Below are positions 1-64,000 of a DNA stretch of 64,000 nt, piece after piece. This DNA is from an uncultured Eubacteriales bacterium. GTDB taxonomy: Bacteria; Acidobacteriota; Aminicenantia; Aminicenantales; Aminicenantaceae. The stretch is from positions 22,888 to 86,887 of the forward strand of contig CAYTTR010000003.1 in NCBI GenBank assembly GCA_964440805.1, in the 5' to 3' direction. The notes below the pieces were generated by a model, which did no database searches, was not told where the DNA came from, and worked only from the letters and a program-made list of their open reading frames with translations. The position numbers were made by a program, and so were the translations under genes. How positions within the stretch are numbered: the first letter of the stretch is position 1; every line of letters begins with the position of its first letter.

Positions 1-1348
1 CCTTCATCAAGCGGATCATTTCTTCATCAGCTACCAGGCTAAAATAAGATTTTTTAACCAGGCCTATCCCATGTTCACCCGAAATATGCCCTCCCCGGTT
101 TTGGCAGTCCCGGTAAAGCTCATCTCTTATTTTATCAATTTTAGGACGCCATTCATCAGAAGAAAGAGGAGTGCCGGCTCCATCGCGGAACTTACAGCGC
201 ATGATATGAGTATGGACATTTCCGTCAGCAGCATGGCCGAAAGTAGGCAGCCAGAGGCCGTATTTTTCTGAAACTTGCTGGACTTTTTTAACATGGCCGG
301 CTATTTCGGAGCGAGGCACCACTATATCAAGAATTTCTATGGTTTCATTCTTAATGGCTTCATATATTTTGCTCCGGATTTCCAGAACCTCTCTCTGTTT
401 TGATGGACTGTCAGCCACGTAAACATCCAGGGCTCTCTTTTCCAAGCAAATTTCAGCAACTCTCTGAGAAAGATGATCTATTTCAGCCTCAGTTGAAGCA
501 TCCAGGATGATTAAAATATCAGTCTGCCCTTTTCTGGAAGGCCAGGTTTTTCTTAAAAAATCTTCTGTGATTCTTATAACATCCTTGGAGATAAACTCCA
601 CAGCCAAAGGTACTATCTTGTTTTTACTTAGAGCGGGTACAGTCTCGATGGCCTGTTCCAGGTCTGCAAAAGGAATAATTAGTGACCTGGTTAAGGGAGG
701 TACAGGCTGCAGTTGAATAATAGCCTTGGTTATAATTCCCAAGGTTCCTTCTGAACCGATTATCAGCTGGAAAAGATTATATCCGGTTGAGCTTTTCATT
801 AGCTTACCGCCGAGATTCAAAATTTTTCCTCCCGCCAGAACAACTTCCAGTCCCCTGACATAATTGCGTATAACACCATACTTGACTGCCCTGGAACCAC
901 CAGCGTTGGTGGCGATCAGTCCTCCTATCATGGCACTCTCTTCGCCTGGATGAGGAGGAAAAAAAAGCCCTGTCTCTTCTATTGCCTTATAGAACTCTGA
1001 AAGCCTCACTCCAGCTTCAACCACGGCCATTTGATTAATCTGGTCAACCTCCAGTACGCGATTCATTCTTTCTAAGGAAAGGACAATTCCTCCCTTGGAA
1101 GGAACACAGCCTCCGCATAGTCCGGTGGCTCCTCCGCGCGGAGTAACGGGAAATTTTTCCTTGACCGCCAGCTCCATAACGCGGCTCACTTCAGCTGTTG
1201 AAGCAGGCTTGACCACTACTTCGGGCAGACGGGAAATTTCTTTCAGGGAAAACTCATCATGACTGTAATCACCCATTTTTTCCGGCTCAGTGATAATATT
1301 TTCTGAACCGACAATTTCATTCAACTGGTTTAAAATAACTTGTCTCAT
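1..1348 (-). CDS. FAD-binding oxidase, glycolate oxidase GlcD / D-lactate dehydrogenase-like (C-terminus runs off window edge)
   Basis: reverse-strand translation from ATG at 1346-1348 gives MRQVILNQL...PRGGATGLCGG...GGSRAVKYG...GEHGIGLVKK; typical FAD_binding_4 plus FAD-oxidase C-terminal motifs; not in ORF track because no stop inside window. Confidence 0.75.
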   Translation of the reverse strand, partial: MRQVILNQLNEIVGSENIITEPEKMGDYSHDEFSLKEISRLPEVVVKPASTAEVSRVMELAVKEKFPVTPRGGATGLCGGCVPSKGGIVLSLERMNRVLEVDQINQMAVVEAGVRLSEFYKAIEETGLFFPPHPGEESAMIGGLIATNAGGSRAVKYGVIRNYVRGLEVVLAGGKILNLGGKLMKSSTGYNLFQLIIGSEGTLGIITKAIIQLQPVPPLTRSLIIPFADLEQAIETVPALSKNKIVPLAVEFISKDVIRITEDFLRKTWPSRKGQTDILIILDASTEAEIDHLSQRVAEICLEKRALDVYVADSPSKQREVLEIRSKIYEAIKNETIEILDIVVPRSEIAGHVKKVQQVSEKYGLWLPTFGHAADGNVHTHIMRCKFRDGAGTPLSSDEWRPKIDKIRDELYRDCQNRGGHISGEHGIGLVKKSYFSLVADEEMIRLMK

Positions 1349-1606
1349 GATGTTTATTATAACCAAAATAATTTTTTCTGCTTAAAATTAACTTTTTCGG
1401 TTCTCTTCCATTCCCAAGATTGAGTGAGACTTTTATCACCTACAACCAGCTTCACCTGATAATTCCGGGGACAGCCACTGAAGTATTATCATGAGTGATG
1501 GGGCCACCGGATGGGCCCTGTTTGGTTTTATCATTGGCGGTAAGGTCAGGACTGATAATTTCCCAGCTTTGTCCCTCATTGGTTGTCTTGAATAAAACCT
1601 GTAAAG

Positions 1607-1625
1607 AAGGGGGACGTTCCCTTTC
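1607..1625. repeat. partial copy of palindromic repeat P (GGGGGACGTTCCC hairpin) overlapping transketolase stop
   Basis: sequence aagggggacgttccctttc; same hairpin core as 8 other loci. Confidence 0.5.
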
Positions 1626-3447
1626 ATAAAAGATTTTTGACTGCCTTTTTAATATGAATGGCTGAGATACCGTAATGTTCCATCAATTCTTGAGGTTTTG
1701 CCGAACGGGGAATTCCGGAAACAGCCAGGTGAACAAGCGTTACTTTTCCAGTCAAAGCTGAAGCAACAGCTTCTCCCAGGCCTCCGGCGGGATAATGATC
1801 TTCCACCACAACCACCCGGCCCCCAGCTTCATTTGCTTCTTTTCTTAGGGTTTCAACATCCAGGGGCTGCACAGAATAAGCATCTATAACGCAAATTGAA
1901 ATATCTTCTTTCTGGAGCTCCTCATATGCCTTGAGAGCCTCGAAAACAGTGATTCCGGCTCCTACCACCACAGCTTGGTCTTGAGAACTTTTTTTGAGGA
2001 CTTTGCAACCACCGATAGGAAATTTTTCTTTTCTGTCATAAAGCAGAGGGGTAGCTGGGCGGGTTGTTCTAAGGTAAGCCATTCCTTTATATCTGGCCAT
2101 TGATTCAAGACAGCCCTCAGCCGAATAGCCATCACTGGGATAGAGAACAACACAGCCAGGAACCGAGCGGAACATGGCCAGGTCTTCCAGCCCCATCTGG
2201 GAAGGCCCATCTTCGCCTATACTTGTGCCTGCATGTGAGCCCACAAATTTCAGGGAAGCAAAAGAATAAGCAGACATCCGTATCTGGTCATGAGCCCTGG
2301 TTAGAAAAGCAGCAAAAGATGCCATAAAAGGAAGAAATCTTTTGGTTGCCAGACCTAATCCAATTCCGGCCATGTTTTGTTCGGCAATATAACACTGGAT
2401 GGCTCTCTCCGGGAAAGACTCAAAAAAATCTTCAGCATAGGTGGAATTCTTGACATCTCCGTCCAGAGCAACCACATTCTGGTTGATTTTTCCTAATTTA
2501 ACCAGGGCATTCCCGTAGGCTTTTCTGGTAGCAACTTTATCCTTATAATCAGTGCGGGGAAAGCGAAAACCATTCTTTTTCAATGGAGCCTGGAAGGGAC
2601 TGGGTTTCGTTAAAATCTTTCTGGCATCAATTTCCGGAAGCGGACCCAGCTCATTGAGAGCTCTTTCCAATTCTTCCTGCTTAAGCGGTTTTCCGTGCCA
2701 GCCCTGTTTTCCTTCCAGGAAGGAGACCCCCTTACCCTTTATGGTTCTGGCTATAATGGCTACCGGTTTACCTGATTTTCTGGCCATCTTAAAAATTGAA
2801 AGGATCTCCGGGATATTATGACCATCAACAGAAAAGGTCTCCCAGCCAAAGGCCTGAAATTTTATTTGATAAGCTTTAAGGTCATGACCATGCATTGTTT
2901 CATCTGATTGCCCCAGCCTGTTCACATCCACTATAGCCCAGAGATTCGAAAGCTTCCTTTCCCTGGCAGTATTGGCTGCTTCCCAGACAGCTCCTTCAGC
3001 ACATTCACCATCTCCCATAAGGACAAATGTCCTGGAGGGACTGCCTCTGAGCTTAGCTCCCAGAGCCATGCCCACTCCAACCGAGAGTCCCTGGCCCAAA
3101 GAACCTGTGGCTACCTTGATCCATTTCATTCGGGGAGTTGGATGGCCTTCCAGAACACTGGAAATTTTTCTCAGGTTCATCAGATTCTGGTGAGAAATAA
3201 TTCCAGCTTCTACATAGGCTGCCCAGATAATAGGGGCAGCATGGCCCTTGGAAAGAACCAGCTCATCATTGGCCAGTTCATCCGGATTTTGAGGATTAAA
3301 GGCCATCTCATCAAAAAACAAACAGGCTAATAGATCGGCTGCCGACAGGCAGGTAGTGGGATGTCCGGAGCCTGCATTGGTGGTGGCAATCAAGGAAAAA
3401 ATACGCAATCTCTTAGCCACAGATTCAAGGGCATTTTCTTTTTTCAT
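1624..3447 (-). CDS. tkt: transketolase (full-length fused N/C form)
   Basis: 607 aa; GHPTTCLSAADL..., TPP and pyrimidine-binding domain motifs, GDGECAEG; SD GAGGAGG upstream. Confidence 0.9.
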   Translation of the reverse strand: MKKENALESVAKRLRIFSLIATTNAGSGHPTTCLSAADLLACLFFDEMAFNPQNPDELANDELVLSKGHAAPIIWAAYVEAGIISHQNLMNLRKISSVLEGHPTPRMKWIKVATGSLGQGLSVGVGMALGAKLRGSPSRTFVLMGDGECAEGAVWEAANTARERKLSNLWAIVDVNRLGQSDETMHGHDLKAYQIKFQAFGWETFSVDGHNIPEILSIFKMARKSGKPVAIIARTIKGKGVSFLEGKQGWHGKPLKQEELERALNELGPLPEIDARKILTKPSPFQAPLKKNGFRFPRTDYKDKVATRKAYGNALVKLGKINQNVVALDGDVKNSTYAEDFFESFPERAIQCYIAEQNMAGIGLGLATKRFLPFMASFAAFLTRAHDQIRMSAYSFASLKFVGSHAGTSIGEDGPSQMGLEDLAMFRSVPGCVVLYPSDGYSAEGCLESMARYKGMAYLRTTRPATPLLYDRKEKFPIGGCKVLKKSSQDQAVVVGAGITVFEALKAYEELQKEDISICVIDAYSVQPLDVETLRKEANEAGGRVVVVEDHYPAGGLGEAVASALTGKVTLVHLAVSGIPRSAKPQELMEHYGISAIHIKKAVKNLL

Positions 3448-3643
3448 GGAAATGAGTCCTCCTCGGATTTTCTTTATGTGGGCGGTTATGGATTTTCTCC
3501 ATTAAATCCTCTTCCTGAGGCGGAAAGATTACCATTATAATTTCTTTGCCCTCATACCACAACCAAAAACTTAATGAAGTAATTATCTTCAAAAATGTGA
3601 AGAGAGGTAAATAATTTCCATCAGGGAAATAGAGATGCTTCTC

Positions 3644-4290
3644 TCAATGAAGCTTAAGTTCATACCAAATACCTGTTTCCTTATCCTTGAAATCAAGCGA
3701 ACGATAAAGCCTCACCGCTGGCCTATTCTCTTCATCAACAGTTAACTCCACCCTGGTTGCTCCCCGTTCGGCCCATCCAATCAGGCTTTCGATAAGAATA
3801 ATTCTACCCCATCCCTTTCCTCTCCAACAAGGAAGGACTCCAAACATGTGAATTCTTCCAGCACTATCGCAGCCAGAATTTAGTCGTTGTGGCCACACAT
3901 AGCCAATATTTTCCCCGGCTACACTCAGCTTAAGTATATCTTCAAGCCGGCTTTCTGTAAGTCTAAGGTAGTAGCAGATTTCCTCGGGAGTGTTGAGACA
4001 AAATCCCCAGGTTCCCCTGAAAATTTCATTTTGAAGCAGGCAAAAGCCACGGTATTTCCATTACGAAAGGCCAGTAAAATATCTTTCTCCGGGAAAAGGC
4101 CGGGGCGAGAAAGCCGGACTTCCACTTCTTCCAGACTCCCCTCAATCTTTTTGCCCTGCTTTTCTTTAAATAATCTGTAAATATTTTCAAGCTCGGGAAT
4201 TTCTTTCATGGTGAATCCTCTATAAGAGAAAAAAGGTGGACGAGAATAAAGAGGCTTTTTTTTCATTGAAGAAAATTGTAACAGAGGCAA
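3644..4290 (-). pseudogene. GNAT family N-acetyltransferase split by a frameshift (N-terminal piece 3925-4290, C-terminal piece 3644-3898 in a different frame)
   Basis: N piece has GNAT beta-strand region ILLAFRNGNTVAFACF; C piece has motif A VLPCWRGKGWGRIIL; the pieces are 26 nt apart in different frames. Confidence 0.45.
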
Positions 4291-4396
4291 AAATTATATA
4301 CAATTCAGTTTTTTATCGGGGAAATAGAGTGGCCACCCCCTCCGGGTTTGCCACAGATTCTGGTGACCAATCCTATCCCTTCCCCTCATAGCTGTT

Positions 4397-5146
4397 TTGG
4401 AAATGCCTCCTTCATCTGGTAAGATATTAAGGAGAAGAATTATGGAGCATCAAACCGTTGATATTTTAGTCATTTCCCCTCACCCTGATGACGCCGAGTT
4501 TGGGGCAGCAGGCACAGTAGCCAAACTAATTGGAGAAGGGAAAAAAGCAGCCTATGTAATCTGCACCAGTGGGGAAAAAGGCACAGATGACATCAATTTA
4601 AAGCCTGAGAATTTTTCCCGCATCCGGGAGGAAGAGCAAAAGCAAGCCTGCTCGGTTCTTGGAGTGGAAAAAGTAGTTTTTCTTCGCTATCCTGACCAGG
4701 GTTTGGAAGATACTCCCCAATTCCGTAAGGATCTTGTCCGCCAAATTCGACGTTTCAAACCCAGAGTTGTTATAACTTCAGATCCTTACCGCCGCTACAT
4801 CTGGCACCGTGATCACCGGATTACTGGACGGGCAGCCCTGGACGCAGTTTTCCCTTACAGCAGGGATATCTGGGCTTATCCTGATCTTCTCAGGGAAGGG
4901 CTTGATCCTCATAAAGTCAAAGAAGTATGGCTCTGGGCACCTGAACCAGATGATATTAATTTTCGTTCGGATATAACATCCACCTTTAAAGTAAAAATAA
5001 AGGCACTCCGCTGCCATAAAAGCCAGATAAAGCAACATGTCACAAAGGAAATAGAAAAATGGCTTTGCCAGAGAGCCAGAGATGCAGCTCAAGGTGAAAA
5101 CTTCAAGCTTGCAGAAGCATTTCACCGAGTGGAAGCCTGGTTTTAA
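4397..5146 (+). CDS. PIG-L / LmbE family N-acetylglucosaminyl deacetylase (start may be the internal ATG at 4442)
   Basis: VISPHPDDAEFGAAGT signature of LmbE-like deacetylases (MshB/BshB family). Confidence 0.8.
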   Translation: MEMPPSSGKILRRRIMEHQTVDILVISPHPDDAEFGAAGTVAKLIGEGKKAAYVICTSGEKGTDDINLKPENFSRIREEEQKQACSVLGVEKVVFLRYPDQGLEDTPQFRKDLVRQIRRFKPRVVITSDPYRRYIWHRDHRITGRAALDAVFPYSRDIWAYPDLLREGLDPHKVKEVWLWAPEPDDINFRSDITSTFKVKIKALRCHKSQIKQHVTKEIEKWLCQRARDAAQGENFKLAEAFHRVEAWF

Positions 5147-6380
5147 GCTGGCTTTCTTTTTGCTTCACATCCCTGTAAAAATCCATGATTTCTTCCGCGG
5201 TTTTCTTCCAGTCAAATCTCTTCACAGTATCTTTCCTGATAATTTCTGGATTCCAGAGAGTTTTAGTCTTTTCAGGAAAAGAGACAAGAACCCTGGCCAG
5301 CGATTCTGGATTTCCGGGAGTAAAATAAAAACCGTTTTTTCCTGGTTTGACAATACTCTTAAGGCCTCCGGTTCTGGAAGCAATAACCGGGGTTCCGCAG
5401 GCTAAAGCTTCTCCCGCAACCAGGCCAAAAGATTCATAATAACTGGGAACAATAAGAGCATCAACGGATGAATAATATTTATTAAGCCCGACTTGTTTTA
5501 TTGAACCAAGAAAAGAAACGTTATTTTCCAAACCTTCCATAAAAACAAACTGCCTTAATGACTTAACTTCCGGATTTTTCTGGAGTTCATCATCCACCCT
5601 GCCTCCTCCCACTACCAGCAGTTTCATCAGCCGAAGTTTATCAGGATGATACCTTTTAAGCAGAGACAAAGCTTCCAGGACTGTACGAAGCCCCTTGACA
5701 GGCTCAATACGTCCAACATAAAGAAAAGTGATGTCACCAGCTTTCTGTGAATTTATTAAAGAAACCGCTTTTACTGGCAGAAAAAGCCTGTGGTTAATAC
5801 CAGGATAAACCACCCTGGCTTTGCTACAAGGAATGCCCAGAAATTTTTCCAGGGCTTTTTTTTCTTCCCCGCAATTGCAAACAATTCCATCTGAACTAAA
5901 AGCCAGTCCCTGCTCTGAGCTTACCCTTGATGGGTGCTCACTTTCCAGGAGGGTCTCTTTTTTAAGTAAAGCCATGGTATGGTAGGAATGGAACAGAATC
6001 CCTCCGAATTTTTGCCTAAGCTTCTCCCCTACCAAACCTGAAAGCCAGTAGTGCGAGTGGATGATATCATAGTGGAAGCCTTCAGCTTCAATAAAGCTCT
6101 CTGCTTCCTTGGTAAAATGAGGAATATACTTCAAAAGGATTTTTCTATCTACCGGAAATTCAGGCCCGTCTTTGAGATGAATTAACCGGATATCAGGCGC
6201 CACTTCTTTTATTTTTTTCAAGGAAGGCATTTGTCTTCTGGTAAGGATATCAATTTTTGCTCCGCAACAATTACTCAAAGCCTGGCTGAGTTCCCTTAAA
6301 TAAACACTCATTCCTCCTGTGCCTTCGCTTCCCAGGAGAGAATATGGACAGCTGTGATAACTTAAAAAACAGATTCTCAT
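5103..6380 (-). CDS. GT4 family glycosyltransferase (MshA/BshA-like retaining glycosyltransferase)
   Basis: 425 aa, N-terminal GT4 fold, C-terminal E-x7-E-like region VPSYYESFGLVAGEALACGTPVIASRTGG; its 3' end converges on and overlaps the deacetylase by 44 nt. Confidence 0.8.
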   Translation of the reverse strand: MRICFLSYHSCPYSLLGSEGTGGMSVYLRELSQALSNCCGAKIDILTRRQMPSLKKIKEVAPDIRLIHLKDGPEFPVDRKILLKYIPHFTKEAESFIEAEGFHYDIIHSHYWLSGLVGEKLRQKFGGILFHSYHTMALLKKETLLESEHPSRVSSEQGLAFSSDGIVCNCGEEKKALEKFLGIPCSKARVVYPGINHRLFLPVKAVSLINSQKAGDITFLYVGRIEPVKGLRTVLEALSLLKRYHPDKLRLMKLLVVGGGRVDDELQKNPEVKSLRQFVFMEGLENNVSFLGSIKQVGLNKYYSSVDALIVPSYYESFGLVAGEALACGTPVIASRTGGLKSIVKPGKNGFYFTPGNPESLARVLVSFPEKTKTLWNPEIIRKDTVKRFDWKKTAEEIMDFYRDVKQKESQLKTRLPLGEMLLQA

Positions 6381-6384
6381 GAAT

Positions 6385-7383
6385 TCAATCTCCAGAAATC
6401 AAAGTGAGGTTATATGTTCTATCAGATTTTGGAGAGAAGGAGATTTTATACTTTTCTTGTCCTCTAAGAAAATCCACAATTTTAACCTTCCTTTCCACAG
6501 CCCGCCGGATTGCCTCCTGAAATAAATAAATGCCCGGGCTGAGAGAAGAAAATTCCCGGTCATAGGCAACATTGTATAGAGAAAGGGTGTCGTCATAAAG
6601 AAACTGAATCAAGTAAGCAATGGGCCTTTCTCCATTAAATAATTTAAGCAGCTCCAGCTTTCCCCAACCGGTCAGTCTAAAGGACATATTACTGAAAAAT
6701 TCTATCATTCCTTTTTTTCCCCAGAATTTTTCTCTTTCTGGTGTCCCGGACCGGTGGAGTTTTATGAAACAGCCAATCTCCTTCTTAATTCTTTCAGGTT
6801 CATTAATTTTCTCAACAACAAGGCTGCTTAGCGATTCTAAGCGCCTGGATTTCCGCCTTAACTCGTGGCGGCTTTTCCGGCTTAAGCGGGAAAGAAACTC
6901 TTCAAAACTTGAAGGAACTTCCAACCTGAGAACAGTTTCTGAAGGAGAAACATTCACCCGGAAACCGGTTTCGACCGCCAGGTCAGGCAGAAGCAGATAA
7001 GTGGAAGAATCAGAAGGGATATTTATTAATTGGACAGCCTCGATCTCTTCCCTTGCAGTTTTAAGATACCTGAGAAAACTCACTAAAATCTCTTTTTCCT
7101 TTCCTTTTGCAGCGATAAAATCGCAATAGTCGCTCACTTTAGAAGATGCCAGAAAGTAAAGTCTTTTATTTTTTATACTCAGCGGGACAATTCCTTGGAG
7201 GTTGTTGTTTTTATAAAAAACAAGAATCTTCAACAAACTTCTATCATGGAAAGCCTCCCACCAGGAAAAAAACCAGTGGTGAGTGAGAAATATCGACGGC
7301 CGGCCGCTTGCCTCTACAAGATTGTTCCAGTCTTTCTCTAATAACTTAAATTCTTCAATGGTGTTTATACATTTTAATTTCAT
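6385..7383 (-). CDS. FemAB / CelD-like (Acetyltransf_6, GNAT-fold) protein
   Basis: 332 aa with LTHHWFFSWWEAF N-terminal motif typical of BioF2/CelD-like GNAT-fold proteins; commonly sits next to GT4 and PIG-L genes. Confidence 0.55.
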   Translation of the reverse strand: MKLKCINTIEEFKLLEKDWNNLVEASGRPSIFLTHHWFFSWWEAFHDRSLLKILVFYKNNNLQGIVPLSIKNKRLYFLASSKVSDYCDFIAAKGKEKEILVSFLRYLKTAREEIEAVQLINIPSDSSTYLLLPDLAVETGFRVNVSPSETVLRLEVPSSFEEFLSRLSRKSRHELRRKSRRLESLSSLVVEKINEPERIKKEIGCFIKLHRSGTPEREKFWGKKGMIEFFSNMSFRLTGWGKLELLKLFNGERPIAYLIQFLYDDTLSLYNVAYDREFSSLSPGIYLFQEAIRRAVERKVKIVDFLRGQEKYKISFSPKSDRTYNLTLISGD

Positions 7384-7546
7384 GAGAATTCATTCTATAA
7401 CAAATATGGGTACTACCGAAAACAGGGGATGTTAAATTTTAAAGAGTAAAGAGAAGTGTTGATATGTTTATCTATTTTCCAACTAATTTCCCATGGCCGC
7501 TTTGTCACCCTCGATGGATGAAAATTCTCCTTTGTCATTCCTTCAG

Positions 7547-7617
7547 ATGGCGGTTGCTTTTCTCGCCCGTCTCGCAATATCAAGTCCAGATAAACCGGGC
7601 AGACCAGATAGACTAAA
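7547..7617. repeat. composite intergenic repeat (GAG-box and 9-mer array, reverse orientation)
   Basis: cttttctcgcccgtctcgc plus ccagataaaccgggcagaccagatagactaaatagaccgaat; homologous to loci at 17231, 21231, 31870, 41981, 44015, 54691. Confidence 0.6.
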
Positions 7618-7647
7618 TAGACCGAATTGACGGAAAAGAAGAGAAGT

Positions 7648-7719
7648 GCGCCTGGCAGGATTCGAACCTGCGGCCTTCGGATCCGGAGTCCGACGCTCTA
7701 TCCCCTGAGCTACAGGCGC
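7648..7719 (-). tRNA. tRNA-Arg (anticodon CCG)
   Basis: reverse complement GCGCCTGTAGCTCAGGGGATAGAGCGTCGGACTCCGGATCCGAAGGCCGCAGGTTCGAATCCTGCCAGGCGCA folds as a cloverleaf; anticodon loop CTCCGGA; no encoded CCA. Confidence 0.85.
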
Positions 7720-7776
7720 TCAGTTTCAAGATTATTAATTTATCTTAAACCAACCTAAAAAACAACTCCCTTGATG

Positions 7777-7800
7777 GAGGGGGACGTTCCCCCTTTTACC
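7777..7800. repeat. palindromic repeat P copy (GGGGGACGTTCCCCC followed by TTTT)
   Basis: ggagggggacgttcccccttttacc. Confidence 0.6.
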
Positions 7801-7881
7801 TGAATTTCCTTTTATGTTATAAAGAAATGTGTTCAAATATTTATTTTCTGTCTTCATTTTATCATTTGAAGGGAGTTATTC

Positions 7882-8970
7882 ATGGCCAAATTCGAGGGTG
7901 TTAAGTGGGCATCCAAGCAAATGTGCTATCTTCTGACTGAAAGAAACTTCGGTCTTTTCGAGGCCGATGCCCGGGTTTTTGCTGTCTCCCGTTCTATTCA
8001 TTACGGCCAATTTCTGGCCTTTGAAGGAATCCGTTTCTTCTGCAAAAAAGATCAGAAAGGCCAATTAAATGTAATCTTTCTCAACTGGCATGATAACTTC
8101 GAACGGTTGAGAAGGGGGATAGCTTTCAACCTGTCCAGGGAACAACAGAAATTAGTGCCCAGTATAGATGAGCTGGAAAATCTTTTTATCCATCATTATT
8201 TTAAAAATCCTGAAATGAGACAATTTCTGTCCACTATGGCCGATGATAACGCCCAGGGTTACCTCCGTCCTTTCACTGTAGATGAAGAACAGTCCATTGG
8301 CGTTACCTTCCCGGGCAAACCCTCTATCCGGGCCGTAGCCTGCAGTTATGACCGCTACCTGGGTGAACCATTTTCAGGAGTGGTGGTTCCCAATCTGGTA
8401 AGGGCTGTTGGAGCCAACGGCACCGGCTGCCTGAAACTGGGAGTTAATTATCTGATGAGTGTTAAGGCCATTGATGATGCCAGAAAGATTTATCCGGAAG
8501 CCGCCTCAGCTCTTTTCCTCGATGACCAAACCCATCTTCCATTGGAAAAAAGACATGTCACCGAATGGGACTCATCCTGCTGCCTTTTTGCTTACGAAGA
8601 CGGCACTGTGATCAAAATTCCCGAAAGCAACCTTATCCTTCCCTCTGTTACTATTAAAGGCATAACCTCCATTCTCAAAGAAAATGGAATAAAAGTGGTG
8701 AAAAGAAATATTACTTATGGAGAACTCCTTGATTCAGTAAAGTTAAAAGACCTGGCCGTTGTCTGCAGCGTGGGAACTGCCGGAATCCTCAGCCGCTGCC
8801 AAAAGTTAATTCTGGTCGATACTAAGGGAAAAATTCTGGACACCTATTTTATTAACCGGGAAAACCCTGTTTATAAGAAACTGGGAGAAGCCAGAAAACG
8901 CTATTGGGAACTCTATCAAGAGAAATCTCCTCTTCCCGCAGGAATGAAGCTTTATAAATATATTCTTTAG
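7882..8970 (+). CDS. ilvE: branched-chain amino acid aminotransferase (class IV, fold-type IV PLP enzyme)
   Basis: SRSIHYGQFLAFEGIRFF matches the IlvE HYGTSVFEGIR motif; GANGTGCLKLGVNYLMSVKA contains the catalytic Lys region. Confidence 0.7.
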   Translation: MAKFEGVKWASKQMCYLLTERNFGLFEADARVFAVSRSIHYGQFLAFEGIRFFCKKDQKGQLNVIFLNWHDNFERLRRGIAFNLSREQQKLVPSIDELENLFIHHYFKNPEMRQFLSTMADDNAQGYLRPFTVDEEQSIGVTFPGKPSIRAVACSYDRYLGEPFSGVVVPNLVRAVGANGTGCLKLGVNYLMSVKAIDDARKIYPEAASALFLDDQTHLPLEKRHVTEWDSSCCLFAYEDGTVIKIPESNLILPSVTIKGITSILKENGIKVVKRNITYGELLDSVKLKDLAVVCSVGTAGILSRCQKLILVDTKGKILDTYFINRENPVYKKLGEARKRYWELYQEKSPLPAGMKLYKYIL

Positions 8971-8986
8971 CCAGAGTTTTTCTGGT

Positions 8987-9688
8987 TTATCCGGCCATAA
9001 GAAGGGTGCGAGGGTCGAGCCTTATGGAAAGTTTTCCAGCGGGTGGGAATGTATGATCCTTAACCACTGTCAAACCAACAGCCTGGTCTTTAAACTTCAG
9101 AGTAATTAATATATCCACCATATTCCAGTACTTCTTCAAAGCAAAAGGAACGCCTTTTTCATCAAAGAGATTTTCCCCTTCCTTGAGAGAGGCGCTGAAC
9201 CATATTTCCAAACCCAGCCTGTTAGCAAAATCCTTAAACCGGACAAAATCATCTACTTCCGAAACATAGAAATCATACCCGTCAACAATTATTGTACGGG
9301 CGGAGAAATTTCCAAAACTAATCATGGCTTCAACACTTTTTAAAACCTGCTCTGTCCGGGCAGCATCCTGTTTGAAATTCATAATAACCCTGTTTTTAAA
9401 GAGTTCATTCTGGACTTCTGCTGCTTTTTTTAGCTCGCTTTTTCTGGCTATCTCTTTGAATATATCCTCATACCAGTTGATAATGTAATCCACCCGGCTG
9501 GAATATGAGACATGGATAACCGGTTTTTTCTGAAAGAGTCTGTCTGTCGCCAACTGGACTAAGCAGGCTGTCTTTCCCACTCCTTTGCGGGAAGCAAAAA
9601 TCCCTATGTGGCCAGGCCCCATTCCACCCTGGATCGACTTTTCCAGTAGGCGGAGAGGACTCCTCAGAATGAGTTCTTCATCGATCAT
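8987..9688 (-). CDS. single-domain KaiC/RecA-superfamily ATPase
   Basis: 233 aa; Walker A-like SRKGVGKTACLVQ; Walker B-like IIVDGYD; 24 nt downstream of EF-G paralog on same strand. Confidence 0.55.
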   Translation of the reverse strand: MIDEELILRSPLRLLEKSIQGGMGPGHIGIFASRKGVGKTACLVQLATDRLFQKKPVIHVSYSSRVDYIINWYEDIFKEIARKSELKKAAEVQNELFKNRVIMNFKQDAARTEQVLKSVEAMISFGNFSARTIIVDGYDFYVSEVDDFVRFKDFANRLGLEIWFSASLKEGENLFDEKGVPFALKKYWNMVDILITLKFKDQAVGLTVVKDHTFPPAGKLSIRLDPRTLLMAG

Positions 9689-9712
9689 AATATCCCTCCT
9701 CTTAGACCTGGG

Positions 9713-11806
9713 TCATTTCCTGGAGTCTTTCTTTTTTCTTTTTTCCTCAAGCTCGGCCATCAACTTTTCTGCCAGATCAGAAGGAAGCTTGCCGTAACGG
9801 AGAAACTCCATGGTGAATTCAGCTTTCCCCTGGGTAAGGGAACGAAGCACAGTTGAATATCCAAACATTTCACTCAAGGGAACCTCGACATCAATGCGGC
9901 TAAAAATTCCGTCTTCTATTGAACTGATAATTACTCCCCTTCTCTGGTTAAGACTGGCAAAAATATTCCCCGCAAATTCAGAGGGCCCTTCCACCGAAAC
10001 CTTCATTAAGGGTTCCAGAATCTGGGGGCAGGCCTTCCGGTAGGCTTGTTTGAAAGCTTCCCTGGCAGCTATCTGGAAAGCAATATCTGAGGAATCAACC
10101 GGATGATACTGGCCGTCCTCAAGAACAACTCTTACCCCAATAACAGGAAAGCCGGTCAAGTTCCCCTTTTCCAGGGACTGCTGGAATCCCTTGTCACAGG
10201 AAGGAATAAATTCCCGGGGAATCCGGCCTCTTTTGACTTGATTAACAAACTCATATCTTCCTTGTTCAAGAGGCTCCAAATAACCGCTCACTCTGCCGAA
10301 TTGCCCTGCCCCTCCGGTTTGTTTCTTATGAGTATAATCATAATTCGCTCTCCTGGTGATGGCTTCCCTGTAAGCTACCTGGGGCCTGCCTGTTTGGACC
10401 TCAGCCTTGTATTCCCTTTTAATCCTTTCCAAATAGACTTCCAGGTGAAGCTCTCCCATTCCCTGGATTATGGTCTGTTTTGATTCGGGATCAATATAAA
10501 CCCGGAAAGTGGGATCCTCTTTGACAAACCTCTGCAAGGCTTTTGACATCCGGTCGGATGATTTGCTGTCGGCTGCCTCCAAGGCGAAAGAAATTACAGG
10601 ATCAGGCACAAAAATCGAAGAAAGAGTCAGATTATGCCCAGGCTTGATAAAAGTATCACCAGAGACACATTCTATACCAAAAAGAGCCACTATATCACCG
10701 GGGCCGGCCTCTTCAATGTCTTCCATCTTGTCAGCGTGCATTCGGATCAAGCGTCCAACGCGGATATTTTTCTGGGCTCTGGTATTATATAGCTCATCTC
10801 CTTTCCCGAACTTACCCTGATAAACTCGAATGTAGGTCAACTGACCATAGGGAGTATCTTCAAGTTTAAAAGCCAGAGCCACAGTAGGAGCAGCCGGATC
10901 CGGGTAAAGCCTGACTTTTTGTTCTTCCTTGTCCAAATCCGCGGCAAAATTTTCCACTTCTCCCGGATGAGGTAGATAACGGCAGACCGCATCCAGCAAT
11001 GGCTGAACTCCTTTGTTGCGGTAAGCTGAACCCATAAAAACAGGGGTGAGTTTGCGGGCAAGAGTTCCTTTTCTTATGGCTTCGATAATCATCTCCTCAG
11101 TCTCTCTTCCTTCAAGGACTGCTTCCATTAATTCATCCGAAAACATAGAGGCGGCATCGAGAAGAATTTCTCTTTTCCGGGCAGCTTCCTCTTGCAGTTC
11201 AGGCGGGATCTCCTTTTCCCGCACCACTATTCCCTCTTCTCCTTCAAAATACAGGGCTTTCATGGATATAAGATCAACTACTCCTCGGTGTTTGTCTTCC
11301 AGTCCTATGGGAAACTGCATTAGGAGGGCATTATGTCCGAGAGTGTTGGCCAGTTGATCCCGAACCTTATAAGGATTAGCTCCGATCCGGTCACATTTAT
11401 TTATAAAAGCAATTAAAGGCACATTATAGCGCCGGAATTGCCGGTCAACCGTTATACTCTGAGACTGGACTCCTCCTACGGAACAGAGGACCAGAATTCC
11501 TCCATCAAGAACCCTCAAAGCTCTTTCCACTTCTATGGTGAAGTCCACATGACCTGGAGTATCGATGATATTTATCATGTAATCAATCCAGTTGACCGAG
11601 GTAGAAGCTGAAGAAATGGTTATTCCCCTTTCTCTTTCCAGCTCCATGGAATCCATAGTGGCTCCCACTCCGTCTTTTCCCCGGACTTCGTGCATTTTAT
11701 GTATTTTTTTGCAGTAAAATAGTATTCTTTCAGTTAGAGTAGTTTTGCCTGAATCAATATGGGCACTGATTCCAATATTCCTCATTTTTTCAATATCTAT
11801 CGCCAT
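9713..11806 (-). CDS. fusA: translation elongation factor G (paralog, not in the str operon context)
   Basis: 697 aa; [18 protein letters not shown]1 motif, full EF-G domain order; no rpsL/rpsG upstream. Confidence 0.9.
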
Positions 11807-11911
11807 GGGTATAAAAACACCTCCCTGTTCCCTGGGTTCGGAGATTAATCAAACCCTTCGAACGAAGGCTTAATGAGAGACTGAATTATAGCCCAAAATC
11901 AACCCCTATGC

Positions 11912-11946
11912 AAGGGGACGTTCCCCAAGGTACCACCCCTTCCCAA
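11912..11946. repeat. palindromic repeat P variant (GGGGACGTTCCCC AAGGTACCACCCCTTCCC), plus orientation
   Basis: forms an inverted pair with the copy at 12328-12368. Confidence 0.6.
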
Positions 11947-12028
11947 GATCGAAATTAATATTCAATTTTGGTTTATTAAATTCACATGTTCTTTTCTATT
12001 TTTATTCAAGTAAGGTTGAAAAAATTAA

Positions 12029-12283
12029 GGGCATTAGATGTGCCTTCCGCTCTCCTTCGGCGCTTTTTCCGCCTTCTCTCACCGCTCTTCTCGGCAGCTG
12101 CGTAACTCCGCACCATTGTTCAATAAAAATCACTTTATTCTGTGTTCTGCGTTTATAATAGTCTAACCCATTTTTCCTGAGGCGTGCTCAATACATACTC
12201 GCTGTCCGACAAAGTCGGATTCCCCCGAATCGCAGTTCGAGAAGGCGTGCGCCTCAATGTCGCGGAAGGCACATTTAATGCCC
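12029..12283. mobile_element. TIR-bounded roughly 255-bp element (MITE-like or structured ncRNA), copy B, reverse orientation relative to copy A
   Basis: 22-bp terminal inverted repeats gggcattagatgtgccttccgc / gcggaaggcacatttaatgccc; core is homologous to 24183-24389 (blocks GCGACATTGAGGCGC, GGGAATCCGACTTTGTCGGA, GGAGTTACGCAGCTGCCGAGAAGAGCGGTGAGAGAA, GCGCCGAAG) and carries a roughly 60-nt AT-rich insertion. Confidence 0.55.
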
Positions 12284-12327
12284 TCCAAAAAAACATTTCT
12301 TACAAAAAGGTAAATAACGCCTCTCTT

Positions 12328-12368
12328 GGGGAAGGGGTGGTACCTTGGGGAACGTCCCCCCCTTTTTG
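12328..12368. repeat. palindromic repeat P variant, minus orientation (partner of 11912-11946)
   Basis: gggaaggggtggtaccttggggaacgtcccccccttttt. Confidence 0.6.
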
Positions 12369-12419
12369 ACTTTTCTAATTATACTGGATAACATGATGCC
12401 GCAAAGGAAAGGGGAAATA

Positions 12420-13520
12420 ATGAAAACCATTCTTGGCTCCAGACTTCGCCGGGCAAGGGAAGAACTGGGACTTTCTCAAGCTGATCTGGCAAGGAAAATC
12501 AAAATCTCCAACGAGCACATCTGGCACTTAGAACATGGAAAACGAAGCCCCAGTTTGGATGTTCTTACCCGTTTGGCAGAATTTTTCAAAAAAGATATTG
12601 GCTATTTTATAAAAGAAAAGGAGGCTTCTTTTCAACTGCTTTTCCAGGAAAAAACACTGGATAAAAAAACCAAATCTTATCTCCGGAAATTTAAAAAACA
12701 CTGCCAGGATTATTTGCTTCTGGAAGAGCTGACCGGGAACCGCTTGCCTAACGCCCCTCTTTACCATACTCCTGACCCGGAAAAAATGGCTATAGAAGAA
12801 AGACAGCGGCTTGGTTTGGGAAACCATCCGCTAAGAAATGTTTTTTTTCTACTGGAACAACAAAACTTTCATCTTATCCGGCAATGCCTGGGGACAGAAA
12901 GTCAAATAACGGGTATTTTCATTTATTTAAATGATGAAGATGAAGCCTTTGCTCTAATTAATGCTTCGCTATCAGAAGAAAAACAAACTCTGGCCGCAGT
13001 CCATCTCTATGGACATTTCCTCAAAGACCGTCTTGGAGGGCCAATTATTGATAATCCTGATGTTTTTATTGACGAATATCTTGAGCTCTATCATCCAAGA
13101 GAGAAATTCTCCCAGATTTTTACCTCCCGCTTCCTTCTCCCCCGGACATTTCTTAAGGATTTAATTTCCTCTTTCTCTAAGAAAAGTTTTCTGGACTTAG
13201 AAGTTATCCTTTATTTAAAACGTATCACTGGAGTGGAACAACAAGTACTGCTTTCTGCTCTCCAAGAAATGGAAGTATTGACCTCAACTCACGGTAAGGA
13301 TTTAAATAAACTCGATTTAAATAAAGAAGCTGAAAAATTTTTCTCAATTCCAGAGCGGACCGGGCATCCCAAATTGAGAAAAGGACAAATAATAATCTCT
13401 GACCGCTTCTATTTCCTGGCTTGTGGAGCCTTTAGAAAGAAAAAAATCACTCTTGAGGAAACAGCCCAGCTAACCGGGGTAGAGAAAAACAAGATTAGCA
13501 GCTTTTTCCGGAAAAAATAG
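12420..13520 (+). CDS. XRE-family HTH transcriptional regulator with a long (about 300 aa) C-terminal domain, possibly a degenerate ImmA/IrrE-like domain
   Basis: start ATG at 12420 preceded by aaaggaaagggg; HTH LGLSQADLARKIKISNEHIWHLEHGKRSPS; C-terminal HLYGH in place of HExxH; the ORF-track start at 12345 lies inside the repeat. Confidence 0.6.
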   Translation: MKTILGSRLRRAREELGLSQADLARKIKISNEHIWHLEHGKRSPSLDVLTRLAEFFKKDIGYFIKEKEASFQLLFQEKTLDKKTKSYLRKFKKHCQDYLLLEELTGNRLPNAPLYHTPDPEKMAIEERQRLGLGNHPLRNVFFLLEQQNFHLIRQCLGTESQITGIFIYLNDEDEAFALINASLSEEKQTLAAVHLYGHFLKDRLGGPIIDNPDVFIDEYLELYHPREKFSQIFTSRFLLPRTFLKDLISSFSKKSFLDLEVILYLKRITGVEQQVLLSALQEMEVLTSTHGKDLNKLDLNKEAEKFFSIPERTGHPKLRKGQIIISDRFYFLACGAFRKKKITLEETAQLTGVEKNKISSFFRKK

Positions 13521-13560
13521 CTATCTACCTTATCTGGATTATTAAAATAAGGAGAAGAAA

Positions 13561-13878
13561 GTGAACAATGTTAAAATCTTGAGCATCGGTGTCATTTTTC
13601 TTTTACTTATTATTACCTTAATCAGTTGCGTTCCAGGCCCCAACAAACTGGAAAAAACTCCCAATGAAGAAGGAAGGGTAGCTGGCTTTTTACTGGGTAT
13701 ATGGCACGGCCTCCTGGCTCCAATTACCTTCATTATCTCTATTTTCACCAAAAATGTCCGCTTCTATGAAGTCCACAACAACGGCTTCTGGTACAACCTT
13801 GGCTTTGTCCTGGGCGCTGGCCTTTTTCTAAGCGGAGGCATTCTGGGGAAAAAAGGCACCAAAAGAAGTAAATACTGA
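13561..13878 (+). CDS. small lipoprotein / membrane protein (GTG start)
   Basis: signal peptide with lipobox-like LISC; second hydrophobic segment. Confidence 0.4.
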   Translation: MNNVKILSIGVIFLLLIITLISCVPGPNKLEKTPNEEGRVAGFLLGIWHGLLAPITFIISIFTKNVRFYEVHNNGFWYNLGFVLGAGLFLSGGILGKKGTKRSKY

Positions 13879-13980
13879 CTATAGCTTAATAAAAAATCAC
13901 CCCAAAAGGCTATGGTGCAGAGTATTAACGGTTATGTTATAATATATCAGAATATAAAAGATAGCTTATCCCGGTTAAAA

Positions 13981-16900
13981 ATGAGACAAAAGAAGAAAAG
14001 CAATAAAATTACTTCCGGAGAGAAAAAGAATTCTCCTCCATTAGACTCTGGCAAAAATAAGAGAAGCTCTCTCCCCTCCAGTTCAGAAGAAAAATTCAAT
14101 CTTATCTTTCAATACGCTCCTGATGCCTATTATATAAACGATTTTAAGGGAAATTTTCTTGATGGAAACCAGGCGGCTGAGGAACTCACAGGCTATAAGA
14201 AAGAAGAGCTTATCGGTAAGAATATGCTGGAATCAGGCCTTCTTCCGCCAGATCAAATTCCCATTGCCGCAAACAATCTCAAAAGGAATGCCGCAGGTGA
14301 AGCCACCGGCCCGGATGAAATCATAATTGTCCGCAAAGACAGCTCTCGTATTCCTGTTGAAATCAGGACCTTCCCTGTAACCATCCAGGGAAAATCCATG
14401 GTTCTGGCAATCGCCAGAGACATTTCAGCCCGAAATCAGAAGCAGGCTGAAAGAATCATCAGAAGGCGAAACGCTCAATTGGAACTTATCCGCCGTATCC
14501 AACAGGAAATCCCTATGGATACGGATATAGAGACAATTCTGAAAAATTCATCAGAGAGCATAGGAAAAATATTCGGCTATCATAAAGTTGCAGTTAACCT
14601 TTATGATGAAAAAACTAAAGAAATCATCCATCTTCTGGGCTGGAATACAACTGGAGTAGAGACTCCCCGCAATTACAGACAGAAGCTTGGCCAGGGCTTA
14701 ATAGGCAAAGCTGCCGCAGACCGCAAGACAATTCTTTGCAACGACGTCTCCACACATCCGGATTATTTCAGTTTACCCGGAGAAAAAACCCAATCTGAAC
14801 TATGTATTCCTCTTTTAGCCGAAAACAGGCTGGTCGGAGTGCTGGATATTCAAGACAACCGTTTGAATGCTATCTCTGAGGAAGATATATCCATCCTCAA
14901 ATCAATTGCCCGCTATATAGCCTATGTCATTAATGCCCGCCAGAAAGAAGAAGCATTGGAAGAAAGCCTGGGTAAACACCGGGATATCCTGACCAATATG
15001 CAGGAAGCTTATTATGAAACGGATCTCCAAGGAAACTTTACCTTCTTTAATGATTCTTTGTGCCTGATGTTGGACCTGCCTGCTTCCCGGATAAAGGGAA
15101 TGAACAACCGGGAGTACATGGATGAAGAAAGTGCCAAGAGGGTATTTAATATTTTCAATAAAGTCTACCAAACCGGTAAACCGTTTAAAGCAGTGGAGCT
15201 TGAAGTAACCAGGGAAGACGGCACCAGGCAGTATGTGGAGTTTTCGGTTTCCTTAAAAAAAGACCGTCAAGGTAAACCCTCGGGCTTCTGGGGAATAATC
15301 CATGATGTAACAGAGCACAAGGAAGCAGAAAAAGCTTTACAAAAGGCAAACACCTGGCTTAATTCTCTTATTATGGCTATACCCGATGTAGTTTATCTTA
15401 AAGATATTTACGGCCGCAACCTGGTAGTCAACAAAGCTTTCGAAGACTTGGCCGGTGTTCCCATAAGTAAAATTGAAGGGAAAAAAGATGATGAACTTCT
15501 TCCTCCGGACTTAGCTGAAAACTGCCGGAAAAGCGATTTAGATACAATTAAGACCAGGAAAGTCATCAAGCTGGAGGAAAAGTATACTATGCCCGAAGGA
15601 AAAATCCGTTATTTCGAAACCATTAAATCCCCCATTTATGATGAAAAAGGCCAAGTTGCCGGTCTGGTTGGAGTAAGCCGCGATATTACGGAGAGAAAAA
15701 ACTGGGAAAAAGAACTCAAGAGAAGCGAGATGGTCTACCGGGCTCTTTTTGAGCATGCCAATGATGCTGTTTTCCTGATGGATTTAAACGGCATCCATAT
15801 ATCGGCCAACCGGAGAGCAGCAGAAATGCTGGGATACAGCCGGGAGGAAATTATCGGCAAATCTTTTGAAGAACTGGTAGCTTTAAGCGAAAAAGAAGCT
15901 GCCCGGAAAAAATTAAAAAATATAATCGGAGGAAAAACTTTACCTACTTACGAACGCTACTTCAGGAGAAAGGACGGAAAAGAATTCCCGGCTGAAATCA
16001 ATGTTTCCTTAATAAAAGACAGCTCCGGTAACCCCATAATGATTCAAAGCATTGCCCGGGATATCACTGAACGGAAGCAGTTTGAAGAAAAATTAAAGTT
16101 ATCTGACGCAATTCTTCAAAATGTAGGAAATATTATCCTGGTTGGAGACACCAAAGGAGATATTATTTATGCCTGCCCGGCTGTTGAAACCAGCCTGGGT
16201 TATAAACCGGAAGAAGTTCTGGGAGACGGCTGGTGGAAGCTTTCCCGCGAAGATCCAGAAGAAAGGAAAAAGGAAAAAGAACTGGTAGCCCGTTTTGCCA
16301 GAGGGGAAGCTAAAATAAGAGAAGATCTCTACGAGGCTGAACTTGTTCACAAAAACGGCAGCAAACGGTGGATCCTCTGGCACGACTCCAAAGGACCGGC
16401 TGGAACCGTAATCGGGGTTGGTTACGACATTACTGAACGCAAAAAAGCCCAGGCCCAGTTACAATACTCCCTTCAAGAGAAAGAAATTCTGCTTAAAGAA
16501 ATACACCACCGGGTTAAAAACAACTTGCAGGTAATTTCAAGCCTGCTTAATCTTCAGTTAAGAAAAATAACCGATCCCGATTACGTAACCATTTTCAAAG
16601 AAAGCCAGAACCGCATCCGTTCCATGGCCTTGGTTCATGATATGCTTTACCGTTCAGAAAGCCTTAACCAAATTGATTTCTCCTCCTATATAAAAAGCCT
16701 GACCGATTATCTCTTGCAATCCTACCAGGTGACCAAGAAAGATATAAAACTCCATTACCAGGTCGAAAACATCCCCTTGGATATTTCCACTGCTATCTCC
16801 TGCGGCTTGATTATAAATGAGCTGGTTTCCAATGTCTTGAAACATGCTTTCCCGCCGGGGGAAAAAGGAGATATTCACCTTACTTTTAAAAAACTTAAAG

Positions 16901-17088
16901 ACAAAAAATTACTGCTGCAAGTGAAAGACACCGGTGCCGGACTTCTGGAAGACTTTGATATTCAGAAAACCACGTCTCTGGGAATGAAAATTGTATCCAT
17001 GCTGGCCGGTCAAATTCAGGGCAAGCTTGAATTTGACTCCAACGGCGGCACTGAATTCAGGGTTATTTTCGAAGATAAGGGAAAATAA
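13981..17088 (+). CDS. multi-PAS/GAF sensor histidine kinase, HisKA_2 (HWE-type) family
   Basis: several PAS modules (ERKxxEE junctions), a GAF-like region, the H-box EIHHRVKNNLQVISSLLNLQ typical of HisKA_2, and a C-terminal HATPase; the ORF could start at 13912. Confidence 0.8.
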   Translation: MRQKKKSNKITSGEKKNSPPLDSGKNKRSSLPSSSEEKFNLIFQYAPDAYYINDFKGNFLDGNQAAEELTGYKKEELIGKNMLESGLLPPDQIPIAANNLKRNAAGEATGPDEIIIVRKDSSRIPVEIRTFPVTIQGKSMVLAIARDISARNQKQAERIIRRRNAQLELIRRIQQEIPMDTDIETILKNSSESIGKIFGYHKVAVNLYDEKTKEIIHLLGWNTTGVETPRNYRQKLGQGLIGKAAADRKTILCNDVSTHPDYFSLPGEKTQSELCIPLLAENRLVGVLDIQDNRLNAISEEDISILKSIARYIAYVINARQKEEALEESLGKHRDILTNMQEAYYETDLQGNFTFFNDSLCLMLDLPASRIKGMNNREYMDEESAKRVFNIFNKVYQTGKPFKAVELEVTREDGTRQYVEFSVSLKKDRQGKPSGFWGIIHDVTEHKEAEKALQKANTWLNSLIMAIPDVVYLKDIYGRNLVVNKAFEDLAGVPISKIEGKKDDELLPPDLAENCRKSDLDTIKTRKVIKLEEKYTMPEGKIRYFETIKSPIYDEKGQVAGLVGVSRDITERKNWEKELKRSEMVYRALFEHANDAVFLMDLNGIHISANRRAAEMLGYSREEIIGKSFEELVALSEKEAARKKLKNIIGGKTLPTYERYFRRKDGKEFPAEINVSLIKDSSGNPIMIQSIARDITERKQFEEKLKLSDAILQNVGNIILVGDTKGDIIYACPAVETSLGYKPEEVLGDGWWKLSREDPEERKKEKELVARFARGEAKIREDLYEAELVHKNGSKRWILWHDSKGPAGTVIGVGYDITERKKAQAQLQYSLQEKEILLKEIHHRVKNNLQVISSLLNLQLRKITDPDYVTIFKESQNRIRSMALVHDMLYRSESLNQIDFSSYIKSLTDYLLQSYQVTKKDIKLHYQVENIPLDISTAISCGLIINELVSNVLKHAFPPGEKGDIHLTFKKLKDKKLLLQVKDTGAGLLEDFDIQKTTSLGMKIVSMLAGQIQGKLEFDSNGGTEFRVIFEDKGK

Positions 17089-17089
17089 C

Positions 17090-17178
17090 TGGTGCCGGAG
17101 GAGGGAGTCGAACCCACACCCTGGTCGCCCAGGACTGGATTTTGAGTCCAGCGCGTCTGCCAGTTTCGCCACTCCGGC
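17090..17178 (-). tRNA. tRNA-Leu (anticodon CAA) with long variable arm and encoded CCA
   Basis: reverse complement GCCGGAGTGGCGAAACTGGCAGACGCGCTGGACTCAAAATCCAGTCCTGGGCGACCAGGGTGTGGGTTCGACTCCCTCCTCCGGCACCA; anticodon loop CTCAAAA. Confidence 0.85.
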
Positions 17179-17230
17179 TGAATCCATTTTTTAACATTTT
17201 TCACCTGACCGGTCAATACACAGAAAAAGA

Positions 17231-17366
17231 CTATTCAGTCTGTCTGGTCTATTTCGTCTATTCAGCCTATTCGGTGATTCAATTAAATCAATTGGGCGGG
17301 GCGAGATGAGCGAGAAAGGCGAGAAAAGTAAAAAGCGTTAGTTGCGTTTATTGCGTTAGTTGCGTG
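17231..17366. repeat. composite intergenic repeat (9-mer array, GAG-box GGGCGGGGCGAGATGAGCGAGAAAGGCGAGAAAAG, second array GCGTTAGTTGCGTTTATTGCG)
   Basis: homologous modules at 6 other loci. Confidence 0.6.
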
Positions 17367-17512
17367 TTACCATGTCGTCTGCCTTCAGGCATGTTCTAGT
17401 GATTACAGGACGTCATTTCTATCAGTTGCGGGTAGCGAGGTTGCCTTAGGTAATCAGCTTCTAAAATTTGACTTTTAGGCTAAATCTAAGCATAATCTTT
17501 GGCTGAAGTTCG

Positions 17513-18514
17513 GTGAAAATATCCAAAAAAAAACTGAAAGAAACCCTGGACCGCTTTGCCGGAAAAAAAATCATAGTCTGGGGTGACTTTATCTTAGATG
17601 AATACATTACTGGTGTTACCAGCCGCGTATCAAGAGAAGCCCCAGCCTTAATTCTTTCTTTCAGGAGCAGAGAATTCTTTCTTGGTGGTGCCGGAAACAC
17701 TGTACGTAACCTGAAAGCCCTGGGTGCCCAGCCTATACCGGTAGGAGTAATAGGCAGGGATAAGACGGGGGAAATAGTTGCCCAGAAACTACGGGAAGAA
17801 GGAATTACAACCAATTATTTAATTTCCTGTCAGAATTTTCCCACTCCATTAAAAACCCGCATTCTGGCCGGCGAGGAATCTGCCCGGAAGCAACAAATTC
17901 TTCGCCTGGATTACGAAGAAAAAGTCCCGGATGAGAAATCTATTAAACAGTCTGTTACAGCTCATCTTAAAACCTTAATACCCAGCGCCGGAGGAATGAT
18001 TATCTCTGATTATAACTATCTGGGAGTAAAAGAGGATACATTCAGAAATATTTTACCTGAGTGTCGCAAGACCGGTTTTGCTCTCACTCTTGATTCAAGA
18101 TTCAGGTTGCTTAACTTCAGAGAAGTAACCGCTTTAACTCCTAATGAATCCGAAATTGAAGAAGCTCTTCATATTTCTCTTAACGACAATACGGAAATAA
18201 TAATAAAAGCAGGACGGGCTGTTATCAAGAAAACCGCTGCCAAGGCCGTACTCCTTACCCGTGGTTCTAAAGGGATGATCCTTTTTGAAAAAAGAAAATC
18301 TCCTTTCTTTATCCCTATTCACGGAACAACCGAGATAGTTGACGGCACCGGTGCCGGAGATACAGTAATCAGTGTCTTTTCCTTAGCTTTAGCCTGCGGA
18401 GCTTCAGCCAGAGAGGCTGCTTTCCTTTCTAACTTAGCCGGCGGGGTGGTGGTCATGAAAAAAGGTACGGCTGTTTGCAGCCGTAAAGAACTGGAAGAGG
18501 CTGTTATTTCTTGA
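17513..18514 (+). CDS. hldA: D-glycero-beta-D-manno-heptose-7-phosphate kinase (HldE domain I, PfkB family)
   Basis: 333 aa; PfkB carbohydrate kinase motifs; C-terminal GAGDT. Confidence 0.8.
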   Translation: MKISKKKLKETLDRFAGKKIIVWGDFILDEYITGVTSRVSREAPALILSFRSREFFLGGAGNTVRNLKALGAQPIPVGVIGRDKTGEIVAQKLREEGITTNYLISCQNFPTPLKTRILAGEESARKQQILRLDYEEKVPDEKSIKQSVTAHLKTLIPSAGGMIISDYNYLGVKEDTFRNILPECRKTGFALTLDSRFRLLNFREVTALTPNESEIEEALHISLNDNTEIIIKAGRAVIKKTAAKAVLLTRGSKGMILFEKRKSPFFIPIHGTTEIVDGTGAGDTVISVFSLALACGASAREAAFLSNLAGGVVVMKKGTAVCSRKELEEAVIS

Positions 18515-19008
18515 AAGATCAGAAAATTTTCCCGCTGTCACATCTCATCCGCCTTATTGAAAAAGAAAAAAAAAGAGGAAAAAAAATTATCTTGGCTAAC
18601 GGCTGCTTCGACCTTATCCATGTGGGACATATCCGCTATCTCCGGATATCCAAAAAAAAAGGAGATATCCTGGTGGTTGCCCTTAACAGCGATGCCTCGG
18701 TTCGAAATCTCAAAGGAGCCGGAAGACCCATCCTCAGTTTGAAGGAAAGACTGGAAATTTTAGCCGCCATAGAGTATGTCGATTACCTGACTTTTTTTGA
18801 AGAAAGTTCTGTGGACAAAATTCTTCAGGCTCTCAAGCCCGATGTCCATGCCAAAGGCTCCGATTATACCGAAGAAAGTGTCCCGGAGAGAAAAACAGTT
18901 CTTTCATACGGAGGAGAAATTGCCATTACCGGCGGTCCAAAAGTAAGGTCAACCTCTGACATAATCCGGGAAATCAAGGAAAAGTTAAGCCCGGAAAAGA
19001 GTGAATGA
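18511..19008 (+). CDS. hldC: D-glycero-beta-D-manno-heptose-1-phosphate adenylyltransferase (HldE domain II)
   Basis: ANGCFDLIHVGHIRYL cytidylyltransferase-like HxGH motif; 4-nt overlap with the kinase gene. Confidence 0.8.
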   Translation: MKDQKIFPLSHLIRLIEKEKKRGKKIILANGCFDLIHVGHIRYLRISKKKGDILVVALNSDASVRNLKGAGRPILSLKERLEILAAIEYVDYLTFFEESSVDKILQALKPDVHAKGSDYTEESVPERKTVLSYGGEIAITGGPKVRSTSDIIREIKEKLSPEKSE

Positions 19009-20021
19009 GAGATATTTTAATAATCCGCCTCAGCTCCTTAGGAGATATTATCCACACTCTCCCTGCTTTTGCAGCTTTGAGAAAATACTGCCGCGGAAAA
19101 ATAAGCTGGGTGGTGGAAGGAAAAGGCCGGGAAATACTTGAATGCGTTCCCGGAATAGATGAAATAATCTGCCTTCCATCCCCGAAAAGCCAATGGTGGT
19201 CCTATTTTTTGGGAAAAGAATCTTCTTCTCTCAGGCAAAAAAACCGCTTAGCGCTTGACTTCCAGGGATTGCTTAAATCCGGATTTTTAGCTTTCTTTTC
19301 CCGGGCCGAAAAGAGACTGGGATTCAGCCGGATAGATTTAAGAGAACCGGCAGCCTCCATTTTTTACACTGTTCATCTTCCCAATCTCCGGAGAGAAACA
19401 CATGTAATTCAAAAGAACCTGAAACTTCTTTCCCTACTGGGAATAAAAGAACAAAAAATACTTTTTCCCTTGGAAATCCCGGAAGATGCCTGCTTGAGCC
19501 TTCAACAAAAACTCAACGAGCCGGTTTCTCTAAATAACTCTTCCCTTTTGGTAGTCAATGTCGGGGCAGCCTGGGAATCAAAGAGATGGTTCACCTCTTC
19601 CTGGGTAAAATATCTGGAGCTTCTCCGGGATATTCCGGGCCTCTCCCCTCTAATTCTCTGGGGAACGGAGTCAGAAAAAAAACAGGCCCAGGAATTATCC
19701 GAAAAAACAGGAACCCCGGTGGTTCCTTTTCTGACTTTAAAAGAAGTCCTGGCTCTTATTGAAAAATCCCGGTTAGTGGTCAGCGGAGATTCCTTTGCCC
19801 TGCAGGCTGCCACTGCTTTACAGAAACCAATGGTGGCTCTTTTTGGCCCCACCAATCCCCAAAGGAACGGCCCCTTCCACCAGGAAAGCAGAGTGGCTTT
19901 CCATAAGCTCTCATGCAGCTACTGCTACCAGAGAACCTGTTCCCGGCTGGACTGTCTGAAAAATATCACTCCTGAAGAAATTATCTCTCTCACCCGGGAT
20001 TTATTAAAAAACGATGGATAA
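19005..20021 (+). CDS. GT9 family ADP-heptose:LPS heptosyltransferase
   Basis: N-terminal ILIIRLSSLGDIIHTLPAF typical of RfaF/RfaC/WaaQ. Confidence 0.8.
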   Translation: MRDILIIRLSSLGDIIHTLPAFAALRKYCRGKISWVVEGKGREILECVPGIDEIICLPSPKSQWWSYFLGKESSSLRQKNRLALDFQGLLKSGFLAFFSRAEKRLGFSRIDLREPAASIFYTVHLPNLRRETHVIQKNLKLLSLLGIKEQKILFPLEIPEDACLSLQQKLNEPVSLNNSSLLVVNVGAAWESKRWFTSSWVKYLELLRDIPGLSPLILWGTESEKKQAQELSEKTGTPVVPFLTLKEVLALIEKSRLVVSGDSFALQAATALQKPMVALFGPTNPQRNGPFHQESRVAFHKLSCSYCYQRTCSRLDCLKNITPEEIISLTRDLLKNDG

Positions 20022-20565
20022 AAAGAAGGTAATCGAAAAACTCTATAAAATAAGAGTTAAAGCTGGTTTTCTGGGTATTATTTTAAGCGTGATCCTCAGC
20101 CGGCCTTCACTTTTAAGCCTGGCTATAGGGACCGGCTTAATCTTAACAGGTCTTCTACTCCGGACCTGGGCCTGCGGCCATCTTAAAAAAGACAGTCAAC
20201 TTACCACTTCAGGACCTTACCGCCATACCCGCAATCCTCTTTATTTAGCCAATACCATAATTGGCCTGGGAGTGGCTGCAGGAGCCAATTCTGTCTGGGT
20301 TTTATTAATTGTTTTCACCTATTTTCTCATTTTTTATCCGGTTATTATTTACCGGGAAAAAGAAAGAATGCGATGCAACTTTCCTCGTGAGTATGAAGAG
20401 TACTCAAACAGAGTTCCTCTCTTTTTACCCCGCCTGAAACCTGCCTCCGGCACTGATAAAAAAAAATTCAGTTGGGAACTATATCAAAAAAACAAAGAGA
20501 GCCGGGCTCTCTGGGGCGGCCTCCTTTTCTGGACCGCCATGACCCTAAAAATGCTGCTTTTTTGA
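20014..20565 (+). CDS. isoprenylcysteine carboxyl methyltransferase (ICMT/PEMT-like) family membrane methyltransferase
   Basis: TSGPYRHTRNPLYLAN motif; multiple TM helices. Confidence 0.6.
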   Translation: MDKKKVIEKLYKIRVKAGFLGIILSVILSRPSLLSLAIGTGLILTGLLLRTWACGHLKKDSQLTTSGPYRHTRNPLYLANTIIGLGVAAGANSVWVLLIVFTYFLIFYPVIIYREKERMRCNFPREYEEYSNRVPLFLPRLKPASGTDKKKFSWELYQKNKESRALWGGLLFWTAMTLKMLLF

Positions 20566-20582
20566 ACACTAAGGTAAATCAA

Positions 20583-21182
20583 GTGACAACTAAAGAGAGA
20601 GCAGCCAAAATAAAAAAATTTCTTTCCTTCCGTCAATCCGACCTCAGAGTTGTCCTGGAAGATGTAACCAACACCCATAACGCCAGCGCAGTGGTCAGAA
20701 CTTGTGATGCCGCCGCTATCCTATATCTGGACGTTATCTACAACCAGCCATTTGAGCTTCCGGTGAATGAAGCCATTTCCACCAGAGCAGAAAAATGGCT
20801 CCATTTCACTTACTACTCATCTACAGAAGAATGCTTCACTGCTCTCAAAGGCAAAGGATTTAAAATCGCAGCCACATCTCTTGCTCCTGAATCCCAACTT
20901 TATACTGAAATTGACTATACTCAACCCTTGGCTATAGTATTCGGAAATGAGGCCGAAGGCATCTCACCCAGAGCCAGGGCCCTGGCCGATTATTTAATCA
21001 TGATTCCCATGAAAGGCATGGTTCAAAGCCTTAACCTTTCGGTTTCAGCAGGAATTATTCTTTTTGAAGCCCTCAGGCAGCGGTCTATCTTTAGTGACCC
21101 CAAGAAACACTGCCTTCAACCCCAGGAATATGAATATTTTTTAAAAAAGTGGCTCTACCAAAAAAATTATAATAGTAAATAG
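20583..21182 (+). CDS. SpoU/TrmH family RNA 2'-O-methyltransferase (GTG start; the ORF track extends to 20472)
   Basis: VVLEDVTNTHNASAVVRTCDAAAI motif 1; LIMIPMKGMVQSLNLSVSAGIILFE motif 3. Confidence 0.7.
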   Translation: MTTKERAAKIKKFLSFRQSDLRVVLEDVTNTHNASAVVRTCDAAAILYLDVIYNQPFELPVNEAISTRAEKWLHFTYYSSTEECFTALKGKGFKIAATSLAPESQLYTEIDYTQPLAIVFGNEAEGISPRARALADYLIMIPMKGMVQSLNLSVSAGIILFEALRQRSIFSDPKKHCLQPQEYEYFLKKWLYQKNYNSK

Positions 21183-21230
21183 TAAATGGCAAATAGTAAA
21201 TTGATTGAACCATCTTGAAATATGTTGACT

Positions 21231-21318
21231 AAACAGACTGAACAAACCGAATAGACGAAATCAACACAACTAACGCTATAAACGCAATTAACGCAATTAA
21301 CGCTTCTCTCGTCTCGCC
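21231..21318. repeat. composite intergenic repeat (arrays and GAG-box, reverse orientation)
   Basis: aaacagactgaacaaaccgaatagacgaaa...aacgcaattaacgcaattaacgcttctctcgtctcgcc. Confidence 0.6.
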
Positions 21319-21352
21319 AAAATCCACTTTCCTACTGAATCTACACTGTTTT

Positions 21353-21388
21353 CCAGGGAAAAGGGTGTCCCTTTGGGGAACGTCCCTC
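21353..21388. repeat. palindromic repeat P copy (minus orientation) followed by a T-run; candidate bidirectional terminator between SpoU(+) and HtrA(-)
   Basis: ccagggaaaagggtgtccctttggggaacgtccctc then tttttat. Confidence 0.55.
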
Positions 21389-21449
21389 TTTTTATATGGT
21401 TGGAGAGAGGCACTTAGGCCTCTCCCCCGGAGATGGGAACAAGAGCAGA

Positions 21450-23081
21450 TTAGACTCTTATACCCCGGTACATTCTTAACAGAGAATTCAGTTCTCCCTT
21501 AAATTCTTTCTGCTTTTCCAAAAGTTTCCCGTCTCCTTCCTGCGACTTCTTCTTCAGTTCCTCTCTCAGGTTTTTCATTTTTTCCTGGATTTCCCGGAAT
21601 GATTCCTGCTCCCACTGAAGCATTTTTTCGCCTGTGTTCCGGGAATAAAACTTGAAAGATTCCGGAAAAGCCGGGAAATATCTTCCAAATGAGGTTTTTT
21701 CCCGGGTAATTTTTACATCAGCTTTCTTTTTCTTGCGGTCTCTGAGAAATTCAATCTCTATCTTTTCCCCTTCATTCTTGTTCTGGATGATGCGGCTCAA
21801 GGCATCAACAGACTCAACTCTTTTTCCCTCAGCTCCGACAATTACATCACCCACTTTCAATCCGGCCTCATCGGCCGGACTGCCTTTATCGATCCGGCTT
21901 ACTAAAAGCCCAATTCCTTCTTTTACTCCAAAATACTCGGATAACTCTCGGTTCATCTCCTGAAGATAAACTCCAATGTAGTTCCGGCTTCCCAACTGCC
22001 ATCTGCCGCTTCTTGGTCCAAGGGGAAAAGGCTCGAAGGATTCGGGAATTTTAAACAGGCGGGGAAATTTTCTCTCCAATTCATCCCAAATATTCTCTTC
22101 AGTATATTCTCCCAGTTCGACCTCTATTTCTAATTCTTTTCCATGCCTGAGAATTTTCAGTTTAATCACCTGACCGGGTTTTTGCTGGCGAATGAAATCG
22201 GCAAACATCTTTGTCCCGGTAACTTCATATCCATTAACCTGCAAAACAATATCATGTTTTCTCAATCCGCCCTTTTCAGCCGGGGAATCAGGATCAACCT
22301 CCAGTATTTCCACCTCACCTTTTTCATTCTCACCTATTAAAGCTCCCAACCAGCCCCGCTCTACCTTGCCTTTTTCTTTGATCTCTGAGGCCACTCTGAC
22401 CACTACATCAACGGGAACGGCCAAGGCCATCCCGGAGGCAGGAGCCTGAGCGGCACTAAAGACATAGCCTGAACCTACCACTTGTCTTTCTTTGAACTCA
22501 AAGACTACCGGTTGGTTATCATAGTAGATTCCCCTGAGAAGACCAATCATTTTTCCTTGATCATTCACTACCGGGCTGCCGCTTGAACCGGGCACTACCC
22601 AGACATTCAGCCGGAGGCGCTCATCGCCAATAGAACTGACGATGCCCTGGGTAACAGCCGGCCTGTTTTCCGGGGAAACGGAAACAACTCCAATCCAGGA
22701 ACCGGGAGAAATTTCCCGGCTGTCTCCTAATGGAACAGCAGGCAGCTTAGCTTCAGTTTTGATAAGAGCCAGATGAGTCAAGGGGTCCATGCCGGCCAAA
22801 ACAGCCTCAAATCTGTTTCCCTCGGTATCAATAATATGAATTTTTTCATCTCTTGGAGTAATAAGAGCAGTGGTAACAATATATCCTTCCTTATCAAAAA
22901 CCACTCCGGTAGCAATTTTTCTGGTAAAGTTCCTGACTTCAACCCTTACTACAGAAGGAGAGATTTGCTTGAGAATTTCAGGCACATCTTCATCTTTGGG
23001 TAATGAATAGGCCGGGAAAACAGAGATTATAAGAAAACTCAAAATTAGGCTTATAATTACAGCTCCTTTTTGTTTTTGCAT
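21450..23081 (-). CDS. htrA: periplasmic trypsin-like serine endoprotease with two PDZ domains (HtrA/DegP/DegQ family)
   Basis: signal peptide; catalytic GSSGSPVVN; two PDZ segments. Confidence 0.8.
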   Translation of the reverse strand: MQKQKGAVIISLILSFLIISVFPAYSLPKDEDVPEILKQISPSVVRVEVRNFTRKIATGVVFDKEGYIVTTALITPRDEKIHIIDTEGNRFEAVLAGMDPLTHLALIKTEAKLPAVPLGDSREISPGSWIGVVSVSPENRPAVTQGIVSSIGDERLRLNVWVVPGSSGSPVVNDQGKMIGLLRGIYYDNQPVVFEFKERQVVGSGYVFSAAQAPASGMALAVPVDVVVRVASEIKEKGKVERGWLGALIGENEKGEVEILEVDPDSPAEKGGLRKHDIVLQVNGYEVTGTKMFADFIRQQKPGQVIKLKILRHGKELEIEVELGEYTEENIWDELERKFPRLFKIPESFEPFPLGPRSGRWQLGSRNYIGVYLQEMNRELSEYFGVKEGIGLLVSRIDKGSPADEAGLKVGDVIVGAEGKRVESVDALSRIIQNKNEGEKIEIEFLRDRKKKKADVKITREKTSFGRYFPAFPESFKFYSRNTGEKMLQWEQESFREIQEKMKNLREELKKKSQEGDGKLLEKQKEFKGELNSLLRMYRGIRV

Positions 23082-23096
23082 CTTATTCTTTCCTCC

Positions 23097-23492
23097 TTAA
23101 TATTTAACTGGTGTACCGGGACTATCAGAAACCTGCTCCAGAATATATATGGTCGGCGTTTTTTGTCTTTCTCTTCTGAATTCACCATTGTAGGTCACTT
23201 GCTCGGTAATAGGGAATACTCTTTCCCCGCTATATCTCACTTCCGGGTCAAACGGAATGTCAGCTTTTTTGGCATCCGCCTGATCTGTCAGGGGTTGATG
23301 AGGAATGATAAGGACTGAAATTATAAGAAAAGCCAGGATTATTGTCCCGGCGGCTCCAGCCAAAGAAAGCCCGAGAGTGCGGATTCTTTTCCTCTTTATC
23401 TTTCGTTCTATCAACATCCCCCCAACTTGACTCTCGAAATCCGGAGGAGCCTTTACTCGTTTCATACTTTTTAAAAGTTCAATCTCATCCAT
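23097..23492 (-). CDS. putative membrane-anchored anti-sigma factor
   Basis: 131 aa, single TM, overlaps the stop of the upstream ECF sigma gene by 8 nt; assigned by context only. Confidence 0.4.
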   Translation of the reverse strand: MDEIELLKSMKRVKAPPDFESQVGGMLIERKIKRKRIRTLGLSLAGAAGTIILAFLIISVLIIPHQPLTDQADAKKADIPFDPEVRYSGERVFPITEQVTYNGEFRRERQKTPTIYILEQVSDSPGTPVKY

Positions 23493-24105
23493 TTTCCCCT
23501 TCTCCTTCTTTAAAAAAATCCTCCTTATTAGAGAATTTCTCCAATTCTTTTCTTAAATAGTTTCTTCCCCGGCTGATACGGGCCTTGATTGTTCCTACCG
23601 GTACCTTCATAATTTGGGCGATTTCCTCCTGGGAAAAACCCTCCATATCCTTCAGAACAACCGGAATCCGGTAACGCGGGTGAAGGTTATTTAGGGCCCG
23701 GCGAAGAATTCTTATTGAATCTTTCTTTTCCGGTGAATCAAAGGAAGCCTCTTCCTCAATAAAAAAATCCTGTACCTCATCGAAAGAGACAGCAGACATT
23801 TTTCGCTTTTTTTTCAAATCGGTTTTGGCTAAGTTGGCGGCTATGGTGTAAATCCAGGAACTGAAAGGAGCAACCGGCTGGTACTGCTTGGCTTTGAAAT
23901 AAACTCTCATAAATGTCTCCTGGGCCAGCTCCACTGCTCTTTCATAATCCCCGGTGAGCTGCCAGATGAAATTGACCATCCTGTCTTTGTAGGCCCTGAC
24001 GATCTTTCCAAAAGCCGCTTCATCACCATCTTTAATCCGCTCCATCAGTTCTTGTTCATCCATCTCCAATTCCTTGTAACCTTTAAGTCCAGTTTTTCGT
24101 TGCAT
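23485..24105 (-). CDS. ECF-subfamily sigma-70 factor (sigmaE-like)
   Basis: region 2 ...FIWQLTGDYERAVELAQETFMRVY; region 4 HTH EEIAQIMKVPVGTIKARISRGR. Confidence 0.8.
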   Translation of the reverse strand: MQRKTGLKGYKELEMDEQELMERIKDGDEAAFGKIVRAYKDRMVNFIWQLTGDYERAVELAQETFMRVYFKAKQYQPVAPFSSWIYTIAANLAKTDLKKKRKMSAVSFDEVQDFFIEEEASFDSPEKKDSIRILRRALNNLHPRYRIPVVLKDMEGFSQEEIAQIMKVPVGTIKARISRGRNYLRKELEKFSNKEDFFKEGEGENG

Positions 24106-24182
24106 TTTCAGCCCGGAGATAATAAATTCCTTTTTTTTGAAAAATCAATTCTTTTCCCTCCGTTTTGAATGTTTATAATATC

Positions 24183-24389
24183 ACAATAAGAAATCATCAG
24201 ATATGCCCGGAGCGACATTGAGGCGCTAGTCTTCTCGAGCCGCTATTCGAGGGAATCTGATTTCGTCGGACGGCGAGTGCGCATTAAGCTGACGGAATGG
24301 AGTTACGCAGCCGCCGAGAAGAGCGGTGAGAGAATGGCGAAAAAAGCGCCGAAGTAAAGCGGAGGGCATACCTGATGATTTCTTATTGT
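24183..24389. mobile_element. TIR-bounded roughly 207-bp element (MITE-like or structured ncRNA), copy A
   Basis: 25-bp TIRs cacaataagaaatcatcagatatgccc / gggcatacctgatgatttcttattgt (1 mismatch); core homologous to 12029-12283 with compensatory stem changes. Confidence 0.55.
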
Positions 24390-24451
24390 TCAGAATCAAG
24401 TACAATAAAATGGAAAAAGAATCATTCGGGCAAATTGTATTTATAAAAAAA

Positions 24452-24958
24452 TCAGCCCTTCTCCTCAAGTTCAACCAAAATTTTATCAACATCTACCAAC
24501 AGCCCCTCAGAAACATGGACTTTCTTGACTACCCCGTCGATGGAGCATCTCAACTCGTTTTCCATCTTCATGGCTTCAACCACCACTAAGGTTTGATTCT
24601 TTTTAACTTCATCACTGTCTTTAACCAGAATTTTAATAACTTTCCCGGGCATAGGAGCTTTTATCTGCAGTTTATCCGCCGAAGACATTCCCTCATCTTC
24701 GTCAAAAACCTCTTTATCCTCAACCGGCTCCTGAACCAGCCATTGTTCTCCGTTAACATAGCACAGGTATTTGTCATTATCTGAAACAATGTAAACCACC
24801 AGGGCTGAATCTCCCATGACAAGGGAAAGGCAGTTAGGTGAAACCCATTGAACATCTGCCTGAAGAGTTTCTTCACCGAAGCTTGCCAGGTATCCTTTCT
24901 CTGATTTTTCCAGGGAAAGGGTACGAATTTGACCATCCAGCAACAATTCAAAGTCCAT
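24452..24958 (-). CDS. biotin carboxyl carrier protein (standalone biotinyl domain)
   Basis: VVVEAMKMENEL biotinylation motif. Confidence 0.8.
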   Translation of the reverse strand: MDFELLLDGQIRTLSLEKSEKGYLASFGEETLQADVQWVSPNCLSLVMGDSALVVYIVSDNDKYLCYVNGEQWLVQEPVEDKEVFDEDEGMSSADKLQIKAPMPGKVIKILVKDSDEVKKNQTLVVVEAMKMENELRCSIDGVVKKVHVSEGLLVDVDKILVELEEKG

Positions 24959-24959
24959 G

Positions 24960-26468
24960 TTATCTCCCCTTTCCTAAACGCCAGCGACCAAGTTCCTGCC
25001 AGGGGGAAAAAACCTCCTTCACCTCTCCTCGAGAATCTCTGCGTCCCGGTTTCACTGCGGCTGTTTTAAGAGCAGCCGCCAAAAGAGCGAACTTGGCTCC
25101 TTCTTCACTCTTGGCAGCCGGTTTCCATTTTTCAAAATGGCGGTTAATGAAATGGGTGGTTGTTCGGCCTTTGAGAAACTCAGGATGATTAACCACCTGC
25201 TTTAGAAAAAGGACTGTGGTCTGTATACCCAAGATTACATAATCACTTAGAGCCTGAATCATTCTCCGGCAGGCTTTCTCCCGGTTTTCTCCCCAAACAA
25301 TAAGCTTGGCCAGAATGGGATCATAGTAAATAGGTACCTCGAAGCCGCTGTAAACACCACCGTCATGTCTTATTCCCGGGCCGCATGGTTCTTTGTAGAA
25401 AAGTATTTTCCCTGAGGAAGGAAGAAAATTATTGGCCGGGTCCTCAGCATAAATCCGGCATTCAAGGGCATGGCCTCTCTGACTCAGCTCTTCCTGGGAA
25501 AAAGCAAGCTTTTCACCGGCAGCCACCCGGAGCTGCTGATGAACCAGATCAATGCCCGTAGTAAACTCTGTGACCGGATGTTCTACTTGCAGCCTGGCAT
25601 TTACTTCCAAGAAATAAAAGTTTTTATTTTTATCAAGGAGAAATTCCACTGTTCCGGCATTGGTATATCCGGCTGTTTTCATGACTTTTACAGCGGTTGC
25701 GCCCATTTTTTCTCTTAATTCCGGAGTAAGGGCCGGTGATGGAGTCTCTTCCACTATTTTTTGGTGGCGGCGCTGGATGGAACATTCCCTCTCAAAAAGA
25801 TGAACCACATTTCCATGCTGATCAGCCAGAACCTGGAATTCCACATGGCGGGGCTCTTCGATATATTTTTCAAGGTAAACCGATTCATCTCCAAAAGCAG
25901 ATTTAGCTTCTCTCATTCCTCCTTCAAGGGATGACCTGAGGTTTTCTGCCTGATAGATAATCCTCATTCCTTTTCCCCCTCCACCGGCTGAAGCTTTAAT
26001 CATCAAGGGATATCCGATCTTTTCCGCCTCTTTTTCGTATTCTTCAAAGCGCTGCAAGATTCCTTTCATTCCAGGGATTATAGGAACTCCTGCTTTTTCC
26101 ATGGTCTGACGGGAACAAATTTTGTCTCCAACCAGGTCCATTGCCTGGGAATTTGGTCCAATAAAAACAATGCCTTCATCTTCACATAAACGGGCAAAGT
26201 GAGGATTCTCGGCTAAAAAGCCGTAACCTGGATGAATGGCCTTAGCCCCGGTTTTATGGGCAGTGTCAACAATCCGCTCCATGTTCAAATAACTCTCCAG
26301 GGCCGGCGGAGGACCGATACAAACAGCTTCATCGGCTGTCAGGACATGGAGGGCATTCCGGTCCGACTCAGAGAAAACAGCGACCGTCTTGATATCCAGT
26401 TCCCGGCAGGCCTTAATAATTCTAACCGCAATTTCGCCTCTGTTGGCAATCAGGACTTTATCGAACAT
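24960..26468 (-). CDS. biotin carboxylase (ATP-grasp; alpha-subunit function of an acyl-CoA carboxylase)
   Basis: KVLIANRGEIAVRIIKACRELDI N-terminus, ATP-grasp motifs, 502 aa. Confidence 0.9.
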   Translation of the reverse strand: MFDKVLIANRGEIAVRIIKACRELDIKTVAVFSESDRNALHVLTADEAVCIGPPPALESYLNMERIVDTAHKTGAKAIHPGYGFLAENPHFARLCEDEGIVFIGPNSQAMDLVGDKICSRQTMEKAGVPIIPGMKGILQRFEEYEKEAEKIGYPLMIKASAGGGGKGMRIIYQAENLRSSLEGGMREAKSAFGDESVYLEKYIEEPRHVEFQVLADQHGNVVHLFERECSIQRRHQKIVEETPSPALTPELREKMGATAVKVMKTAGYTNAGTVEFLLDKNKNFYFLEVNARLQVEHPVTEFTTGIDLVHQQLRVAAGEKLAFSQEELSQRGHALECRIYAEDPANNFLPSSGKILFYKEPCGPGIRHDGGVYSGFEVPIYYDPILAKLIVWGENREKACRRMIQALSDYVILGIQTTVLFLKQVVNHPEFLKGRTTTHFINRHFEKWKPAAKSEEGAKFALLAAALKTAAVKPGRRDSRGEVKEVFSPWQELGRWRLGKGR

Positions 26469-26488
26469 GATTAACCTCTATTTGTGTT

Positions 26489-27295
26489 TTATTCCGACTC
26501 ATCTCCGGCCCAGAACGGCTTTCTCTTCTCCAGAAAAGCAGCCATTCCCTCTTGGCCTTCACGGCTTACTCTGAGCTGGGCAATCATGCGGGCAGTAAAG
26601 GGTTTGGCTTCTTCCAGACTCATGGCCGGCACCCGAAGAAGGAGTTCCTTGCAGCATGCAATGGCTTCCGGGCCGGAACTCAACAGCAAGTCAACCAATT
26701 CCTTCCCCGCTGATTTTAGCCCGGAAAGGGGAACCACCCGGTTTACAAGACCGATTTCCTTTGCAATATCAGCAGTAATTCTTTTTCCGGTAATAAAATA
26801 TTCCCGGGCCCGGCTTTCTCCGATTTTGCGGACCACATAAGGAGAAATAGCTGCCGGAACCAGTCCAATCTTCACTTCACTCAAGCCGAAGCTGGCACTT
26901 TGTGCTGCAATCGCAATGTCACAGGCTGAAAGAAAACCTGTTCCCCCTCCGATAGCTGCCCCATTCACCAAAGCAATGGTTGGTTTGGAAAGAGTGTAAA
27001 TACGGTGAAGAAGTTCTGCCACCTGAAGCGATTCTTTGAGATTCTGCTCAAAAGAATAGCGGATTATCTCCCGCATCCAGTTGAGGTCTGCTCCGGCACA
27101 GAATGACTTTCCGGCACCGGTCAGCACCACCACTCTTATTTCTTTCTCCATGGCTTCCTGCTGAAAAACCCGGTTCAGTTCTTCAATCATCTGCGCATTG
27201 AAAGCATTGTGGACTTCAGGCCTGTTGAGGATTATTCGCAGAAGCTTTTTTTCTTTTTCTACACAAATTGTGTCTAAGGTCTTTTTAGTATTCAT
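26489..27295 (-). CDS. enoyl-CoA hydratase/isomerase (crotonase; methylglutaconyl-CoA hydratase-like)
   Basis: crotonase fold motifs AAINGAAIGGG / SASFGLSEVKIGL. Confidence 0.8.
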   Translation of the reverse strand: MNTKKTLDTICVEKEKKLLRIILNRPEVHNAFNAQMIEELNRVFQQEAMEKEIRVVVLTGAGKSFCAGADLNWMREIIRYSFEQNLKESLQVAELLHRIYTLSKPTIALVNGAAIGGGTGFLSACDIAIAAQSASFGLSEVKIGLVPAAISPYVVRKIGESRAREYFITGKRITADIAKEIGLVNRVVPLSGLKSAGKELVDLLLSSGPEAIACCKELLLRVPAMSLEEAKPFTARMIAQLRVSREGQEGMAAFLEKRKPFWAGDESE

Positions 27296-27297
27296 CT

Positions 27298-28905
27298 TTA
27301 CATCCTGAAAATACCAACTTTGTAGTCTGGGATGGGAGCGTTAAGGCTCATGGAAATACCCAGGGCTAAGGCTTCCCTTGTTTCCAGCGGATCAAGGATT
27401 CCGTCATCCCATAGTCGGGCAGTGCTGTAGTAAGGGCTGGCTTCATGCTCGTATTTTTCCAGAATCGGTTTCATGAACTGCTTCATTTCTTCTTCGGTCA
27501 TATCCTTGCCTTTGTCTTTCATTCTCTTGACTTTAACCGTAAAGAGGACATTAGCAGCCTGCTCACCGCCCATAACACTTATCCTGGCGTTAGGCCACAT
27601 CCAGAGAAGCCTGGGCCCATAAGCCCGGCCGCACATGGCGTAATTACCAGCTCCATAAGAACCGCCGACGATAACAGTAAATTTGGGAACATCAGCGTTG
27701 GCCACAGCATGAACCAGTTTGGCTCCATCCTTGGCGATTCCTTTGTGTTCATATTCCTTGCCCACAATAAAACCAGTGATGTTCTGCAGAAAAAGAAGAG
27801 GAATTTTCCTCATGGAACAAAGGGTTACAAAGTGAGCCCCTTTCAATGAGCTCTCAGAAAAAAGTACACCGTTGTTGGCCAGGATTCCAACCGGGTAACC
27901 CATAATCCGGGCAAAGCCGCAAACAAGAGTCTGGCCGTAGAGCTCCTTGAATTCCTGAAAGCGGCTGCCGTCAACTAAGCGGGCAATGACTTCCTTGATA
28001 TTAAAAGAACGTCGAAGATCCTTGGGAATAATTCCGTAGAGTTCCTGGGGATCATAATAAGGCTCATCCGGCTCAGTCACATCCAGGGGGAATTTGCGCG
28101 GAGGATCCAAGGTTTCGACAATATTACGGGCAATCTGAAGGGCATGCTCATCATTGAGGGCATAATAGTCTGAAACACCTGATATGCGGCAGTGGACATC
28201 AGCTCCTCCCAGCTCTTCATCGGTAACTTCCTCGCCGGTGGCAGCCTTAACCAAGGGCGGACCGCCGATAAATATAGTTCCCTGGCGCCGGACAATCACG
28301 GTTTCATCACTCATGGCCGGCACATAAGCCCCTCCGGCCGTACAAGAACCCATAACAATTGAAATCTGGGGAACACCGAGAGCTGAAAGCCGGGCTTGAT
28401 CGTAAAATATCCGGCCGAAATGTTCTTTATCGGGAAAAGTGCCTGCCTGGTGCGGTAAAAATATTCCTCCTGAATCTACCAGATAAATGCAAGGCAGGCG
28501 GTTTTCCAAAGCCACTTCCTGAGCCCTGACATGTTTCTTAATGGTCATAGGGAAATAAGTTCCCCCTTTGACAGTGGCATCATTGGCCACCACCAGCACT
28601 TCCCGGCCGTGAACTTCTCCGACTCCGGTTATCATACTGGCAGCCGGAGCCTCATTATCGTACATATCGTAGGCGGCCAGAGGGCTTAATTCCAGAAAGG
28701 GAGTATTTTTATCGAAAAGCTTCTCCAGCCTCTCCCGCACCAGCAGCTTTCCTCTTGATTCATGAAGTTCTCGATACTTGGGGGGGCCGCCTTTTTGGAT
28801 TTTATTTAGGCGGCTTTTATAAGTCTCGACCACCTTTTTGTTTGTTTCAAAATTTTCCCGGAACTCAGGGCTCCGGGTATCAACCTTACTTTCCAGACGA
28901 AACAT
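27298..28905 (-). CDS. acyl-CoA carboxylase carboxyltransferase subunit (methylcrotonyl-CoA / propionyl-CoA carboxylase beta-like)
   Basis: 535 aa; N- and C-terminal carboxyltransferase halves; resembles MccB/LiuB. Confidence 0.85.
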
Positions 28906-29016
28906 ACCGCACTCCTTCTCTTTTTTCTGCGGGAAGTGACCAGATCTGCATCTGGTGCAGCTTCAATCCTTGAATGATTCAGAATAAATCCCGGTCACAT
29001 CCTGGTTATTTATCAA

Positions 29017-29409
29017 TTATTCAGGTACGAATTTATAGCCGTAACAGATAATGCCGGCCTCGCCCTCCTCAAATATCTTGCGAAATTCTATTTTAACCGG
29101 CAGCCCTACCCGCAGTTCATTAAAAGAGCAGTCCACTATTTGAGCCATTACTTTCACTCCATCTTCCAGCTCAACAATTCCCATGGCATAAGGAGTCTGG
29201 TCAACAAATTGGTGCGGAGGAACCCTGATAACGGTATAAGTTAGAACCTTTCCTTTTTCAGCCAGCTTGACGGGGTCAAATTCCTTGGAACCGCAGGCAG
29301 CACAAATTAGGCGGGGCGGGAAATAAATCTGGCCGCAGCGGCGGCATTTTTCGGCCTCCAGCCGGTATCTCTGAGGGATTTCTCTCCAATATTTTGACGG
29401 TGTAGGCAT
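29017..29409 (-). CDS. DUF35 Zn-ribbon/OB-fold protein (partner of archaeal-type thiolase/HMG-CoA synthase complex)
   Basis: CRRCGQIYFPPRLICAACGS Zn-ribbon then OB-fold; adjacent to thiolase and HMGCS. Confidence 0.7.
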   Translation of the reverse strand: MPTPSKYWREIPQRYRLEAEKCRRCGQIYFPPRLICAACGSKEFDPVKLAEKGKVLTYTVIRVPPHQFVDQTPYAMGIVELEDGVKVMAQIVDCSFNELRVGLPVKIEFRKIFEEGEAGIICYGYKFVPE

Positions 29410-29420
29410 GGTTTCCTCCT

Positions 29421-30578
29421 TTACTCTTCCCTTTCTAAGATGTGGACTACTGTACTTCCTCCACTGCCGCCCATATTCTGGGTCATTCCAATCCTGGCAT
29501 TTTTAACCTGGCGGGCTTCAGCCTGGCCGCGGAGCTGTTTGACCACTTCCACTACCTGGGCCGCTCCGGTAGCACCAACTGGATGGCCTTTGGCTTTCAG
29601 GCCACCGCTTGGATTGACCGGAATTTTTCCGTCAAGCGAAGTCAATCTACTCTGGACAGCCGGTCCGGACTGACCTTTTTCAAAAAATCCCAGAGCTTCA
29701 AGGACACATAGTTCAGCAATAGTGAAACAATCGTGGACTTCCACTAGGTCAATATCCTCAGTTTTTCTCCCTGCCATGGCGTAAGCTTGTTTGCCTGCCT
29801 GGTGAGTGGCCTCAAGCCAGGTAATATCCTTCCTCTGGGCTAAGGCAATGGAATCAGTGGCCTGTCCGGTTCCGGTAATTTTTATAACCGGTTTTCTTTT
29901 GGAGCGGACCAAATCGGCCGGGCAAAGAATGACGGCAGCCGCTCCATCTGTAATGGGCGAGCAATCCAGAATACGGAGGGGATCCGCCACCATTACAGAA
30001 TTCAGGACTGCTTCCACCGTCACTTCAAAAGGAAACTGGGCCAATGGATTCCGGGCTCCATTGAAATGATTTTTAACCGCTACCATGGCCAACTGTTCCC
30101 GGGTGGTACCGTATTTTTCCATGTGAGCCCGGGCAATCAATGCATACAGGCCGGGAAAAGTAATGCCGTGGTAGCCCTCATATTCCTGGTCTGCTGCAGT
30201 TCCCAGGGCATAAGTGGCTTCATGGCCGCTAACATCGGTCATTTTTTCAATTCCGCCGGCCAGAACTATATCGCTCATACCCGAAGCAACTTCGATGAAG
30301 CCCTGTCTGACTGCCAGTCCACCTGAGGCGCAGGCTGACTCAACTCTGGAAGCAGGCACAGGTGCCATTCCTAAATAATCAGCCAGAAGAGAGGCTATAT
30401 GTTCCTGGCCCACGAAAAGGCCTGAGGACATGGAGCCGATATACATAGAATCAACTTTATCTACTCCGGCATCATCCAAGGCCAGCAAAGCTGTCTCCAC
30501 AAATATATCCCGGAGGGATTGCTCCCAGAGCTCCCCCCACTTAGCCATCCCGATTCCTAATACAGCTACTTCTCTCAT
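29421..30578 (-). CDS. thiolase (acetyl-CoA C-acetyltransferase, SCP-x-like archaeal-type)
   Basis: thiolase fold with active-site Cys region ESACASGG; the start probably lies at the internal Met (the ORF track extends to 30635). Confidence 0.8.
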
Positions 30579-30588
30579 CTCTTCCTCC

Positions 30589-31635
30589 TCACTCAGCCTT
30601 CCGGATTTTTCTCCGGAACTTGGCATATTCACCATATTCCAGATAATTTTTCCGCGAATCCAGCAAATAACGTGTTTTCAATGCCATTTCCCTTGCTTCG
30701 TTGATTCTTTCGGTTACTTCAAAGACGAATGCATCACTGCCGGCTCCGGAACCATAGGAAACCATCAGGATCTTATCTCCTTCTGCGGCTATATCCAGAG
30801 TGGATGTCAATCCCAAAGGTGAAGAACCGGAATAGGTGTTTCCCAGTTTGTTTACCAGCCAGCCGGGAAGAATCTGTTCTTTTGTAAAGCCTAGCATCTT
30901 ACCTACTCTGAAAGGAAACTTACCGTTGGGTTGATGGAAAATTACATACTGAAGATCCTGAGGCTTCATTCCGGCCTTTTTCAATATTCCTTCCGAAGCT
31001 CCTAAAATATGCTTGAAATAGGCCGGTTCTCCGGTAAAACGGCCTCCGTGCTGGGGATAGTACTGGTATTCCCGTCTCCAAAAATCTGGAGTATCGGTCA
31101 TGAAAGAATATGTTTCCAGGACCTTGGCAATGATTTTTTCCCGGCCGAAAATAAAGGCAGCAGCCCCGGCAGCAGTCGAATATTCCAGAGCATCTCCCGG
31201 AGCTCCCTGGGATGTATCTGCGCCCACTGCCAAGCCGTAATCAACCTCGCCTGCTTTAACCAGACTGTAGGCGACAAACATCCCTTCGGAGCCGGCCTTG
31301 CAGGCAAATTCAAAATCCGCCGTATGGACGTCGGGTGTGGCTCCAATAGCTTCAGCCAGAACTGTTCCGCTCGGTTTAACGGCATAAGGATGAGATTCCG
31401 ACCCTACATAGACAGCTCCAATCTTTAACGGATCAATGCCGGCTCTTTTGAGAGCACTCCGGCTGGCTTCTACCGCCATGGTAATTGTGTCCTGGTCAGG
31501 AGAAGGAACCGATTTTTCTTCCAGCATCAAACCTTTCTTGTAAGAGGGAGCATCTGCTCCCCAGACCTTGGCTATCTCTTCAACCTTAATTCTGTTCCGG
31601 GGAATATAGGCCCCGTAACCAACAATACCAACCAT
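30589..31635 (-). CDS. hydroxymethylglutaryl-CoA synthase (archaeal-type HMGCS)
   Basis: [23 protein letters not shown]... with catalytic Cys region [12 protein letters not shown]. Confidence 0.85.
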
Positions 31636-31823
31636 AAAACTCCTCCCTGATAGATTTTATTTAAATTAAAAATAATCATAAAAAAGCCTTACTCTCTATA
31701 TTAAATATAACCTGGATTAAAGGATTTGGGAATTAGCTGATTCTGTTGAATGATTTTTTCATCCATACCCTGAAATTTGAGCTAATAATATTGGCATAAT
31801 TACAATTTGAAGTCAAGATATTT

Positions 31824-31860
31824 AAGGGGGACGCTCCCCAAAGGGACACCTCTTCCCCTG
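31824..31860. repeat. palindromic repeat P copy (plus orientation)
   Basis: aagggggacgctccccaaagggacacctcttcccctg. Confidence 0.6.
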
Positions 31861-31869
31861 AACAAATTA

Positions 31870-31985
31870 GTTTATTGCGTTTATTGCGTTTATTGCGTTT
31901 ATTGCGTTCATTTAGTTTGTCTGGTTTATCTGGTTTGTCTGGTTTATTTAGTTTAGAAGAAGGGTGAGGCGGGTGAGAAATGATT
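31870..31985. repeat. composite intergenic repeat: 4 x GCGTTTATT, then TAGTTTGTC/TGGTTTATC units, then GAG-like box
   Basis: gtttattgcgtttattgcgtttattgcgtttattgcgttcatttagtttgtctggtttatctggtttgtctggtttatttagttta gaagaagggtgaggcgggtgagaaa. Confidence 0.65.
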
Positions 31986-32109
31986 GTTGATGTTTAAGGG
32001 GGATTCTGTTTTGTTGACATAAGAATCTGTTGAATATAAATTTTGAGCGGATGTTCCCCATTCTGATGGAACTATTTTTTCCTGGATTTCGTCTTTAGGA
32101 ATGTGAGAA

Positions 32110-32670
32110 GTGGAAATAGAAGAAACCATAAAAAAATGCCTGAACGGAGACCAAGGAGCCTGGAAAATGATCGTTAATGCCTATTCCCAGAAGATATTCA
32201 GCATGTCCTACCAGTTCACCGGTTCACACCAAGAAGCCGAAGACCTTACCCAGGAAATATTTTTCAAACTCTACTCTTCTTTGAAAAAATATGATTTCCG
32301 CAAAAATTTCTCAGCCTGGCTCCTGACTCTGGCCAAAAATTACCTCATCGACAATTACCGCCGGACAAAATGGGAGAAGAAAAACCGGGATGAGCTCGAT
32401 GAGCGTTTCTTTGAGTCAGCAGAAAGCGAAAAGCCGGAACATAAACTTGAACAACAGGAAACTCAGAAGACGATCTGGAAAGGACTCAATCAGCTTTCCC
32501 CGGATATCCGGCTGGCACTCATCCTTTTTGATATTCAGGGCAAAACCTATGAAGAAACAGCCGAAATCCTGGCTGTCCCGGTTGGCACAATCAAATCCCG
32601 CATTAACCGGGGACGCCTGCAATTGGCCCAGATTTTAAGGGGAACAAGGGAGGTTTGCCATGACTTGTAA
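32110..32670 (+). CDS. ECF-subfamily sigma-70 factor (GTG start)
   Basis: region 2 AEDLTQEIFFKLY; region 4 EETAEILAVPVGTIKSRINRGR. Confidence 0.75.
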   Translation: MEIEETIKKCLNGDQGAWKMIVNAYSQKIFSMSYQFTGSHQEAEDLTQEIFFKLYSSLKKYDFRKNFSAWLLTLAKNYLIDNYRRTKWEKKNRDELDERFFESAESEKPEHKLEQQETQKTIWKGLNQLSPDIRLALILFDIQGKTYEETAEILAVPVGTIKSRINRGRLQLAQILRGTREVCHDL

Positions 32671-33157
32671 ACAAGTGCAGGAACTTCTCTCTTCTTATCT
32701 GGAAGAAGAGCTAATAACCCGGGACAAAAAGAAACTCGAGGCCCATCTCAAGCATTGCCCGGACTGCTCCGGGATTCTGGCCTTGATGGAGGAAACCCAG
32801 TCAGCTCTCCGGAATTTTCCCGAACCAGAACCATCCGCCGAACTTCTTTCCCGGCTTTATTCCATACCGGAAAAGAAGAAAAGCACCCGGTCAATCCGCA
32901 ATATACTTCTTCATCCTTCATTTCAACCAGCGGCTGCAGCTGCAGTAATTCTTTTAACCGTGGTTTCATTCTTCGCCTTCAATCCTGAACGCCAGGAGCT
33001 CGAAAAGGCTTTTCAACACAATCTTCACTTAGGATATAACAAAGCTGTCCAGCTTTTCACCCGGGCCGAAGCCACCTATGATTCTCTCAATGAATATAAA
33101 GACGAATTTTTACTTTCCCTGAAAAACATCAAGCTTTTCAGCGGAGAAGAAGAATAA
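32660..33157 (+). CDS. zinc-finger (ZAS-type) anti-sigma factor with one TM
   Basis: HLKHCPDC H-x3-C-x2-C motif; overlaps the sigma gene stop. Confidence 0.6.
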   Translation: MTCKQVQELLSSYLEEELITRDKKKLEAHLKHCPDCSGILALMEETQSALRNFPEPEPSAELLSRLYSIPEKKKSTRSIRNILLHPSFQPAAAAAVILLTVVSFFAFNPERQELEKAFQHNLHLGYNKAVQLFTRAEATYDSLNEYKDEFLLSLKNIKLFSGEEE

Positions 33158-33183
33158 AAGATGAATTTCCATGGAGGAATAAA

Positions 33184-33675
33184 ATGGAAGAAAAAACAAA
33201 CGAAAAGATAGTCATTCAAAAGCCACCCAAGTCCCCTGCCCTGGCTGGCATACTCGCTTTTTTCTTTCCCGGAACAGGAGCCCTATACAACCGGCAAGTT
33301 CTCAAGGGAATCCTGTTTATAATTGTTTTTGCCGGTCTTGTTTCCATGCAGCACCACGGTGACGCTCAGCCTTTTATAGCTCTCATTCTGGCTGGATTTT
33401 ACATTTTCCAGATAATAGATTCTGTTCAGACTTCAAAATCCGTCAACCACCGCTATCTCAAGGGAGAAAAAGAGATTGAAGAAGCATTTTCAGAGGAATT
33501 CACAGCCGGCTCCATATTCTGGGGTATTTTTTTGATCATCCTGGGAGGAGTGCTGCTTTTAGCGAATTTCGAGGTTATAAGCTATGGAGTGCTTTTTGAT
33601 TTCTGGCCACTGGCAGTAATTGGTATTGGAGCTAAACTGATCTATGATTCTTCGAGAAAAAAGAACGGGAGTTGA
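33184..33675 (+). CDS. membrane protein with LiaF/LiaI-like TM region
   Basis: 4 predicted TM helices; operon position after sigma/anti-sigma. Confidence 0.4.
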   Translation: MEEKTNEKIVIQKPPKSPALAGILAFFFPGTGALYNRQVLKGILFIIVFAGLVSMQHHGDAQPFIALILAGFYIFQIIDSVQTSKSVNHRYLKGEKEIEEAFSEEFTAGSIFWGIFLIILGGVLLLANFEVISYGVLFDFWPLAVIGIGAKLIYDSSRKKNGS

Positions 33676-33685
33676 GGAGGGAAAA

Positions 33686-33910
33686 ATGTCATCTACCAGA
33701 AAAAGAGATAATTTTGCCTGGGGATTAGTCCTGGTTATTCTGGGGCTAATTTTCCTGCTCCATAATATTGATATTAAATTATGGGGTTCAGTAGCCCGTC
33801 TCTGGCCTTTGATCCTCATCGTTTGGGGAGCCTGGAAGCTTTACTACGGCCTTCAGGAGAGAAAAGAGCAAAAGGATTCCCTGACAGAAAACAACAGCGA
33901 AGAACAATGA
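33686..33910 (+). CDS. small two-TM membrane protein (LiaI/DUF5668-like)
   Basis: MSSTRKRDNFAWGLVLVILGLIFLLHN...LWPLILIVWGAWKL. Confidence 0.4.
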   Translation: MSSTRKRDNFAWGLVLVILGLIFLLHNIDIKLWGSVARLWPLILIVWGAWKLYYGLQERKEQKDSLTENNSEEQ

Positions 33911-35262
33911 GAGCCCGAGAAGTAATTCTGCTAGCCTTGCTTCTTGCCGGGGGCATTCTGTTTACCCAAATTTATACCGGCAAACTGGATGTAAGCTGGG
34001 GATTTGACGAATTTCCCTTCTGGCACCTTAAAGAGTTCGAATTCGAGGAAAGAGAAATCATCTCACCTCCTCTACCTCCTGAATTGGAATTATTAAACGC
34101 TCACGGCGAGGTGGAGATTGAAGGCACGGATGATGAACAAATCAATATCATCTTTCTTAAAAAGTTCCGGAGAAAAAATCAAGATGAGGCCGCGGCTGAG
34201 GCTGCCGGCCTCCGCCTATTCGCAAGCAAGAGCAAAGAACGCCTGAAGCTTTCCAGCAACAGGGATGAAGTAAGAAAAAAGAACCTGAAGACCTGCTTCA
34301 AAATCCAAGTCCCTTCATCAATGAAGATCAAAGTGGAAAACTCTTATGGCCTGGTCATGGTGCAAAATGTCCGCGATACAGAAATCAGCAACCCTTACGG
34401 CAAAACAATAGTCTCAGACATTAATGGAACTCTGAACCTAACCAATAAATACAAGAATGTAGAAGTCACCGGAGTTTCTTCTTCATGTCAGATAGAAAGC
34501 CATTACTCAAAGGTTTACCTGAAGGATGTAGCGGGAGAAACAAACATCAGTCATTCCTATGGAACCTTGAACCTGGAAAATCTTTCTGCCGGATTGACAC
34601 TCCAAGGAAGACACAGTGTGGTGGAAGGTTTTAAACTTACCGGTCCAAACCAGATTGAAACAACTTATAAAAAAATCCGCCTTGTTGAAATAGGCCCGAC
34701 AAAACTAATTACTCATAATTCCCCGGTTGAAGTTATTCAAGCCGATGGAGATATTTTTATCGAAAACAGCTACGACAGAGTAAGTCTAAAAAAAATAAGG
34801 GGAAATTTAACCGTCAAAGGAAAATACCTTCGGCTCTCCGGTGCTAATATCAGAGGAGATTTCCTGGATATATCATCATCATACAGGGAAATTGAGCTTT
34901 CCCGCTTCTCTGGACAAACAAAAATTCTTCTTTCTCATGGTGATCTCATTCTTGTTCCTGACTCATTAACTGCTCCCCTTGAAATCAATGGAGATTATGT
35001 CAATATCAGCCTGACCTGGCCGGCCGGAGGAAGATATCCTTTGGAAATCCATAACAAAGGGGGAGAAACCAACTGGTTGCTAAAAGAAAAGGCTTCCTTT
35101 GAAACCTTAAATAACACAACTACCCTCAAAGCCTTCAGTCAGGAAAAAACCCAGCCCTCAATATCCATCTCCACCACCTACGGAACCGTTACTATAAGAG
35201 AAGGGGACGTTCCCCAAAGGGACACCCTTTCCCCTGAAGGAAATAGCTTATCGCTTTATTGA
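33907..35262 (+). CDS. DUF4097-type putative adhesin / beta-helical repeat protein with N-terminal TM (YvlB-like)
   Basis: repeated N-x-Y/G-x-I/V-x-V beta-strand units; start ATG at 33907 overlaps the previous stop; the last 13 codons are encoded by repeat P. Confidence 0.5.
   Translation: MRAREVILLALLLAGGILFTQIYTGKLDVSWGFDEFPFWHLKEFEFEEREIISPPLPPELELLNAHGEVEIEGTDDEQINIIFLKKFRRKNQDEAAAEAAGLRLFASKSKERLKLSSNRDEVRKKNLKTCFKIQVPSSMKIKVENSYGLVMVQNVRDTEISNPYGKTIVSDINGTLNLTNKYKNVEVTGVSSSCQIESHYSKVYLKDVAGETNISHSYGTLNLENLSAGLTLQGRHSVVEGFKLTGPNQIETTYKKIRLVEIGPTKLITHNSPVEVIQADGDIFIENSYDRVSLKKIRGNLTVKGKYLRLSGANIRGDFLDISSSYREIELSRFSGQTKILLSHGDLILVPDSLTAPLEINGDYVNISLTWPAGGRYPLEIHNKGGETNWLLKEKASFETLNNTTTLKAFSQEKTQPSISISTTYGTVTIREGDVPQRDTLSPEGNSLSLY
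35200..35240. repeat. palindromic repeat P, best full copy (plus orientation), embedded in the 3' end of the DUF4097 CDS
   Basis: gaaggggacgttccccaaagggacaccctttcccctgaagg. Confidence 0.65.
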
Positions 35263-35854
35263 GTTTCTTTGGTTGATTTAGTTCATTACATTTAGGGCAA
35301 TCATTTACGAGGAGCAGAGTGAAAGTTCTAAGTGGTCCCAACATACTACAAAGCACTTTGTTAAACACCTTGAGAGCCTCGGTTTTAAAGTAAATCTAGA
35401 ACCGATTTCTCTAGCTGCATGAGTTTCATGTTCTTATTTTCAAGCTAATGGTATGATAAAGTCTCAATTATTTCGGTCAATATTGAAAATTTTCCACCAT
35501 TTCAATCTTATTTTTTAAAACGTGATAAAATTAACCTTTCCCTAAAGGTCAACGTATTTTGTTTATTATCAACAGATTTCTTTATTTCCTTTATTATCAA
35601 TTAGTTACAAAAAAGACCGAATCTTGTGCAATCTGCCATATCTCTCAGATTTTACTTAAAGTTAGGGTCCAAAAACTTGGATTTATCCACAAGTTTTCCA
35701 CATTTTTTGTGAATAACTCTGAACATCACTTTTCTTCTCTTTTTCAGGTTCTCCCCTCTGATAAAAGCTTCCCTTTCCCGTCTATATATTTACTCTTTTG
35801 CCTGCATTTTCACAAAAAAAATATCTGTAGACAAAATGTTTCTTTCTGTTCCTC

Positions 35855-36850
35855 TCATAAACCTTTTAAAAAGTCAAAAAAAGTATACCCTTTGATAGGG
35901 TCAGGAATAAAAGAAAGCAAAAAAACAAAAAAAGTTACTATTCCCAAAATTTTTCTTCCTTTGGAAAGAGGAGTTTCCTCATCCACAATCCGGGGATGCC
36001 GAAGGCCAAGAAAGACAATTATTATGGCCCAGAGAAGCCAGCCAATCCAGAAGAAAAGACCCATAAAAACAAACAACAGAATAAAAACTGGAACTAACTT
36101 CCTGGAACGGTTGCCAATAAGGGCATAAATTATATGTCCTCCGTCAAGCTGTCCAACTGGAAAGAGATTAAAAGCGGTCACCAAAATACCGACCCATCCA
36201 GCAAAAGCCACCGGGTGAAGAATAATATCATAACCCTCAGGAACTCCTTTGAACATAAAAACCGATATTGCTTTAAGGAGGAGCGGCTCTCCAAAAATTA
36301 GACTTCCTTCCGCAGGGACAGAAGAAACAGTCTTGGATAAAGACAGCCCAATAATAAGAGCCGGAACTGAGAGAATAAAGCTCACGAGAGGCCCAGCCAC
36401 TCCAATATCAAACAACTGCTGTTTCCGGCTAATAGGGGATTTTATTTTAATAAATGCTCCCAGAGTTCCAATAAGTGTCGGCGCAGGGATAAAGTATGGA
36501 AGAGTAGCCCGCAGGCCATAATACCGGCAGGTCAGGAAATGACCCAATTCATGTCCCGTTAAAATACCAAGCAGAACTACAACATAAATAAAACTAAGTG
36601 AAAGAACTTCCGGCCGGGTAAAAATTTCTAATTCTATTTGAAGATCCTGATTATTCTGCTGGATTAGATCAGCATAGAGAAAACTAATACTCCAGGTCAG
36701 ACCCACCACGAAAGTTGATCCTGTTGTTAAGATGAAAAGGGCAACATTCGGCCACACCTTTGATTTAGGAGGAGGTTCAGGTTGATAGCTGAATGATTTA
36801 AAAGAAATTTCGGTCATTACAGGAGAAAAAATAGGAGTGACCCCGGTCAC
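35855..36850 (-). CDS. M50 family (site-2-protease-like) zinc metalloprotease
   Basis: HELGHFLTCRYYG HExxH in a TM helix; multiple TM segments. Confidence 0.7.
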   Translation of the reverse strand: MTGVTPIFSPVMTEISFKSFSYQPEPPPKSKVWPNVALFILTTGSTFVVGLTWSISFLYADLIQQNNQDLQIELEIFTRPEVLSLSFIYVVVLLGILTGHELGHFLTCRYYGLRATLPYFIPAPTLIGTLGAFIKIKSPISRKQQLFDIGVAGPLVSFILSVPALIIGLSLSKTVSSVPAEGSLIFGEPLLLKAISVFMFKGVPEGYDIILHPVAFAGWVGILVTAFNLFPVGQLDGGHIIYALIGNRSRKLVPVFILLFVFMGLFFWIGWLLWAIIIVFLGLRHPRIVDEETPLSKGRKILGIVTFFVFLLSFIPDPIKGYTFFDFLKGL

Positions 36851-36885
36851 TTCTATTTTTACTGAGATCTAGATAACGCTACTTT

Positions 36886-37158
<273 letters not shown>

Positions 37159-37198
37159 TTATTATATCTTTTTGCATTTGTTTTACAAGAAATAAGAT

Positions 37199-37855
37199 TT
37201 AATTACCTCCTTCTATCCTGGAAACAATCATTCTCGCTTCGTAACCATAATATGATTGGGGAAATTCCTCCTGAATTTTTTTGAAGACATTTAAGGCTTC
37301 ATCTATATTACCTTTTTTTTCAAGCACCTTGGCTTTATTAAAAAGAATAATATCCAGGGGAAATTTCTTAATCTCCATCTCTTCAAGTTTCTGATAAATT
37401 TGGAGGGCTTGCTCGTAATCCTTCTGGACACATAGGATCTGGGCCTTGAGGTCATGGATTTTTACATAGAGCTCATCTTTTCTACTTCTATCGGTCTTTT
37501 CTAAATACGCCAGAGCTTTCTCAACATCTCCTTTTTCATACCAATAAGCAGCCAATTCCAAATAAGCCAGGCGGGAAAACTTCCCTTTGCCAGCTAATTC
37601 CTCAAGAGCATTGAGTTTTCCTGGATCCTCATTAAGCATTTCTCTGGTTTCTAATATTTCTGTCAATAACCGGCTCTCTTTTTTGAGATCATGAGCTTTT
37701 ATCAGACGGACTCCTATAAATATAACAACTAAAATAACAATTCCTGAAATCACAATCAGAATTTCACGTCTTTTATTAAACATAAAAGAATAAATTTCAT
37801 TCATTAAACGGGCAAATTCATTTTCTTTGAGCTGATGTCTTTCTTTTCGCTTCAT
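37199..37855 (-). CDS. membrane-anchored TPR-repeat protein (YfgM-like)
   Basis: N-terminal TM then TPR-like helical repeats. Confidence 0.55.
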   Translation of the reverse strand: MKRKERHQLKENEFARLMNEIYSFMFNKRREILIVISGIVILVVIFIGVRLIKAHDLKKESRLLTEILETREMLNEDPGKLNALEELAGKGKFSRLAYLELAAYWYEKGDVEKALAYLEKTDRSRKDELYVKIHDLKAQILCVQKDYEQALQIYQKLEEMEIKKFPLDIILFNKAKVLEKKGNIDEALNVFKKIQEEFPQSYYGYEARMIVSRIEGGN

Positions 37856-37934
37856 TTAAATCTCCTTGACATTTTTCTATACCATACATCGAAAAAAAAA
37901 GAAAGTTGACTTCATTTTTATTTAAGTCAACAGG

Positions 37935-37974
37935 AGAAGGGACGTTCCCCAAAAGGACACCCTTTTCCCTGGAC
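37935..37974. repeat. palindromic repeat P copy (plus orientation)
   Basis: gagaagggacgttccccaaaaggacacccttttccctggac. Confidence 0.6.
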
Positions 37975-38321
37975 AAATAAACTCTTATTCTTTTCTATTA
38001 GCCTGGATTATTCACGAGTCGAGGTTGCCGTAGGGGTTAGGCTGGGTCGGGGCGAGGCATAAGACACACAGCTTTGATCTCTCCACCGCAAGTACCCTGT
38101 AATAAAACAGATGCGGCAAGATCGACTCTCGCCCAGAGGGTAAAAAAGGCCGATTTTAGATAAGCTTTAATGGCAGAATTTAATAAACTTACTTTTTTTA
38201 TGTAGCCTGAGAGAAAATCTTTTAAGTCATACATAGTATTTGTAATAATTTAAGTACTGGACTTTCTATGAATAGTTCAGGTTAGTAGCATTAAAATAAA
38301 ATTGAAAAATTATTATCACCT

Positions 38322-38355
38322 CTGGAAAGGGTATCCCTTTGGGGAATGCTCCCTT
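38322..38355. repeat. degenerate palindromic repeat P copy (minus orientation), partner of 37935-37974
   Basis: ctggaaagggtatccctttggggaatgctccctt. Confidence 0.5.
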
Positions 38356-38362
38356 AAATTGG

Positions 38363-38440
38363 TGGTGCGCCTGGCAGGACTCGAACCTGCGACTCAGGGA
38401 TTAGGAATCCCTTGCTCTATCCGTACTGAGCTACAGGCGC
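38363..38440 (-). tRNA. tRNA-Arg (anticodon CCT), CCA encoded
   Basis: reverse complement GCGCCTGTAGCTCAGTACGGATAGAGCAAGGGATTCCTAATCCCTGAGTCGCAGGTTCGAGTCCTGCCAGGCGCACCA; anticodon loop TTCCTAA. Confidence 0.85.
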
Positions 38441-38505
38441 TTATTAGGAAAAAATAGTTTATCAGAGATTGTTGGAAATTTGCAATAAACCACCTATCCC
38501 AGTGG

Positions 38506-38880
38506 TCATTTCCTGCTCATAAGCTTTTTAAGCCAGGATAAAATGAAATGTGAATTGGTACTTCTTTCAATGTCTTCCCGTGAAAGATCCTTAATTTTTT
38601 GAAAAAATTCTTTGTTTTTCTGGTTGCGTAAACTGACTGTTCCGGCAATTTTTTCAGCTAATTCCGGATTCCGATTGAGGACATTGGCAAAAGTTAGAGC
38701 ATCGATTTTCAAGAGTACGCTTTCTTCCATAGTTTTTACAGTTGCAGTCCTGGGCATTCCGGAAAAAAGAGACATCTCACCAAAAAGTCCTCCTGGCCCA
38801 ATAGTAAACTCTGATACATAATTCTTTCCAGCTTCCAAATAATGAATTTCGCCCTTAATAAAGCTGATTTTTTTCATCAA
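38506..38880 (-). CDS. cyclic-nucleotide-binding (CAP effector) domain protein, apparently N-terminally short
   Basis: FGEMSLFSGMPRTATVKTMEESVLLKI phosphate-binding cassette motif. Confidence 0.55.
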   Translation of the reverse strand: MMKKISFIKGEIHYLEAGKNYVSEFTIGPGGLFGEMSLFSGMPRTATVKTMEESVLLKIDALTFANVLNRNPELAEKIAGTVSLRNQKNKEFFQKIKDLSREDIERSTNSHFILSWLKKLMSRK

Positions 38881-38898
38881 TGAAATTTTATTCCGGCT

Positions 38899-41103
38899 TT
38901 ATTGGCTGGGTTTAAAAGAGAGTTTTTTCCCCATTTCTATTAATTTTTCCCTCAACCGGGTATTTCTCTGAATAGGCTTATCGTTTCTAATGGCAATATG
39001 AAGAGCTTTGTAGGCTCCCACAATAACACAGAGCCGTCGGGCTCTGGTAAGAGCTGTGTAGAAAAGATTTCTCTGCAGCAGGATGAAATGCTGGGTCATC
39101 AAAGGCAAAACAACAGCTAAATATTCACTTCCCTGGGATTTATGAACAGAAACAGCGTAAGCCAGAGTTGTTTCATTTAATTCTTCTTTGTCGTAAGCTA
39201 CAGTTCTTCCTTCAAAATCCACAAATATCCGGTAGTAAGATTTATCTATATGAACAATGGTTCCCACATCTCCATTGTAAATATCCTTCTCATAATTGTT
39301 TCGAAGCTGCATAACCTTATCATGAAGGCGAAGTTCTTTTTGACCCAGTTTTATTCCCTCTTGTCGGGGATTAAGCCTTCTTTGCAGCTCATTGTTAAGA
39401 TGATCCACCCCTACTAATCCCCGATACATAGGACTTATAACCTGAATTTGCGGTGAAAGTGGATTAAGAGACAATTTTTTTGGAATTCGGAAAGAACAAA
39501 GATCCATAATAGTTTGAAAGGCTTTCTGTTCATCTTCATGGTGAATAAAGTAAAAATCCGACTCTGTATCTCCCCGGGGCGGATAAATGAGAGATTCTCC
39601 GCGGTTAACCCGGTGGGCATTTCTAACTATAAGGCCCCCTTTTTCCTGCCTGAAGATTTCATCAAGAACCACTATTTCCACCTGACCACTCTGAATGATA
39701 TCCTGGATCAGGTTTCCCGGACCGACAGACGGAAGCTGGTCTTTATCCCCAACCAAAACAAGATGCATCCAATGAGGAACAGCTTGAAGGAGAGAATGCA
39801 TCAAAGGCAAATCCACCATGGAGCATTCGTCAATAACCAGCAGATCTCCGGATAAATTCCGGTTAACTCCTCTTTTAAAACCGCCTGTTTTCGGATTATA
39901 CTCAAGAAGCCTATGAATTGTTTTTGCTTCTTTGCCAGTGGCTTCTGATAACCGTTTGGCTGCCCGTCCGGTGGGAGCAGCTAATAAAACCTGACGCCCC
40001 CAAAGACCAACTATTTCTGAGATAGCCCTGATGATAGTAGTCTTTCCTGTGCCCGGCCCCCCTGTTATGACCAGAATCTTTTTATTCAAGCCTTTACTGA
40101 TTGACTCTCTTTGCTTTGGAGTAAATTTAATACTTAACTCCCGTTCTACTTTCTCAAGAGTTCTGCTGATATCAAAAAGAGGCTTGACTGCTGGAAAGTG
40201 AGCCAGTTTCTGGATAAGAAAAGCCACTTCCTGTTGAGCTTGGTAAAAAAAAGGCAGATATACGGCTGAATCTCCGGCAGTATTTTCAATGATGACCGCC
40301 TTTTTCTCAGATAATTCATCAATAGCTTGTGAAACACTGAATTCATCGACTTCAAGATTCTTTTGACAATTGGTAATCAATGAATTTTTCCAGGAAAAAA
40401 CATGACCTTCTTCGGTATCCCTTTTCAGCAAATAATGTAGATAAGCTTTTATTCTTTCCGGCGATTTAGGATCCAACCCCAACTTAAGAGCCATCTGATC
40501 AGCGGTCTTGAAACCTATCCCCCAAATGTCATAACAAACCTGGTACGGATTTGATTTAAGTATGTTGAAGGCTTCCTGGCCGTATTCTTTGTAAATCTTA
40601 GTAGCTAAGCTTGTGGAAATATTATGTTCCTGGAGAAAAATTATCAATTCTCTGATATCTTCATGTTCAGACCAGGACTTCTTAATTTCCGTCAATTTGA
40701 CTTTTCCTATCCCCTCAACATCCAGTAGTTTTCCCGGCTTTCTTGAAAGAATATCGATAGTTTTATCACCGAAAGCATTGATAATTCGCCTGGCCAGAAC
40801 CGGGCCGATTCCTTTGATAAGACCTGAAGAGAGAAATTTTTCTATCCCTTTAACCGATGAAGGAAGCACGGGAGTACACAAATATACTTTGAATTGTCTC
40901 CCGAACCTCGGGTTAATTTCCCATTCTCCTTTTACCCGCAAGACTTCTCCCACAGATACAGGTGGAAAAATACCTACAATGGTCAGGCGTTGGCCTTCTT
41001 CTGTACAAAATTGACAGACAGAATAACCGCTCTCCGGACTATAAAAAATTATCTGTTCTACCGTCCCTTCAATGGACTCCATTTGAGACTCCGGCATAAT
41101 CAA
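38899..41103 (-). CDS. recD2: RecD2-type SF1B 5'-3' DNA helicase
   Basis: 734 aa; N-terminal HhH region; Walker A ITGGPGTGKTT, motif LLAAPTGRAAKRL, VLVGDKDQLPSVGPG, and a C-terminal SH3-like region. Confidence 0.85.
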   Translation of the reverse strand: MIMPESQMESIEGTVEQIIFYSPESGYSVCQFCTEEGQRLTIVGIFPPVSVGEVLRVKGEWEINPRFGRQFKVYLCTPVLPSSVKGIEKFLSSGLIKGIGPVLARRIINAFGDKTIDILSRKPGKLLDVEGIGKVKLTEIKKSWSEHEDIRELIIFLQEHNISTSLATKIYKEYGQEAFNILKSNPYQVCYDIWGIGFKTADQMALKLGLDPKSPERIKAYLHYLLKRDTEEGHVFSWKNSLITNCQKNLEVDEFSVSQAIDELSEKKAVIIENTAGDSAVYLPFFYQAQQEVAFLIQKLAHFPAVKPLFDISRTLEKVERELSIKFTPKQRESISKGLNKKILVITGGPGTGKTTIIRAISEIVGLWGRQVLLAAPTGRAAKRLSEATGKEAKTIHRLLEYNPKTGGFKRGVNRNLSGDLLVIDECSMVDLPLMHSLLQAVPHWMHLVLVGDKDQLPSVGPGNLIQDIIQSGQVEIVVLDEIFRQEKGGLIVRNAHRVNRGESLIYPPRGDTESDFYFIHHEDEQKAFQTIMDLCSFRIPKKLSLNPLSPQIQVISPMYRGLVGVDHLNNELQRRLNPRQEGIKLGQKELRLHDKVMQLRNNYEKDIYNGDVGTIVHIDKSYYRIFVDFEGRTVAYDKEELNETTLAYAVSVHKSQGSEYLAVVLPLMTQHFILLQRNLFYTALTRARRLCVIVGAYKALHIAIRNDKPIQRNTRLREKLIEMGKKLSFKPSQ

Positions 41104-41903
41104 TCCTCCAAGTAAAGAATCACCTCATCTTTAGGTTTGAAATTCAGTTCAAGTGAGGCAGAACCTTTTTTAAGAGCTACTTCAAGATACCCCAAACTTC
41201 CTTGAAGAAAAAAAACTTCATTATCAGGGCCCGAGGTGTAATTCAGAGAAAAACCGGCTATCTTGCGTTCTTTCACCTGAAGAATGATTTTTTTTTCTGG
41301 AAATCTCTGGCGTAATTGATCAAACCATTCGAATTTGATATCGGTTATTCCATTTCCAAACTTATCCACATAAATGATACTGCCTGTGATTTGGTTATTT
41401 GTTTGGACAGGTTTCCGGTAATTTAGTTTCACAAAGCGGTGACATTCCGGCCCGAACTCAGAAGTAGAAATTCCAAGAGAAACCCAGGCTGCTACCGAAG
41501 CCATTTTATCACGGGCTTCGAAAGTAGAACTTGTTTCTTCCAGAAAATAAACAGGGTTATTCACTTCTCTTATTTCCTCGGGTTTTTCTTTATCCAGCAC
41601 CAGCGTTAAAAGACCGTTATCTGGACTGATAAAATAGTGTTTCTGTGTCCGGACAAGAATTATTTTCCTGGAGGAACCTACACCCGGATCAACTACACTT
41701 AAAAATATTGTTTCCTTAGGGAAAAAACAGGCGGAAGCATAAAGAATAAAAGATGCATCGAAAACATCAAATGAATCAACCTGGTGCGTTATATCAACCA
41801 ACCTGACTACAGGATTGATGGAAAGAATAACTCCTTTAAGAGAGCCTACAAAATAATCCGAATTCCCGAAGTCAGTCAGAAGAGCTATCAAAGGATTTTT
41901 CAT
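41100..41903 (-). CDS. S-adenosyl-L-methionine hydroxide adenosyltransferase (DUF62 / SAM hydrolase, fluorinase-chlorinase superfamily)
   Basis: IALLTDFGNSDYFVGSLKGVI and VVDPGVGSSRK family motifs; 4-nt overlap with recD2. Confidence 0.75.
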   Translation of the reverse strand: MKNPLIALLTDFGNSDYFVGSLKGVILSINPVVRLVDITHQVDSFDVFDASFILYASACFFPKETIFLSVVDPGVGSSRKIILVRTQKHYFISPDNGLLTLVLDKEKPEEIREVNNPVYFLEETSSTFEARDKMASVAAWVSLGISTSEFGPECHRFVKLNYRKPVQTNNQITGSIIYVDKFGNGITDIKFEWFDQLRQRFPEKKIILQVKERKIAGFSLNYTSGPDNEVFFLQGSLGYLEVALKKGSASLELNFKPKDEVILYLED

Positions 41904-41980
41904 TGATTTTATGATTTAATCTTAGAGAAATCCCCTTTTTTGGTCAACTATTCTCATCCATCATTTCTTAAAACCAAGCA

Positions 41981-42222
41981 GTTCGAAGTCTGTTCAGTCT
42001 ATTCGGTTTATCTCGTTTATTTAGTTTGTTTGGTTTATTTAGTTGAAAAAAAAGACGGGATGAGTGATAAGGGCGAGAGGATCGAGGCGGAAAGAAATAG
42101 CTTGTTGCGTTTATCTGGTTTGTCTGGTATAAATGATTTGAAAAAGCCGGGGCGGGGCGAGATGAGTGAGGCCTAATAAGCTACATAAACGACATAAACA
42201 AGATAAACAATAAAATGGGCGA
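41981..42222. repeat. composite intergenic repeat (two arrays, two GAG-boxes, reverse array)
   Basis: agtctgttcagtctattcggtttatctcgtttatttagtttgtttggtttatttag...gggcgagaggatcgaggcgg...gcgtttatctggtttgtctgg...ggggcggggcgagatgagtgagg...cataaacgacataaacaagataaacaa. Confidence 0.6.
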
Positions 42223-42322
42223 AACTGGAGGTAGCAAGCACTGAACCAGGACTTAGATACACCGTGCCCTCCTATGTTCAACCTGTCTCAAAATTCGGGG
42301 GGCTTCACTCAATCAAACCCTG

Positions 42323-42350
42323 TTGACCAGGTCTGGAAAAGATGTTAATT
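42323..42350 (+). promoter_or_regulatory. candidate sigma70-like promoter (TTGACC-16-TTAATT) immediately upstream of the 42358 gene
   Basis: hexamers read by eye; implies a near-leaderless GTG start or a downstream true start. Confidence 0.2.
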
Positions 42351-42357
42351 TGCCATA

Positions 42358-44007
42358 GTGCAATTCATCAAAGTCTTGTTTAATTCTATTGTAAGTGGAT
42401 TTTTCTTCTGTTGGCTCTTATCCACCCTGATAATCGATCTTAATTTTCATCTTCCCTTCAGCTTTTTCTGTCAGTTAAATCTTACTGTATTTCTTACGGT
42501 TACCTATGGCCTTTTAATTACGCTGGTAAGCTTACTGAGTTTTTATTTGTTTCAATTCTTTAGAGGGAAAAAAATAACTCTCGCTTTAATTTCTCCAGCA
42601 TTTCTAATGATCAATTTCACTTTAGTCCTAATATTATTTCTTTATATAAAGAAAGTTAATATAGATTTTTTCAGGTCATTCTTTCTTCCTCAGAATCTTT
42701 CCCTTGTTAGAAGCCAAACAACCATCTACATCGCCTTGGTATTGATCGGAATTCTCTGCTTGTACTTTTTTCTACGACTGGGAAAAAACATAATTTTCAC
42801 TTCAGCCTATTTCCTTTGCTTGTTTACAGGACTGTTCATAGTAACCCACCAGAGAAATAAATTCGTTTCTCCTAATCCTCCGGAAACAACTCCTTATCTT
42901 GAACCAAAAAACATCGAACGCAGGATTACTGCCATCGGACTTGAGGGTTTGTCATTTGATTTTCTCATTCCGCTTATCAATCAAAACAAACTGCCTAATT
43001 ATGCCTGGCTTATGGAGGAAGGAAGCTGGGGAAGACTGTCGACTTTTACTCCTAATGAAGCCTTCATTTTAAATAATTCTTTTTCGTCGGGAAAACTCCC
43101 TTCTAAGCACCATGGAATTTCCTACTTCAAATACTATATTCCAACCCTGGAACAGGAAATTTATGCTGTTCCCCGGTTTATATTTTTTAGACAGCTAACC
43201 CGTTTGGGGCTTCTTGTTCCTTCACCGAATCCTTTGGATTCTGTTGCCGTTGATCTTTGTAGTATAATCAAATTCAATAAAGGTCTTGCTATCCGGCGAG
43301 ATTGGCCTTATGGATTTCAAGTATTAAATCCCCAGGAGGAGACAAGAAAAAATTTCGAACGTTTCTTCAGCGAACTTCAATTTGATGAAAATTCTATTGT
43401 TTCTACTCTCAGACAGTCTTTTTACATAGATACAGAATTCGAAAAGAAAGCCTTCCAGGAAAAGACCTTACGCCAGCCTCATCTCTTTTCCCTTCTTCTA
43501 AACGGATTGAATATCGTGGAAGCATATTTTTATAAGTTCAGTTCTCCGGAATATTTTGGAGAAGTCTCTCATGAAGATATAAATAAATATCAAAGCGTCA
43601 TCGAAACTTATTACAAATTCTATGATCAGATAATCGGAAAATATTTAGCTTCACTAAAAGATAATGAACTCCTGCTGGTCTATTCTCCACATGGAATGGA
43701 ACCTCTTCCCATTTGGAAAAGAGTTGTCGAATGGGGCTTGGGAAATTCAGATATAACGGCTTCTCACGAATGGGCTCCGGATGGGGTTGTCTTTTTTTTC
43801 GGAAAAGATGTGAACAAAGGAAAGAATATTGAGGAGACCAACATTCTTGACCTTGCTCCAACCTTACTTTACTACCTGGGCTTACCTGTGGCCAAGGACA
43901 TGGACGGAATAGTCCTGAGTTCAATCTTTATTAGGAGTTTTACTTCGGAAAATCCAGTCTTTTATATAAGTTCTTATCAGAATGTTATCGAGAGTAAGAA
44001 AGAATAA
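42358..44007 (+). CDS. membrane-anchored alkaline-phosphatase-superfamily enzyme (type I phosphodiesterase / nucleotide pyrophosphatase-like)
   Basis: about 6 N-terminal TM helices; TFTPNEAFILNNSFSSGKLPSKHHGI resembles the NPP TFPNHYSIVTGLYPESHGI motif; VYSPHGME and DLAPTLLYYLGLP C-terminal motifs. Confidence 0.6.
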   Translation: MQFIKVLFNSIVSGFFFCWLLSTLIIDLNFHLPFSFFCQLNLTVFLTVTYGLLITLVSLLSFYLFQFFRGKKITLALISPAFLMINFTLVLILFLYIKKVNIDFFRSFFLPQNLSLVRSQTTIYIALVLIGILCLYFFLRLGKNIIFTSAYFLCLFTGLFIVTHQRNKFVSPNPPETTPYLEPKNIERRITAIGLEGLSFDFLIPLINQNKLPNYAWLMEEGSWGRLSTFTPNEAFILNNSFSSGKLPSKHHGISYFKYYIPTLEQEIYAVPRFIFFRQLTRLGLLVPSPNPLDSVAVDLCSIIKFNKGLAIRRDWPYGFQVLNPQEETRKNFERFFSELQFDENSIVSTLRQSFYIDTEFEKKAFQEKTLRQPHLFSLLLNGLNIVEAYFYKFSSPEYFGEVSHEDINKYQSVIETYYKFYDQIIGKYLASLKDNELLLVYSPHGMEPLPIWKRVVEWGLGNSDITASHEWAPDGVVFFFGKDVNKGKNIEETNILDLAPTLLYYLGLPVAKDMDGIVLSSIFIRSFTSENPVFYISSYQNVIESKKE

Positions 44008-44014
44008 TAGAAAT

Positions 44015-44196
44015 CGTCTATTCAGTTAAAACAAAATAAGTGAGTGAAACGAACAAAATTAATAGAAAGGGTTGATTGCGTTTATAGAGTTTATTGCGTT
44101 TGTTGCGTTGACTGTTTTCGTAATTAAGAAATTAATTAACCATGACCGACTTAAAACTGCGATAAACACAATAAACGCAATCAACTACTGGTTGCG
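44015..44196. repeat. composite intergenic repeat (array plus inverted array)
   Basis: cgtctattcagtt...ttgattgcgtttatagagtttattgcgtttgttgcgttgactg...gataaacacaataaacgcaatcaac. Confidence 0.5.
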
Positions 44197-44203
44197 AAAT
44201 TTA

Positions 44204-44920
44204 TCAGCGGATAACCTTAAGCATCCTTTCCCATCTTGCTTTGGGAATAAAACTTACGATTTTCTGAAGCCGATCCCTGAAGCTTGTTTTTAAATAGGCA
44301 TCCTTTTCAGCTTTATAAGAAAAATAAATAATCCATGGTCTTCCCTTAATATTGTCACGGGGCAGGAATCCCCAATACCTGCCGTCCAAACTATTATCAC
44401 GATTATCTCCCAGAACAAGGCAGTGGCCAGGAGGTACTACGACTGGACCAAAGTTATCCCTTATCATGTCATCATAGCTGTAATAATCCGATTTTTTATA
44501 CACCTGATTATCTATATGTACTTTGTACTCTTCAGCTATTAATACATCATTTATATACACTTCTTTATCCTTGATTTCTACCTTTTCCCCTTCCATAGCA
44601 ATCACCCGCTTGACATAATCCTTGGACAGATCTCTTGGGTATTTGAAGACAACAATGTCATAACGTTCAATATCTTTTCTGGGAAAGATCGTTTTTTCAA
44701 ACGGAAACACGGGCTGGATGTAGGCCATTTTGTTGACAAGGAGAAAATCACCTACCAGCAACGTTGGTTCCATGGAACCAGTGGGAATCTGAAATGCCTG
44801 GACAGTAAAAGTCATTACAAAAAAAACGAAGATTGCCGTTTCTGTAAGAAGCTCAAAATATTCCCGGAATATACTGACTTCCCGTTTCTTTTTTTCTTTT
44901 TTCTTTATTAGACCGCTCAT
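44204..44920 (-). CDS. lepB: signal peptidase I
   Basis: PTGSMEPTLLVGDFLLVNK (catalytic Ser), GDNRDNSLDGRYWGF box E. Confidence 0.85.
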   Translation of the reverse strand: MSGLIKKKEKKKREVSIFREYFELLTETAIFVFFVMTFTVQAFQIPTGSMEPTLLVGDFLLVNKMAYIQPVFPFEKTIFPRKDIERYDIVVFKYPRDLSKDYVKRVIAMEGEKVEIKDKEVYINDVLIAEEYKVHIDNQVYKKSDYYSYDDMIRDNFGPVVVPPGHCLVLGDNRDNSLDGRYWGFLPRDNIKGRPWIIYFSYKAEKDAYLKTSFRDRLQKIVSFIPKARWERMLKVIR

Positions 44921-45182
44921 TTTCTACTCTTTTATAAATTATTTTTTAAAAAATTAGGGTTAACTATAATACAAAAGAAAAAATTCAGCAAGAAAAATAG
45001 GTATCCCCCCAAATTTTTAAGACAGGCTCAACTGATAAAGACACACCCTGCCCTCCCATTTAGCCTGGACTATTCAACTTCTAACAAAAAAATAAATTAG
45101 TCCTGTTTAGCTTGAAAACTTGAGTGAACTTCTAGAGGTATTCTCTGTTTACCTCAATCTGAGATCATTGTATACTGAGTTC

Positions 45183-46256
45183 ATGAAATTCACTTTATTC
45201 GGTTATCCAAAAACCGGAAAAACAACCCTCTTTAATCTTCTCACAGGAGCCAATATTGAAACTCAAGCTTATGATTCCGGTAAAAAAGAACCTAATCTGC
45301 GAACCTGTATTATTCCAGATGAAAGACTGGAAAAGCTTGCCTCTCTCTATCCAGAACTTGAAATAAAACCAGCTACTGTGGATTATTCAGATCTGGCCGG
45401 CCTGGCTTACGGAGAGGCTAAAACCTCTACCTATCTCTCTTTTCTGAGACAGGCAGATGGATTGTCTCATGTAGTAAGGGGATTTCATAATCCAGAAATT
45501 CCCCGCTTCTTACCCGAAAGCTCTCCTCAGCAGGACATTAAATCAATGGAAGAGGAATTGATTCTGGCTGACTTAGTTTTAGTCGAGAATAGACTGGAAA
45601 AAATTCATCAGGAACTTAAGGGAAAGAAAACTCCCCAGGCCCTTCACGAAAAAGAACTTCTGGAAACATTACAGAATCACCTCACCCAGGAAAAGCCGTT
45701 GAGGGAATTCGATTTTTCTCAAGAAAATGAAAAAATGCTCAGGGCCTTTTCTTTTCTTAGCCAGAAACCACTTCTTCTCGCCATTAATATTGATGAAAAC
45801 GATATTAATCTGGTGGAGAATCCAGAGAAAATAATATCCCCTCCTGGAAAAAGAACCGCAGTCATGGTCTTTTGCGGCAAAATCGAGCTTGAAATACTTC
45901 AACTTGAGAATAAAGAAAAAGAAATTTTCCTTAAGGAATACGGCTTAAAGGAACTGAGTCTTAAAAAGTTTCTTAGAACTTCATTTGAATTGATGGAAAC
46001 AATAACTTTCTTCACTATAGGCAAAAACGAAATCAAAGCCTGGACTTCAAAAAGAAACACTCCCGCCCAAAAAGCAGCCGGTCTCATCCATACCCAAATG
46101 GAAAAAGGATTTATCAGGGCTGAGGTAATCTCCTGGGAAGAGCTTATTGTTCATGGATCTTTCCAGGCAGCCAAGGATAAAGGCGCGGTGGGGCTGGAAG
46201 GAAAAGACTACTCGGTTAAGGACGGAGATATCATCTATTTCCGTTTTTCACCTTGA
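45183..46256 (+). CDS. ychF: ribosome-binding ATPase YchF (Obg-family GTPase with TGS domain)
   Basis: G1 GYPKTGKTTLFNLLT; DYSDLAGL; C-terminal TGS GKDYSVKDGDIIYFRF; the ORF track start at 45120 is probably too far upstream. Confidence 0.85.
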   Translation: MKFTLFGYPKTGKTTLFNLLTGANIETQAYDSGKKEPNLRTCIIPDERLEKLASLYPELEIKPATVDYSDLAGLAYGEAKTSTYLSFLRQADGLSHVVRGFHNPEIPRFLPESSPQQDIKSMEEELILADLVLVENRLEKIHQELKGKKTPQALHEKELLETLQNHLTQEKPLREFDFSQENEKMLRAFSFLSQKPLLLAINIDENDINLVENPEKIISPPGKRTAVMVFCGKIELEILQLENKEKEIFLKEYGLKELSLKKFLRTSFELMETITFFTIGKNEIKAWTSKRNTPAQKAAGLIHTQMEKGFIRAEVISWEELIVHGSFQAAKDKGAVGLEGKDYSVKDGDIIYFRFSP

Positions 46257-46272
46257 AGAAATTGTTCTATAA

Positions 46273-47415
46273 ATGGAAAAAGAATTTAAAATACTCCACC
46301 AAGATAATTCTTCTTCAGCTCGAGTAGGCCTGCTCCGTACTTCCCATGGAGGCATCCAGACTCCTGCTTTTGCTCCGGTGGCCTCCCAGGGAAGCGTCAA
46401 GGCTTTGACCCATGAGATAGTGGCTGGATTAGGAGCCCAGCTCATTCTAGTTAACACCTATCACCTTTTTCTTCGCCCAGGCATTAAGACTATAAACAAC
46501 TTGGGAGGAATTCACTCCTTCATTTCATGGCCGGGACCAATTCTCTCTGACAGTGGAGGATTTCAGATTTACAGTCTCTCACCTTTAACCAGAATTTCAA
46601 AAAAGGGAGTCTCTTTTTCTTCCCACATAGATGGAACCAAAATTTTTCTCACTTCAGAAAAAGTGGTGGATATCCAATTGCAAATGGGGACAGACATTCT
46701 TATGCCTCTGGATAACTTTGTTCCCTATCCCTCGCCGAAACCAACCGCAGAAGAATCCGTCAATCTAACTACAGAGTGGGCAGAAAGAGCCAGGGAACAT
46801 TTTGTAAAGCATAAATTATCTTTCTCTCGTTTTCTTTTCGGAATTTGCCAGGGAGGAGTGTTCCGGGATTTAAGAGAAAAAAGCATTGAAGATTTAGTCC
46901 GTTTTGAATTTGACGGTTATTCCCTGGGTGGGCTGGGCTTGGGAGAACCCAAATCTCTTTTTAATGAAATTGTAGAATACTCAACCCAACTTCTCCCCCC
47001 TGATAAACCCCGTTATCTAATGGGGATTGGCTATATTGCTGATATTCTGGAAGCTGTCAAAAAGGGTGTTGATCTTTTTGACTGCGTTCTTCCTACCAGA
47101 AATGCCCGGACAGGAACTCTTTTTACAAACCAGGGGAAATTAGTTATCAAGCATAAGCGATATACCGACGATCATCGCCCCATTGATGAGACGTGTTCCT
47201 GCTATACCTGCAGCAATTTTTCCCGGGCCTACCTCAGGCATCTTTATGAGCGGAACGAAATCACTTCCTCCATATTAAACACTATTCATAACCTCCATTT
47301 TTATCTTGACATCTTTCGAAAAATCCGGCAAGCTATTGAATTAAATTCGTTTGATAAATTCAAATGCAATTTATTAGAGAAACTAACAAAGGATAAAGAG
47401 GATGACTCTTTTTAG
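46273..47415 (+). CDS. tgt: queuine tRNA-ribosyltransferase
   Basis: TSHGGIQTPAFAPV, YLMGIGY, zinc site CSCYTCSNFSRAYLRHL; canonical tgt-yajC-secDF context. Confidence 0.9.
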   Translation: MEKEFKILHQDNSSSARVGLLRTSHGGIQTPAFAPVASQGSVKALTHEIVAGLGAQLILVNTYHLFLRPGIKTINNLGGIHSFISWPGPILSDSGGFQIYSLSPLTRISKKGVSFSSHIDGTKIFLTSEKVVDIQLQMGTDILMPLDNFVPYPSPKPTAEESVNLTTEWAERAREHFVKHKLSFSRFLFGICQGGVFRDLREKSIEDLVRFEFDGYSLGGLGLGEPKSLFNEIVEYSTQLLPPDKPRYLMGIGYIADILEAVKKGVDLFDCVLPTRNARTGTLFTNQGKLVIKHKRYTDDHRPIDETCSCYTCSNFSRAYLRHLYERNEITSSILNTIHNLHFYLDIFRKIRQAIELNSFDKFKCNLLEKLTKDKEDDSF

Positions 47416-47740
47416 TATGTTTTATTTAGGCTCTCAACAAGATGCTCCTCCCTCAGGAGGCAGCCTTTTCTCTGCTTTGATCCCTTTTATTCTGGTTTTT
47501 GTAATTTTTTACCTCTTGATCATCCTTCCCTCACGGAAAAGACAAAAAAAACACCAGCAGATGGTGGAGCAGCTCAAACCAGGAGATAAAATTGTTACTT
47601 CAGGGGGAATTTACGGAACGGTCATGGGTGTGCAAAACGACCGGATTGAAGTCAAAATTGCAGCCAATGTCAAAGTTGATATTACCAAGAGTGCTGTAGC
47701 TGCTGTTTTATCTTCCAAAGGAATTGAAGAAAAAAAATAA
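47402..47740 (+). CDS. yajC: preprotein translocase subunit YajC
   Basis: single TM, KPGDKIVTSGGIYGTVMGV motif. Confidence 0.8.
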   Translation: MTLFSMFYLGSQQDAPPSGGSLFSALIPFILVFVIFYLLIILPSRKRQKKHQQMVEQLKPGDKIVTSGGIYGTVMGVQNDRIEVKIAANVKVDITKSAVAAVLSSKGIEEKK

Positions 47741-47786
47741 GAGGAAAGCACTCTAAAAGAAAAATTAAGTAGATAAGACCGATAAA

Positions 47787-49334
47787 ATGAAAAAAAACCT
47801 GAGGTGGAAAGCCGCTGTCATAATAGGAGTGGTTGCCTTATCCATTTATTTAGCTTATCCTCCCGCGGAAAAAATAAAATTGGGCCTTGACCTCAAGGGA
47901 GGAATGCATTTAGTTCTCCAGGTTGTTACCGATGATGCCATCAATATTGAAACCGATCAAATCATTCTTCGTCTTCAGGAACAACTAAAAAAAGAAGACA
48001 TTTCTTACAGCAATATAATAAAAGACAAAATTGGCCAGATTACTATCCAACAAATAAGCCACGAAGATGAAAGAAAGCTGCGTGCCTTACTGGATGATTA
48101 TTACCGGGATTGGACTTACTCCATTTCAGGAAACAGGGTAACTCTCAGACTCCAAGCCGGAGTGGCAACCTACCTCAGAGAACAAGCAGTCCGCCAGGCC
48201 AGAGAAACCCTTGGATCCAGAATTGATGAGTTGGGCTTGACTGAACCTACTATTCAGCGACAGGGAATCGCCGGTGATCGGATTATTGTCGAACTTCCCG
48301 GCGTAGATAATCCAGAAAGAGTCAAGGAAATAATTAAAACTACGGCACTTCTTGAATGGAGACTGGTTATTGCCGGACCGGCACTGGACAGAGAAACATT
48401 GCTTCAGGATTATAATGGTGAGGTTCCTGAAGATCTGGAAACACTGCGCGGAGACCCCAGGAGAACAGAAGGTGGATATTACTTAGTCCAGAAAGTATCA
48501 CCAATAGTAGGAAAAGATCTCAGGAACGCCCGGCGCAGTGTTGATGAATGGAACAATCCTGCTGTCTCTTTCACTCTGAGTCCTGAAGCAGGAAAAAGAT
48601 TTTACAAATTCACCGGAGAAAATCTGGGTAAACCGCTGGCTGTAGTCCTTGATGGAAGAATACAACAGGTAGCCACTATTCAAGACAGAATATCCGATAG
48701 CGGAATAATTCACGGCCGGTTCACCCTGGAAGAAGCAGAAGACTTAGCTCTGGTCTTAAGGGCAGGGCCCCTGCCGGCCACCATAAAATATCTGGAAGAG
48801 CGAACTATTGGACCGTCCCTTGGAATCGACTCCATCCGCAAGGGATTGACTGCTGTCATTATCGCTCTTATTGCGGTTATGGCTTTCATGGTTATGTATT
48901 ATAATCTTTCTGGAATAAATGCTGTTCTGGCCCTCATGCTTAATATCATCCTTCTTATGGGAGTTCTCGCTTATTTTGGGGCCACCTTGACTCTCCCGGG
49001 TATTGCCGGCATCATTCTGACCATAGGAATGGCTGTTGACGCCAATGTACTTGTGTTTGAAAGGATACGAGAAGAATTGGCAACCGGAAAAACAGTAGCG
49101 GGCGCCATTTCCTCCGGATTTTCCCGGGCTTTTCGTACCATTTTGGACGCTAATATAACGACTGTCATCGCTGCCATTTTTCTCTTCCAATTCGGCACAG
49201 GGCCAGTCAAAGGCTTTGCGATGACCCTTATTATCGGAATTACTGCCAGCATGTTTACAGCAGTCTTTGTCTCCCGTTTTATTTTTGATTTTTTCCATAC
49301 ACGTAAAAGAAAAACACAAAAATTGAGCATCTAA
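47787..49334 (+). CDS. secD: protein translocase subunit SecD
   Basis: 515 aa, N-terminal TM, large periplasmic domain, 5 C-terminal TM helices with RND-like motifs. Confidence 0.9.
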   Translation: MKKNLRWKAAVIIGVVALSIYLAYPPAEKIKLGLDLKGGMHLVLQVVTDDAINIETDQIILRLQEQLKKEDISYSNIIKDKIGQITIQQISHEDERKLRALLDDYYRDWTYSISGNRVTLRLQAGVATYLREQAVRQARETLGSRIDELGLTEPTIQRQGIAGDRIIVELPGVDNPERVKEIIKTTALLEWRLVIAGPALDRETLLQDYNGEVPEDLETLRGDPRRTEGGYYLVQKVSPIVGKDLRNARRSVDEWNNPAVSFTLSPEAGKRFYKFTGENLGKPLAVVLDGRIQQVATIQDRISDSGIIHGRFTLEEAEDLALVLRAGPLPATIKYLEERTIGPSLGIDSIRKGLTAVIIALIAVMAFMVMYYNLSGINAVLALMLNIILLMGVLAYFGATLTLPGIAGIILTIGMAVDANVLVFERIREELATGKTVAGAISSGFSRAFRTILDANITTVIAAIFLFQFGTGPVKGFAMTLIIGITASMFTAVFVSRFIFDFFHTRKRKTQKLSI

Positions 49335-49335
49335 A

Positions 49336-50493
49336 ATGCAGCTGTTGAAAAACCCAAAATTCAAGTTCATGAAATTCAAGGTAACTGCTTTCATCCTTTC
49401 TGGAATAATGATTGCTATTGGGATTACAAACATTACAGCAGGAAAAGGATTAAATTACGGAATAGATTTCGCCGGAGGAACACTCATCAGAATTATGTTT
49501 AAAGATCCAATCCCGGCGGGAGAAGTCCGCCTGGCGTTAGAAAACAAGGGATTAGGCAAGAGCCGTATTCAACAACTGGGTCACAGCAGCCAGGAATACC
49601 TCATAAGAACCCTCCAGCACCTGGAAGGCTTGGAACTTGAAGAAGAACTGGAAGCCCATGAAATAATAGGGAACCAGGTTGTAGAAGCTCTTCGTTCTGA
49701 AGAATATGATACTCTGATGGAAAAAGGCCTGCTTGACCTGAATAATATTGATATATCAGAACTCACTTCTCTTCTCCAATCAGATTTTGAAGATGCTTCC
49801 GAGGTTGCAAAACAAATAATAGATCATCGGGTGAACCAGGGAATTATTCACGATTTCTCAAGCCTTCAACAGGAGACCGGAGTTTCTTCAGAAATCATCC
49901 GGTTTTTAGAAAAAAAGACCATCCTCGGGAATTTAACCGTTCTCAGCAAGGAAACAGTGGGACCTCAAGTAGGACGTGACTTGAGAAGAAAAGCCACTCA
50001 GGCTACTATATGGGCTCTTTTTGGAATGCTTCTTTATATTGGTTTTCGTTTCAAGTTTGCCTACGGAGTATCGGCCATCCTAACCCTGACTCATGATGTT
50101 CTGATAACCTTAGGAATATTTTCCCTGACCAACCGGGAAATTAACCTTCCCGTGATTGCTGCTATTCTGACCATAGTGGGTTACTCTCTAAATGACACAA
50201 TTGTTATATTTGACCGTATCAGAGATAATCTTAAAATTCTCCGCAAGCATCCACTTGAAGAAATTATTAACAACAGTTTGAACCAGACCTTGAGCCGTAC
50301 CTTTATCACTTCAGGTACTACTTTCTTGACAGTTCTGGCTCTTTTCATTTTTGGCGGTGAAGTAATAAATGATTTTGCCTTTACTCTGATAGTTGGCATT
50401 ATTGCCGGAACATATTCATCAATTTACCAGTCTTGCCCTTATCTTTTTTACTGGAATAAATTGTTTAAACCTAAAAAAGGGTTAAGAAAATAA
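49336..50493 (+). CDS. secF: protein translocase subunit SecF with an extra roughly 60-aa periplasmic insertion
   Basis: 385 aa, longer than the usual ~320; C-terminal TM bundle; insertion resembles a ComEA-like HhH domain. Confidence 0.85.
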   Translation: MQLLKNPKFKFMKFKVTAFILSGIMIAIGITNITAGKGLNYGIDFAGGTLIRIMFKDPIPAGEVRLALENKGLGKSRIQQLGHSSQEYLIRTLQHLEGLELEEELEAHEIIGNQVVEALRSEEYDTLMEKGLLDLNNIDISELTSLLQSDFEDASEVAKQIIDHRVNQGIIHDFSSLQQETGVSSEIIRFLEKKTILGNLTVLSKETVGPQVGRDLRRKATQATIWALFGMLLYIGFRFKFAYGVSAILTLTHDVLITLGIFSLTNREINLPVIAAILTIVGYSLNDTIVIFDRIRDNLKILRKHPLEEIINNSLNQTLSRTFITSGTTFLTVLALFIFGGEVINDFAFTLIVGIIAGTYSSIYQSCPYLFYWNKLFKPKKGLRK

Positions 50494-50566
50494 TTTTTCG
50501 CTTGTCAAATAGGTTATTTTTTTTTATACTTAAACTGGTAATAAAAAGATATTAAACGAGGTAAAA

Positions 50567-51346
50567 ATGGCTGAAAAAACAAAGCCTAAAAAAAAGAATG
50601 AAATTCCTGATATTTTTGAAGACTCCTTTTTCATTTCAGAAAAAGGAGGTGCCCGGAGAGCCTTAGCTTTTCCCATTGCCCTCCTTCTTCATGCGACTCT
50701 TGTTGCTGCCATGATTGTTATTCCTCTTCTCAACACCACCAACCTTCCCCAAGTCGAAGTCTACAGCGCCTTTCTCGCCCCTCCTCCACCACCTCCCCCC
50801 CCACCACCTCCTCCGGCCAAGAAAAAAGCCAGATCTGAGACCAGAACCCGAATTAAACCTGTCCAAGCTCAGTCAACTATTCAACCCGGCCAATTAGTAG
50901 CACCGGTGGACATTCCAGAAGAAATTGCCGAAGAAGAACTTTCCGATATTGGCATTGAAGGCGGAGTTGAAGGCGGAGTTGAGGGCGGAGTGGTTGGTGG
51001 AGTTCTTGGTGGAGTAGTCGGCGGAGTCCTGGGTGGAGTGGTTGGTGAAGTTGAAGAAGCTCCTGTCAGAGCTGTTGGTGAGATAAAACCGCCTAAACTT
51101 ATTAAAAAGGTAGAACCAACTTACCCCGAAATCGCCCGCCAGGCACGGGTAGAAGGTGTGGTTATTCTGGAATGTATTACTGACATTTATGGACGAGTTC
51201 AGAATGTCAAGGTTCTTCGCTCCATTCCTCTTCTGGAACAGGCTGCCATTGATGCAGTTCGACAGTGGGTTTATGAGCCGATGATTATCAACGGTCGTCC
51301 CAGGGGAGTTATTTTTACTGTTACTGTTATCTTTAAATTGAAATAG
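50567..51346 (+). CDS. tonB: TonB-family energy transducer
   Basis: N-terminal TM, poly-Pro run, Gly-Gly-Val repeats, C-terminal TonB_C. Confidence 0.75.
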   Translation: MAEKTKPKKKNEIPDIFEDSFFISEKGGARRALAFPIALLLHATLVAAMIVIPLLNTTNLPQVEVYSAFLAPPPPPPPPPPPPAKKKARSETRTRIKPVQAQSTIQPGQLVAPVDIPEEIAEEELSDIGIEGGVEGGVEGGVVGGVLGGVVGGVLGGVVGEVEEAPVRAVGEIKPPKLIKKVEPTYPEIARQARVEGVVILECITDIYGRVQNVKVLRSIPLLEQAAIDAVRQWVYEPMIINGRPRGVIFTVTVIFKLK

Positions 51347-51397
51347 TAATTGAAAAGCTAGTAATGGCTTTCGTCATTTAAAAAGGAGGTAAATAAA

Positions 51398-52078
51398 ATG
51401 CAATTTGGTCTAATTGAAATGTGGCAGGCCATGGGAGTTGTGGTCAAGTTTGTTGCCTTTATCTTGATCTTCCTCTCCATCATCACGTTGTATTTTTTCA
51501 TCGAACGGCAGTGGGTCTTCTTTAAAGCTCGCAAAAAATCAAAAGAAATCGCTCCAAAACTTGCTGATCTGATGAAAAGCGGAAAAATCCAGGAGGCCCT
51601 TACTCTTTCTTCGAAAAAAGAGAACAGGGGAAGCCATTTAGCCAGAGTGACTGCTGCCGGCATTAAAGAATTTCTGGAAGGAAAAGAAGTCAATCTTCCT
51701 CTGGAAGAACAAATTGAGTCAGCCCGAAGAGGATGTGAAAGAGCTTCAAACATCTTCACCCAGGAATTAAAGAAAGGCTTAAACACCCTGGCAACTATCG
51801 CTACCTCATCACCCTTTATCGGGTTGTTCGGAACAATCGCTGGAATCATTAACGCTTTCCGGGGGATGGCTCTGACCGGTTCCGGCGGAATCGGTGCTGT
51901 TGCCCAGGGAATCGCTGAAGCTCTGGTAGCGACAGCCTTCGGAATCGGCGTGGCTATTATCGCCCTCTGGTGCTATAACTTCCTTAATACAAGGATAGAA
52001 CTTTACAACTCCGAAATGTCCAATATGAGTTCTGAAATTATCGATTTCTTTGTAAGAAGAACTGAAGGCAAGGCTTAA
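51398..52078 (+). CDS. exbB: MotA/TolQ/ExbB proton-channel protein
   Basis: 3 TM helices; SSPFIGLFGTIAGIINAF motif. Confidence 0.8.
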   Translation: MQFGLIEMWQAMGVVVKFVAFILIFLSIITLYFFIERQWVFFKARKKSKEIAPKLADLMKSGKIQEALTLSSKKENRGSHLARVTAAGIKEFLEGKEVNLPLEEQIESARRGCERASNIFTQELKKGLNTLATIATSSPFIGLFGTIAGIINAFRGMALTGSGGIGAVAQGIAEALVATAFGIGVAIIALWCYNFLNTRIELYNSEMSNMSSEIIDFFVRRTEGKA

Positions 52079-52114
52079 AAAAGCCTTAATCCAACTATAA
52101 TATAGGGGAATAAA

Positions 52115-52540
52115 ATGGCTGTTTCAGTTAAAACAGGAAAAGAAGGCGAAGTTTCAGCAGAACCCAATGTGGTTCCGCTGTGCGATGTTCTTCTGGTGCT
52201 GCTAATCATCTTCATGGTTGTCACTCCCCTGGTACAAAAAGGAGCGGATGTTCGTCTTCCCACTGCTCTAAACACAATTAACCAGCCGGAAAATCCAGAG
52301 GTAGTTTTATCTATTAAAAGAGATGGAACCATATTCGTTAACCAGGATGAAGCTACCATGGATAACCTTCACACGCTGCTCGAAGATGCATTTTTAACCG
52401 CCAGCGATAATAAGTTGTTTCTCAGAGCTGATCAAGATCTTGAATATGGAAAAATAGTTGATGTTATCGATATCCTAAAGAATGCCGGCGTTGAAGTTGT
52501 GGGAATTATTACCGAAAAGAAAACAGAGAAAGCAAGATAA
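52115..52540 (+). CDS. exbD: ExbD/TolR biopolymer transport protein
   Basis: PNVVPLCDVLLVLLIIFMV TM with the conserved Asp. Confidence 0.8.
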   Translation: MAVSVKTGKEGEVSAEPNVVPLCDVLLVLLIIFMVVTPLVQKGADVRLPTALNTINQPENPEVVLSIKRDGTIFVNQDEATMDNLHTLLEDAFLTASDNKLFLRADQDLEYGKIVDVIDILKNAGVEVVGIITEKKTEKAR

Positions 52541-52556
52541 TATCCGCTCGTAGAAC

Positions 52557-53684
52557 CTAACCGGAGTTTTTAAAGTTACAAGCCGCGGGGGAAGAAAGAT
52601 AATTTTCAACATCGTTCTTTCCCCGTGGCTTTTTCTCTAACCCCCCCTCCCAAATTTCCTTTGATTCCATGCAGAAATAAAAAGGAATTTTTCTTCCTTT
52701 GGAAAATTTCCTGAATACATTGATAATGTTAAGATACAGCTCAAGCCTCAAAGGCCTGAAATAGCGCAATTTCCCATCTATTCCAGGAATCATCTCTTCA
52801 TCTGTTATCCTGGTTAAGGGAAACCTATCCTTGATTATTTCCTTCATCTTTCTGGGAAACCTCAGACTTCCTAAGCTAATCCAAGCCATTCTATCCAGGG
52901 GAATTCTTTTTAATAGGCGAACCGAAAGTTCCTCATAATCCTCTCGCCATCCCGGGTAACGGATAATGGGATCAAAATGGAAAGCCACTCTGAATCCTTT
53001 TTTTATAACCTCAACAGCCGCTTCAATTCTTTCCTCCACTTGAGGAGCTCCTTTTTCCTCCATTTTTACTATAAAAGGAGTGTTTAACGACCAGGAAATA
53101 ATAATATTACTGGCTGGCTCTTCTTTTATTACATTGGCTATATTTGTTGTTTTTGTCTTTAATTCAAAAAGGGCTGATGGTTTTTTCCGGAAAAATGAAA
53201 TTAATTCTCTTGAGTGATTGGTAAGATGATCCAGAGCTAAAGAATCAGATAGCTCTCCTGTGCCTATCCGGAATCTTCTTCCCTTCTTTTTTTTTATAAA
53301 ACAATCAAGTTCTCTCCAGAGTTTATTCCGGTTAACATAAACAGTAATAGCTGGAACAGAGAGGTAATCCTGGAGGATGCAGTATGAGCAATCTAAGGGA
53401 CATTGATAATCAAGGTTAATTATAAAATAATTACATCCCATATAATGAGGAGTGCAGGGACAGGATTTAACGAACTCTCCTGGCTGAGTGTCCAGAAGCA
53501 GGATCTTTTTGCTTTCACCTATAGGGTCAAATGATTGTTCAATCTCAGGAAAAATCTCTAAAGACTCATCTACTGTTTCAACCGGTATTGAGGACAGAGA
53601 ATTCATTATTCGCCTGGATAAATCATATTTCAAGGCGTTTGAAGTAATAAAAAGTTTTTCTGGAAAAAACAAATCACTCTTCAT
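52557..53684 (-). CDS. spore photoproduct lyase (SplB) family radical SAM protein
   Basis: CPLDCSYCILQ aligns with B. subtilis SplB CMGHCHYCYLQ; further collinear blocks (ITVYVNRNKL, LALDHLTNHSRELISFF, IIISWSLNTPFIVKMEEKGAPQVEERIEAAVEVIKKGFRVAFHFDPI). Confidence 0.7.
   Translation of the reverse strand: MKSDLFFPEKLFITSNALKYDLSRRIMNSLSSIPVETVDESLEIFPEIEQSFDPIGESKKILLLDTQPGEFVKSCPCTPHYMGCNYFIINLDYQCPLDCSYCILQDYLSVPAITVYVNRNKLWRELDCFIKKKKGRRFRIGTGELSDSLALDHLTNHSRELISFFRKKPSALFELKTKTTNIANVIKEEPASNIIISWSLNTPFIVKMEEKGAPQVEERIEAAVEVIKKGFRVAFHFDPIIRYPGWREDYEELSVRLLKRIPLDRMAWISLGSLRFPRKMKEIIKDRFPLTRITDEEMIPGIDGKLRYFRPLRLELYLNIINVFRKFSKGRKIPFYFCMESKEIWEGGLEKKPRGKNDVENYLSSPAACNFKNSG
52580..52636 (+). 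terminator. candidate intrinsic terminator for the tonB-exbBD transcript (imperfect GC hairpin plus T-run) lying inside the 3' end of the convergent gene
   Basis: gccgcgggggaagaaag...ctttccccgtggc then tttttctct. Confidence 0.25.
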
Positions 53685-54633
53685 CGGAAAAAAGGGAAAA
53701 CAATCTGTTTATTGATTCTGATTCAACCGTATTTCCGAGTCTTTCTACTTTTTCTTTAAATCCCTGCTTGCTGGAAAAGGAAAAGGACAGGGTATATTCA
53801 TTTTTTTCAAAAAAAGGAGAAGGCTTCAGCTTTATATCTTTTGGCCAATCAAGGTCAAAGAGAATTTTTTCTACTTTTTTCGTAGTTCTGTAAAAAAACG
53901 GATAATACTTCTTCCTCAAAAACTCCAAGAATCTCTCCGCTTTCTGGACTTCACTTACTTTATATTCTGACCAGATAATCTCCACTTCCCTTGATTTCAA
54001 AATATCAAGAGGACTCCTCCTTTCTCTTTTTGATATTCCAGTGAGGAGTTCAAATGTTTCTCTAATTTTATTTCTTCCGAAAGTCTTAAGCTTAGGCACA
54101 AGTAACTTTTGCTCCTTTTTGTTATAATCCAGAAAAAGACGTGCAATCTGAAATGGAAGTTTTTTTTCAAAAATCATTCCTTTTGCCCGGTAGTCCAATT
54201 GAGTAATTCTAACGAAATCCTGGATATATTTAATTGACCGGGGAATTTCTAAAGGGAGACAGTATTTTTCTAAAATTACTGAATCAGCCGAACCGAAGCT
54301 TTTTACTTTTTTTACTACTTCTGCTTTTTCCAGAACATCGAAATCCCTGGAGGACAGATTTTCCTGAAGGATTTTGAAAAACATCTCAGCATCTTTGGCT
54401 TCCTCAATAATTTGAAAAGGGACTTCCTTGAGACCTAATTCCTGGCAAACTAATAAACGCCGCCACCCAGAAGCTAATACAAACCGACCTTTACGTTCAA
54501 CTAACCAAACCGGATAATTTATTCCACTACATTCTATTGAGCGTCGAAGTTTACTTTTATCGAAAAAATAAGACGTCCGGAACCTTTCATCTCGAAGATT
54601 AATCTCCTCAATAGATATCATTTTCTTGTTCAT
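53674..54633 (-). CDS. ParB/Srx-like N-terminal domain protein (ParB-family CTPase-fold DNA-binding protein)
   Basis: N-terminal YPVWLVERKGRFVLASGWRRLLVCQELG resembles the ParB box II GERRxRA region; 11-nt overlap with the downstream radical SAM gene. Confidence 0.5.
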   Translation of the reverse strand: MNKKMISIEEINLRDERFRTSYFFDKSKLRRSIECSGINYPVWLVERKGRFVLASGWRRLLVCQELGLKEVPFQIIEEAKDAEMFFKILQENLSSRDFDVLEKAEVVKKVKSFGSADSVILEKYCLPLEIPRSIKYIQDFVRITQLDYRAKGMIFEKKLPFQIARLFLDYNKKEQKLLVPKLKTFGRNKIRETFELLTGISKRERRSPLDILKSREVEIIWSEYKVSEVQKAERFLEFLRKKYYPFFYRTTKKVEKILFDLDWPKDIKLKPSPFFEKNEYTLSFSFSSKQGFKEKVERLGNTVESESINRLFSLFSDEE

Positions 54634-54690
54634 AGAACTTATTTTATGAGAAATCAGAGTTTTTAGTCCACCCTATAAAACGGTTTTTTT

Positions 54691-54822
54691 CGTTTATTTA
54701 GTTTATTTCGTTTATTTAGCTTGAAAATACGGAATCCGGTCTGTTCAATCTATTCGGTTAAGTCAACTTATTCTTTAAGTTTAGATTGTGTGAGAAGGGC
54801 GAGACGAGCGAGAAAAGCAGCC
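54691..54822. repeat. composite intergenic repeat (array CGTTTATTTAGTTTATTTCGTTTATTTAG, GGTCTGTTCAATCTATTCGGTT, GAG-box GAGAAGGGCGAGACGAGCGAGAAAAGC)
   Basis: homologous modules at 6 other loci. Confidence 0.6.
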
Positions 54823-54996
54823 GGTATCCGCAGAAATGATAAAGGTACATTTTCATCCATAGCAGGTGGCAAGGCCGCCATGAGAAACCCATTTCTATTT
54901 AAGGCCGATATACCCTCTGGACTTGAGAGCATCAGATTTCTGAGACACCCCGGTCTTTACTCATTCATTTAATTTTGTTATTTTTGGCTGAAAGAA

Positions 54997-55707
54997 ATGA
55001 GAGAAAAATCAATAGTCAAGCCTTCCCTGTTGAAAGATATAAAGGTAAAAAGGGCTTTTTACCTACCCTTTGATAGACCTGGATCGAGCATCTGGAAAGA
55101 ACTTAAAAAAAATGCCAGCAAGAAAAAAGAACTCGGTTACGGAGTGCTTTTCTATCTCCCGCAAGCATTGGTTCTTTGCCAGTCTGTAGGAGCTCCAGCT
55201 GCTATCATTGGTCTGGAACAACTGACTGTTTCCGGTCTTTCTGAAGTAGTTCTGCTTGGTTGGTGCGGAGCCTTGAACAGGAATAGAAAAATTGGAGAGG
55301 CGGTAAGTATCTATCAAGCTTATTCCAATGAAGGAACCTCCAGCCATTATTTTCCCCGTAAAAAAGTATTTTACCCTGACAAGCTGCTCAAAAAGAGACT
55401 GGAACAGAAATTGATTTCACTGGGTTTATCCTTTACTGAAGGAAACCTTGTTTCAACAGATGCACCTTACCGGGAAACACCATCCTGGATACTCAGGCAA
55501 AAAGAAAAAAATATCGGTTTTGTGGACATGGAAGCATCAGCTGTTTTTGCCTGGGCGAAATTCCGTCATATCAAGGCTGCAGCCTTGATGATAGTAAGCG
55601 ACCTGGTTGAACCCAATTGTTGGACTCCCGGTTTTGGCAACAGATATTTTACTTCCCAGGTTAAAAATTACTTTTTGCCTCTACTTTTTACTGAAAATCC
55701 ATTTTAG
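54997..55707 (+). CDS. PNP_UDP_1 family nucleoside phosphorylase/nucleosidase (MTA/SAH nucleosidase- or futalosine hydrolase-like)
   Basis: GFVDMEASAVFAWA matches the family-1 nucleosidase motif. Confidence 0.55.
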   Translation: MREKSIVKPSLLKDIKVKRAFYLPFDRPGSSIWKELKKNASKKKELGYGVLFYLPQALVLCQSVGAPAAIIGLEQLTVSGLSEVVLLGWCGALNRNRKIGEAVSIYQAYSNEGTSSHYFPRKKVFYPDKLLKKRLEQKLISLGLSFTEGNLVSTDAPYRETPSWILRQKEKNIGFVDMEASAVFAWAKFRHIKAAALMIVSDLVEPNCWTPGFGNRYFTSQVKNYFLPLLFTENPF

Positions 55708-55721
55708 CGAGGAGGAAAAGA

Positions 55722-56681
55722 ATGAAACCTAAGGTTCTAATCACCAGGGATATTCTTCAAGAGGCTGAAAAATATTTAAAACAACATGTTACCTGTGAGA
55801 TGGCCGCTACCGGCCGCCGGCCTTCCAAAAAAGAAATTATCAGAAAAATCGGGGATAAACAGGGCTTGTATACCCTTCTTGTTGATGAAATTGACCGGGA
55901 AATAATCGATGCTGGCCGGGAACTAAAAATTATTGCCAACTGTGCCGTCGGATATGACAATATTGACGTCAACTATGCCAGGAGAAAAGGAATTATGGTG
56001 ACTAATACACCAGGAGTATTAACCGAAACCACAGCCGACCTAACCTGGGCCTTAATTCTGGCCACGGCCCGGCGTCTTCCGGAGGCTGACCGGTACATTA
56101 GAGAAGGAAAATTCAAGGGCTGGGAACTCGATCTGTTTCTGGGACAAGAAGTTACTGACAAACAACTGGGCATAATCGGAATGGGGCGGATTGGCCGGAC
56201 AGTGGCCAAGAAAGCCCTGGGTTTTCAAATGAAAGTGGTCTATTGTGATCCAAATAAACTTTCTTCTTTAGAGGAAAAAGAACTGCGTGCCTCTTACCTT
56301 TCATTTGAAGAGCTTTTATCTACTTCAGATATAGTTACCATCCATACTTCCTTGACTTCTCAAACCCATCACCTGATTTCAAAAAAAGAATTCCAGTTGA
56401 TGAAAAAAGAGGCTATCCTGATCAATGCTGCCCGGGGACCGGTGATTGACGAAAAAGCCTTGGCTGAGGCTTTGGAAAAGAAAATTATTTGGGGAGCTGG
56501 CCTGGACGTTTATGAAGAAGAACCAAAGGTAGAACCACGTCTTCTCGGATTAAAAAACGTTGTCCTTTTGCCTCATATCGGCAGTGCTTCTTATGAGACC
56601 CGGCTAAAGATGGCTTTGACCGCAACCAAGAATTTACTCAAGGGACTCAAAGGAGAAAAACCAGATAATCTTATCTGGTAA
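55722..56681 (+). CDS. D-isomer-specific 2-hydroxyacid dehydrogenase (glyoxylate/hydroxypyruvate reductase-like)
   Basis: GIIGMGRIGRTVAKKA NAD-binding motif; catalytic region INAARGPVIDEKAL...LPHIGSAS. Confidence 0.85.
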   Translation: MKPKVLITRDILQEAEKYLKQHVTCEMAATGRRPSKKEIIRKIGDKQGLYTLLVDEIDREIIDAGRELKIIANCAVGYDNIDVNYARRKGIMVTNTPGVLTETTADLTWALILATARRLPEADRYIREGKFKGWELDLFLGQEVTDKQLGIIGMGRIGRTVAKKALGFQMKVVYCDPNKLSSLEEKELRASYLSFEELLSTSDIVTIHTSLTSQTHHLISKKEFQLMKKEAILINAARGPVIDEKALAEALEKKIIWGAGLDVYEEEPKVEPRLLGLKNVVLLPHIGSASYETRLKMALTATKNLLKGLKGEKPDNLIW

Positions 56682-56710
56682 AAAAGAAATCAAAGTTATA
56701 GAAGAAATAA

Positions 56711-57550
56711 TTATTCTTTTTTGGGAGTAGGTTTTTTCAAGGCTTCATTCATGCTTCCCGAACGGTATCCCTGAAGATCAAGAGTGATATATACAAACCC
56801 CAGGACTTTCAATTGACTGCAGACATTAATTCTTATTTCGTTGTTTAAAAACCTGTTCAGTTCCTTTTCGCCTACTTCAATCCGGGCTGTTTCTCCATGA
56901 TGACGAACCCGGACCTGCCGGAAACCTAAGGATAGAAGAAAATCTTCGGCTTTCCCTACTCTCAGCAGTCCTTCCCGGTCAATAGGATGTTCATAGGGAA
57001 ACCGGGAAGCTAAACAGGCAAGTGATGGTTTATTCCAGGTAGGAAGACCAATTTTATGTGACAGTAATCTGATTTCTTCTTTGTTCAAACCCACCTCCTG
57101 GAGGGGTGAACGTACTCCCAGCTCTCTCCCGGCTTTAGCTCCGGGCCTGTAATCACTCAGATCATCAGCATTGGCGCCGTCCAGAACATAAGCGAGGCCT
57201 TTCTCCCCGGCTATATGAGTTAAATTGGAAAACAACTCTTTCTTGCAATGATAACACCTGTCAGCAGGATTCTTAATGAATTCAGAATGTTCCAGTTCGT
57301 TGGTTTCAATTAATTTAAAAGGAAGGCCCAAATCCCGGGCCAGTTGAACAGCCTGATCGATTTCTTTTTGAGGATAAGTCTCTGAAGTAGCAATAACTGC
57401 CATAAAGCGGCTTCCTAAAACATCAAAAGCAGTTTTGGCCAGGAAGGTAGAATCTACTCCTCCAGAAAAAGCCACCAAGACACTGCTCATCTCACCAATG
57501 ATATTTTTAAGTTTCTGATATTTTTTCTCAGTTGATGAGGGAATACCCAT
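56711..57550 (-). CDS. PP-loop ATP pyrophosphatase, LarE-like (TIGR00268 family)
   Basis: VAFSGGVDST PP-loop motif; about 280 aa typical for LarE-like proteins. Confidence 0.7.
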   Translation of the reverse strand: MGIPSSTEKKYQKLKNIIGEMSSVLVAFSGGVDSTFLAKTAFDVLGSRFMAVIATSETYPQKEIDQAVQLARDLGLPFKLIETNELEHSEFIKNPADRCYHCKKELFSNLTHIAGEKGLAYVLDGANADDLSDYRPGAKAGRELGVRSPLQEVGLNKEEIRLLSHKIGLPTWNKPSLACLASRFPYEHPIDREGLLRVGKAEDFLLSLGFRQVRVRHHGETARIEVGEKELNRFLNNEIRINVCSQLKVLGFVYITLDLQGYRSGSMNEALKKPTPKKE

Positions 57551-57560
57551 GTTTTCTCCT

Positions 57561-58691
57561 TCACTCCGGATTGGTTTTATTAGCTAAAGACCTTACTTCT
57601 TCAACAAATATATCAATAATTTCATCTTCTTTCACCCGGCGATAAAGCTCTCCTTTTTTGAAAATAACTCCTGCTTCCTTACCGCAGGCAAGGCCAATAT
57701 CAGCTTCCTTGGCCTCTCCAGGACCATTGACCACACAGCCCATAACAGCTACCGTCAAAGGAGTCTTGAGACTGGAAAGTTTTTTTTCGATTTCTGAGGC
57801 AATAGAAAACAGGTTGACCTGACAACGGCCGCAAACAGGACAGGAAACAATATTAACTCCCCGTTGGCGAAGACCAAGCGAGGAAAGAATAAGATAACCC
57901 ACTCGAACTTCTTCTTCTGGCGGTGCTGTCAATGAAACTCTTAATGTATCTACCAATCCTTGTGAAAGAAGAAGAGTCAGGCCAGCAGTGGATTTTACAG
58001 TCCCTGGAATCATTCCTCCGGCCCCGGTGATCCCTGCATGAAATGGATAGTCTACTTCCCTGGCCAGCAACTGATAGGCTTTCAGAGTTCTGAAAACGTC
58101 TGAAGCTTTGAGAGAAACCTTAATTATGTCAAATCCAAGATCCTCTAAAATTCTAATATGACGAAGGGCACTTTCCACCATTGCCTCAGGAACAGCTCCC
58201 AGGTACTTTTCCAGAAGCTCTTTCTCCAGGGAACCTGAATTGACTCCTATCCGGATGGGAATTTTTCTTTTCAAGGCAGCCAGAACAACTTCCCTGACCT
58301 TTTTTTTTGATCCGATATTTCCTGGATTTAACCTCAGACCATCCACCCCTGCTTCCAAGGAAGCAAGAGCCAAGCGGTGGTCGAAATGAATATCAGCCAC
58401 CAGAGGAAGAGAAACCTCTTTCTTGATTTTAAAAAGAGAAGCAACAGCATCCATGTCCGGAACAGCCAACCTGATAATTTCACAACCAGCTTCTTCCAAA
58501 CTCCGGATCTGGGCTAAAGTAGCCTTGACGTCACTGGTACTGGTTTTGGTCATGGATTGTACAACTACAGGAGAATCCCCTCCCACCACTACTTTCCCTA
58601 ACTTTATGGGCTTGGTCTTTCTTCTCTTGAATCTCCCGGATAATAATGAAGGAAAACAAGGAGAGTCCGGTTTTCTTTGCTTTCCGCCCAT
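57561..58691 (-). CDS. ispG: 4-hydroxy-3-methylbut-2-enyl diphosphate synthase (IspG/GcpE)
   Basis: VVVGGDSPVVVQSMTKT, C-terminal Fe-S cysteines CPVCGRC. Confidence 0.9.
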   Translation of the reverse strand: MGGKQRKPDSPCFPSLLSGRFKRRKTKPIKLGKVVVGGDSPVVVQSMTKTSTSDVKATLAQIRSLEEAGCEIIRLAVPDMDAVASLFKIKKEVSLPLVADIHFDHRLALASLEAGVDGLRLNPGNIGSKKKVREVVLAALKRKIPIRIGVNSGSLEKELLEKYLGAVPEAMVESALRHIRILEDLGFDIIKVSLKASDVFRTLKAYQLLAREVDYPFHAGITGAGGMIPGTVKSTAGLTLLLSQGLVDTLRVSLTAPPEEEVRVGYLILSSLGLRQRGVNIVSCPVCGRCQVNLFSIASEIEKKLSSLKTPLTVAVMGCVVNGPGEAKEADIGLACGKEAGVIFKKGELYRRVKEDEIIDIFVEEVRSLANKTNPE

Positions 58692-58698
58692 TCAAACC

Positions 58699-60030
58699 TC
58701 ACCAGGGAATTAAACTTTCCCAGCCGTGAGGAAGTCTCTTGACAACATCATTTAAAATGGCAAATACGATTAGAAAAATGAAGATGGCGAACCCGATTTG
58801 CATTATGACTTGTTTAACCTTAGGGGGAAAATCTTTTCTGAAAATCCCTTCAATTATCAAAACAAGAATCTGGCCGCCGTCGAGGACGGGAATGGGGAAA
58901 AGATTAATCACTCCAAGTTGAAGACTGATTAAGGCAATCCAGCTCATCAAGCTGAGCAAACCCATACGAAAAGCAGCATAAGAAAAACTGGCTATCTCAA
59001 TCGGCCCTCCTAATTGACTGGGAGAAGCTTCTCCTGTGAATAGATTCTTTATGAAATCAATAACCAGAGTGACCAGCTGGGCATTCCATTTGACACTCTC
59101 TATTATGGCAGAAAAAAAGTTGTACTTTCTCGTTTCCGAGCGGGGAGCTTGCATTATTCCGATACGTCCTATATCTCCCCTTCTTTCGGGAGTTACTTGG
59201 ATTGTGATTTTTTTATTATCTCTCTCAATAAGAAAACCCAGGGTTTCTCCTGGATTCTGCTGGACAATCTCCACAAATTTATAAAAATAAACAGGCTCTC
59301 CGTTTATAGCCAAAATAACGTCTCCTGGTTTAATCCCTGCCTCTTCCGCTGGAGAGTTCGGCTCGACCATTTCCACCTGAGTAAGGATTTGCCCGTAAAA
59401 TCCAGCATATCCCATCTGGTAGCGAGTTTTGCTTTCAGTAGTTAGGGGAACCTCCAGCATTTCCTCATCCCTTTTAATTTCGATATTAATGGTCCGGTCA
59501 GGTTTTGTTCCCACTGCCAGGTTGACATCATTCCAGGTTCCTGTCTTCTTATCATTAATTCTGAGGATAAGATCACCTGGCTTCAAACCAGCTCTCTCTG
59601 AAGGAGAATCAGGTTCTATCCAGCCGATAACAGGAGCTTCATTCAAGTACTGGGGCACATTCACCCCAACCATATTGATCACAGTCATTAGGAATACAGC
59701 TAAGAGAATATTCATGACTGAACCCATGACCAGCACTAAAAACCGCTCCCATCTTTTCTTGGACATGAAATCCCCGGGACTGCTGCTATCCGGTTTGGAA
59801 TAGTCTTCTTCACCGCTGAACTTAACGTATCCTCCCATGGGAATAAGACTTATCCGGTAATCTGTCTCTCCCTTTTTTATACCGAAAAGGCGTTTTCCAT
59901 ATCCCCAGGAAAAAACCTCTATCCTCATACCTACAAGTTTTCCCATGAAAAAATGTCCAAACTCATGAACAAAAACAAGAATGCCAAAGACCAAGGCAAA
60001 GGCAAACAAGGTTCCTATTAATGATCCCAT
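58699..60030 (-). CDS. rseP: RIP zinc metalloprotease RseP (site-2 protease) with PDZ domains
   Basis: HEFGHF in TM1; PDZ segments; conserved position between dxr and ispG. Confidence 0.85.
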   Translation of the reverse strand: MGSLIGTLFAFALVFGILVFVHEFGHFFMGKLVGMRIEVFSWGYGKRLFGIKKGETDYRISLIPMGGYVKFSGEEDYSKPDSSSPGDFMSKKRWERFLVLVMGSVMNILLAVFLMTVINMVGVNVPQYLNEAPVIGWIEPDSPSERAGLKPGDLILRINDKKTGTWNDVNLAVGTKPDRTINIEIKRDEEMLEVPLTTESKTRYQMGYAGFYGQILTQVEMVEPNSPAEEAGIKPGDVILAINGEPVYFYKFVEIVQQNPGETLGFLIERDNKKITIQVTPERRGDIGRIGIMQAPRSETRKYNFFSAIIESVKWNAQLVTLVIDFIKNLFTGEASPSQLGGPIEIASFSYAAFRMGLLSLMSWIALISLQLGVINLFPIPVLDGGQILVLIIEGIFRKDFPPKVKQVIMQIGFAIFIFLIVFAILNDVVKRLPHGWESLIPW

Positions 60031-60035
60031 TTGAA

Positions 60036-61190
60036 TTACCTTCTTTCTAAAATTTTCTGTGTTTGAATTCGGGCTTCCCGATCGAGTGCCAGAATGTCTT
60101 CCAGTGTGGAAGCAGACTGATGACTATGTTTTTCTACTACTTCCATGACTATTTGATGAATCCGGGTAAAATCAATTCGTCCTTTGAGAAAAGCGGCCAC
60201 TGTGACTTCATTGGCTGCATTTAAAGTCACTGACTTGCTCTGGTTTTCAGCTAATACTTTTCGGGCAAGGTTAACCAAAGGAAATTTTTCCTCATCCACC
60301 TTAAAGAATTCAAGAGATCTGACCCGGGCCAAATCAAGGGAAGGAATGATTCCTTCTTCTCTTGATGGAGCACTTAGAGCGAATTGAATTGGAATTTTCA
60401 TATCGGTGGGGCTAAGCTGGGCCAGAAAAGAACCATCCTTCATTTCAACCAGAGAATGGACTATGCTCTGGGGGTGGATTAAAATATCTAATTTTTCCGG
60501 AGGAAGACCGAAGAGCCAGCGGGCCTCAATAAGCTCCAGTCCTTTATTCATCATGGTGGCTGAATCGACTGTAACTTTGGCCCCCATTTTCCACCTGGGA
60601 TGCTTAAGGGTATCTTCAATGGAGACAGCGAATAATTTCTCTTTTGGAGTCTTGAAGAAGGGTCCTCCAGAGGCAGTCAGGATAACCTTCCTTACATGGT
60701 CAAGTTTTTCCTTGCTTAAACATTGATAGACACCGCTGTGTTCACTGTCCACAGGGATTATTTCTGCTCCTGAGCGGGAAGCCTCTTCCTGAATTAGTTT
60801 TCCTCCAGCAACCATGGATTCCTTATTGGCCAAGGCTATCCTCTTACCTGCCTTGACTGCTGCCAAGGTGGGTTCTAGACCTCTGATTCCAGTTATAGCT
60901 GAAATCACAATATCGTTTTCTTCTAATCCGGCAATTTCCCGGGCTCCCTTTTCTCCTTGAAGAACAGTGACAGAAAGATGTTCAGCTTGCTGCCGGAACC
61001 ACTCGTATTCTCTGCGTGAATCAAGAGCTACATACTGAGGTTTAAATTCTGTCGCTTGCTTTAACAGTAAATCAGTGTTTTTTCCAGCTACTAATCCAAT
61101 AACCTTGAATTTCTCTTTGAAATGCCGGATGACTTCAAGAGTGTTTTTTCCTATAGAGCCGGTTGAACCCAGAATTGTTACTCTTTTCAT
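60036..61190 (-). CDS. dxr: 1-deoxy-D-xylulose-5-phosphate reductoisomerase
   Basis: ILGSTGSIGKNTLEV N-terminal NADPH motif, 384 aa. Confidence 0.9.
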   Translation of the reverse strand: MKRVTILGSTGSIGKNTLEVIRHFKEKFKVIGLVAGKNTDLLLKQATEFKPQYVALDSRREYEWFRQQAEHLSVTVLQGEKGAREIAGLEENDIVISAITGIRGLEPTLAAVKAGKRIALANKESMVAGGKLIQEEASRSGAEIIPVDSEHSGVYQCLSKEKLDHVRKVILTASGGPFFKTPKEKLFAVSIEDTLKHPRWKMGAKVTVDSATMMNKGLELIEARWLFGLPPEKLDILIHPQSIVHSLVEMKDGSFLAQLSPTDMKIPIQFALSAPSREEGIIPSLDLARVRSLEFFKVDEEKFPLVNLARKVLAENQSKSVTLNAANEVTVAAFLKGRIDFTRIHQIVMEVVEKHSHQSASTLEDILALDREARIQTQKILERR

Positions 61191-61284
61191 CCTTCTTCAC
61201 TCATAAAGTTAGATTATACCTTATAACCAAAATCATTTCCCCCATAAGACAAATTGGAGATTCTTCTGACGAAATTCATATTGG

Positions 61285-62139
61285 CTAAAAAAAATATCTC
61301 AAGAGATAATAATAAAAAGGGGTAGCTAAAATAAGGCTGTCTGCTCTATCTAAAATTCCCCCATGCCCGGGGAGAATATTGGATGAATCTTTTACTCCTA
61401 CTGCTCTCTTAAAGAGTGATTCCAAGGGATCACTCACTTGAGCCACAGCATGAACAATAAAAGCAAACACAATTCCTCTAATCACTCCCATTTCCGGAAG
61501 AAGCACCTGTTGAGCTATCCACCCTCCCAAACAGGCTGCGACAATTCCACCAAGACCTCCTTCCCACGTCTTTTTTGGGCTGGCCAAAGGAGTCATCTTC
61601 CTTTTTCCGACGAGTTTTCCCAGCAGGTAAGCTCCGGTGTCTCCAACAAAAATAACTGCAAACAGATAATAAACATACAAAGGGCCTCTCTCTTCCCTTA
61701 ATAGACTTATGTGATTAAGAGTGAAGCTCAAATAAACCACTCCGAAAAAAGCCAGCCCTATGGAGGCAGGGAAAAGGGGAAGTTTCTCTATCTTGTTAAC
61801 CGAGACAACAAAATAAATTCCGGCAAGAAAAAGAACCAGAAATAAAGCTAAAGCCAGATCAATACAAGAAAAATAAAAGGGCAGGCTGACAATCATGGCC
61901 ATAATCAGACCAAAGGCTTTGAGGGGAAGAATTTTTCTTTTTTCAGCCAGATTTAAGAACTCATAAAGGGCTACCAGGATTACAGCCTGAAGAAAAAGGA
62001 AAAAAACGGGACGGGGAAAATACTGAATGGAGATAAAGACAAAAGCAAGCAGGATTAGAGCTGTTATTGTTCTTTTACCAAAATCCATGCTTTCCTCGCT
62101 AAAAAAAATATCTCTTTTTTTGGACAAAAACCAGTTCAA
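61285..62139 (-). CDS. cdsA: phosphatidate cytidylyltransferase
   Basis: multi-TM protein with the C-terminal CTP_transf_1 signature SLFKRAVGVKDSSNILPGHGGILDRADS. Confidence 0.8.
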   Translation of the reverse strand: MNWFLSKKRDIFFSEESMDFGKRTITALILLAFVFISIQYFPRPVFFLFLQAVILVALYEFLNLAEKRKILPLKAFGLIMAMIVSLPFYFSCIDLALALFLVLFLAGIYFVVSVNKIEKLPLFPASIGLAFFGVVYLSFTLNHISLLREERGPLYVYYLFAVIFVGDTGAYLLGKLVGKRKMTPLASPKKTWEGGLGGIVAACLGGWIAQQVLLPEMGVIRGIVFAFIVHAVAQVSDPLESLFKRAVGVKDSSNILPGHGGILDRADSLILATPFYYYLLRYFF

Positions 62140-62164
62140 AGGCTTAATTGAAAAACTCTTCTAA

Positions 62165-63013
62165 CTATTCCCTTTCCCTTCGGGAGTTTTCAAGCCCGCC
62201 AAACCTTCTTTCTCTTTTTTGATATTCCAGGATGGCTTGAAGCATATGAATCCGCCTGAAATCAGGCCACAAGACATCAGTAATCCATATTTCAGAATAA
62301 GCAATTTGCCAGAGGAGAAAATTGGAGATTCTCATCTCCCCGCTGGTCCTTATCAATAAATCAGGATCTGGAATCTCACCGGTGTACAGAAAGTGCGTGA
62401 ACGATTTCTCATCAAGCTTTTCTGGGGAAATATTTTCACTCCTCAGAATGTTTTGGCAAGCATCCACAATTTCCGACCGGCCTCCATAATTTAGAGCAAG
62501 AATCACAGTCATTCTGTCGAAATCCCTCGTAATCTCCTCCACTCTTTCCAATTCTTTTCTAACCGAGGGAGGAATTCTTTCCTTTCTTCCAATCACTTTC
62601 AATCTCAGCCTGTTTTCCTGGAAATCTTTATCCTGTTTTTTTAAATAATCCTCCAGGAGTCTCCAGAGAGTTCTAACTTCTCTTGGCGGCCTTTTCCAGT
62701 TTTCATTGGAAAAAGCAAACAGGGTTAAATATTTAATGCCCGCCCTGGCTGCTGTCTCCACCGCTTCCTGGACTGACTTTGTCCCAGCCCGGTGGCCTTC
62801 TATCCGGGGCAGATTTCTCATTTTAGCCCATCGTCCATTGCCGTCCATGATGATGGCTATATGAAGGGGGAGCCGGTTAAAATCTATTTTTTCGACGACC
62901 TTCTCTTCTTCACTGCCGGGGCTTATGTATCCCTTTAATGATTCCAACATAGCAGAGAAATTATAGGGAGTCATCAAGAAATTGTCAAAAAGGAAAAAGG
63001 AGACATTCCTCAC
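62165..63013 (-). CDS. uppS: undecaprenyl diphosphate synthase (cis-isoprenyl transferase)
   Basis: HIAIIMDGNGRWAKMRNLPRIEGHRAG motif; true start may be an internal Met. Confidence 0.85.
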   Translation of the reverse strand: MRNVSFFLFDNFLMTPYNFSAMLESLKGYISPGSEEEKVVEKIDFNRLPLHIAIIMDGNGRWAKMRNLPRIEGHRAGTKSVQEAVETAARAGIKYLTLFAFSNENWKRPPREVRTLWRLLEDYLKKQDKDFQENRLRLKVIGRKERIPPSVRKELERVEEITRDFDRMTVILALNYGGRSEIVDACQNILRSENISPEKLDEKSFTHFLYTGEIPDPDLLIRTSGEMRISNFLLWQIAYSEIWITDVLWPDFRRIHMLQAILEYQKRERRFGGLENSRRERE

Positions 63014-63105
63014 TGGAACTTCTTTTGCACTTCTGCTAATCTATATAGTCAAGAAGATTGACCTGAGGAATGTCCCGGTTTAAATTCAAAAGAAAGGTAG
63101 ACAAA

Positions 63106-63342
63106 ATGTGCCTGGGAATACCTGCCAAAGTGGTGGAACTCAAGGATCAGACTCAAGGAAAAGTAGATTATCTGGGAACCAGAGTTCCGGTGGACTTTTC
63201 ACTCCTTGATAAGGTTCAACTTAATGATTGGGTAATTGTTCATGCCGGTTTTGCTATCTCCAAGCTTAATGAGAAAGAAGCTGAAGAAACCTTTCAGCTT
63301 CTTGAGGAGTATGTCAGAGCAGTCAAAACAGAAGATGAATGA
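63106..63342 (+). CDS. hypC: hydrogenase maturation factor HypC/HupF
   Basis: MCLGIPAKVVEL N-terminal motif; start refined to ATG 63106. Confidence 0.8.
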   Translation: MCLGIPAKVVELKDQTQGKVDYLGTRVPVDFSLLDKVQLNDWVIVHAGFAISKLNEKEAEETFQLLEEYVRAVKTEDE

Positions 63343-63372
63343 AGAAAGACATAAATTGTAAGTAATTAAAAA

Positions 63373-64000
63373 ATGAAGACAGAAGAACTCAGGAATCCAG
63401 AAGTAATTCGCGGCCTTCTAAAGAAAATTTCTGAAAAAACTCATATTCTTCCCCGGACTCCTGTCAGAATCATGGAAGTCTGCGGAACCCATACCATGGT
63501 TATTCATAAATTTGGTCTGCGGGAGCTGCTTCTTCAGGCAGGGATAGAAATGCTTTCAGGTCCAGGATGCCCTGTTTGCATCACTCCCAACGAGTTTCAC
63601 CAGGCAGCCATCTCATTGGTTACCAATGAAGCCAACATTATTCTGAGCACTTTCGGGGATATGACCAGGGTCCCCACTCCATCGGGCTCCATTCAGACAG
63701 CAATACCTCACAGGAATTCTAAAGTCCGGGTAGTCTATTCTCCCTTTGAATCCTTAAATTCAGCCCGTAATAAGCCGGACAAAGAGTTTGTTTTTTTCGG
63801 GGTTGGCTTTGAAACAACTATTCCTGGTATTGCCATGACCATTAAAAAGGCTGTCCAAGAAAGAATAAATAATTTTTCTGTTCTATCTGCCTTCTGGCTG
63901 ATTCCACCTCCGCTTAGGACTATTGTTGAAAGTGGAGAAACAAATATCCATGGATTCCTTTATCCAGGTCATGTCTCTGCCATAATCGGTATTAAACCGT
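63373..64000 (+). CDS. hypD: hydrogenase maturation factor HypD (N-terminal part, continues beyond window)
   Basis: MEVCGTHT and GPGCPVC motifs; no stop before the window end. Confidence 0.85.
   Translation, partial: MKTEELRNPEVIRGLLKKISEKTHILPRTPVRIMEVCGTHTMVIHKFGLRELLLQAGIEMLSGPGCPVCITPNEFHQAAISLVTNEANIILSTFGDMTRVPTPSGSIQTAIPHRNSKVRVVYSPFESLNSARNKPDKEFVFFGVGFETTIPGIAMTIKKAVQERINNFSVLSAFWLIPPPLRTIVESGETNIHGFLYPGHVSAIIGIKP

Follow-up and report, generated by a model that had tools for sequence, protein, structure and literature searches.

A lineage-specific nested palindrome of non-coding DNA lies between the divergent genes of an EF-G-family GTPase and an XRE-family regulator in an uncultured member of the Aminicenantes (Acidobacteriota). 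It was found in a contiguous stretch of 64,000 nt, hereafter called the window, whose first base is position 1 of all coordinates given below. The feature is real, well delimited and of a familiar kind, that of REP-doublet or mosaic-type intergenic repeats. With a probability of roughly 0.55, it is a REP/REPIN(BIME)-like doublet whose spacer is unusually long and carries a separate structured repeat, and it has been gained or lost as a block. REP/REPIN-like biology is thereby documented in Aminicenantes, for which a literature search returned no paper mentioning REP sequences. In addition, the strains compared provide snapshots of palindrome evolution, namely arm homogenisation, slippage deletion of the core and gain or loss of the whole block.

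Structure of the P-bounded unit

The unit is bounded by two inverted copies of a short repeat, designated P. The left arm (11914–11944, plus strand) is a long-form P that reads GGGGA-CGT-TCCCC and then AAGG-TACCACC-CCTT, the GGTACC variant of the second hairpin. The right arm (12329–12359, minus strand) is also of the long form and has the same sequence in the window strain. The arms are 31 nt each, 100% complementary and separated by 384 nt, and no match to the pair appeared in 100 shuffles of the window. If one gap or mismatch is allowed, the inverted repeat grows to 36 nt (11914–11948 and 12324–12359). Within the 64-kb window, the GGTACC-type arm is found in this pair alone. The original prediction of an inverted P pair with a common GGTACC arm, at 11912–11946 and 12328–12368, was therefore sound, with the limits corrected to 11914 and 12359; the outer limits of 11912 and 12368 were too wide by 2 and 9 nt respectively. 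The pair had also been said to enclose an element with terminal inverted repeats (TIRs), and a 23-nt inverted repeat does occur within the 384-nt interval.

The unit proper comprises 433 bp (11914–12346), or 11914–12359 once the right hairpin is counted, and is non-coding. The left arm is followed by an AT-rich spacer (11945–12027), the tail of the left P module, which resembles the decayed T-rich 9-mer tails after other long P copies and contains a 29-nt direct repeat (11954–11982 and 11998–12026). Next comes the inner structured hairpin element, copy B (12028–12284, minus strand), of 257 nt. It is closed by the 23-nt inverted repeat with one mismatch (12028–12050 and 12262–12284), and comprises this closing stem, conserved arms, a small side hairpin and a variable apical region at about 12110–12185. 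A shorter spacer (12285–12328), the tail of the right P module, leads to the right arm. The hairpin GGGGAACGTCCCC at 12347–12359 (plus strand), followed by CCCTTTTT, lies just upstream of the −35 box of the XRE gene and fits the pattern of a terminator, with a stem of only 5 bp and no plus-strand gene upstream. Folded whole as single-stranded DNA, the unit has a predicted energy of −108 kcal/mol (z = −13.3). An independent assembly of a sister strain has the same architecture, and the unit is thus not an assembly artefact.

Flanking genes and promoters

The EF-G-family GTPase gene (9713–11806, minus strand) lies on one side of the unit and the XRE-family HTH regulator gene (12420–13520, plus strand), whose relatives carry the annotation HTH plus ImmA/IrrE peptidase, on the other. 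This divergent gene pair is kept across Aminicenantes. The homologues of the regulator, nearly all from Candidatus Aminicenantes/Acidobacteriota metagenome bins, have 365–367 aa, and their alignment starts at the ATG at 12420. The extension of the open reading frame (ORF) to a TTG at 12345 is therefore spurious, as had been suspected for the upstream part of ORF 12345–13520 and is now borne out for 12345–12419. Similarly, ORF 12184–12369, also predicted to be probably non-coding, has lost its start in the sister strain and is absent in a sister species, and so is not a gene. Two spurious ORF calls are thus removed and the start of the XRE regulator is corrected.

As read by eye, the left arm directly abuts a −35-like TTGCAT of the EF-G gene (11908–11913, minus strand), and the EF-G promoter TTGCA(T/C)-17-TATAAT is conserved in the sister species, with TTGCAC. 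A promoter-like site of the XRE gene, TTGACT-17-TAACAT (12366–12394, plus strand), lies outside the insertion and corresponds to TTTACT...TATTAT in the sister species. The insertion point thus falls precisely between the −35 box of the EF-G promoter and that of the divergent XRE promoter, and both promoters are intact.

The P repeat family and a second doublet

The full form of P is a hairpin GGGGA-CGT-TCCCC, then a second small hairpin (consensus AAAGGG-ACA-CCCTTT), then CCCC. The first hairpin, GGGGACGTTCCCC, has eight matches with at most one mismatch in the 64-kb window, against 0.07 expected by chance. With a diverged copy at 38322–38353 included, the window holds nine copies, seven long with the second hairpin and two short (at 1610 and 7780). 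All are extragenic but for the one at 35203, which shares sequence with the last codons of an ORF. Two of the nine form the doublet described above (site 1), two form another (site 2) and five are single, and some consist only of the 13-nt hairpin. P is thus a short, over-represented, extragenic imperfect palindrome, and has the sequence-level character of a REP.

The second inverted doublet (37938–38353, no strand assigned; arms 37938–37969 and 38322–38353) is located 3' of tRNA-Arg(CCT). It had been predicted at 37935–38355 near this tRNA and is real, although its arms are only about 90% complementary over 21 nt. Its spacer of about 350–360 nt is unrelated to that of site 1, and local alignments between the two cargoes score at noise level. 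A common origin of the site-2 cargo and the inner element was considered and rejected, as one 16-mer in common with a single inner-element allele is accompanied by alignment at noise level otherwise. This exact 16-mer, GGTTAGGCTGGGTCGG, lies at 38035–38050 in the site-2 cargo and at 600–615 of contig L045, in an extra insert of the sister allele of the second inner-element copy (copy A); its surroundings are dissimilar. The site-2 cargo also has a GC-rich hairpin of its own (38016–38128) with arms GAGTCGAGGTTGCCG and CGGCAAGATCGACTC 83 nt apart. Rfam has no match for this hairpin, which may be another small structured element.

Several other observations concern single P copies and their surroundings. 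Intergenic tandem arrays of a 9-nt unit (GTTTATTGC or GCGTTAATT) are found at 17335–17365, 21255–21303, 31870–31955, 42006–42044, 42183–42210, 44071–44109 and 54683–54719, with a degenerate array at 35240–35290. They often lie directly after a long P copy (21387, 31827 and 35203), and the array beside P at 21178–21363 differs in length and sequence in the sister strain L045. The long P copy at 35203–35234 overlaps the last 20 or so codons of ORF 33781–35262 (493 aa). The homologue of this ORF has 439 aa in L046 and L051, so the ORF in the window may continue into P at its 3' end or be lengthened by it. The short hairpin at 7780–7792 is located upstream of tRNA-Arg(CCG), where a sister-species contig (L038, about 1625–1650) has a hairpin of different sequence (AAGGGG...CCCTTT, then a T run). 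Hence the short P copies may be conserved terminator-like hairpins of an ordinary kind and not members of a mobile family.

Comparison with related genomes

The original prediction was to be checked at empty sites in related genomes, and these were found. In L038, from a sister species whose XRE regulator is 70% identical and whose gene order is fully syntenic, the EF-G/XRE spacer measures 178 nt and holds a single 13-nt hairpin; the 433 bp are missing. In more distant Aminicenantes (L039–L044), the spacer is 138–153 nt and free of P. The flanks of L038 and the window align well, and the junction reads ...TGCAAG-AGGGGGAACGTTCC-TCTTTACT... in L038 and ...TGCAAG-[11914...12346]-GGGGAACGTCCCCCCCTTTTTGACT... 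in the window. The 433 extra bases start with base 1 of the left P and stop within the right P. Of the whole unit, only the hairpin at 12347–12359 is matched in L038 (GGGGGAACGTTCC). At site 2, contig L048 of the same sister species lacks the whole 37938–38353 block between the 3' side of tRNA-Arg(CCT) and a TPR gene. Thus, the P-bounded unit has been shown to behave as one presence/absence block at both sites.

Direct repeats flanking the outer P copies, which had also been proposed as a check, are absent from the boundaries of both sites. No target-site duplication is present, the flanks being GCAAG|...|CCCTT at the first unit and GGAGA|...|TTAAA at the second. The junction GCAAG|GGGGAACGT is what excision of the whole unit would leave. 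The single hairpin of L038 could instead be a pre-existing target and not an excision scar, and gain of the unit is argued for only by the more distant outgroups. Among the genomes compared there was no intermediate state, so that capture and movement as a composite leaves the same picture as stepwise assembly.

Between the sister strain L037 (MAG GCA_048622495.1) and the window, 44 of about 3,560 aligned positions differ (1.2%). L037 carries a 180-nt deletion (12070–12249, no strand assigned) between short CGCC/GCC direct repeats, and with it the inner element has lost its conserved core. The inner hairpin has thus been shown to lose sequence by slippage, and the tolerance of this loss indicates that copy B is dispensable. 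In the right P arm, L037 has five substitutions within 15 nt (12340–12354), by which a canonical second hairpin, GGGTGTCCCTTT, replaces the GGTACC version. Since these differences are clustered, the 31/31 arm match in the window reflects recent homogenisation and not ancient conservation, and it is due to conversion between the arms or to ectopic conversion in L037. The CCCCTTCCC variant is nevertheless common to both arms, L037 included, which suggests that the arms have a common history.

Short-read contigs of close relatives break in or beside the repeat units. L047 (Logan SRR7048220) starts in the site-2 cargo, and L038 ends 186 nt after the XRE gene, which is consistent with repeats fragmenting assemblies. 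Repeat-bearing intergenic regions are thus hot spots of variation as well as breakpoints of metagenome contigs.

The inner element

A second, short-form copy of the inner element, copy A, is located at 24212–24377. Its better-folding strand is the plus strand, opposite in orientation to copy B, it lacks about 76 central nt relative to copy B, and it has no flanking P. Exact-word scans identified relatives on two contigs of one MAG (L001 and L002) and on metagenome contigs L017 and L021, with duplicates L022 and L026. In the metagenome scan with 19-mers, four of 33 matches were true and the others were chance matches within genes. Viral contigs gave no true match for the inner core or for P, and a distant blastn search of plasmid and phage collections with the inner element gave none. 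Similarly, Rfam, whose families include 6S, SRP, riboswitches, ribozymes and HEARO, returned nothing above noise for copies A and B, the second doublet and five related loci, whether searched with the gathering threshold or with a permissive setting (E up to 10). The family ranges in size from 170 to 330 nt and has a hairpin or three-way-junction shape. It is independent of P, as copy A has none nearby and the element also occurs on other Aminicenantes contigs. Paralogues within a genome are 77–81% identical, which marks them as old copies and not the product of a recent burst.

The conserved part of the element is its interior, including an invariant 22-mer, TTCTCTCACCGCTCTTCTCGGC (plus strand of copy B). 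The terminal stems vary between copies with compensating changes. The element, which had been described as bounded by TIRs, is thus not a typical TIR transposon. In the minus-strand reading, the consensus fold of seven copies has 46 pairs with 96% of the cells paired. Double-sided changes affect 13 pairs, against 6.6 ± 1.3 in shuffles (none of 500 reaching this number) and 2–3 in slid controls, in a set of seven copies of which four are closely related. One-sided changes are nearly all from C-G to U-G in the minus-strand reading, and one U-G pair is invariant. Transition mismatches favour the minus strand of the window by 24 to 7, counts that are dominated by the four related copies. The fold z-scores of the two strands are equal (−8.3 and −8.2) and the strand is purine-rich, so that the bias is partly one of base composition. 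In L002, a longer hairpin takes the place of the side hairpin, and the length of the apical region varies among copies. In the aligned copies, the inner element has a conserved, covarying fold with strand-specific G-U pairs.

The inner element probably acts as a small structured RNA, or else as a hairpin of single-stranded DNA, the minus strand being the one that is read. A U-rich run, UUAAUUUUUUC, follows the closing stem of copy B in the minus-strand reading, no consensus promoter was found upstream of copy B on that strand, and a TATAAT, read by eye, immediately precedes copy A on the strand that folds better. The neighbours of the element are unrelated genes (MutS, FadL-like, ParA-like, FecCD, ThiD, ECF sigma and XRE), and no conserved protein partner (reverse transcriptase, TnpB or transposase) was found at the loci examined. 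Readings as a retron, an omega-RNA or a cis-regulatory leader are counted against by these unrelated housekeeping neighbours. A small coding sequence was also rejected, because a 7-codon ORF in copy A is not kept in other copies.

The MAG that contains L001 and L002 (CAZIDF01 contigs) is labelled 'uncultured Eubacteriales bacterium', and shares the inner element with contigs that encode Aminicenantes-like proteins. This label had prompted the idea of transfer across phyla, which was dropped: the cluster of a neighbouring protein on L017 is named Aminicenantes, and the MAG has a FadL-like outer-membrane protein. On these two grounds the inner family is treated as Aminicenantes-wide, and the 'Eubacteriales' label of this MAG is probably wrong.

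It is rather doubtful that the inner element is an undescribed, phylum-restricted, multi-copy structured RNA, with a rod of about 170–330 nt and a side hairpin, a variable apical domain and one strand with 22 invariant nt, perhaps ferried as cargo by REP-like doublets. If so, a REPIN-type element would be a vehicle for functional non-coding genes and not an empty hairpin. The element, being absent from Rfam, is in either case a candidate for RNA-family curation.

Origin of the unit

On the favoured reading, the P hairpins form, as an inverted pair, a REPIN/BIME-type doublet. Its spacer holds the AT-rich P tails and one copy of a different, older structured repeat that is present in several Aminicenantes lineages. 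When single-stranded, the unit would fold as one long hairpin, and its gain or loss as a block would come from a process that targets the P hairpins and makes no target duplication. The likeliest agents would be an HUH/Y1 enzyme (RAYT or IS200-like) supplied in trans, or replication slippage stimulated by the palindrome. Where a cognate RAYT (Y1/HUH transposase, Pfam PF01797) exists, it is typically flanked by REPs; no RAYT/IS200-like or other transposase was detected among 20 ORFs of the 64-kb window tested in Pfam. The original prediction, in which a composite mobile unit had captured the inner element, is upheld in part. Block presence and absence at two sites agree with it, whereas the lack of target duplication, of a second copy of the composite or of its AT-rich spacers in the window, and of a transposase does not. 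Only two doublets have been seen, with arms 100% and about 90% matched.

The locus may instead have been assembled stepwise, an origin that is on the unlikely side but a serious rival to block movement. The inner element would then be a stand-alone small RNA gene, either the first to arrive or a newcomer at an existing P site, and the P copies independent REP insertions serving as hairpin terminators or stabilisers, and nothing would have moved as a composite. The existence of the inner family without P, both as copy A and in other Aminicenantes, speaks for such an origin, and the covariation suggests a functional fold. The putative gene has the U-rich run UUAAUUUUUUC after its closing stem in the minus-strand reading, but copy B has no convincing minus-strand promoter upstream. 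The right hairpin with CCCTTTTT scores as terminator-like and a short hairpin is already at the site in L038; even so, three separate events would be required in a spacer that is otherwise 140–180 nt. Also against independent insertion are the absence of both P doublets as whole blocks in the sister species and the CCCCTTCCC variant that the arms have in common even in L037.

Part of the same evidence has been read in two further ways. The GGGGAACGTCCCC hairpin might be an operator of the XRE gene or a terminator/insulator, with the left arm an inverted duplication made by template switching. XRE-family HTH regulators bind palindromes, and the hairpin is the only part conserved in L038, where it contains a perfect 10-bp palindrome, GGAACGTTCC, between the divergent −35 boxes. 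Its occurrence at eight unrelated intergenic sites and its absence in distant relatives with the EF-G/XRE pair make this origin quite improbable, and the second arm, the cargo and the second doublet would go unexplained. Only the right-hand 13-nt hairpin, being older than the unit or left behind by its loss, might act as an operator or terminator. Movement by cut and paste, with P as the TIR of a DDE transposase and the inner element as a captured passenger (a MITE or composite transposon), is very improbable. The absence of target-site duplication at both units and of a transposase among the tested ORFs weighs against it, as do the prevalence of single P copies, some of only the 13-nt hairpin, and the want of a further composite copy in the window. 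The perfect 31-nt terminal inverted repeats that would recommend it owe their identity to strain-specific homogenisation. Block presence and absence at two sites is as expected for such elements, but near-identical sister copies are absent, the cargoes being unrelated and the inner paralogues 77% identical.

Similarity to known intergenic repeats

The REPIN/BIME-like doublet favoured here has its closest counterparts in Escherichia coli and Pseudomonas. Like P, the repeats of these systems are short, extragenic, imperfect palindromes in many copies, and they form inverted doublets that fold as one long hairpin with compensating arm changes. REPINs resemble site 1 in being gained or lost as a unit without target duplication, with an asymmetric 13-nt remnant in the case of site 1, and BIMEs resemble it in having a spacer that is a mosaic with other motifs. 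The excision footprints of REPINs in Pseudomonas are asymmetric remnants, and compensatory changes are frequent (Bertels and Rainey, 2011; PMC3116915). The P units differ from REPINs and BIMEs in that the spacer is 350–384 nt, three to five times longer than the usual 60–110 nt or so, and carries a structured repeat. P also has two adjacent small hairpins, unlike a REP, and its host is an uncultured member of the Aminicenantes (Acidobacteriota).

For the inner element, the nearest comparison is with ERIC/IRU sequences. These are enterobacterial intergenic palindromes with units of 127 bp, in which internal deletions or insertions of about 70 bp give variants. Both are long imperfect palindromes with few, diverged, intergenic copies, and both come in short and long forms set apart by an internal block of about 70–76 nt. 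The inner element has no sequence similarity to ERIC/IRU, however, and is distinguished by its side hairpin, its conserved internal loops with covariation, its 22-nt invariant strand and its variable termini around a conserved interior.

MITEs, of which the Correia/NEMIS elements of Neisseria are examples, share with the unit a small size, non-coding content, inverted-repeat boundaries, intergenic positions by promoters and presence/absence polymorphism. In contrast, the unit has neither target-site duplication nor near-identical sister copies, and the termini of the inner element are not its conserved part.

The copy A locus

Variation between strains is also seen around copy A. A tract of about 500 bp (24164–24650; L045 320–750) is about 20% divergent between strains, against about 1% in the rest of the locus, and covers the 3' end of a biotin-carrier gene and the entire copy A. 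In the sister strain the allele is full-length and has a central region of its own. Its closing stem differs at no fewer than six positions, and the other arm compensates for these changes. This shows that orthologous copies keep the hairpin while the sequence changes. The tract is probably a recombinational replacement from a diverged lineage with the element at the same site.

Copy A also lies at one border of a 7.4-kb block (24452–31635), and P with a 9-mer array (31827–31955) lies at the other. The block contains seven genes (biotin carboxyl carrier, biotin carboxylase and others) between two ECF-sigma clusters (23485–24105 and 32110–32670), which in L046 and L051–L053 are adjacent and divergent, 230–290 nt apart. 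Another small tract, within the gene of an HtrA-like protease (22064–22163), has 24 substitutions per 100 nt relative to L045, against a background of 0–5 per 100 nt, and is probably also the result of recombination.

Follow-up and report, generated by a model that had tools for sequence, protein, structure and literature searches.

Sequence and structural analysis of the window (the whole 64-kb stretch of DNA studied here) suggests that two copies of a structured element within it, A and B, are probably diverged members of a small non-coding MITE-type family whose interior fold acts as RNA. The family is undescribed, and the kind of repeat to which it belongs, exemplified by bcr1, ERIC, and Correia, is already known. 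The best reading of the structural model derived from six full copies places the fold at the RNA level, with single-stranded DNA being the less likely substrate.

Copies A and B and other repeats in the window

Copies A and B have in common a core of about 190 nucleotides that is 85% identical in a MAFFT alignment, and this alignment, together with exact-word counts, bears out the shared blocks and the positions that had been given for them in an earlier note on this DNA. Copy A (24183 to 24389, plus strand) is a complete element comprising a rod and a three-way-junction core, in which the variable arm is missing; its limits follow from its inverted repeat, and it is further supported by its fold and by the covariance model R1, which gives it 180.7 bits at 24188 to 24384. 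Copy B (12028 to 12284, minus strand) is a complete element with the variable arm, recognized by its inverted repeat, fold, and R1 score, the last being 164.6 bits on the minus (sense) strand versus 31.5 bits on the plus (antisense) strand. The predicted RNA folds have energies of -96 kcal/mol for A and -109.5 kcal/mol for B, corresponding to z scores of -8.0 and -8.9, respectively, against dinucleotide shuffles.

As the earlier note had also remarked, the inverted-repeat limits of A and B reveal that each copy has a terminal inverted repeat of its own. The closing rod of A, as defined by the inverted repeat and the pair list, is formed by the 5' strand ACAATAAGAAATCATCAGATATGCCC (24183 to 24208, plus strand) and the 3' strand GGGCATACCTGATGATTTCTTATTGT (24364 to 24389, plus strand), which join in 18 perfect pairs, one A-C mismatch, and 7 further pairs. 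In B, the 5' strand (12262 to 12284, minus strand) and the 3' strand (12028 to 12050, minus strand), the latter then followed by TAATTTTTT, are complementary at 22 of 23 positions of the inverted repeat. Between the rods lies the most conserved stretch, a 36-nt block, GGAGTTACGCAGCYGCCGAGAAGAGCGGTGAGAGAA, which occurs exactly twice in the 64-kb window (24299 to 24334 on the plus strand in A and 12074 to 12109 on the minus strand in B), with about zero occurrences expected by chance; the same is true of the 15-mer GCGACATTGAGGCGC, which is found once in each copy and nowhere else in the window. In copy A, the block supplies the 3' strands of the central helix and of the arm base, including two tandem G-A/A-G sites. 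The variable hairpin of the three-way junction (helix 5), as placed from the pair counts, corresponds to TCTGATTTCGTCGGA in A (24256 to 24270, plus strand) and TCCGACTTTGTCGGA in B (12205 to 12219, minus strand). The AT-rich variable arm of B (12110 to 12185, minus strand) is absent from A, where 9 nucleotides occupy the site in place of the 76 in B, and the four full homologs from the second lineage have 70 to 79 nucleotides of unrelated sequence there. Because these four homologs and B all carry the arm, copy A is the deleted form, and the polarity of what had been described as an AT-rich insertion in B is thereby reversed.

Copy A is flanked by the genes for an ECF sigma factor and a biotin carboxyl carrier protein, and copy B by those for EF-G and an XRE/ImmA-type regulator. 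A TATAAT box is found 4 nt upstream of A and a U-run is found 3' of B; scans for promoters and terminators yielded only background levels. We rejected the possibility of a composite transposon spanning the 12 kb between A and B because the sigma/anti-sigma/HtrA/SpoU block is syntenic in relatives free of the element.

Several other repeats are present in the window. A REP-like motif of about 35 nucleotides, CAGGGGAARGGGTGTCCCTTTGGGGAACGTCCCC, has seven occurrences (11914 to 11944, 12329 to 12359, 7780 to 7794, 21373 to 21387, 31827 to 31841, 35203 to 35217, and 37938 to 37952), with 0.56 being the expectation for a 15-mer, and in several cases lies about 10 nt upstream of a -35-like TTGACT or TTGCAT box. 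Two inverted copies of this motif bracket copy B, resulting in a perfect 31-bp "outer" inverted repeat (11914 to 11944 and 12329 to 12359), which we rejected as a part of the element since it consists of two copies of a separate dispersed motif. Further, a 9-nt unit, AACGCAATA, forms arrays, either tandem or inverted, at several intergenic locations (21278 to 21297, 31874 to 31911, 44075 to 44103, and 44162 to 44181), and ATAAACGCAAT, with no more than one mismatch, has 15 matches versus 1.2 expected. Two of these arrays adjoin the REP-like motif, and an inverted repeat at 44071 to 44185 is built from the 9-nt units, which may be iteron-like protein-binding sites.

Distribution and mobility of the family

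When 185,579 representative genomes were scanned for an exact 20-mer, one metagenome-assembled genome (MAG) was matched twice (loci L001 and L003), the other four matches being chance occurrences in GC-rich coding DNA. An exact 19-mer scan of metagenomes added L011 and L012, plus duplicates of L001 and L003, and a hand-built covariance model with HMMs retrieved one internally deleted copy (L036) and one core-less remnant (L037). The exact-word scans recovered four more full copies, all in other Aminicenantes contigs and each about 320 nt long. With the R1 model, about 300 kb of Aminicenantes DNA yielded no copy beyond these, collections of phage, plasmid, and Escherichia coli genomes contain no sequence match to the element, and a literature search for Aminicenantes repeats or RNAs returned nothing specific. 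On the basis of the genome, metagenome, and model searches, the family is so far restricted to a few Candidatus Aminicenantes lineages, and both lineages that carry the element are Aminicenantes. For the window, the assignment to Acidobacteriota/Candidatus Aminicenantes comes from its sigma factor, which has 99% identity to a protein bearing that name. The MAG with L001 and L003 (CAZIDF010000011.1 and CAZIDF010000006.1) is labeled "uncultured Eubacteriales bacterium"; it encodes an outer-membrane protein of the FadL type as well as a MutS with 85% identity to the one from a closed Candidatus Aminicenantes genome. This label is probably wrong.

In the core, the window copies are 69 to 76% identical to those of the second lineage, which are 84 to 93% identical among themselves. 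All homologs are intergenic, and comparisons by tblastx and of ORF lists revealed no flanking genes common to any two copies, the neighbors in all seven contexts being unrelated housekeeping genes. The downstream gene is codirectional with the sense strand in five of the six full copies and likewise in the deleted copy L036, an arrangement that would be weakly consistent with a function on transcripts reading through the element. Two other loci, L016 and the viral L020, were rejected as distant relatives, since they have only the seed 19-mer in common with the element and do not match the HMM of the 5' block. These loci (L016, 1400 to 1720; L020, 1780 to 2100, IMGVR_UViG_3300032291_003009) have in common a GC-rich stretch of about 300 nt (…CCGAGGGGGAAATGCGTAGGA…GGCCGAGAAGAGCGGTGAGAGAGTGGCC…) that contains the seed 19-mer by chance, matches no Rfam family, and bears no relationship to the element; it could represent a further phage region that is structured or coding.

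In the second lineage, the approximately 190-nt module sits within a MITE of about 325 bp with terminal inverted repeats of 22 to 25 bp (GGAAGCATC...GATGCTTCC). Its left end, GGAAGCATCyyTATTTCCGTGA, is found at the start of L001, L003, L011, L012, and L036, and its right end is GGATGCTTCC. Across the family, the copies range from 207 to 328 bp. Flanking 9-bp target-site duplications are seen in the second lineage. In L036, whose terminal repeats are intact (GGAAGCATTCTTATTTCCGCGATAT ... ATATCACGGAAACAAGGACGCTTCC), the duplication is TTGCTGAAG/TTGCTGAAA, with a match at 8 of 9 positions, and in L012 it is TCGACTTTT/TCGACATTTT, a 9-bp duplication except that its right copy has one extra base. 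The duplication at L003 has decayed, and none was seen at L011.

Orthologous loci fetched through their flanking proteins provide the corresponding empty sites. Upstream of mutS, the element is present in L003, and the site is empty in L027, L029, L030, L033, and L034, the MutS proteins of which are 84 to 88% identical. The spacer between the cooC and mtaA-like genes is filled in L001 and L036 and cleanly empty in L035 and L037, with L037 displaying the uninterrupted target (...TCTCTGCAGGAG|AAAAAAATAGAAC). The site of copy A, between the biotin carboxyl carrier and sigma factor genes, lacks the module in the syntenic relative L026. The terminal inverted repeats, 9-bp duplications, and clean empty sites in close relatives together indicate that the family moves as DNA, and these hallmarks suggest that it spread through a trans-acting DDE-type transposase making 9-bp staggered cuts. 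No transposase or autonomous partner was found in the loci scanned, where no inverted pair of the terminal repeats encloses a gene. A viral locus (L032) that matches the terminal-repeat pattern does so by chance, inside a coding region. The two incomplete copies bear on the importance of the interior: L036 is devoid of the 36-nt block, and L037 (about 1760 to 1880) retains only the ends and the rod. As both persist, the fold must be dispensable at individual sites.

Of the alternatives "MITE or novel ncRNA" offered earlier, each is partly supported. The MITE half is borne out in the related genomes, with their terminal inverted repeats, duplications, and empty sites; the window copies themselves show neither the repeats nor the duplications. 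The target-site duplications for which a check had been suggested are present in the second lineage, and none was seen at A or B. Neither A nor B has terminal repeats of the MITE type, their inverted repeats being copy specific, and local alignments of their flanks with the MITE ends are no better than those of shuffled sequences (p 0.11 to 0.83). The window copies have lost, or never had, the transposon ends and are probably immobile.

The 22-mer terminal repeat is not confined to the element described above: in L031, it bounds a different, shorter "type 2" element. The two type-2 MITE copies of this locus (9814 to 9943 and about 16030 to 16174, minus strand) have a conserved 85-nt left part of their own and share the 22-bp terminal repeat with type 1; one of them, L031a, is flanked by a perfect 9-bp duplication (9 of 9), GATATTTGT. 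A solitary 22-mer in the window, AGAAGCATCTCTATTTCCCTGA (3621 to 3642, minus strand), matches the terminal repeat of the type-1 and type-2 MITEs at 20 of 22 positions and, judging from this match, is a remnant of the same transposon family outside copies A and B. The segment from 3470 to 3642, between an acetyltransferase-like ORF and a transketolase gene, is a decayed type-2 left end. Inverted structures of another kind occur in L026, which has two copies (2593 to 2687 and 9900 to 9996) of a 65-bp perfect palindrome (AAATAATTAAAGGGACATCATACTTAATTC, a 5-nt center, and the reverse complement). Their flanks are copy specific and perfectly inverted for 15 to 29 bp more, with one arm including a native TTGACT promoter box, and one of the copies occupies the site orthologous to that of copy A. 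The pattern resembles that expected if the flanking DNA had undergone inverted duplication at a palindromic element.

The near-perfect rods and full cores that A and B retain, with neither terminal repeats nor duplications around them, could also be accounted for if the module were a host non-coding RNA gene (trans-acting, e.g., protein sequestering) that was captured by the MITE of one lineage, with A and B being native paralogs. The constancy of the 36-nt block, which has only one to four positional differences among the six full copies, and the TATAAT box just upstream of A would fit such an origin. We nevertheless regard it as rather unlikely: the near-invariant 19/20-mer is found in only one representative genome and four distinct metagenome contigs, the module is missing from the site of A in the syntenic relative, the approximately 300 kb of other Aminicenantes DNA contained no more copies, the known copies lie in unrelated contexts, and deleted copies persist. 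The sporadic distribution and the persistence of deleted copies likewise argue against the element being a housekeeping RNA. A dispersed MITE-type family with a structured interior, rather than a captured host gene, is the reading that we favor.

Conservation of the interior fold

The predicted fold consists of a long rod with two or three tandem G-A/A-G sites that leads to a three-way junction, from which a short variable hairpin and a length-variable arm extend. It comprises seven helices, namely, an 18-bp inner rod, a 2-bp clamp, a 9-bp helix, a 19-pair central helix that is interrupted by the tandem G-A/A-G sites, the 5-bp hairpin stem, and two arm helices. For counting pairs, we used a hand-registered alignment of six rows, from which the variable arm was removed and in which N placeholders were set in two unpaired stretches (three in L011). 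In this alignment, whose hand registration leans towards the proposed structure and whose six copies represent only about three independent lineages, standard pairs occupy 95.5% of 359 cells, versus 40 to 48% when the partners are slid by 1 to 3 columns. Changes on both sides are seen in 22 of 60 pairs, against a mean of 9.4 in shuffled alignments, and none of 500 shuffles reached the real alignment in any of five pairing measures. The double changes cluster in the rod, where they affect 12 of 18 pairs, and in the 9-bp helix and the hairpin, where they affect 4 of 9 and 4 of 5 pairs, respectively; the 19 pairs of the central helix are conserved in sequence and have never changed on both sides. 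The instance that the earlier note had singled out as compensatory, TCTGA...TCGGA in A versus TCCGAC...GTCGGA in B, does not belong among these, being two one-sided C-to-U changes opposite G that convert G-C to G-U pairs; true double changes are present elsewhere, e.g., CGGC/GCCG in A versus CAGC/GCUG in B.

The pattern of noncanonical pairs is strand specific. There are 33 G-U cells versus 6 A-C cells, corresponding to roughly 21 versus 5 to 6 independent events, and in all six copies the sense strand folds more stably, by 7 to 39 kcal/mol, than its antisense counterpart. Conservation is not limited to the terminal inverted repeats, the pattern that had been linked to a dead MITE; the interior is the best-conserved part of the element and not neutral filler. 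No reading frame is conserved: stop-free stretches occur on both strands and in different frames in each copy, the core has 1-nt indels, and the open frames of the element have no Pfam matches. With respect to the ncRNA half of the original alternatives, the covariation and the strand-specific excess of G-U over A-C speak for it, and the dispensability of the core at single sites, as in L036 and L037, speaks against it.

Nearly the whole element forms one imperfect palindrome, and other perfect palindromes with copy-specific inverted duplications of their flanks are present in these genomes. Both features would suit a structure maintained at the level of DNA with no RNA role, either as foldback inverted repeats that co-evolve via transposase binding or as a folding single-stranded DNA intermediate; G-T wobbles and tandem G-A pairs are also tolerated in folded single-stranded DNA. 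Such a DNA-level structure seems quite improbable to us as the whole explanation. Protein-binding inverted repeats would not yield the 33:6 asymmetry of G-U to A-C cells, and the non-complementary G-A/A-G positions are conserved in most or all copies. Moreover, covariation is also seen in local helices that lie outside the left/right symmetry of the palindrome, namely, helix 5 (the hairpin) and helices 6 and 7 (the arm), and the terminal repeats and 9-bp duplications point to double-stranded cut-or-copy-and-paste transposition rather than to a single-strand mechanism. A purely double-stranded-DNA explanation is disfavored by the preference for G-U, by the conservation of G-A sites that are not complementary, and by the covariation of these local helices.

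That the element is a diverged form of a known RNA (6S, Y RNA, SRP, tmRNA, retron msr/msd, omega/reRNA, or a self-cleaving ribozyme), as its long closing stem with a conserved apical domain and the CUGAUGA word in the stem of copy A might suggest, is hardly credible, given that Rfam 15 at an E value of ≤10 returned only chance snoRNA/sRNA matches for A, B, and the long form L001, that at gathering scores it yielded tRNAs only in 188 kb (three in the 64-kb window and the rest in a further 124 kb of related loci), that the copies have no conserved neighbor encoding a reverse transcriptase, TnpB, IscB, or Ro, and that the CUGAUGA word is found neither in B nor in the other lineage. The Rfam result agrees with the earlier note, which had matched the core to no tmRNA, RNase P, SRP, 6S, or group II intron motifs. 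In the same vein, we rejected a retron or guide-RNA reading because none of the copies has a gene for a reverse transcriptase, TnpB, or IscB nearby, and no Ro-type gene neighbors A or B. The idea of a hammerhead, prompted by the CUGAUGA word, was likewise abandoned, there being no Rfam ribozyme match.

Relationship to known repeats and biological implications

Protein-less mobile elements with a structured RNA as their main content have a precedent in the PATEs, non-autonomous derivatives of IS200/IS605 elements that still encode guide-RNA scaffolds. The PATEs have no terminal inverted repeats or target duplications and possess a free guide segment, whereas the Aminicenantes element has both RNA ends locked in the rod and bears DDE-type hallmarks. 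A closer parallel is bcr1 of the Bacillus cereus group, which is mobile, flanked by direct repeats, and transcribed, with an RNA fold kept by compensatory changes (PMC3184786). As with bcr1, the present family is a small dispersed intergenic repeat at non-conserved genomic positions with short flanking direct repeats, in which compensatory base-pair changes keep the double-stranded structure and some copies have lost stability (PMC3184786). The two differ in size and in their flanks: bcr1 is about 155 bp long with 5-bp direct repeats (PMC3184786), and the Aminicenantes family ranges over 207 to 328 bp with 9-bp duplications. Further, bcr1 lacks comparable long conserved terminal inverted repeats, comes from a different phylum, and is known to be transcribed, whereas transcription of the Aminicenantes element is predicted. 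To our knowledge, there is no sequence similarity between the two.

The ERIC/IRU repeats of Enterobacteriaceae are also intergenic imperfect palindromes that are classed as MITEs, show presence/absence polymorphism, and have a fold thought to matter at the RNA level (PMC3184786). ERIC is about 127 bp long with TA flanks (PMC3184786), unlike the Aminicenantes element with its three-way junction and tandem G-A sites. The latter has no match to any E. coli genome. ERIC varies in size through insertions or deletions at fixed internal points, and its sequence is unusually conserved across species. Transcripts of the Correia elements of Neisseria, in turn, form long hairpins that are cleaved by RNase III. 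These Correia/NEMIS elements resemble the present family in being MITEs with terminal inverted repeats of about 26 bp, short duplications, and internal deletion variants (PMC3184786). In Correia, however, it is mainly the ends that are conserved, and promoters and an IHF site are carried; in the Aminicenantes element, the center is the most conserved part.

These comparisons, along with the conservation of the fold, allow a mechanism to be proposed for the favored MITE-type family with an RNA-level interior. The family would spread as DNA, moved in trans by a DDE-type transposase, and the entity under selection would be its sense-strand transcript, a structured RNA of 200 to 330 nt. Our guess, by analogy with what has been proposed for bcr1, ERIC, and Correia, is that it might serve as a very stable protein-binding module or as an RNase III-type processing or stability module on the transcripts that bear it. 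A bolder interpretation of the same structural model, which we entertain only tentatively, is that the module, with its nearly invariant central helix, represents a new class of functional RNA with the DDE-type MITE as its vehicle, in which case it might bind a specific protein or act as a catalyst. If this were true, A and B would be domesticated RNA genes that selection has kept after the decay of the transposon ends.

Aminicenantes are abundant uncultivated bacteria of sediments and the subsurface, from which almost no mobile elements or non-coding RNAs have been described. The family reported here provides a defined MITE for which the ends, the 9-bp duplications, and empty sites are known and whose interior displays unusually strong strand-specific structural conservation. 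If its fold does not act as RNA, it would be one more bacterial repeat family and a caution that mobile DNA can come with long stems specific to each copy and with "compensatory" changes. If the fold does work as RNA, the family would be a rare example in which a DNA transposon spreads a structured RNA module.

What the first reader, a model, noticed from the sequence alone, without database searches (positions are those of the whole stretch)
24452..31635. Seven-gene operon fusing an archaeal-type HMGCS/thiolase/DUF35 trio to a split biotin carboxylase/methylcrotonyl-CoA carboxylase-like set
All seven genes sit on one strand with overlaps or gaps under 25 nt, except one gap of about 110 nt. 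The order is HMG-CoA synthase, SCP-x-like thiolase, DUF35, carboxyltransferase (MccB/LiuB-like), crotonase (methylglutaconyl-CoA hydratase-like), biotin carboxylase and a standalone BCCP.
The HMGCS/thiolase/DUF35 complex is known from archaeal mevalonate pathways.
This genome also encodes the MEP enzymes Dxr and IspG at 57561-61190, so HMG-CoA here is probably not for isoprenoids.
The operon links acetyl-CoA condensation to HMG-CoA with the 3-methylglutaconyl-CoA / 3-methylcrotonyl-CoA steps of leucine metabolism, without an HMG-CoA lyase. Either it is a leucine/isovalerate catabolic route that splits HMG-CoA thiolytically, or it is an anabolic route to isovaleryl-CoA-type branched starters.
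The separation of biotin carboxylase (502 aa) from BCCP (168 aa) is also atypical for MCC alpha subunits.
Basis: partly seen in the sequence, partly recalled or inferred. Interest (0 to 1): 0.6.

Follow-up and report, generated by a model that had tools for sequence, protein, structure and literature searches.

The report
Lyase-free leucine-breakdown operon with archaeal HMG-CoA synthase
An uncultured sediment-type bacterium (Aminicenantes) carries a seven-gene operon, conserved across many uncultured bacterial phyla, that joins the archaeal enzyme complex for making HMG-CoA to the leucine-breakdown carboxylase and hydratase but has no HMG-CoA lyase, which suggests an undescribed, energy-saving way of splitting HMG-CoA into three acetyl-CoA.

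Summary
Seven co-directional genes on the minus strand (24452-31635) encode an archaeal-type HMG-CoA synthase, an SCP-x-type thiolase, DUF35, an MCC-beta-type carboxyltransferase, a LiuC/AtuE-like crotonase, a biotin carboxylase and a BT-BCCP protein.

All three proteins of the first trio have their best solved homologue in one entry, the Methanothermococcus thiolase/HMGCS/DUF35 complex. They keep its catalytic residues.

The carboxyltransferase scores 745-755 bits against three experimentally defined MCCs, 459 against geranyl-CoA carboxylase and under 300 against PCC.

The linkage is not chance. The same seven genes in the same order occur in 27 of 80 related loci from at least eight phyla. 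MCC lies within 10 kb of the trio in 23 of 28 loci with full flanks. A second, non-orthologous carboxylase set is fused to the trio in four more loci.

No HMG-CoA lyase or reductase signature occurs in 1.17 Mb of window plus loci. Neighbours are catabolic (acyl-CoA dehydrogenase, thiolase, 3-hydroxyacyl-CoA dehydrogenase, methylmalonyl-CoA mutase).

Best reading (about 0.45): a liu-like leucine/isovalerate module in which the thiolase/HMGCS complex runs backwards and replaces the lyase. Direction is inferred, not shown. I found no published description.

The parts
30589..31635 (-). Archaeal-type HMG-CoA synthase (348 aa)
   Evidence: NCBIfam TIGR00748 scores 532 bits and PRK04262 541 bits, both above cut-off. 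The best PDB match is 6esq_I, 470 bits and 63% identity. The Glu-Cys-His-Asn catalytic tetrad is retained ([29 protein letters not shown]). The PhlA-type acyltransferases have lost it (criteria from PMC12960953).
29421..30578 (-). SCP-x-type acetoacetyl-CoA thiolase (385 aa; the longest ORF runs to 30635)
   Evidence: Best PDB match is 6esq_A at 389 bits. The CASG nucleophile, the HDCF motif and the GHPVGATG motif are conserved. NF053570 scores 560 bits, below its 600 cut-off; PRK06064 scores 555 bits, above its cut-off. The start at 30578 is preceded by GGAGG.
29017..29409 (-). DUF35 scaffold protein (130 aa; zinc ribbon plus OB fold)
   Evidence: Pfam PF12172 and PF01796. Best PDB match is 6esq_E at 133 bits. 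CRRC...CAAC cysteines are present.
28906..29016 (-). 111-nt intra-operon spacer
   Evidence: No terminator-like site. The fold is not significant. Spacer length varies, and in related loci it holds insertions such as RAYT, AtuA and TPR genes.
27298..28905 (-). Carboxyltransferase of the 3-methylcrotonyl-CoA carboxylase beta clade (535 aa)
   Evidence: PDB scores: Legionella MCC 9tps 755 bits (identified), P. aeruginosa MCC beta 745, human MCCB 744, M. tuberculosis AccD1 722, geranyl-CoA carboxylase 459, PCC and other carboxyltransferases 293 or less.
26489..27295 (-). Crotonase, LiuC/AtuE-like (putative 3-methylglutaconyl-CoA hydratase, 268 aa)
   Evidence: PF00378. The best NCBIfam models are gamma-carboxygeranoyl-CoA hydratase PRK05674 at 263 bits and PRK07468 at 262 bits, both below cut-off. 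PDB: AtuE 4zu2 140 bits, M. xanthus LiuC 5jbw 123 bits.
24960..26468 (-). Biotin carboxylase (502 aa) with a roughly 55-aa C-terminal extension
   Evidence: All three BC Pfam domains are present. The protein aligns to P. aeruginosa MCC alpha over residues 3-498 versus 9-499, so it reaches past the BC domain.
24452..24958 (-). BT-like domain plus biotinyl carrier domain (168 aa)
   Evidence: Biotin_lipoyl domain at residues 98-164 with EAMKMEN. A profile of the N-terminal roughly 95 residues hits the BT region of human ACC1 (E 0.001) and of PCC alpha residues 562-636 (E 0.33).
31636..32109 (.). Divergent promoter region between the HMGCS gene and an ECF sigma factor gene
   Evidence: Promoter-like hexamers lie on the minus strand at 31816-31787 and 31732-31704. 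A 9-nt tandem repeat lies at 31870-31955. No Rfam match.

Best explanation
This is a self-contained catabolic module for 3-methyl-branched C5 acyl-CoA derived from leucine or isovalerate.

Proposed steps:
1. A three-subunit MCC (carboxyltransferase, biotin carboxylase, BT-BCCP) carboxylates 3-methylcrotonyl-CoA at the cost of ATP.
2. The crotonase hydrates 3-methylglutaconyl-CoA to HMG-CoA.
3. The thiolase/HMGCS/DUF35 complex, running opposite to its archaeal biosynthetic direction, converts HMG-CoA plus 2 CoA into 3 acetyl-CoA. HMG-CoA lyase would instead give acetyl-CoA plus free acetoacetate.

This route keeps the thioester that the lyase route loses. That is worth about one ATP per leucine for an anaerobe that makes ATP from acetyl-CoA.

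Shown here: the gene identities, the catalytic motifs, the conserved linkage, and the absence of a lyase or reductase nearby. Inferred: the direction of flux, the substrate of the carboxylase and hydratase, and the reversibility of the complex.
For: (1) Identity. The trio matches the 6ESQ complex subunit for subunit with catalytic residues intact. The carboxyltransferase falls with experimentally defined MCCs. The crotonase is LiuC/AtuE-like.

(2) Linkage.
- All seven genes are colinear in 27 of 80 loci.
- An MCC-type carboxyltransferase lies within 10 kb of the trio in 23 of 28 loci with full flanks.
- The labelled taxa include Aminicenantes, Zixibacteria, Ignavibacteria, Acidobacteriota, Glassbacteria, Coatesbacteria, Elusimicrobiota, Eisenbacteria and Cloacimonadota.
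- Four loci fuse the trio to a different carboxylase set, ECH-BC-CT'-BCCP2. Its CT' is 33% identical and equally close to MCC beta and to glutaconyl-CoA decarboxylase. This is an independent solution to the same coupling.

(3) The trio sits where canonical liu clusters carry liuE. No GPRDG[LFI]Q (lyase) or DAMGxN (reductase) signature occurs in 1.17 Mb of window plus loci.

(4) Neighbours are catabolic:
- An acyl-CoA dehydrogenase occurs in 7 loci. It is embedded in the module in L078 and abuts the HMGCS gene in L031 and L042.
- A classical thiolase and a 3-hydroxyacyl-CoA dehydrogenase occur in 4-5 loci.
- Methylmalonyl-CoA mutase occurs in 6 loci, with MeaB annotated beside it in L031, and a PCC-like set in 1.

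(5) An ATP-grasp biotin carboxylase is retained in every complete copy. This fits carboxylation, not decarboxylation.

(6) Thermodynamics.
- Thiolase condensation is about +25 kJ/mol (PMC13126070).
- From my own knowledge, the HMGCS step is of similar size and opposite sign, so 3 acetyl-CoA <-> HMG-CoA + 2 CoA is near equilibrium.
- An ATP-driven supply of HMG-CoA together with removal of acetyl-CoA can therefore pull the reaction backwards.

(7) DUF35-thiolase pairs already work in the cleavage direction in bacterial catabolism: the BbsAB thiolase and ChsH2(DUF35), both among the PDB hits.
Against: - No enzyme was assayed. HMGCS is classically regarded as practically irreversible because it includes a thioester hydrolysis (my own knowledge).
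- The retained catalytic residues fit the forward reaction equally well.
- No whole genome carrying the operon could be searched, so a lyase or reductase encoded elsewhere is not excluded.
- The neighbouring acyl-CoA dehydrogenase is closer to Bcd/short-chain acyl-CoA dehydrogenases (300-314 bits) than to isovaleryl-CoA dehydrogenases (212-232 bits). Bcd-type enzymes can run reductively.
- Five of the 28 loci with full flanks have the trio without MCC nearby.
- The crotonase is below every curated NCBIfam cut-off.
Confidence: 0.45

Rival explanations
1. Anabolic direction. The trio makes HMG-CoA from acetyl-CoA, the crotonase dehydrates it, and the carboxylase runs backwards as a decarboxylase. 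The product is 3-methylcrotonyl-CoA and then isovaleryl-CoA, used for iso-odd fatty acids or for leucine by reductive carboxylation. This would be an analogue of the Myxococcus Aib pathway.
For: - M. xanthus couples an HMG-CoA synthase to LiuC to make isovaleryl-CoA (PMC5389471 abstract), so there is a precedent.
- The forward reaction is the known activity of the trio (6ESQ).
- Several host phyla (Acidobacteriota, Ignavibacteria, Myxococcota) are rich in iso-C15 lipids (my own knowledge).
- The nearby acyl-CoA dehydrogenase resembles the reductive Bcd and AcrC enzymes.
Against: - Myxococcus needs a dedicated ATP-independent decarboxylase (AibA/B) and reductase (AibC) for this direction. Neither was seen in the window or in any neighbour family shared by 4 or more loci.
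- From established bioenergetics, decarboxylation energy of about 20-30 kJ/mol cannot pay for one ATP at cellular phosphorylation potential. That is why known decarboxylation-driven systems pump Na+ instead.
- The ATP-grasp subunit is nevertheless conserved in all complete copies.
Confidence: 0.2
2. Both halves run forward and converge on HMG-CoA, which is consumed by an enzyme encoded elsewhere. That enzyme could be HMG-CoA reductase feeding a mevalonate route, as in the haloarchaeal conversion of leucine to isoprenoids. It could also be an unlinked HMG-CoA lyase.
For: Each enzyme would work in its textbook direction. Only 64 kb of this genome and 21 kb or less of each relative were visible.
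Against: - MEP genes are present in the window.
- No reductase, lyase or GHMP-kinase signature occurs in 1.17 Mb.
- Cloacimonetes MAGs are reported to have a complete MEP pathway and only the thiolase and HMGCS of the mevalonate route (PMC7852524).
- With a lyase, forward HMGCS would merely hydrolyse acetyl-CoA to acetoacetate, which gives no reason for tight co-transcription with MCC.
Confidence: 0.15
3. The trio is a repurposed acyltransferase, like PhlABC or MucABC, or the juxtaposition has no functional meaning.
For: Bacterial HMGS/ACAT/DUF35 complexes that have lost HMG-CoA synthesis are known (PMC12960953).
Against: - The E-C-H-N tetrad and the HDxF motif that those enzymes lost are intact here.
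- PhlA scores 199-200 bits against 470 for the archaeal HMGCS.
- The gene order is conserved in 27 loci across phyla.
Confidence: 0.04

Closest known systems
Leucine/isovalerate utilisation (liu) cluster of Pseudomonas and the anaerobic isovalerate cluster of Desulfococcus multivorans
   Same: An MCC-beta-type carboxyltransferase sits next to a methylglutaconyl-CoA-hydratase-like crotonase and biotin carboxylase/BCCP functions. An acyl-CoA dehydrogenase lies nearby in some relatives. In D. multivorans, the acyl-CoA synthetase AcsA6, the hydratase EchA2, Mcc and HmgL are formed only in isovalerate-grown cells (PMC5109826).
   Different: There is no HMG-CoA lyase; the thiolase/HMGCS/DUF35 genes occupy that place. 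The MCC alpha subunit is split into BC and BT-BCCP proteins. The dehydrogenase, where present, is Bcd/short-chain-like rather than of the isovaleryl-CoA dehydrogenase type.
Archaeal thiolase/HMG-CoA synthase/DUF35 complex (Methanothermococcus thermolithotrophicus, PDB 6ESQ/6ET9)
   Same: All three subunits have this entry as their best solved match (470, 389 and 133 bits). The catalytic and zinc-ribbon residues are conserved, and the three genes are adjacent.
   Different: The host is a bacterium with MEP genes. The partner genes are leucine-catabolic rather than mevalonate-pathway genes. The proposed direction is the reverse of the archaeal one.
Alternative isovaleryl-CoA biosynthesis (Aib) of Myxococcus xanthus
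   Same: It links an HMG-CoA synthase with the 3-methylglutaconyl-CoA and 3-methylcrotonyl-CoA steps outside isoprenoid synthesis (PMC5389471).
   Different: From my own knowledge, Aib uses a bacterial MvaS, the AibA/B decarboxylase, the AibC reductase and the TetR regulator AibR. Here there is an archaeal-type trio and an ATP-dependent MCC, and no AibA/B/C homologue was seen nearby.
3-Methylcrotonyl-CoA carboxylase holoenzymes (Legionella 9TPS, P. aeruginosa 3U9R/S, human 8J4Z)
   Same: The carboxyltransferase scores 745-755 bits over its full length. BC and BCCP functions are present, including a BT-like segment.
   Different: The solved MCCs have a single 655-725-aa alpha chain (BC-BT-BCCP). 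Here the chain is divided into 502-aa and 168-aa proteins, and this holds in all 27 complete related loci.
DUF35-associated degradative thiolases and aldolases (BbsAB, Ltp2-ChsH2) and the PhlABC/MucABC acyltransferases
   Same: They share the same SCP-x thiolase plus DUF35 scaffold, and in bacteria they are used for C-C bond cleavage or acyl transfer.
   Different: The scores are much lower (40-190 bits). Those systems lack a true HMGCS, or have one that has lost the catalytic tetrad.

Membership tests
Archaeal-type thiolase/HMGCS/DUF35 complex | HMGCS with the Glu-Cys-His-Asn catalytic tetrad | tested here: met
   All four residues align with 6ESQ and are replaced in PhlA. The criteria come from PMC12960953.
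Archaeal-type thiolase/HMGCS/DUF35 complex | Thiolase with the CxS nucleophile, HDxF and GHx motifs | tested here: met
   CASG, HDCF and GHPVG are conserved in the alignment to 6esq_A.
Archaeal-type thiolase/HMGCS/DUF35 complex | DUF35 protein with a zinc ribbon and an OB fold, encoded next to the other two | tested here: met
   PF12172 and PF01796. Best PDB match is 6esq_E. The genes are adjacent, with 10-nt and 11-nt spacers.
Archaeal-type thiolase/HMGCS/DUF35 complex | Physical complex with a shared CoA-binding site that channels acetoacetyl-CoA | not testable with these tools
   This needs co-purification or a structure.
Archaeal-type thiolase/HMGCS/DUF35 complex | Works within a mevalonate pathway (HMG-CoA reductase and kinases present) | tested here: not met
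   No DAMGxN or GHMP signature occurs in the window or in 80 loci. IspG and Dxr of the MEP route are in the window. Whole genomes were not searched.
3-Methylcrotonyl-CoA carboxylase / liu cluster | Carboxyltransferase in the MCC-beta clade rather than the GCC or PCC clade | tested here: met
   745-755 bits to three defined MCCs, against 459 for GCC and 293 or less for PCC.
3-Methylcrotonyl-CoA carboxylase / liu cluster | Single alpha chain with BC, BT and BCCP domains | tested here: not met
   There are two ORFs of 502 and 168 aa. The BT-like segment is on the BCCP protein and the BC tail aligns into MCC alpha. The domain content is kept but the fusion is not.
3-Methylcrotonyl-CoA carboxylase / liu cluster | Biotinylation motif (A/V)MKM | tested here: met
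   EAMKMEN is present in the 168-aa protein.
3-Methylcrotonyl-CoA carboxylase / liu cluster | Adjacent 3-methylglutaconyl-CoA hydratase (LiuC) | tested here: inconclusive
   The crotonase lies 2 nt downstream. Its best models are of the AtuE/LiuC type but score below cut-off (263 versus 426 bits). M. xanthus LiuC scores 123 bits.
3-Methylcrotonyl-CoA carboxylase / liu cluster | HMG-CoA lyase (LiuE) in the cluster | tested here: not met
   No GPRDG[LFI]Q signature occurs in the window or in any of 80 loci. No lyase-like family was found among neighbour clusters shared by 4 or more loci.
3-Methylcrotonyl-CoA carboxylase / liu cluster | Activity on 3-methylcrotonyl-CoA | not testable with these tools
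   This needs an enzyme assay.
Myxococcus Aib pathway | AibA/B decarboxylase, AibC reductase and AibR regulator next to the HMGCS gene | tested here: not met
   None of the ten genes from 21450 to 31635, nor the five tested ORFs upstream to 36850, has such domains. None of the annotated neighbour families shared by 4 or more loci does either.
PhlABC/MucABC Friedel-Crafts acyltransferases | Loss of the HMGCS tetrad and of the thiolase HDxF motif | tested here: not met
   Both are intact here.

The most novel reading that the evidence does not exclude
The whole operon runs from acetyl-CoA to 3-methylcrotonyl-CoA, with the soluble biotin carboxylase working backwards. Decarboxylation of 3-methylglutaconyl-CoA would then be coupled directly to ATP synthesis. 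This would give uncultured anaerobes either a previously unknown ATP-yielding branch of fermentation or a de novo, leucine-independent route to isovaleryl-CoA, iso-fatty acids and leucine.

A less radical novel reading is my best explanation: lyase-free, thioester-conserving cleavage of HMG-CoA by a reversed archaeal complex. I put that at about 0.45, with interest of about 0.75 if true.
Probability: 0.1. Interest if true: 0.85.

Novelty: new variant of a known kind. Interest (0 to 1): 0.62.

Why it matters
If the thiolase/HMGCS complex really replaces HMG-CoA lyase, several things follow.

- Leucine and isovalerate oxidation in anoxic sediments, aquifers and digesters would yield three acetyl-CoA instead of two plus an acetate-equivalent loss. 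That is roughly one extra ATP in a pathway otherwise close to zero net yield. This could explain how fermentative or syntrophic members of Aminicenantes, Zixibacteria, Ignavibacteria and related phyla live on branched-chain substrates.
- It would be the first physiological role for the "archaeal mevalonate" complex in the reverse direction.
- It would explain the recurring and puzzling annotation of "the first two mevalonate enzymes only" in MEP-bearing bacterial MAGs.
- It would correct pathway calls such as "partial mevalonate pathway" and "incomplete leucine degradation" in many metagenome studies.
- The split three-protein MCC and the second carboxylase lineage fused to the same trio are useful material for studying how biotin carboxylases assemble.

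Tried and rejected
- **Source contig.** Exact-sequence look-ups of the window HMGCS and its 100% match P0001 found no encoding contig and no name, so the source genome could not be retrieved.
- **Literature.** Ten full-text searches combined HMGCS/DUF35, MCC, isovalerate, leucine and the phylum names. None found a paper describing this operon. Genome papers on Caldithrix and Cloacimonadota do not mention these genes. The 2018 PNAS paper on the archaeal complex is not held in the library, so the HMGCS thermodynamics rest on my own knowledge.
- **Regulatory RNA or terminator inside the operon.** Nothing was found.
- **ETF genes near the Zixibacteria operons.** The candidates turned out to be DUF1189 and an epimerase.
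- **A consistent alternative partner in loci lacking MCC.** There is none; the neighbours are transporters, a CoA-transferase and TPR proteins.
- **Other pathway genes in the window.** Scans of 20 further window ORFs (about a third of the ORFs of 120 aa or more) found only housekeeping, regulatory and cell-envelope functions or no family match.
- **PhlABC-like acyltransferase reading.** Rejected on catalytic residues.
- **The methylmalonyl-CoA-mutase neighbour as an isovaleryl/pivalyl-CoA mutase.** The two copies scanned, in L080 and L018, score best with methylmalonyl-CoA mutase models. The copy in L031 sits with MeaB and the one in L040 with a PCC-like set. They are most simply ordinary propionyl-CoA metabolism.

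Full report
**1. What is in the sequence**

ORF listing shows seven co-directional minus-strand ORFs between 24452 and 31635. Pfam and NCBIfam scans assign them as follows, in order of transcription:
- An HMG-CoA synthase of the archaeal type. TIGR00748 scores 532 bits and PRK04262 541 bits, both above cut-off. The bacterial and eukaryotic HMGCS models score far below their cut-offs.
- An SCP-x-type thiolase.
- A DUF35 protein with a zinc ribbon and an OB fold.
- A carboxyltransferase.
- A crotonase.
- A biotin carboxylase.
- A biotinyl carrier protein.

Spacers are 11, 111, 2, 20 and 1 nt. The apparent 47-nt overlap of HMGCS and thiolase is an artefact. Homology begins at Met20 of the long ORF, and a GGAGG box precedes that ATG at 30578, so the real spacer is 10 nt. 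The 111-nt gap has no terminator-like site and no significant fold. IspG, RseP and Dxr lie at 57561-61190.

**2. Identity of the parts**

*The trio.* Each trio protein has its best solved homologue in the same PDB entry, the Methanothermococcus thermolithotrophicus thiolase/HMGCS/DUF35 complex 6ESQ/6ET9:
- HMGCS: 470 bits, 63% identity.
- Thiolase: 389 bits.
- DUF35: 133 bits.

A 2026 study lists the residues that separate true HMG-CoA-forming complexes from bacterial derivatives that became Friedel-Crafts acyltransferases. These are an E-C-H-N tetrad in the synthase and CxS, HDxF and GHx motifs in the thiolase (PMC12960953). All of them are intact here. The aligned PhlA sequence shows the four substitutions.

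*The carboxyltransferase.* Its scores are:
- 755 bits against the Legionella pneumophila enzyme of entry 9TPS, which is described as MCC in bioRxiv 10.64898/2025.12.22.694428.
- 745 bits against P. aeruginosa MCC beta.
- 744 bits against human MCCB.
- 722 bits against M. tuberculosis AccD1.
- 459 bits against geranyl-CoA carboxylase.
- 293 bits or less against propionyl-CoA carboxylases and other carboxyltransferases.

*The crotonase.* It is closest to the gamma-carboxygeranoyl-CoA hydratase and LiuC-like models, but below their cut-offs. AtuE scores 140 bits and M. xanthus LiuC 123 bits in the PDB search.

*The split alpha subunit.* The biotin carboxylase aligns to P. aeruginosa MCC alpha through residue 499, which is beyond the BC domain. 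The 168-aa protein has the EAMKMEN biotinylation motif. A profile of its N-terminal roughly 95 residues finds the BT region of human ACC1 (E 0.001) and, weakly, that of PCC alpha (E 0.33). The MCC alpha subunit is thus present in content but split into two proteins.

**3. The linkage is not a juxtaposition**

A scan of one genome per GTDB species with the HMGCS protein returned more than 598 relatives. The best 80 loci are all bacterial MAGs. The nearest, at 84% identity, are Candidatus Aminicenantes. These also share the flanking ECF-sigma, anti-sigma-like and HtrA genes, which places the window in that lineage.

tblastn of the seven window proteins against these loci gave the following:
- All seven genes occur in the same order within 7.0-9.9 kb in 27 loci. 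One further locus has a rotated order.
- Among the 28 loci with a full 10 kb on both sides, 23 have an MCC-type carboxyltransferase (at least 60% identity) near the trio.
- Most of the remaining loci are short contigs that end before the carboxylase could appear.

The labelled taxa include Aminicenantes, Zixibacteria, Ignavibacteria, Acidobacteriota, Glassbacteria, Coatesbacteria, Elusimicrobiota, Eisenbacteria and Cloacimonadota.

Four loci are labelled Planctomycetota, Acidobacteriota, Myxococcia and unclassified. They join the trio to a different set, ECH-BC-CT'-BCCP2. Its carboxyltransferase is only 33% identical. In the PDB search it is equally close to MCC beta (255 bits) and to glutaconyl-CoA decarboxylase GcdA (245 bits). 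Both of those act on the gamma-carboxyl of (methyl)glutaconyl-CoA. Two different carboxylase lineages fused to the same trio is strong evidence for a functional coupling through HMG-CoA and 3-methylglutaconyl-CoA.

**4. What is absent, and what else is nearby**

A six-frame search covered the window and all 80 loci, 1.17 Mb in total. It used the HMG-CoA lyase signature GPRDG[LFI]Q, the HMG-CoA reductase signature DAMGxN and a GHMP-kinase motif. It found none. A single GTVGG match lies in an unrelated 835-aa ORF.

Clustering all neighbour ORFs and annotating the recurrent families showed:
- An acyl-CoA dehydrogenase in 7 loci. It abuts the HMGCS gene in L031 and L042 and is embedded between BCCP2 and ECH in L078.
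- A classical thiolase in 4 loci and a 3-hydroxyacyl-CoA dehydrogenase in 5.
- Methylmalonyl-CoA mutase in 6 loci, with its small subunit in at least three (L031, L040, L080) and MeaB annotated in L031.
- A PCC-like set in one locus.
- AtuA in 4 loci.

These are enzymes of acyl-CoA breakdown. The dehydrogenase is closer to Bcd and short-chain acyl-CoA dehydrogenases than to isovaleryl-CoA dehydrogenases.

The other window ORFs that were scanned (20 ORFs, about a third of those of 120 aa or more) encode housekeeping, regulatory and cell-envelope functions or match no family.

In the literature, Cloacimonetes MAGs are described as having a complete MEP pathway plus only the acetyl-CoA acetyltransferase and HMGCS of the mevalonate route (PMC7852524). 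That matches what is seen here. The one anaerobic isovalerate degrader with proteomic data, Desulfococcus multivorans, uses Mcc plus an HMG-CoA lyase (PMC5109826).

**5. How it most likely works**

Three facts suggest a liu-like catabolic module in which the lyase is replaced:
- The carboxylase is of the MCC type and keeps its ATP-grasp subunit in every complete copy.
- The neighbours are catabolic.
- The trio sits where canonical liu clusters carry liuE.

The proposed stoichiometry is 3-methylcrotonyl-CoA + HCO3- + ATP + H2O + 2 CoA -> 3 acetyl-CoA + ADP + Pi.

*Energetics of the last step.*
- Thiolase condensation costs about +25 kJ/mol (PMC13126070).
- From my own knowledge, the HMGCS step releases a similar amount. 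The overall reaction 3 acetyl-CoA <-> HMG-CoA + 2 CoA is therefore near equilibrium.
- A channelling complex must catalyse both directions.
- ATP-driven carboxylation upstream and removal of acetyl-CoA downstream would pull it towards cleavage.

*The benefit.* The lyase route releases free acetoacetate, and its re-activation consumes a thioester. The thiolytic route keeps that thioester, which is worth about one ATP per leucine. This matters for anaerobes living near the thermodynamic limit.

These steps are inferred, not shown. HMGCS is classically treated as irreversible, and no whole genome could be checked for an unlinked lyase.

**6. Rivals**

*Anabolic reading.* This is acetyl-CoA to isovaleryl-CoA, as in the Myxococcus Aib pathway (PMC5389471). 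It is possible. It would require the ATP-dependent carboxylase to run backwards against the cellular phosphorylation potential. Myxococcus avoids that by using the dedicated decarboxylase AibA/B, and no homologue of it was seen near the operon.

*Convergent reading.* Both halves would feed HMG-CoA to an unlinked reductase or lyase. This is disfavoured by the MEP genes, by the absence of signatures in 1.17 Mb and by the Cloacimonetes report. It is not excluded.

*PhlABC-like acyltransferase or chance juxtaposition.* This is rejected by the intact catalytic residues and by the conservation across phyla.

**7. Novelty and verdict**

None of the ten full-text searches found a description of this operon or of a lyase-free HMG-CoA cleavage. 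Every part belongs to a known family, and the overall chemistry is that of leucine catabolism.

I therefore class it as a new variant of a known kind. It is a liu-type module with non-orthologous replacement of the terminal step by an archaeal-type complex, and with a split MCC alpha subunit. It is widespread in uncultured phyla.

Interest is 0.62. The conserved fusion is real and unexpected, and it turns a vague MAG annotation ("partial mevalonate pathway") into a directly testable biochemical hypothesis. The key claim, the direction of flux, remains inference.

Noticed in passing
window 31870-31955: A 9-nt tandem repeat (GTTTATTGC / GTTTATTTC, about 9.6 copies) lies in the divergent intergenic region between the HMGCS gene and an ECF sigma factor gene. 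It could be a regulator-binding array or a slippage-prone tract.
   Followed up: no
window 21450-24105, and L003, L004, L007, L008, L010, L013: An ECF sigma factor, a 131-aa protein with no family match (a possible anti-sigma factor) and an HtrA-like protease with two PDZ domains follow the operon. The same arrangement occurs in the window and in Aminicenantes relatives. A second ECF sigma gene is divergent upstream (32110-32670).
   Followed up: partly
window 24452-31635: The operon is 48.3% G+C against 41.9% for the rest of the window, and is higher than EF-G (45.8%), dxr and ispG. This is compatible with horizontal acquisition of the whole module, which would fit its spread across phyla.
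   Followed up: partly
L050 871-9111; L056 690-7913; L073 10001-17572; L078 3396-12266: A second module type joins the trio to ECH, BC, a carboxyltransferase and a 205-218-aa BCCP. Its carboxyltransferase is only 33% identical to the window's and is equidistant from MCC beta and glutaconyl-CoA decarboxylase. In L078 an acyl-CoA dehydrogenase is embedded in the module.
   Followed up: partly
L062 9966-11801; L063 9692-11518; L079 8489-9853; L054 18781-20583: AtuA (PF07287) is a protein of the acyclic-terpene-utilisation cluster; I know of no assigned biochemical function for it. It sits directly beside or inside the trio/MCC operon in four loci. This may link the family to the metabolism of 3-methyl-branched acyl-CoA.
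   Followed up: no
L027 12676-14083; L036 12724-13305; L074 12842-13432: REP-associated tyrosine transposase genes, two copies in L027, are inserted in the DUF35-to-carboxyltransferase spacer of Zixibacteria operons. This is the same spacer that is 111 nt long in the window.
   Followed up: no
L031 11036-12458; L042 2594-4135: In L031, thiamine-biosynthesis genes (Thi4 and TMP-TENI) are inserted between the HMGCS and thiolase genes, splitting the otherwise tightly coupled trio. L042 has a matching insertion; its second ORF falls in the same cluster as the L031 TMP-TENI gene, and its first ORF was not annotated.
   Followed up: no
L018 17229-18896; L019 19451-21046; L029 1707-3455; L031 4125-8789; L040 2595-9119; L080 5237-7284: Methylmalonyl-CoA mutase lies beside the operon in six loci, with its small subunit in L031, L040 and L080 and MeaB annotated in L031. 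In L040 there is also a PCC-like carboxylase set. These form branched-chain acyl-CoA catabolic super-clusters.
   Followed up: partly
protein P0066: An HMGCS 84% identical to the window's is labelled Candidatus Heimdallarchaeota in NCBI, on a 124-kb contig. All other near relatives are Aminicenantes, so this is probably a mis-binned bacterial contig.
   Followed up: no
window 57561-61190: ispG, rseP and dxr form a compact minus-strand cluster. The MEP pathway genes flank the site-2 protease gene.
   Followed up: no

Follow-up and report, generated by a model that had tools for sequence, protein, structure and literature searches.

What are the short tandem arrays that lie between the genes of this genome, and are they sites read by a protein, structured parts of transcripts, or repeats that spread and turn over by themselves? 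The question is raised by the locus at 31870-31985 of the 64,000-nucleotide stretch of DNA that was analysed (the window). Seven intergenic loci of this kind had been named in the original prediction, which took the short units for iterated protein-binding sites. Head-to-tail 9-nt units were found at all seven (7/7), with the letters as originally given, and an eighth, degenerate island was added 3' of a further P element (island 8 in Table 1).

The islands and their nine-nucleotide unit

Period-9 arrays were detected by TRF at 17335-17365, 21227-21303, 31870-31955 (9.6 copies), 42006-42044, 42109-42128, 42183-42210, 44071-44109, 44162-44185, and 54683-54719. In a self-match scan of the 64-kb window (36-nt windows, at least 24 matches, periods 5 to 15), period 9 accounted for 197 windows and the other periods for 0-12 each, except for period 12 with 70 windows; the sole period-12 tandem array reported by TRF lies inside an ORF (50567-51346), and period 9 is the only tandem period that the scan detected in the window's non-coding DNA. 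The pattern GTYTATYNNGTYTATYNNGTYTRTY occurs five times in the window vs. zero times in 100 dinucleotide shuffles, and 35 of the 106 GTYTRTY heptamers are concentrated in 1.9% of the window. ORFs cover 90% of the window and every island is located within the remaining ~10%, outside credible ORFs, occupying eight of the 20 gaps of at least 80 nt. The density in this window of a Candidatus Aminicenantes genome is 8 islands in 64 kb, with 3-10 copies per array. The arrays change in whole-unit steps, as seen from four perfect copies and from super-periods of 18 and 27 nt, the former also present in the degenerate units of island 4. Array units may be taken erroneously for regulatory motifs, and they can mimic coding repeats of three residues and yield spurious ORFs of the N-P-T-N-S-T type.

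A logo from 71 units gives the consensus G-T-Y-T-R-T-Y-N-N, with conservation of G1 (92%), T2 (89%), Y3 (94%), R5 (92%), and T6 (85%) and near-random positions 8-9. The information content amounts to 1.7, 1.2, 0.8, 0.7, 0.7, 1.0, and 0.5 bits at positions 1-7 and to 0.2-0.3 bits at positions 8-9, and variation is mostly found at positions 8-9 together with transitions at positions 3, 5, and 7. The 9-mer unit itself is non-palindromic, and its forms can be written as the repeats (GTTTATTGC)n and (GGTCTATCT)n. The modules distinguished originally do exist, and their recurrence with varying order and orientation was borne out across the islands. However, the supposedly separate arrays NNGTTTATY (a) and GTCTRTTC (b), as well as the GCGTTWRTT array, represent one and the same unit in other variants or registers. 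The purine box (c) is also 9-nt periodic, with the consensus G-Y-G-A-G-R-N-N-N and with GCGAGA/GTGAGR starts 9 nt apart (Table 1). We read this purine-rich partner array as a decayed, transition-rich inverted arm.

Table 1. Features of the eight islands and adjoining elements in the window (positions in the window).
Feature	Position	Strand	Description
Island 1, ~70-nt module	7487..7556	-	common to island 7
Island 1, purine (R-type) 9-mer box	7557..7575	-	gcgagacgg gcgagaaaag; GCGAGA/GTGAGR starts 7566/7575
Island 1, T-type array	7587..7631	-	gtcaattcg gtctattta gtctatctg gtctgcccg gtttatctg; starts 15 nt 3' of tRNA-Arg (7646-7719, -)
Island 2, T-type array	17229..17273	+	GTCTATT variant, 5 units; 50 nt upstream of 5' end of opposite-strand tRNA-Leu
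Island 2, purine box	17294..17328	+	GGGCGGGGCGAGATGAGCGAGAAAGGCGAGAAAAG; GCGAGA at 17301, 17310, 17319
Island 2, GCGTTAGTT/GCGTTTATT array	17335..17366	+	G-T-Y-T-R-T-Y-N-N unit in another register
Heptamer array adjoining island 3	21171..21201	not assigned	AATAGTA x4.4 (TRF)
Island 3, T-type array	21230..21301	-	8 units; convergent genes: SpoU methylase (+), PDZ protease (-)
Island 3, purine box	21303..21318	-	ggcgagacgagagaag
P element adjoining island 3	21354..21386	-	
Island 4, divergent promoter-like sites	31816; 32014	-; +	HMG-CoA synthase operon vs. ECF sigma gene
P element	31826..31860	+	GGGGGACGCTCCCCAAAGGGACACCTCTTCCCCTG; directly 5' of island 4 array
Island 4 (flagged locus), array	31870..31955	+	4 perfect GTTTATTGC, then 5-6 degenerate units
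Island 4, purine box	31962..31979	+	gggtgaggc gggtgagaa; GCGAGA/GTGAGR starts 31964/31973
P element 5' of island 8	35203..35236	+	
Island 8, degenerate T-type array	35254..35289	+	ctttattga gtttctttg gttgattta gttcattac
Island 5, T-type array	41988..42044	+	6 units; starts 41 nt upstream of -35-like hexamer (41947), SAM hydroxide adenosyltransferase gene
Island 5, purine box a	42054..42094	+	
Island 5, second T-type array	42100..42127	+	
Island 5, purine box b	42149..42171	+	GGGGCGGGGCGAGATGAGTGAGG; GCGAGA/GTGAGR starts 42157/42166
Island 5, inverted T-type array	42173..42208	-	
Island 6, left arm of palindromic array element	44071..44112	+	between convergent gene ends
Island 6, right, inverted arm	44159..44187	-	
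Island 7, T-type array	54683..54718	+	4 units, 18-nt super-period
Island 7, GTCTGTTCAATCTATTCGGTT units	54739..54759	+	
Island 7, purine box	54790..54817	+	gtgagaagg gcgagacga gcgagaaaag; GCGAGA/GTGAGR starts 54790/54799/54808
Island 7, ~70-nt module	54818..54887	+	common to island 1

Three islands have a P element as neighbour and two a tRNA gene, in line with the original prediction. Four of the eight are located in divergent promoter regions just 5' of -35-like hexamers, and three between convergent gene ends; at islands 4 and 5 the arrays are placed upstream of the -35-like hexamers and not on the promoter. The flanking genes are functionally unrelated and encode a GNAT protein, a PfkB kinase, an ECF sigma factor, a phosphodiesterase, a signal peptidase and a phosphorylase. 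The box and module of island 1 show 80% identity over 89 nt to 54799-54887 of island 7, and the shared module is found 5' of unrelated genes (GNAT vs. phosphorylase). Inverted array arms are present at islands 5 and 6, and no terminal inverted ends were found at islands 1-4, 7, and 8. No sequence-level description of the 9-nt unit family was found in the literature.

P elements and island turnover in relatives

The P elements are the hairpin-forming inverted ends of elements of ~420-450 nt, which in the window are found at 11914-12359, with perfect 31-nt inverted arms at 11914/12329, and at 37938-38355. For the latter, an empty site exists in the TPR/tRNA-Arg spacer of the relative L269, and a homologue (73% over 234 nt) is located at a different locus in the relative L119. 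In this homologue the stretch from the P arm to the conserved core exceeds that of 37938-38355 by ~105 nt and comprises an array, a purine box and another array. The arrays are arranged in a polar manner to the P elements, at one side. By-eye comparison of the outside bases revealed no consistent target-site duplication at the P ends, and Pfam analysis of the 30 ORFs of the 64-kb window revealed no transposase, RAYT or integrase. An autonomous transposon between widely spaced inverted arrays was considered for two loci of other genomes (L081 and L091) and rejected, as these hold housekeeping genes only, without a transposase. The contig of a near-identical (99%) strain ends inside a P element, an example of how the repeats break short-read assemblies.

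In a relative with 93% amino acid identity of HMGCS, two islands are found at the same position with changed unit number and sequence, and two others are missing. In L119, the P element and the two promoter-like regions of the ECF sigma/HMGCS spacer are retained, with ~4 degenerate units vs. ~10 in island 4, and the position of island 8 carries a P element followed by gtttatcgc gtttattgc gtttgtcgc and a purine box. The islands 5 and 6 are missing from L269, where the flanking gene ends and the promoter-like sequence are conserved and unrelated filler sequence, without precise excision, is found at both sites. The conservation at orthologous positions, on which the interpretation was originally made to depend, thus applies to islands 4 and 8 in L119 and does not apply to islands 5 and 6 in L269. 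For the array islands themselves, neither a target-site duplication nor a clean empty site was seen. Furthermore, L119 carries the combination of purine box, GTAAAAA and GCGTT array known from island 2 at a site that is not orthologous to it.

The number of arrays differs between the relatives: L119 has three arrays in 17 kb, which are identical in a second sample of this relative (L120), none at all was found over 21.5 kb of synteny with L269, and L121-L123 have no arrays of at least three units, the ECF sigma/HMGCS spacer of L121 being devoid of any array. In distant Aminicenantes (45-61% PfkB identity) one array was found in 251 kb, and the array density thus drops with phylogenetic distance. 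In summary, the islands behave like a fast-changing and lineage-specific family rather than a conserved regulatory system.

Similar arrays in other phyla and in known repeat families

Similar degenerate arrays, often as an array together with an inverted array, are present in Nitrospirota, Desulfobacterota and Acidobacteriota, among them the cultured Nitrospira moscoviensis. Among the matched loci, degenerate arrays are present in 27 of 29 for Nitrospirota and in 23 of 29 for "delta"; 114 of 155 arrays in other phyla are located outside long ORFs, and for 40 of 147 arrays of other genomes an inverted partner is found no more than 120 nt away. A palindromic array element of ~170 nt is common to four Nitrospira genomes, and its flanks do not align. 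In Nitrospira, the distance from a stop codon to the start of a palindromic array is usually 4-20 nt. The arrays of a Desulfobacteraceae operon extend as far as the start codons. Loci with 9-mer arrays in other phyla also hold many unrelated heptamer arrays, and a purine-rich tract 3' of the arrays is not generally enriched in these phyla. Among 118 loci the only recurrent neighbour family is the four-helix-bundle "S23p" (5 loci), with arrays abutting the gene in three, and arrays are found on both sides of MNT/HEPN toxin-antitoxin pairs and "four-helix-bundle / S23p" genes in L041, L021, and L025. We regard the S23p neighbourhood as a lead, not as a result. In viral contigs, the search pattern matches mostly perfect AT-rich tandem repeats, which were treated as background. 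As the seeding pattern also matches many plain AT-rich tandem repeats, the arrays of the different phyla do not necessarily share descent.

The closest known systems are the cyanobacterial STRR and, in Xanthomonas and Nostoc, the arrays of the heptamers GGGAATC / GGGGAYT (PMC2670836; PMC4692102). In Xanthomonas, 89-93% of these arrays are intergenic, and they are placed near the end of the preceding ORF (PMC2670836; PMC4692102). In the 64-kb window, the islands share with the STRR and heptamer arrays the short head-to-tail units in few copies at many intergenic loci, the arrangement as single arrays or as hairpin-capable inverted pairs and the lineage-specific abundance. However, the unit of the islands has 9 nt instead of 7 and is T-rich rather than G-rich, therefore lacking G-quadruplex potential. 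In addition, the arrays of the islands are more degenerate, and a purine-rich partner array and P hairpins accompany them. In Geobacter metallireducens, paired repeats of classes 1-3 were described as "putative global regulator binding sites", with the units GTTGCTYN x4, TCTCCGTS[Y] x3, and MTYCTGA x5 (PMC2700814). These have 7-9-nt units in 3-5 copies, mostly as opposite-strand pairs at variable distance, and occur at dozens of intergenic loci, are missing from the sister species and are sometimes found beside IS elements; binding of IHF/HU is a proposal only (PMC2700814). The islands resemble them in the short tandem units, the intergenic dispersal and the presence or absence between relatives, but differ in the unit sequences, in having a purine-rich degenerate second arm instead of a clean inverted copy and in having no IS element beside them.

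The REP/BIME elements of enterobacteria and pseudomonads and the REPINs are likewise intergenic mosaics in which a few modules recur with variable order and orientation; they lie behind gene ends and between convergent genes, can form hairpins and evolve selfishly within the genome (PMC2817692, PMC3116915). In contrast to the islands, REPs are single imperfect palindromes of 20-40 nt mobilised by RAYT transposases (PMC2817692, PMC3116915). The building block of the islands is a non-palindromic tandem 9-mer, and no RAYT was found among the 30 ORFs of the 64-kb window (Pfam). The P-bounded elements resemble MITEs in their size of 420-450 nt, their inverted ends, one empty site and a copy at another locus, and island 6 and the Nitrospira element resemble foldback elements in being palindromes with arms of tandem short units. 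Unlike for MITEs, neither a target-site duplication nor an autonomous partner was found, and most islands have no inverted ends.

Possible recognition, folding and spread of the arrays

CRISPR loci are composed of direct repeats of ~23-50 nt and unique spacers of like length, and the CRISPR reading was rejected, in agreement with the original prediction, because the 9-mers are contiguous and spacer-free. Replication iterons are direct repeats of 17-22 bp beside a rep gene or an origin at a single locus. Such iterons, one of the forms of binding site suggested originally, are contradicted by eight loci in 64 kb, by 9-nt units, by the absence of any rep gene in the window (Pfam) and by a cumulative GC skew that is monotonic, without a switch. 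A regulon of a response regulator or global regulator, also suggested, is opposed by the unrelated flanking genes, by the three islands between convergent gene ends, by the loss of islands 5 and 6 beside conserved promoter-like sequence and by the single array in 251 kb of distant relatives. The data therefore lend no support to CRISPR, to replication iterons or to a conserved regulon. What persists of the proposed iterated protein-binding sites is the conservation of the unit: its position-by-position pattern is the one that recognition would give, so that sequence-specific recognition of the 9-nt unit by a putative protein is likely but unproven.

That this would be a DNA-binding protein that serves the physiology of the host, organising or regulating the neighbouring promoters, appears rather unlikely to us. 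Candidates would be a nucleoid-associated protein (IHF/HU) or a ribbon-helix-helix-type repressor coating short tandem units. Ribbon-helix-helix repressors bind tandem short operators cooperatively, such as the omega heptads of pSM19035 and the 8-bp metboxes of MetJ, and a protein spiral round the DNA can accommodate a period below the helical repeat. The islands have in common with these operators the contiguous units of 7-9 bp in direct or inverted orientation. However, such operators belong to a defined regulon, whose promoters they overlap, and are conserved together with the repressor gene, whereas the islands show neither promoter overlap nor a defined regulon nor conservation alongside a repressor gene. 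A host protein would be consistent with the position-by-position conservation, with the four of eight islands just upstream of -35-like hexamers in divergent promoter regions, with an L119 array that stops 12 nt 5' of TTGACA and with the retained position of islands 4 and 8, and a like proposal exists for the species-specific paired tandem repeats of Geobacter (PMC2700814). It is at odds with the functionally unrelated neighbouring genes, the three islands between convergent gene ends, the unit number and sequence varying between relatives, the dispensability of islands 5 and 6 in a relative with conserved flanking gene ends and promoter-like sequence, and the near absence of arrays from other Aminicenantes. 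Moreover, a 9-bp period, unlike the 10-11-bp spacing of response-regulator repeats, places successive sites ~51 degrees apart round the helix, and no candidate protein was found.

RNA hairpins, in which the U-rich arrays would pair with purine boxes or inverted arrays in the transcript, are improbable. Such hairpins would be terminators, stabilisers of 3' ends, sites for RNase III or intercistronic elements, functions that have been proposed for REP/STRR. The T-rich strand has a lower folding z-score than the opposite strand in all eight islands, with z = -6.1 for island 6 (whole element 44066-44192 on the + strand, -4.5 on the - strand), -2.65 for island 2, and -2.05 for island 5, and in the predicted helices the T-units pair with the purine-box units, on one strand only since 17-43% of the pairs are G.U. 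The starts of the Nitrospira palindromic arrays shortly past stop codons and the Desulfobacteraceae arrays extending to start codons also point in this direction. However, folding is better than in shuffles for islands 6, 2, and 5 only, |z| being below 1.3 on the T-rich strand in five of eight islands, and the high G.U content fits a decaying palindrome equally. Rfam 15 detected only tRNAs in the window, at the gathering threshold as well as at E<=1, and no RNA family other than tRNAs in 16 array-bearing loci. Islands 4 and 5 are located between outward-facing promoter-like hexamers and island 7 between divergent genes, so that these three are probably outside the flanking transcripts. Deamination linked to the replication strand as the only source of the T-rich/purine-rich asymmetry was set aside because islands 1 and 3 run in opposite orientation. 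Neutral micro- or minisatellite-like expansion of AT-rich intergenic DNA, without recognition or mobility, was already weakened by the data and seems quite improbable. The fast turnover between relatives, the perfect copies and super-periods of 18/27 nt that slippage typically leaves and the frequency of plain GTTTATYNN tandem repeats in AT-rich viral contigs would fit, but not that period 9 alone is used in the window's non-coding DNA, that one core would have arisen independently at eight loci, that variation is mainly confined to positions 8-9 and to transitions at positions 3, 5, and 7, that homology runs past the arrays into non-repetitive modules or that the arrays are associated in a polar manner with one P-element side. 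Finally, the arrays might act as contingency (phase-variable) spacers in which the unit number tunes divergent promoters, as known from the heptamer repeats upstream of the hmw genes of H. influenzae. The four perfect 9-nt copies of island 4 between two promoter-like sites and the different unit number in the relative are compatible with this highly improbable reading. Against it, slippage would find a poor substrate in all the other arrays, which are degenerate, and the arrays are placed 5' of the -35-like hexamers and not between -35 and -10. Moreover, the arrays of L119 and L120 are identical, and the carrier is a free-living sediment lineage with housekeeping genes adjacent to the arrays.

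As best explanation, to which we give an even chance, the islands constitute a lineage-amplified, non-coding, mosaic family of dispersed STRR/BIME/MITE-like repeats that changes by gain and loss of units, of the same kind as the heptamer arrays of Xanthomonas/Nostoc and the paired repeats of G. metallireducens. Each island is built from the tandem 9-bp unit, usually with a purine-rich, 9-bp-periodic partner. Copies may be seeded by a putative trans-acting enzyme or by inter-copy recombination in permissive intergenic DNA, i.e., divergent promoter spacers, convergent gene ends, tRNA flanks and the inner side of P ends, and the seeded arrays would then grow and shrink via replication slippage or unequal exchange. 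The positions G1, T2, T4, and T6 would be invariant because a putative protein, either the mobilising enzyme or an abundant DNA-binding protein, reads every 9-bp unit. For the host the effect would be mostly neutral, possibly except for long two-arm hairpins such as island 6, which may act as bidirectional terminator or RNA stabiliser. Counting against such a repeat family, islands 4 and 8 persist in a relative, which also fits selection at those sites. The missing transposase, RAYT or integrase in the window and between the inverted arrays of the two other loci and the missing target-site duplication or clean empty site for arrays are further points against it.

A more far-reaching and decidedly unlikely proposal is that G-T-Y-T-R-T-Y-N-N is the iterated site of one dedicated putative protein family in Nitrospirota, Desulfobacterota, Acidobacteriota/Aminicenantes and neighbouring phyla. 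This family would be responsible for both the spread and the coating of the arrays, and in some genomes it would mark the borders of small mobile gene cassettes. Candidates could be a recombinase/transposase or a filament-forming DNA binder.

New here is a 9-nt family of short tandem-repeat elements in an uncultured phylum. The relatives show how its arrays behave: they are intergenic, keep a 7-base core, change by whole units and are outlasted by the neighbouring promoter-like sequences, and they travel with small hairpin-ended elements. To our knowledge, STRR-like bacterial repeats have been without explanation since 1990 and were listed for decades without a mechanism. If the iterated unit is indeed the site of a dedicated protein family, this would open a first mechanistic approach to STRR-like repeats as a class, and the look-alike arrays of N. 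moscoviensis bring the question within experimental reach.

The 9-nt arrays and their unit

Tandem 9-nt arrays had originally been predicted at seven intergenic loci, and all seven were confirmed by Tandem Repeats Finder (TRF), a self-match scan and an array search, with sequences that agree with the earlier description. This is supported by the TRF calls, the excess of period 9, a shuffle test and the intergenic concentration of the arrays. Period-9 arrays were called by TRF at six of the seven loci, and at the seventh (7547-7617) the array is supported by the self-match scan and the array search. In the self-match scan (36-nt windows, threshold of at least 24 matches, periods 5-15), 197 windows were over threshold at period 9 and 0-12 at other periods, except for period 12 (70 windows), which is accounted for by an in-frame repeat of ORF 50567-51346, where the only period-12 tandem array of the TRF output is located. 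This 12/24/36-nt repeat (GGCGGAGTTGAA-type, 50955-51054) encodes a Gly/Val-rich repeat in a 259-aa protein; for its orthologue in L269, a contig of a relative, no Pfam match is on record. A three-unit pattern occurred five times in the window and not once in 100 dinucleotide shuffles. Approximately 90% of the window is ORF and the islands are all found in the other 10%, filling 8 of the 20 gaps of at least 80 nt, and 35 of 106 GTYTRTY heptamers fall inside the islands, i.e., in 1.9% of the window. The array search yielded an eighth, degenerate island, and TRF a heptamer array (AATAGTA) adjoining island 3.

Islands and P-bounded elements in the window
Feature	Position	Strand	Length	Description
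Island 1	7587-7631 (array)			between tRNA-Arg and GNAT gene, co-directional
Island 2	17229			divergent intergenic region
Island 3	21230			between convergent gene ends
Island 4, array	31870-31955	+		divergent intergenic region; 4 perfect GTTTATTGC, then GTTCATTTA, GTTTGTCTG, GTTTATCTG, GTTTGTCTG, GTTTATTTA, GTTTAGAAG
Island 4, 3' of array		+		GGGTGAGGC GGGTGAGAA
Island 5	41988			divergent intergenic region
Island 6	44071			between convergent gene ends
Island 7	54683			divergent intergenic region
Island 8	35254-35289			between convergent gene ends
P-bounded element	11914-12359		446 nt	arms at 11914/12329 inverted, 31 nt, 100% complementary
P-bounded element	37938-38355		418 nt	inverted P ends

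The 71 phased units of all islands give a single unit (G 92%, T 89%, Y 94%, T 76%, R 92%, T 85%, Y 86%, N, N); its first seven positions carry 1.7 to 0.5 bits of information, the last two 0.2-0.3 bits. The original prediction had distinguished an NNGTTTATY array from a second array type; both are present but not separate, as together with the GCGTTWRTT array they represent variants of one unit, or that unit in another register. A 9-nt period also marks the purine box, with GCGAGA/GTGAGR starts exactly 9 nt apart in five islands. In folds of the T-rich-strand RNA this box pairs with the T-type units, G.U making up 17-43% of the pairs, and we read it as a decayed, transition-rich inverted arm. 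Island 6 has clean inverted arms (folding z = -6.1 and -4.5 for the two strands) and island 5 weaker ones. Islands 1 and 7 are homologous past the arrays, through the purine box and ~70 more bases (80% over 89 nt), and this common module stands in front of unrelated genes; the purine box of island 2 followed by GTAAAAA and the GCGTT array was found again at a different locus in a relative.

Genomic setting and P elements

The window is an ordinary chromosomal stretch encoding EF-G, SecDF, YajC, an HMG-CoA synthase (HMGCS) operon, two ECF sigma factors, RecD2 and three tRNAs, and the genes neighbouring the islands have nothing in common. A replication origin was ruled out, as the cumulative GC skew is monotonic across the window, and the islands of the window gave no Rfam match at gathering or permissive thresholds. 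Two promoter-like sites (31816 on the - strand, 32014 on the + strand) face outward from island 4, which sits precisely between their -35-like hexamers, and island 5 starts 34-41 nt upstream of a -35-like hexamer. A GGAAC-N17-CGTCT motif (32068-32094), located just before the ECF sigma gene (32110-32670) and kept in the close relative L119, looks like a putative autoregulatory ECF-type promoter distinct from the sigma-70-like site at 32014. Between islands 5 and 6, the start of the phosphodiesterase gene (42358-44007) is uncertain, with a 549-aa ORF vs. 466 aa in the annotation of an identical protein and 503 aa in a relative; the long ORF contains a conserved promoter-like TTGACC...TAATTT within its first 60 codons.

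The P element (GGGGACGTTCCCCAAAGGGACACCCTTTCCCCTG), a hairpin-forming repeat, occurs seven times in the window, and the arrays that follow it all do so in a single polarity (at 31826, 35203, 21386 and in both L119 copies). In a 99%-identical strain one contig terminates within a P element, as one would expect for a multi-copy repeat. The corresponding TPR gene/tRNA-Arg spacer of L269 lacks the element at 37938-38355 and constitutes an empty site; a homologue of this element is found at another locus in L119, with 73% identity of the internal sequence over 234 nt. In this homologue the segment from the P arm to the conserved core is ~105 nt longer and contains two arrays with a purine box between them. 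The P-bounded elements are putative MITE-like mobile elements. The core itself (38005-38290 vs. L119 4667-4897, ~73% over 234 nt in two genomes), which includes the stretch CTCTCCACCGCAAG..CCTGTAAT..GGCCGATTT, has no credible ORF and no Rfam match and is preceded by TTGACA in L119; it could be an unclassified candidate small RNA gene. A further sequence of ~250 nt is found twice in the window (12032-12280 and, inverted, 24183-24389) and in L119 (17218-17394). Both window copies are oriented alike with respect to the gene downstream: the first precedes an HTH_3 regulator (12345-13520), the other the second ECF sigma factor (23485-24105). The copy at 12 kb is part of a P-bounded element; that at 24.2 kb is framed by 45-nt inverted arms of its own and is conserved in L119 at the corresponding position.

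Islands in relatives and in other phyla

A public protein matches the HMG-CoA synthase at 100% identity, and the next-best matches are named Candidatus Aminicenantes. In a relative (contigs L119/L120, HMGCS 93% identical) the ECF sigma/HMGCS spacer keeps both promoter-like regions and the P element, with ~4 degenerate units plus heptamer-like TACTATT units vs. ~10 units in the window, and the position of island 8 holds a P element, GTTTATCGC GTTTATTGC GTTTGTCGC and a purine box. Contigs L269/L270, from the same samples, are syntenic with 37.8-54.3 kb of the window and carry zero arrays across 21.5 kb; the flanks of islands 5 and 6 align well, with shorter unrelated sequence in place of the islands. 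Thus, the modules recur at orthologous positions for the island 4 spacer and island 8 but not for islands 5 and 6. No array is present in the spacer of a relative whose HMGCS is 85% identical, and 24 metagenome loci (251 kb, 32-63% PfkB identity) contain one clear array. From the remodelling in L119, the loss in L269 and the near absence in distant relatives it follows that the islands are lineage-specific, labile and partly dispensable. Gene content differs here as well: between tRNA-Arg and RecD2 (38506-38880 vs. L269 504-6442) the relative has ~6 kb of genes (a mechanosensitive channel with cNMP-binding domain, a metallo-beta-lactamase fold, a CHASE2-adenylate/guanylate cyclase, an M48 peptidase and an SH3 protein) and the window just a cNMP-binding fragment of 124 aa that is probably left over from a deletion.

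A scan for the exact pattern, with one genome taken per species, returned at least 118 loci (L001-L118). Among the matches listed, Nitrospirota and Desulfobacterota/Myxococcota account for 58 and Acidobacteriota for 10; degenerate arrays (at least 4 units, at least 60% distinct) are found in 27/29 Nitrospirota, 23/29 Desulfobacterota/Myxococcota and 5/10 Acidobacteriota loci, 114 of 155 arrays lie outside long ORFs, and for 40 of 147 an inverted array lies no more than 120 nt away. A palindromic element of ~170 nt, composed of an array, a loop, an inverted array and GC-rich ends, is common to four Nitrospira genomes; its copies align closely and their flanks not at all, which is the signature of a dispersed or mobile element. 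In L041 (Desulfobacteraceae SURF_4, 880-7700), 11 9-mer arrays within 8 kb, inside a sugar-biosynthesis operon, bracket small cassettes with MNT/HEPN toxin-antitoxin pairs and a four-helix-bundle 'S23p' gene, and a promoter-like 70-mer is repeated between paired arrays. The arrays extend to start codons that have no Shine-Dalgarno sequence, and in frame they give spurious N-P-T-N-S-T peptide repeats. The S23p ('23S rRNA intervening sequence') family is the only one recurring near arrays across phyla (5/118 loci among the matches listed), abutted by arrays in three (L021 1087-1673, L025 7162-7653, L041 5986-6568); in Coxiella, tandem heptamers (GACAGAT) of strain-variable number precede the S23p ORF (PMC4990558). 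The same loci have numerous intergenic heptamer arrays whose units differ greatly (AGCCAAC, CTGTAGC, GGCTGTC, TGAATCT etc.; e.g., L036, L014, L015, L117, L118), with 111 arrays of period 7/14/21 vs. 78 unseeded arrays of period 9/18/27 in L001-L118, among the matches listed. In L018, L068, L036, L095, L100 (Syntrophaceae) and L011, G-run/C-run hairpins (CCCCCTTT...AAAGGGGG) come directly after the 9-mer arrays. This pairing resembles that of array and P element in the window, so that the association recurs in another phylum. The cross-phylum likeness may reflect convergence and not common descent, since in a viral-contig scan the search pattern also matched many plain near-perfect AT-rich tandem repeats.

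Interpretation and known systems

The best-supported reading, to which we give an even chance, is that the islands are a mosaic, dispersed, non-coding repeat family. Its arrays would grow and shrink by whole units, and the family would colonise permissive intergenic DNA and move with, or beside, hairpin-ended small elements. The position-by-position conservation of the unit argues that each 9-bp unit is probably read by something. The main weaknesses are that neither transposase, RAYT nor integrase was found in the window or between the widely spaced inverted arrays of two other loci, and that no clean insertion junction was seen for the array islands.

Binding sites with a physiological role, for a nucleoid-associated protein or a repressor, are conceivable, albeit unlikely. 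A function as RNA hairpins would fit the better folding of the T-rich strand relative to the opposite one, seen in 8/8 islands; however, the better folding is usually not significant and several islands are probably not transcribed, and we consider this improbable. Neutral minisatellites appear quite improbable, and that the arrays are phase-variable promoter spacers is very improbable.

Dispersed GGGAATC arrays in Xanthomonas and Nostoc, either single or in inverted pairs, are 89-93% intergenic and found near the upstream ORF; in the same paper, reports of 6-9-nt repeats were called rare (PMC4692102). Paired tandem octa-, nona- and heptanucleotide sites specific to the species are known from Geobacter metallireducens; IHF/HU binding was proposed for them without a test, and some have IS elements at a fixed distance (PMC2700814). 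The window family differs from such systems by its own unit length and sequence, its purine-rich partner arrays and its link to P-ended elements, and no paper containing the array sequences was found in the literature searched. We file the 9-nt family of the window as an addition to an already known, mechanistically unsolved kind of repeat.
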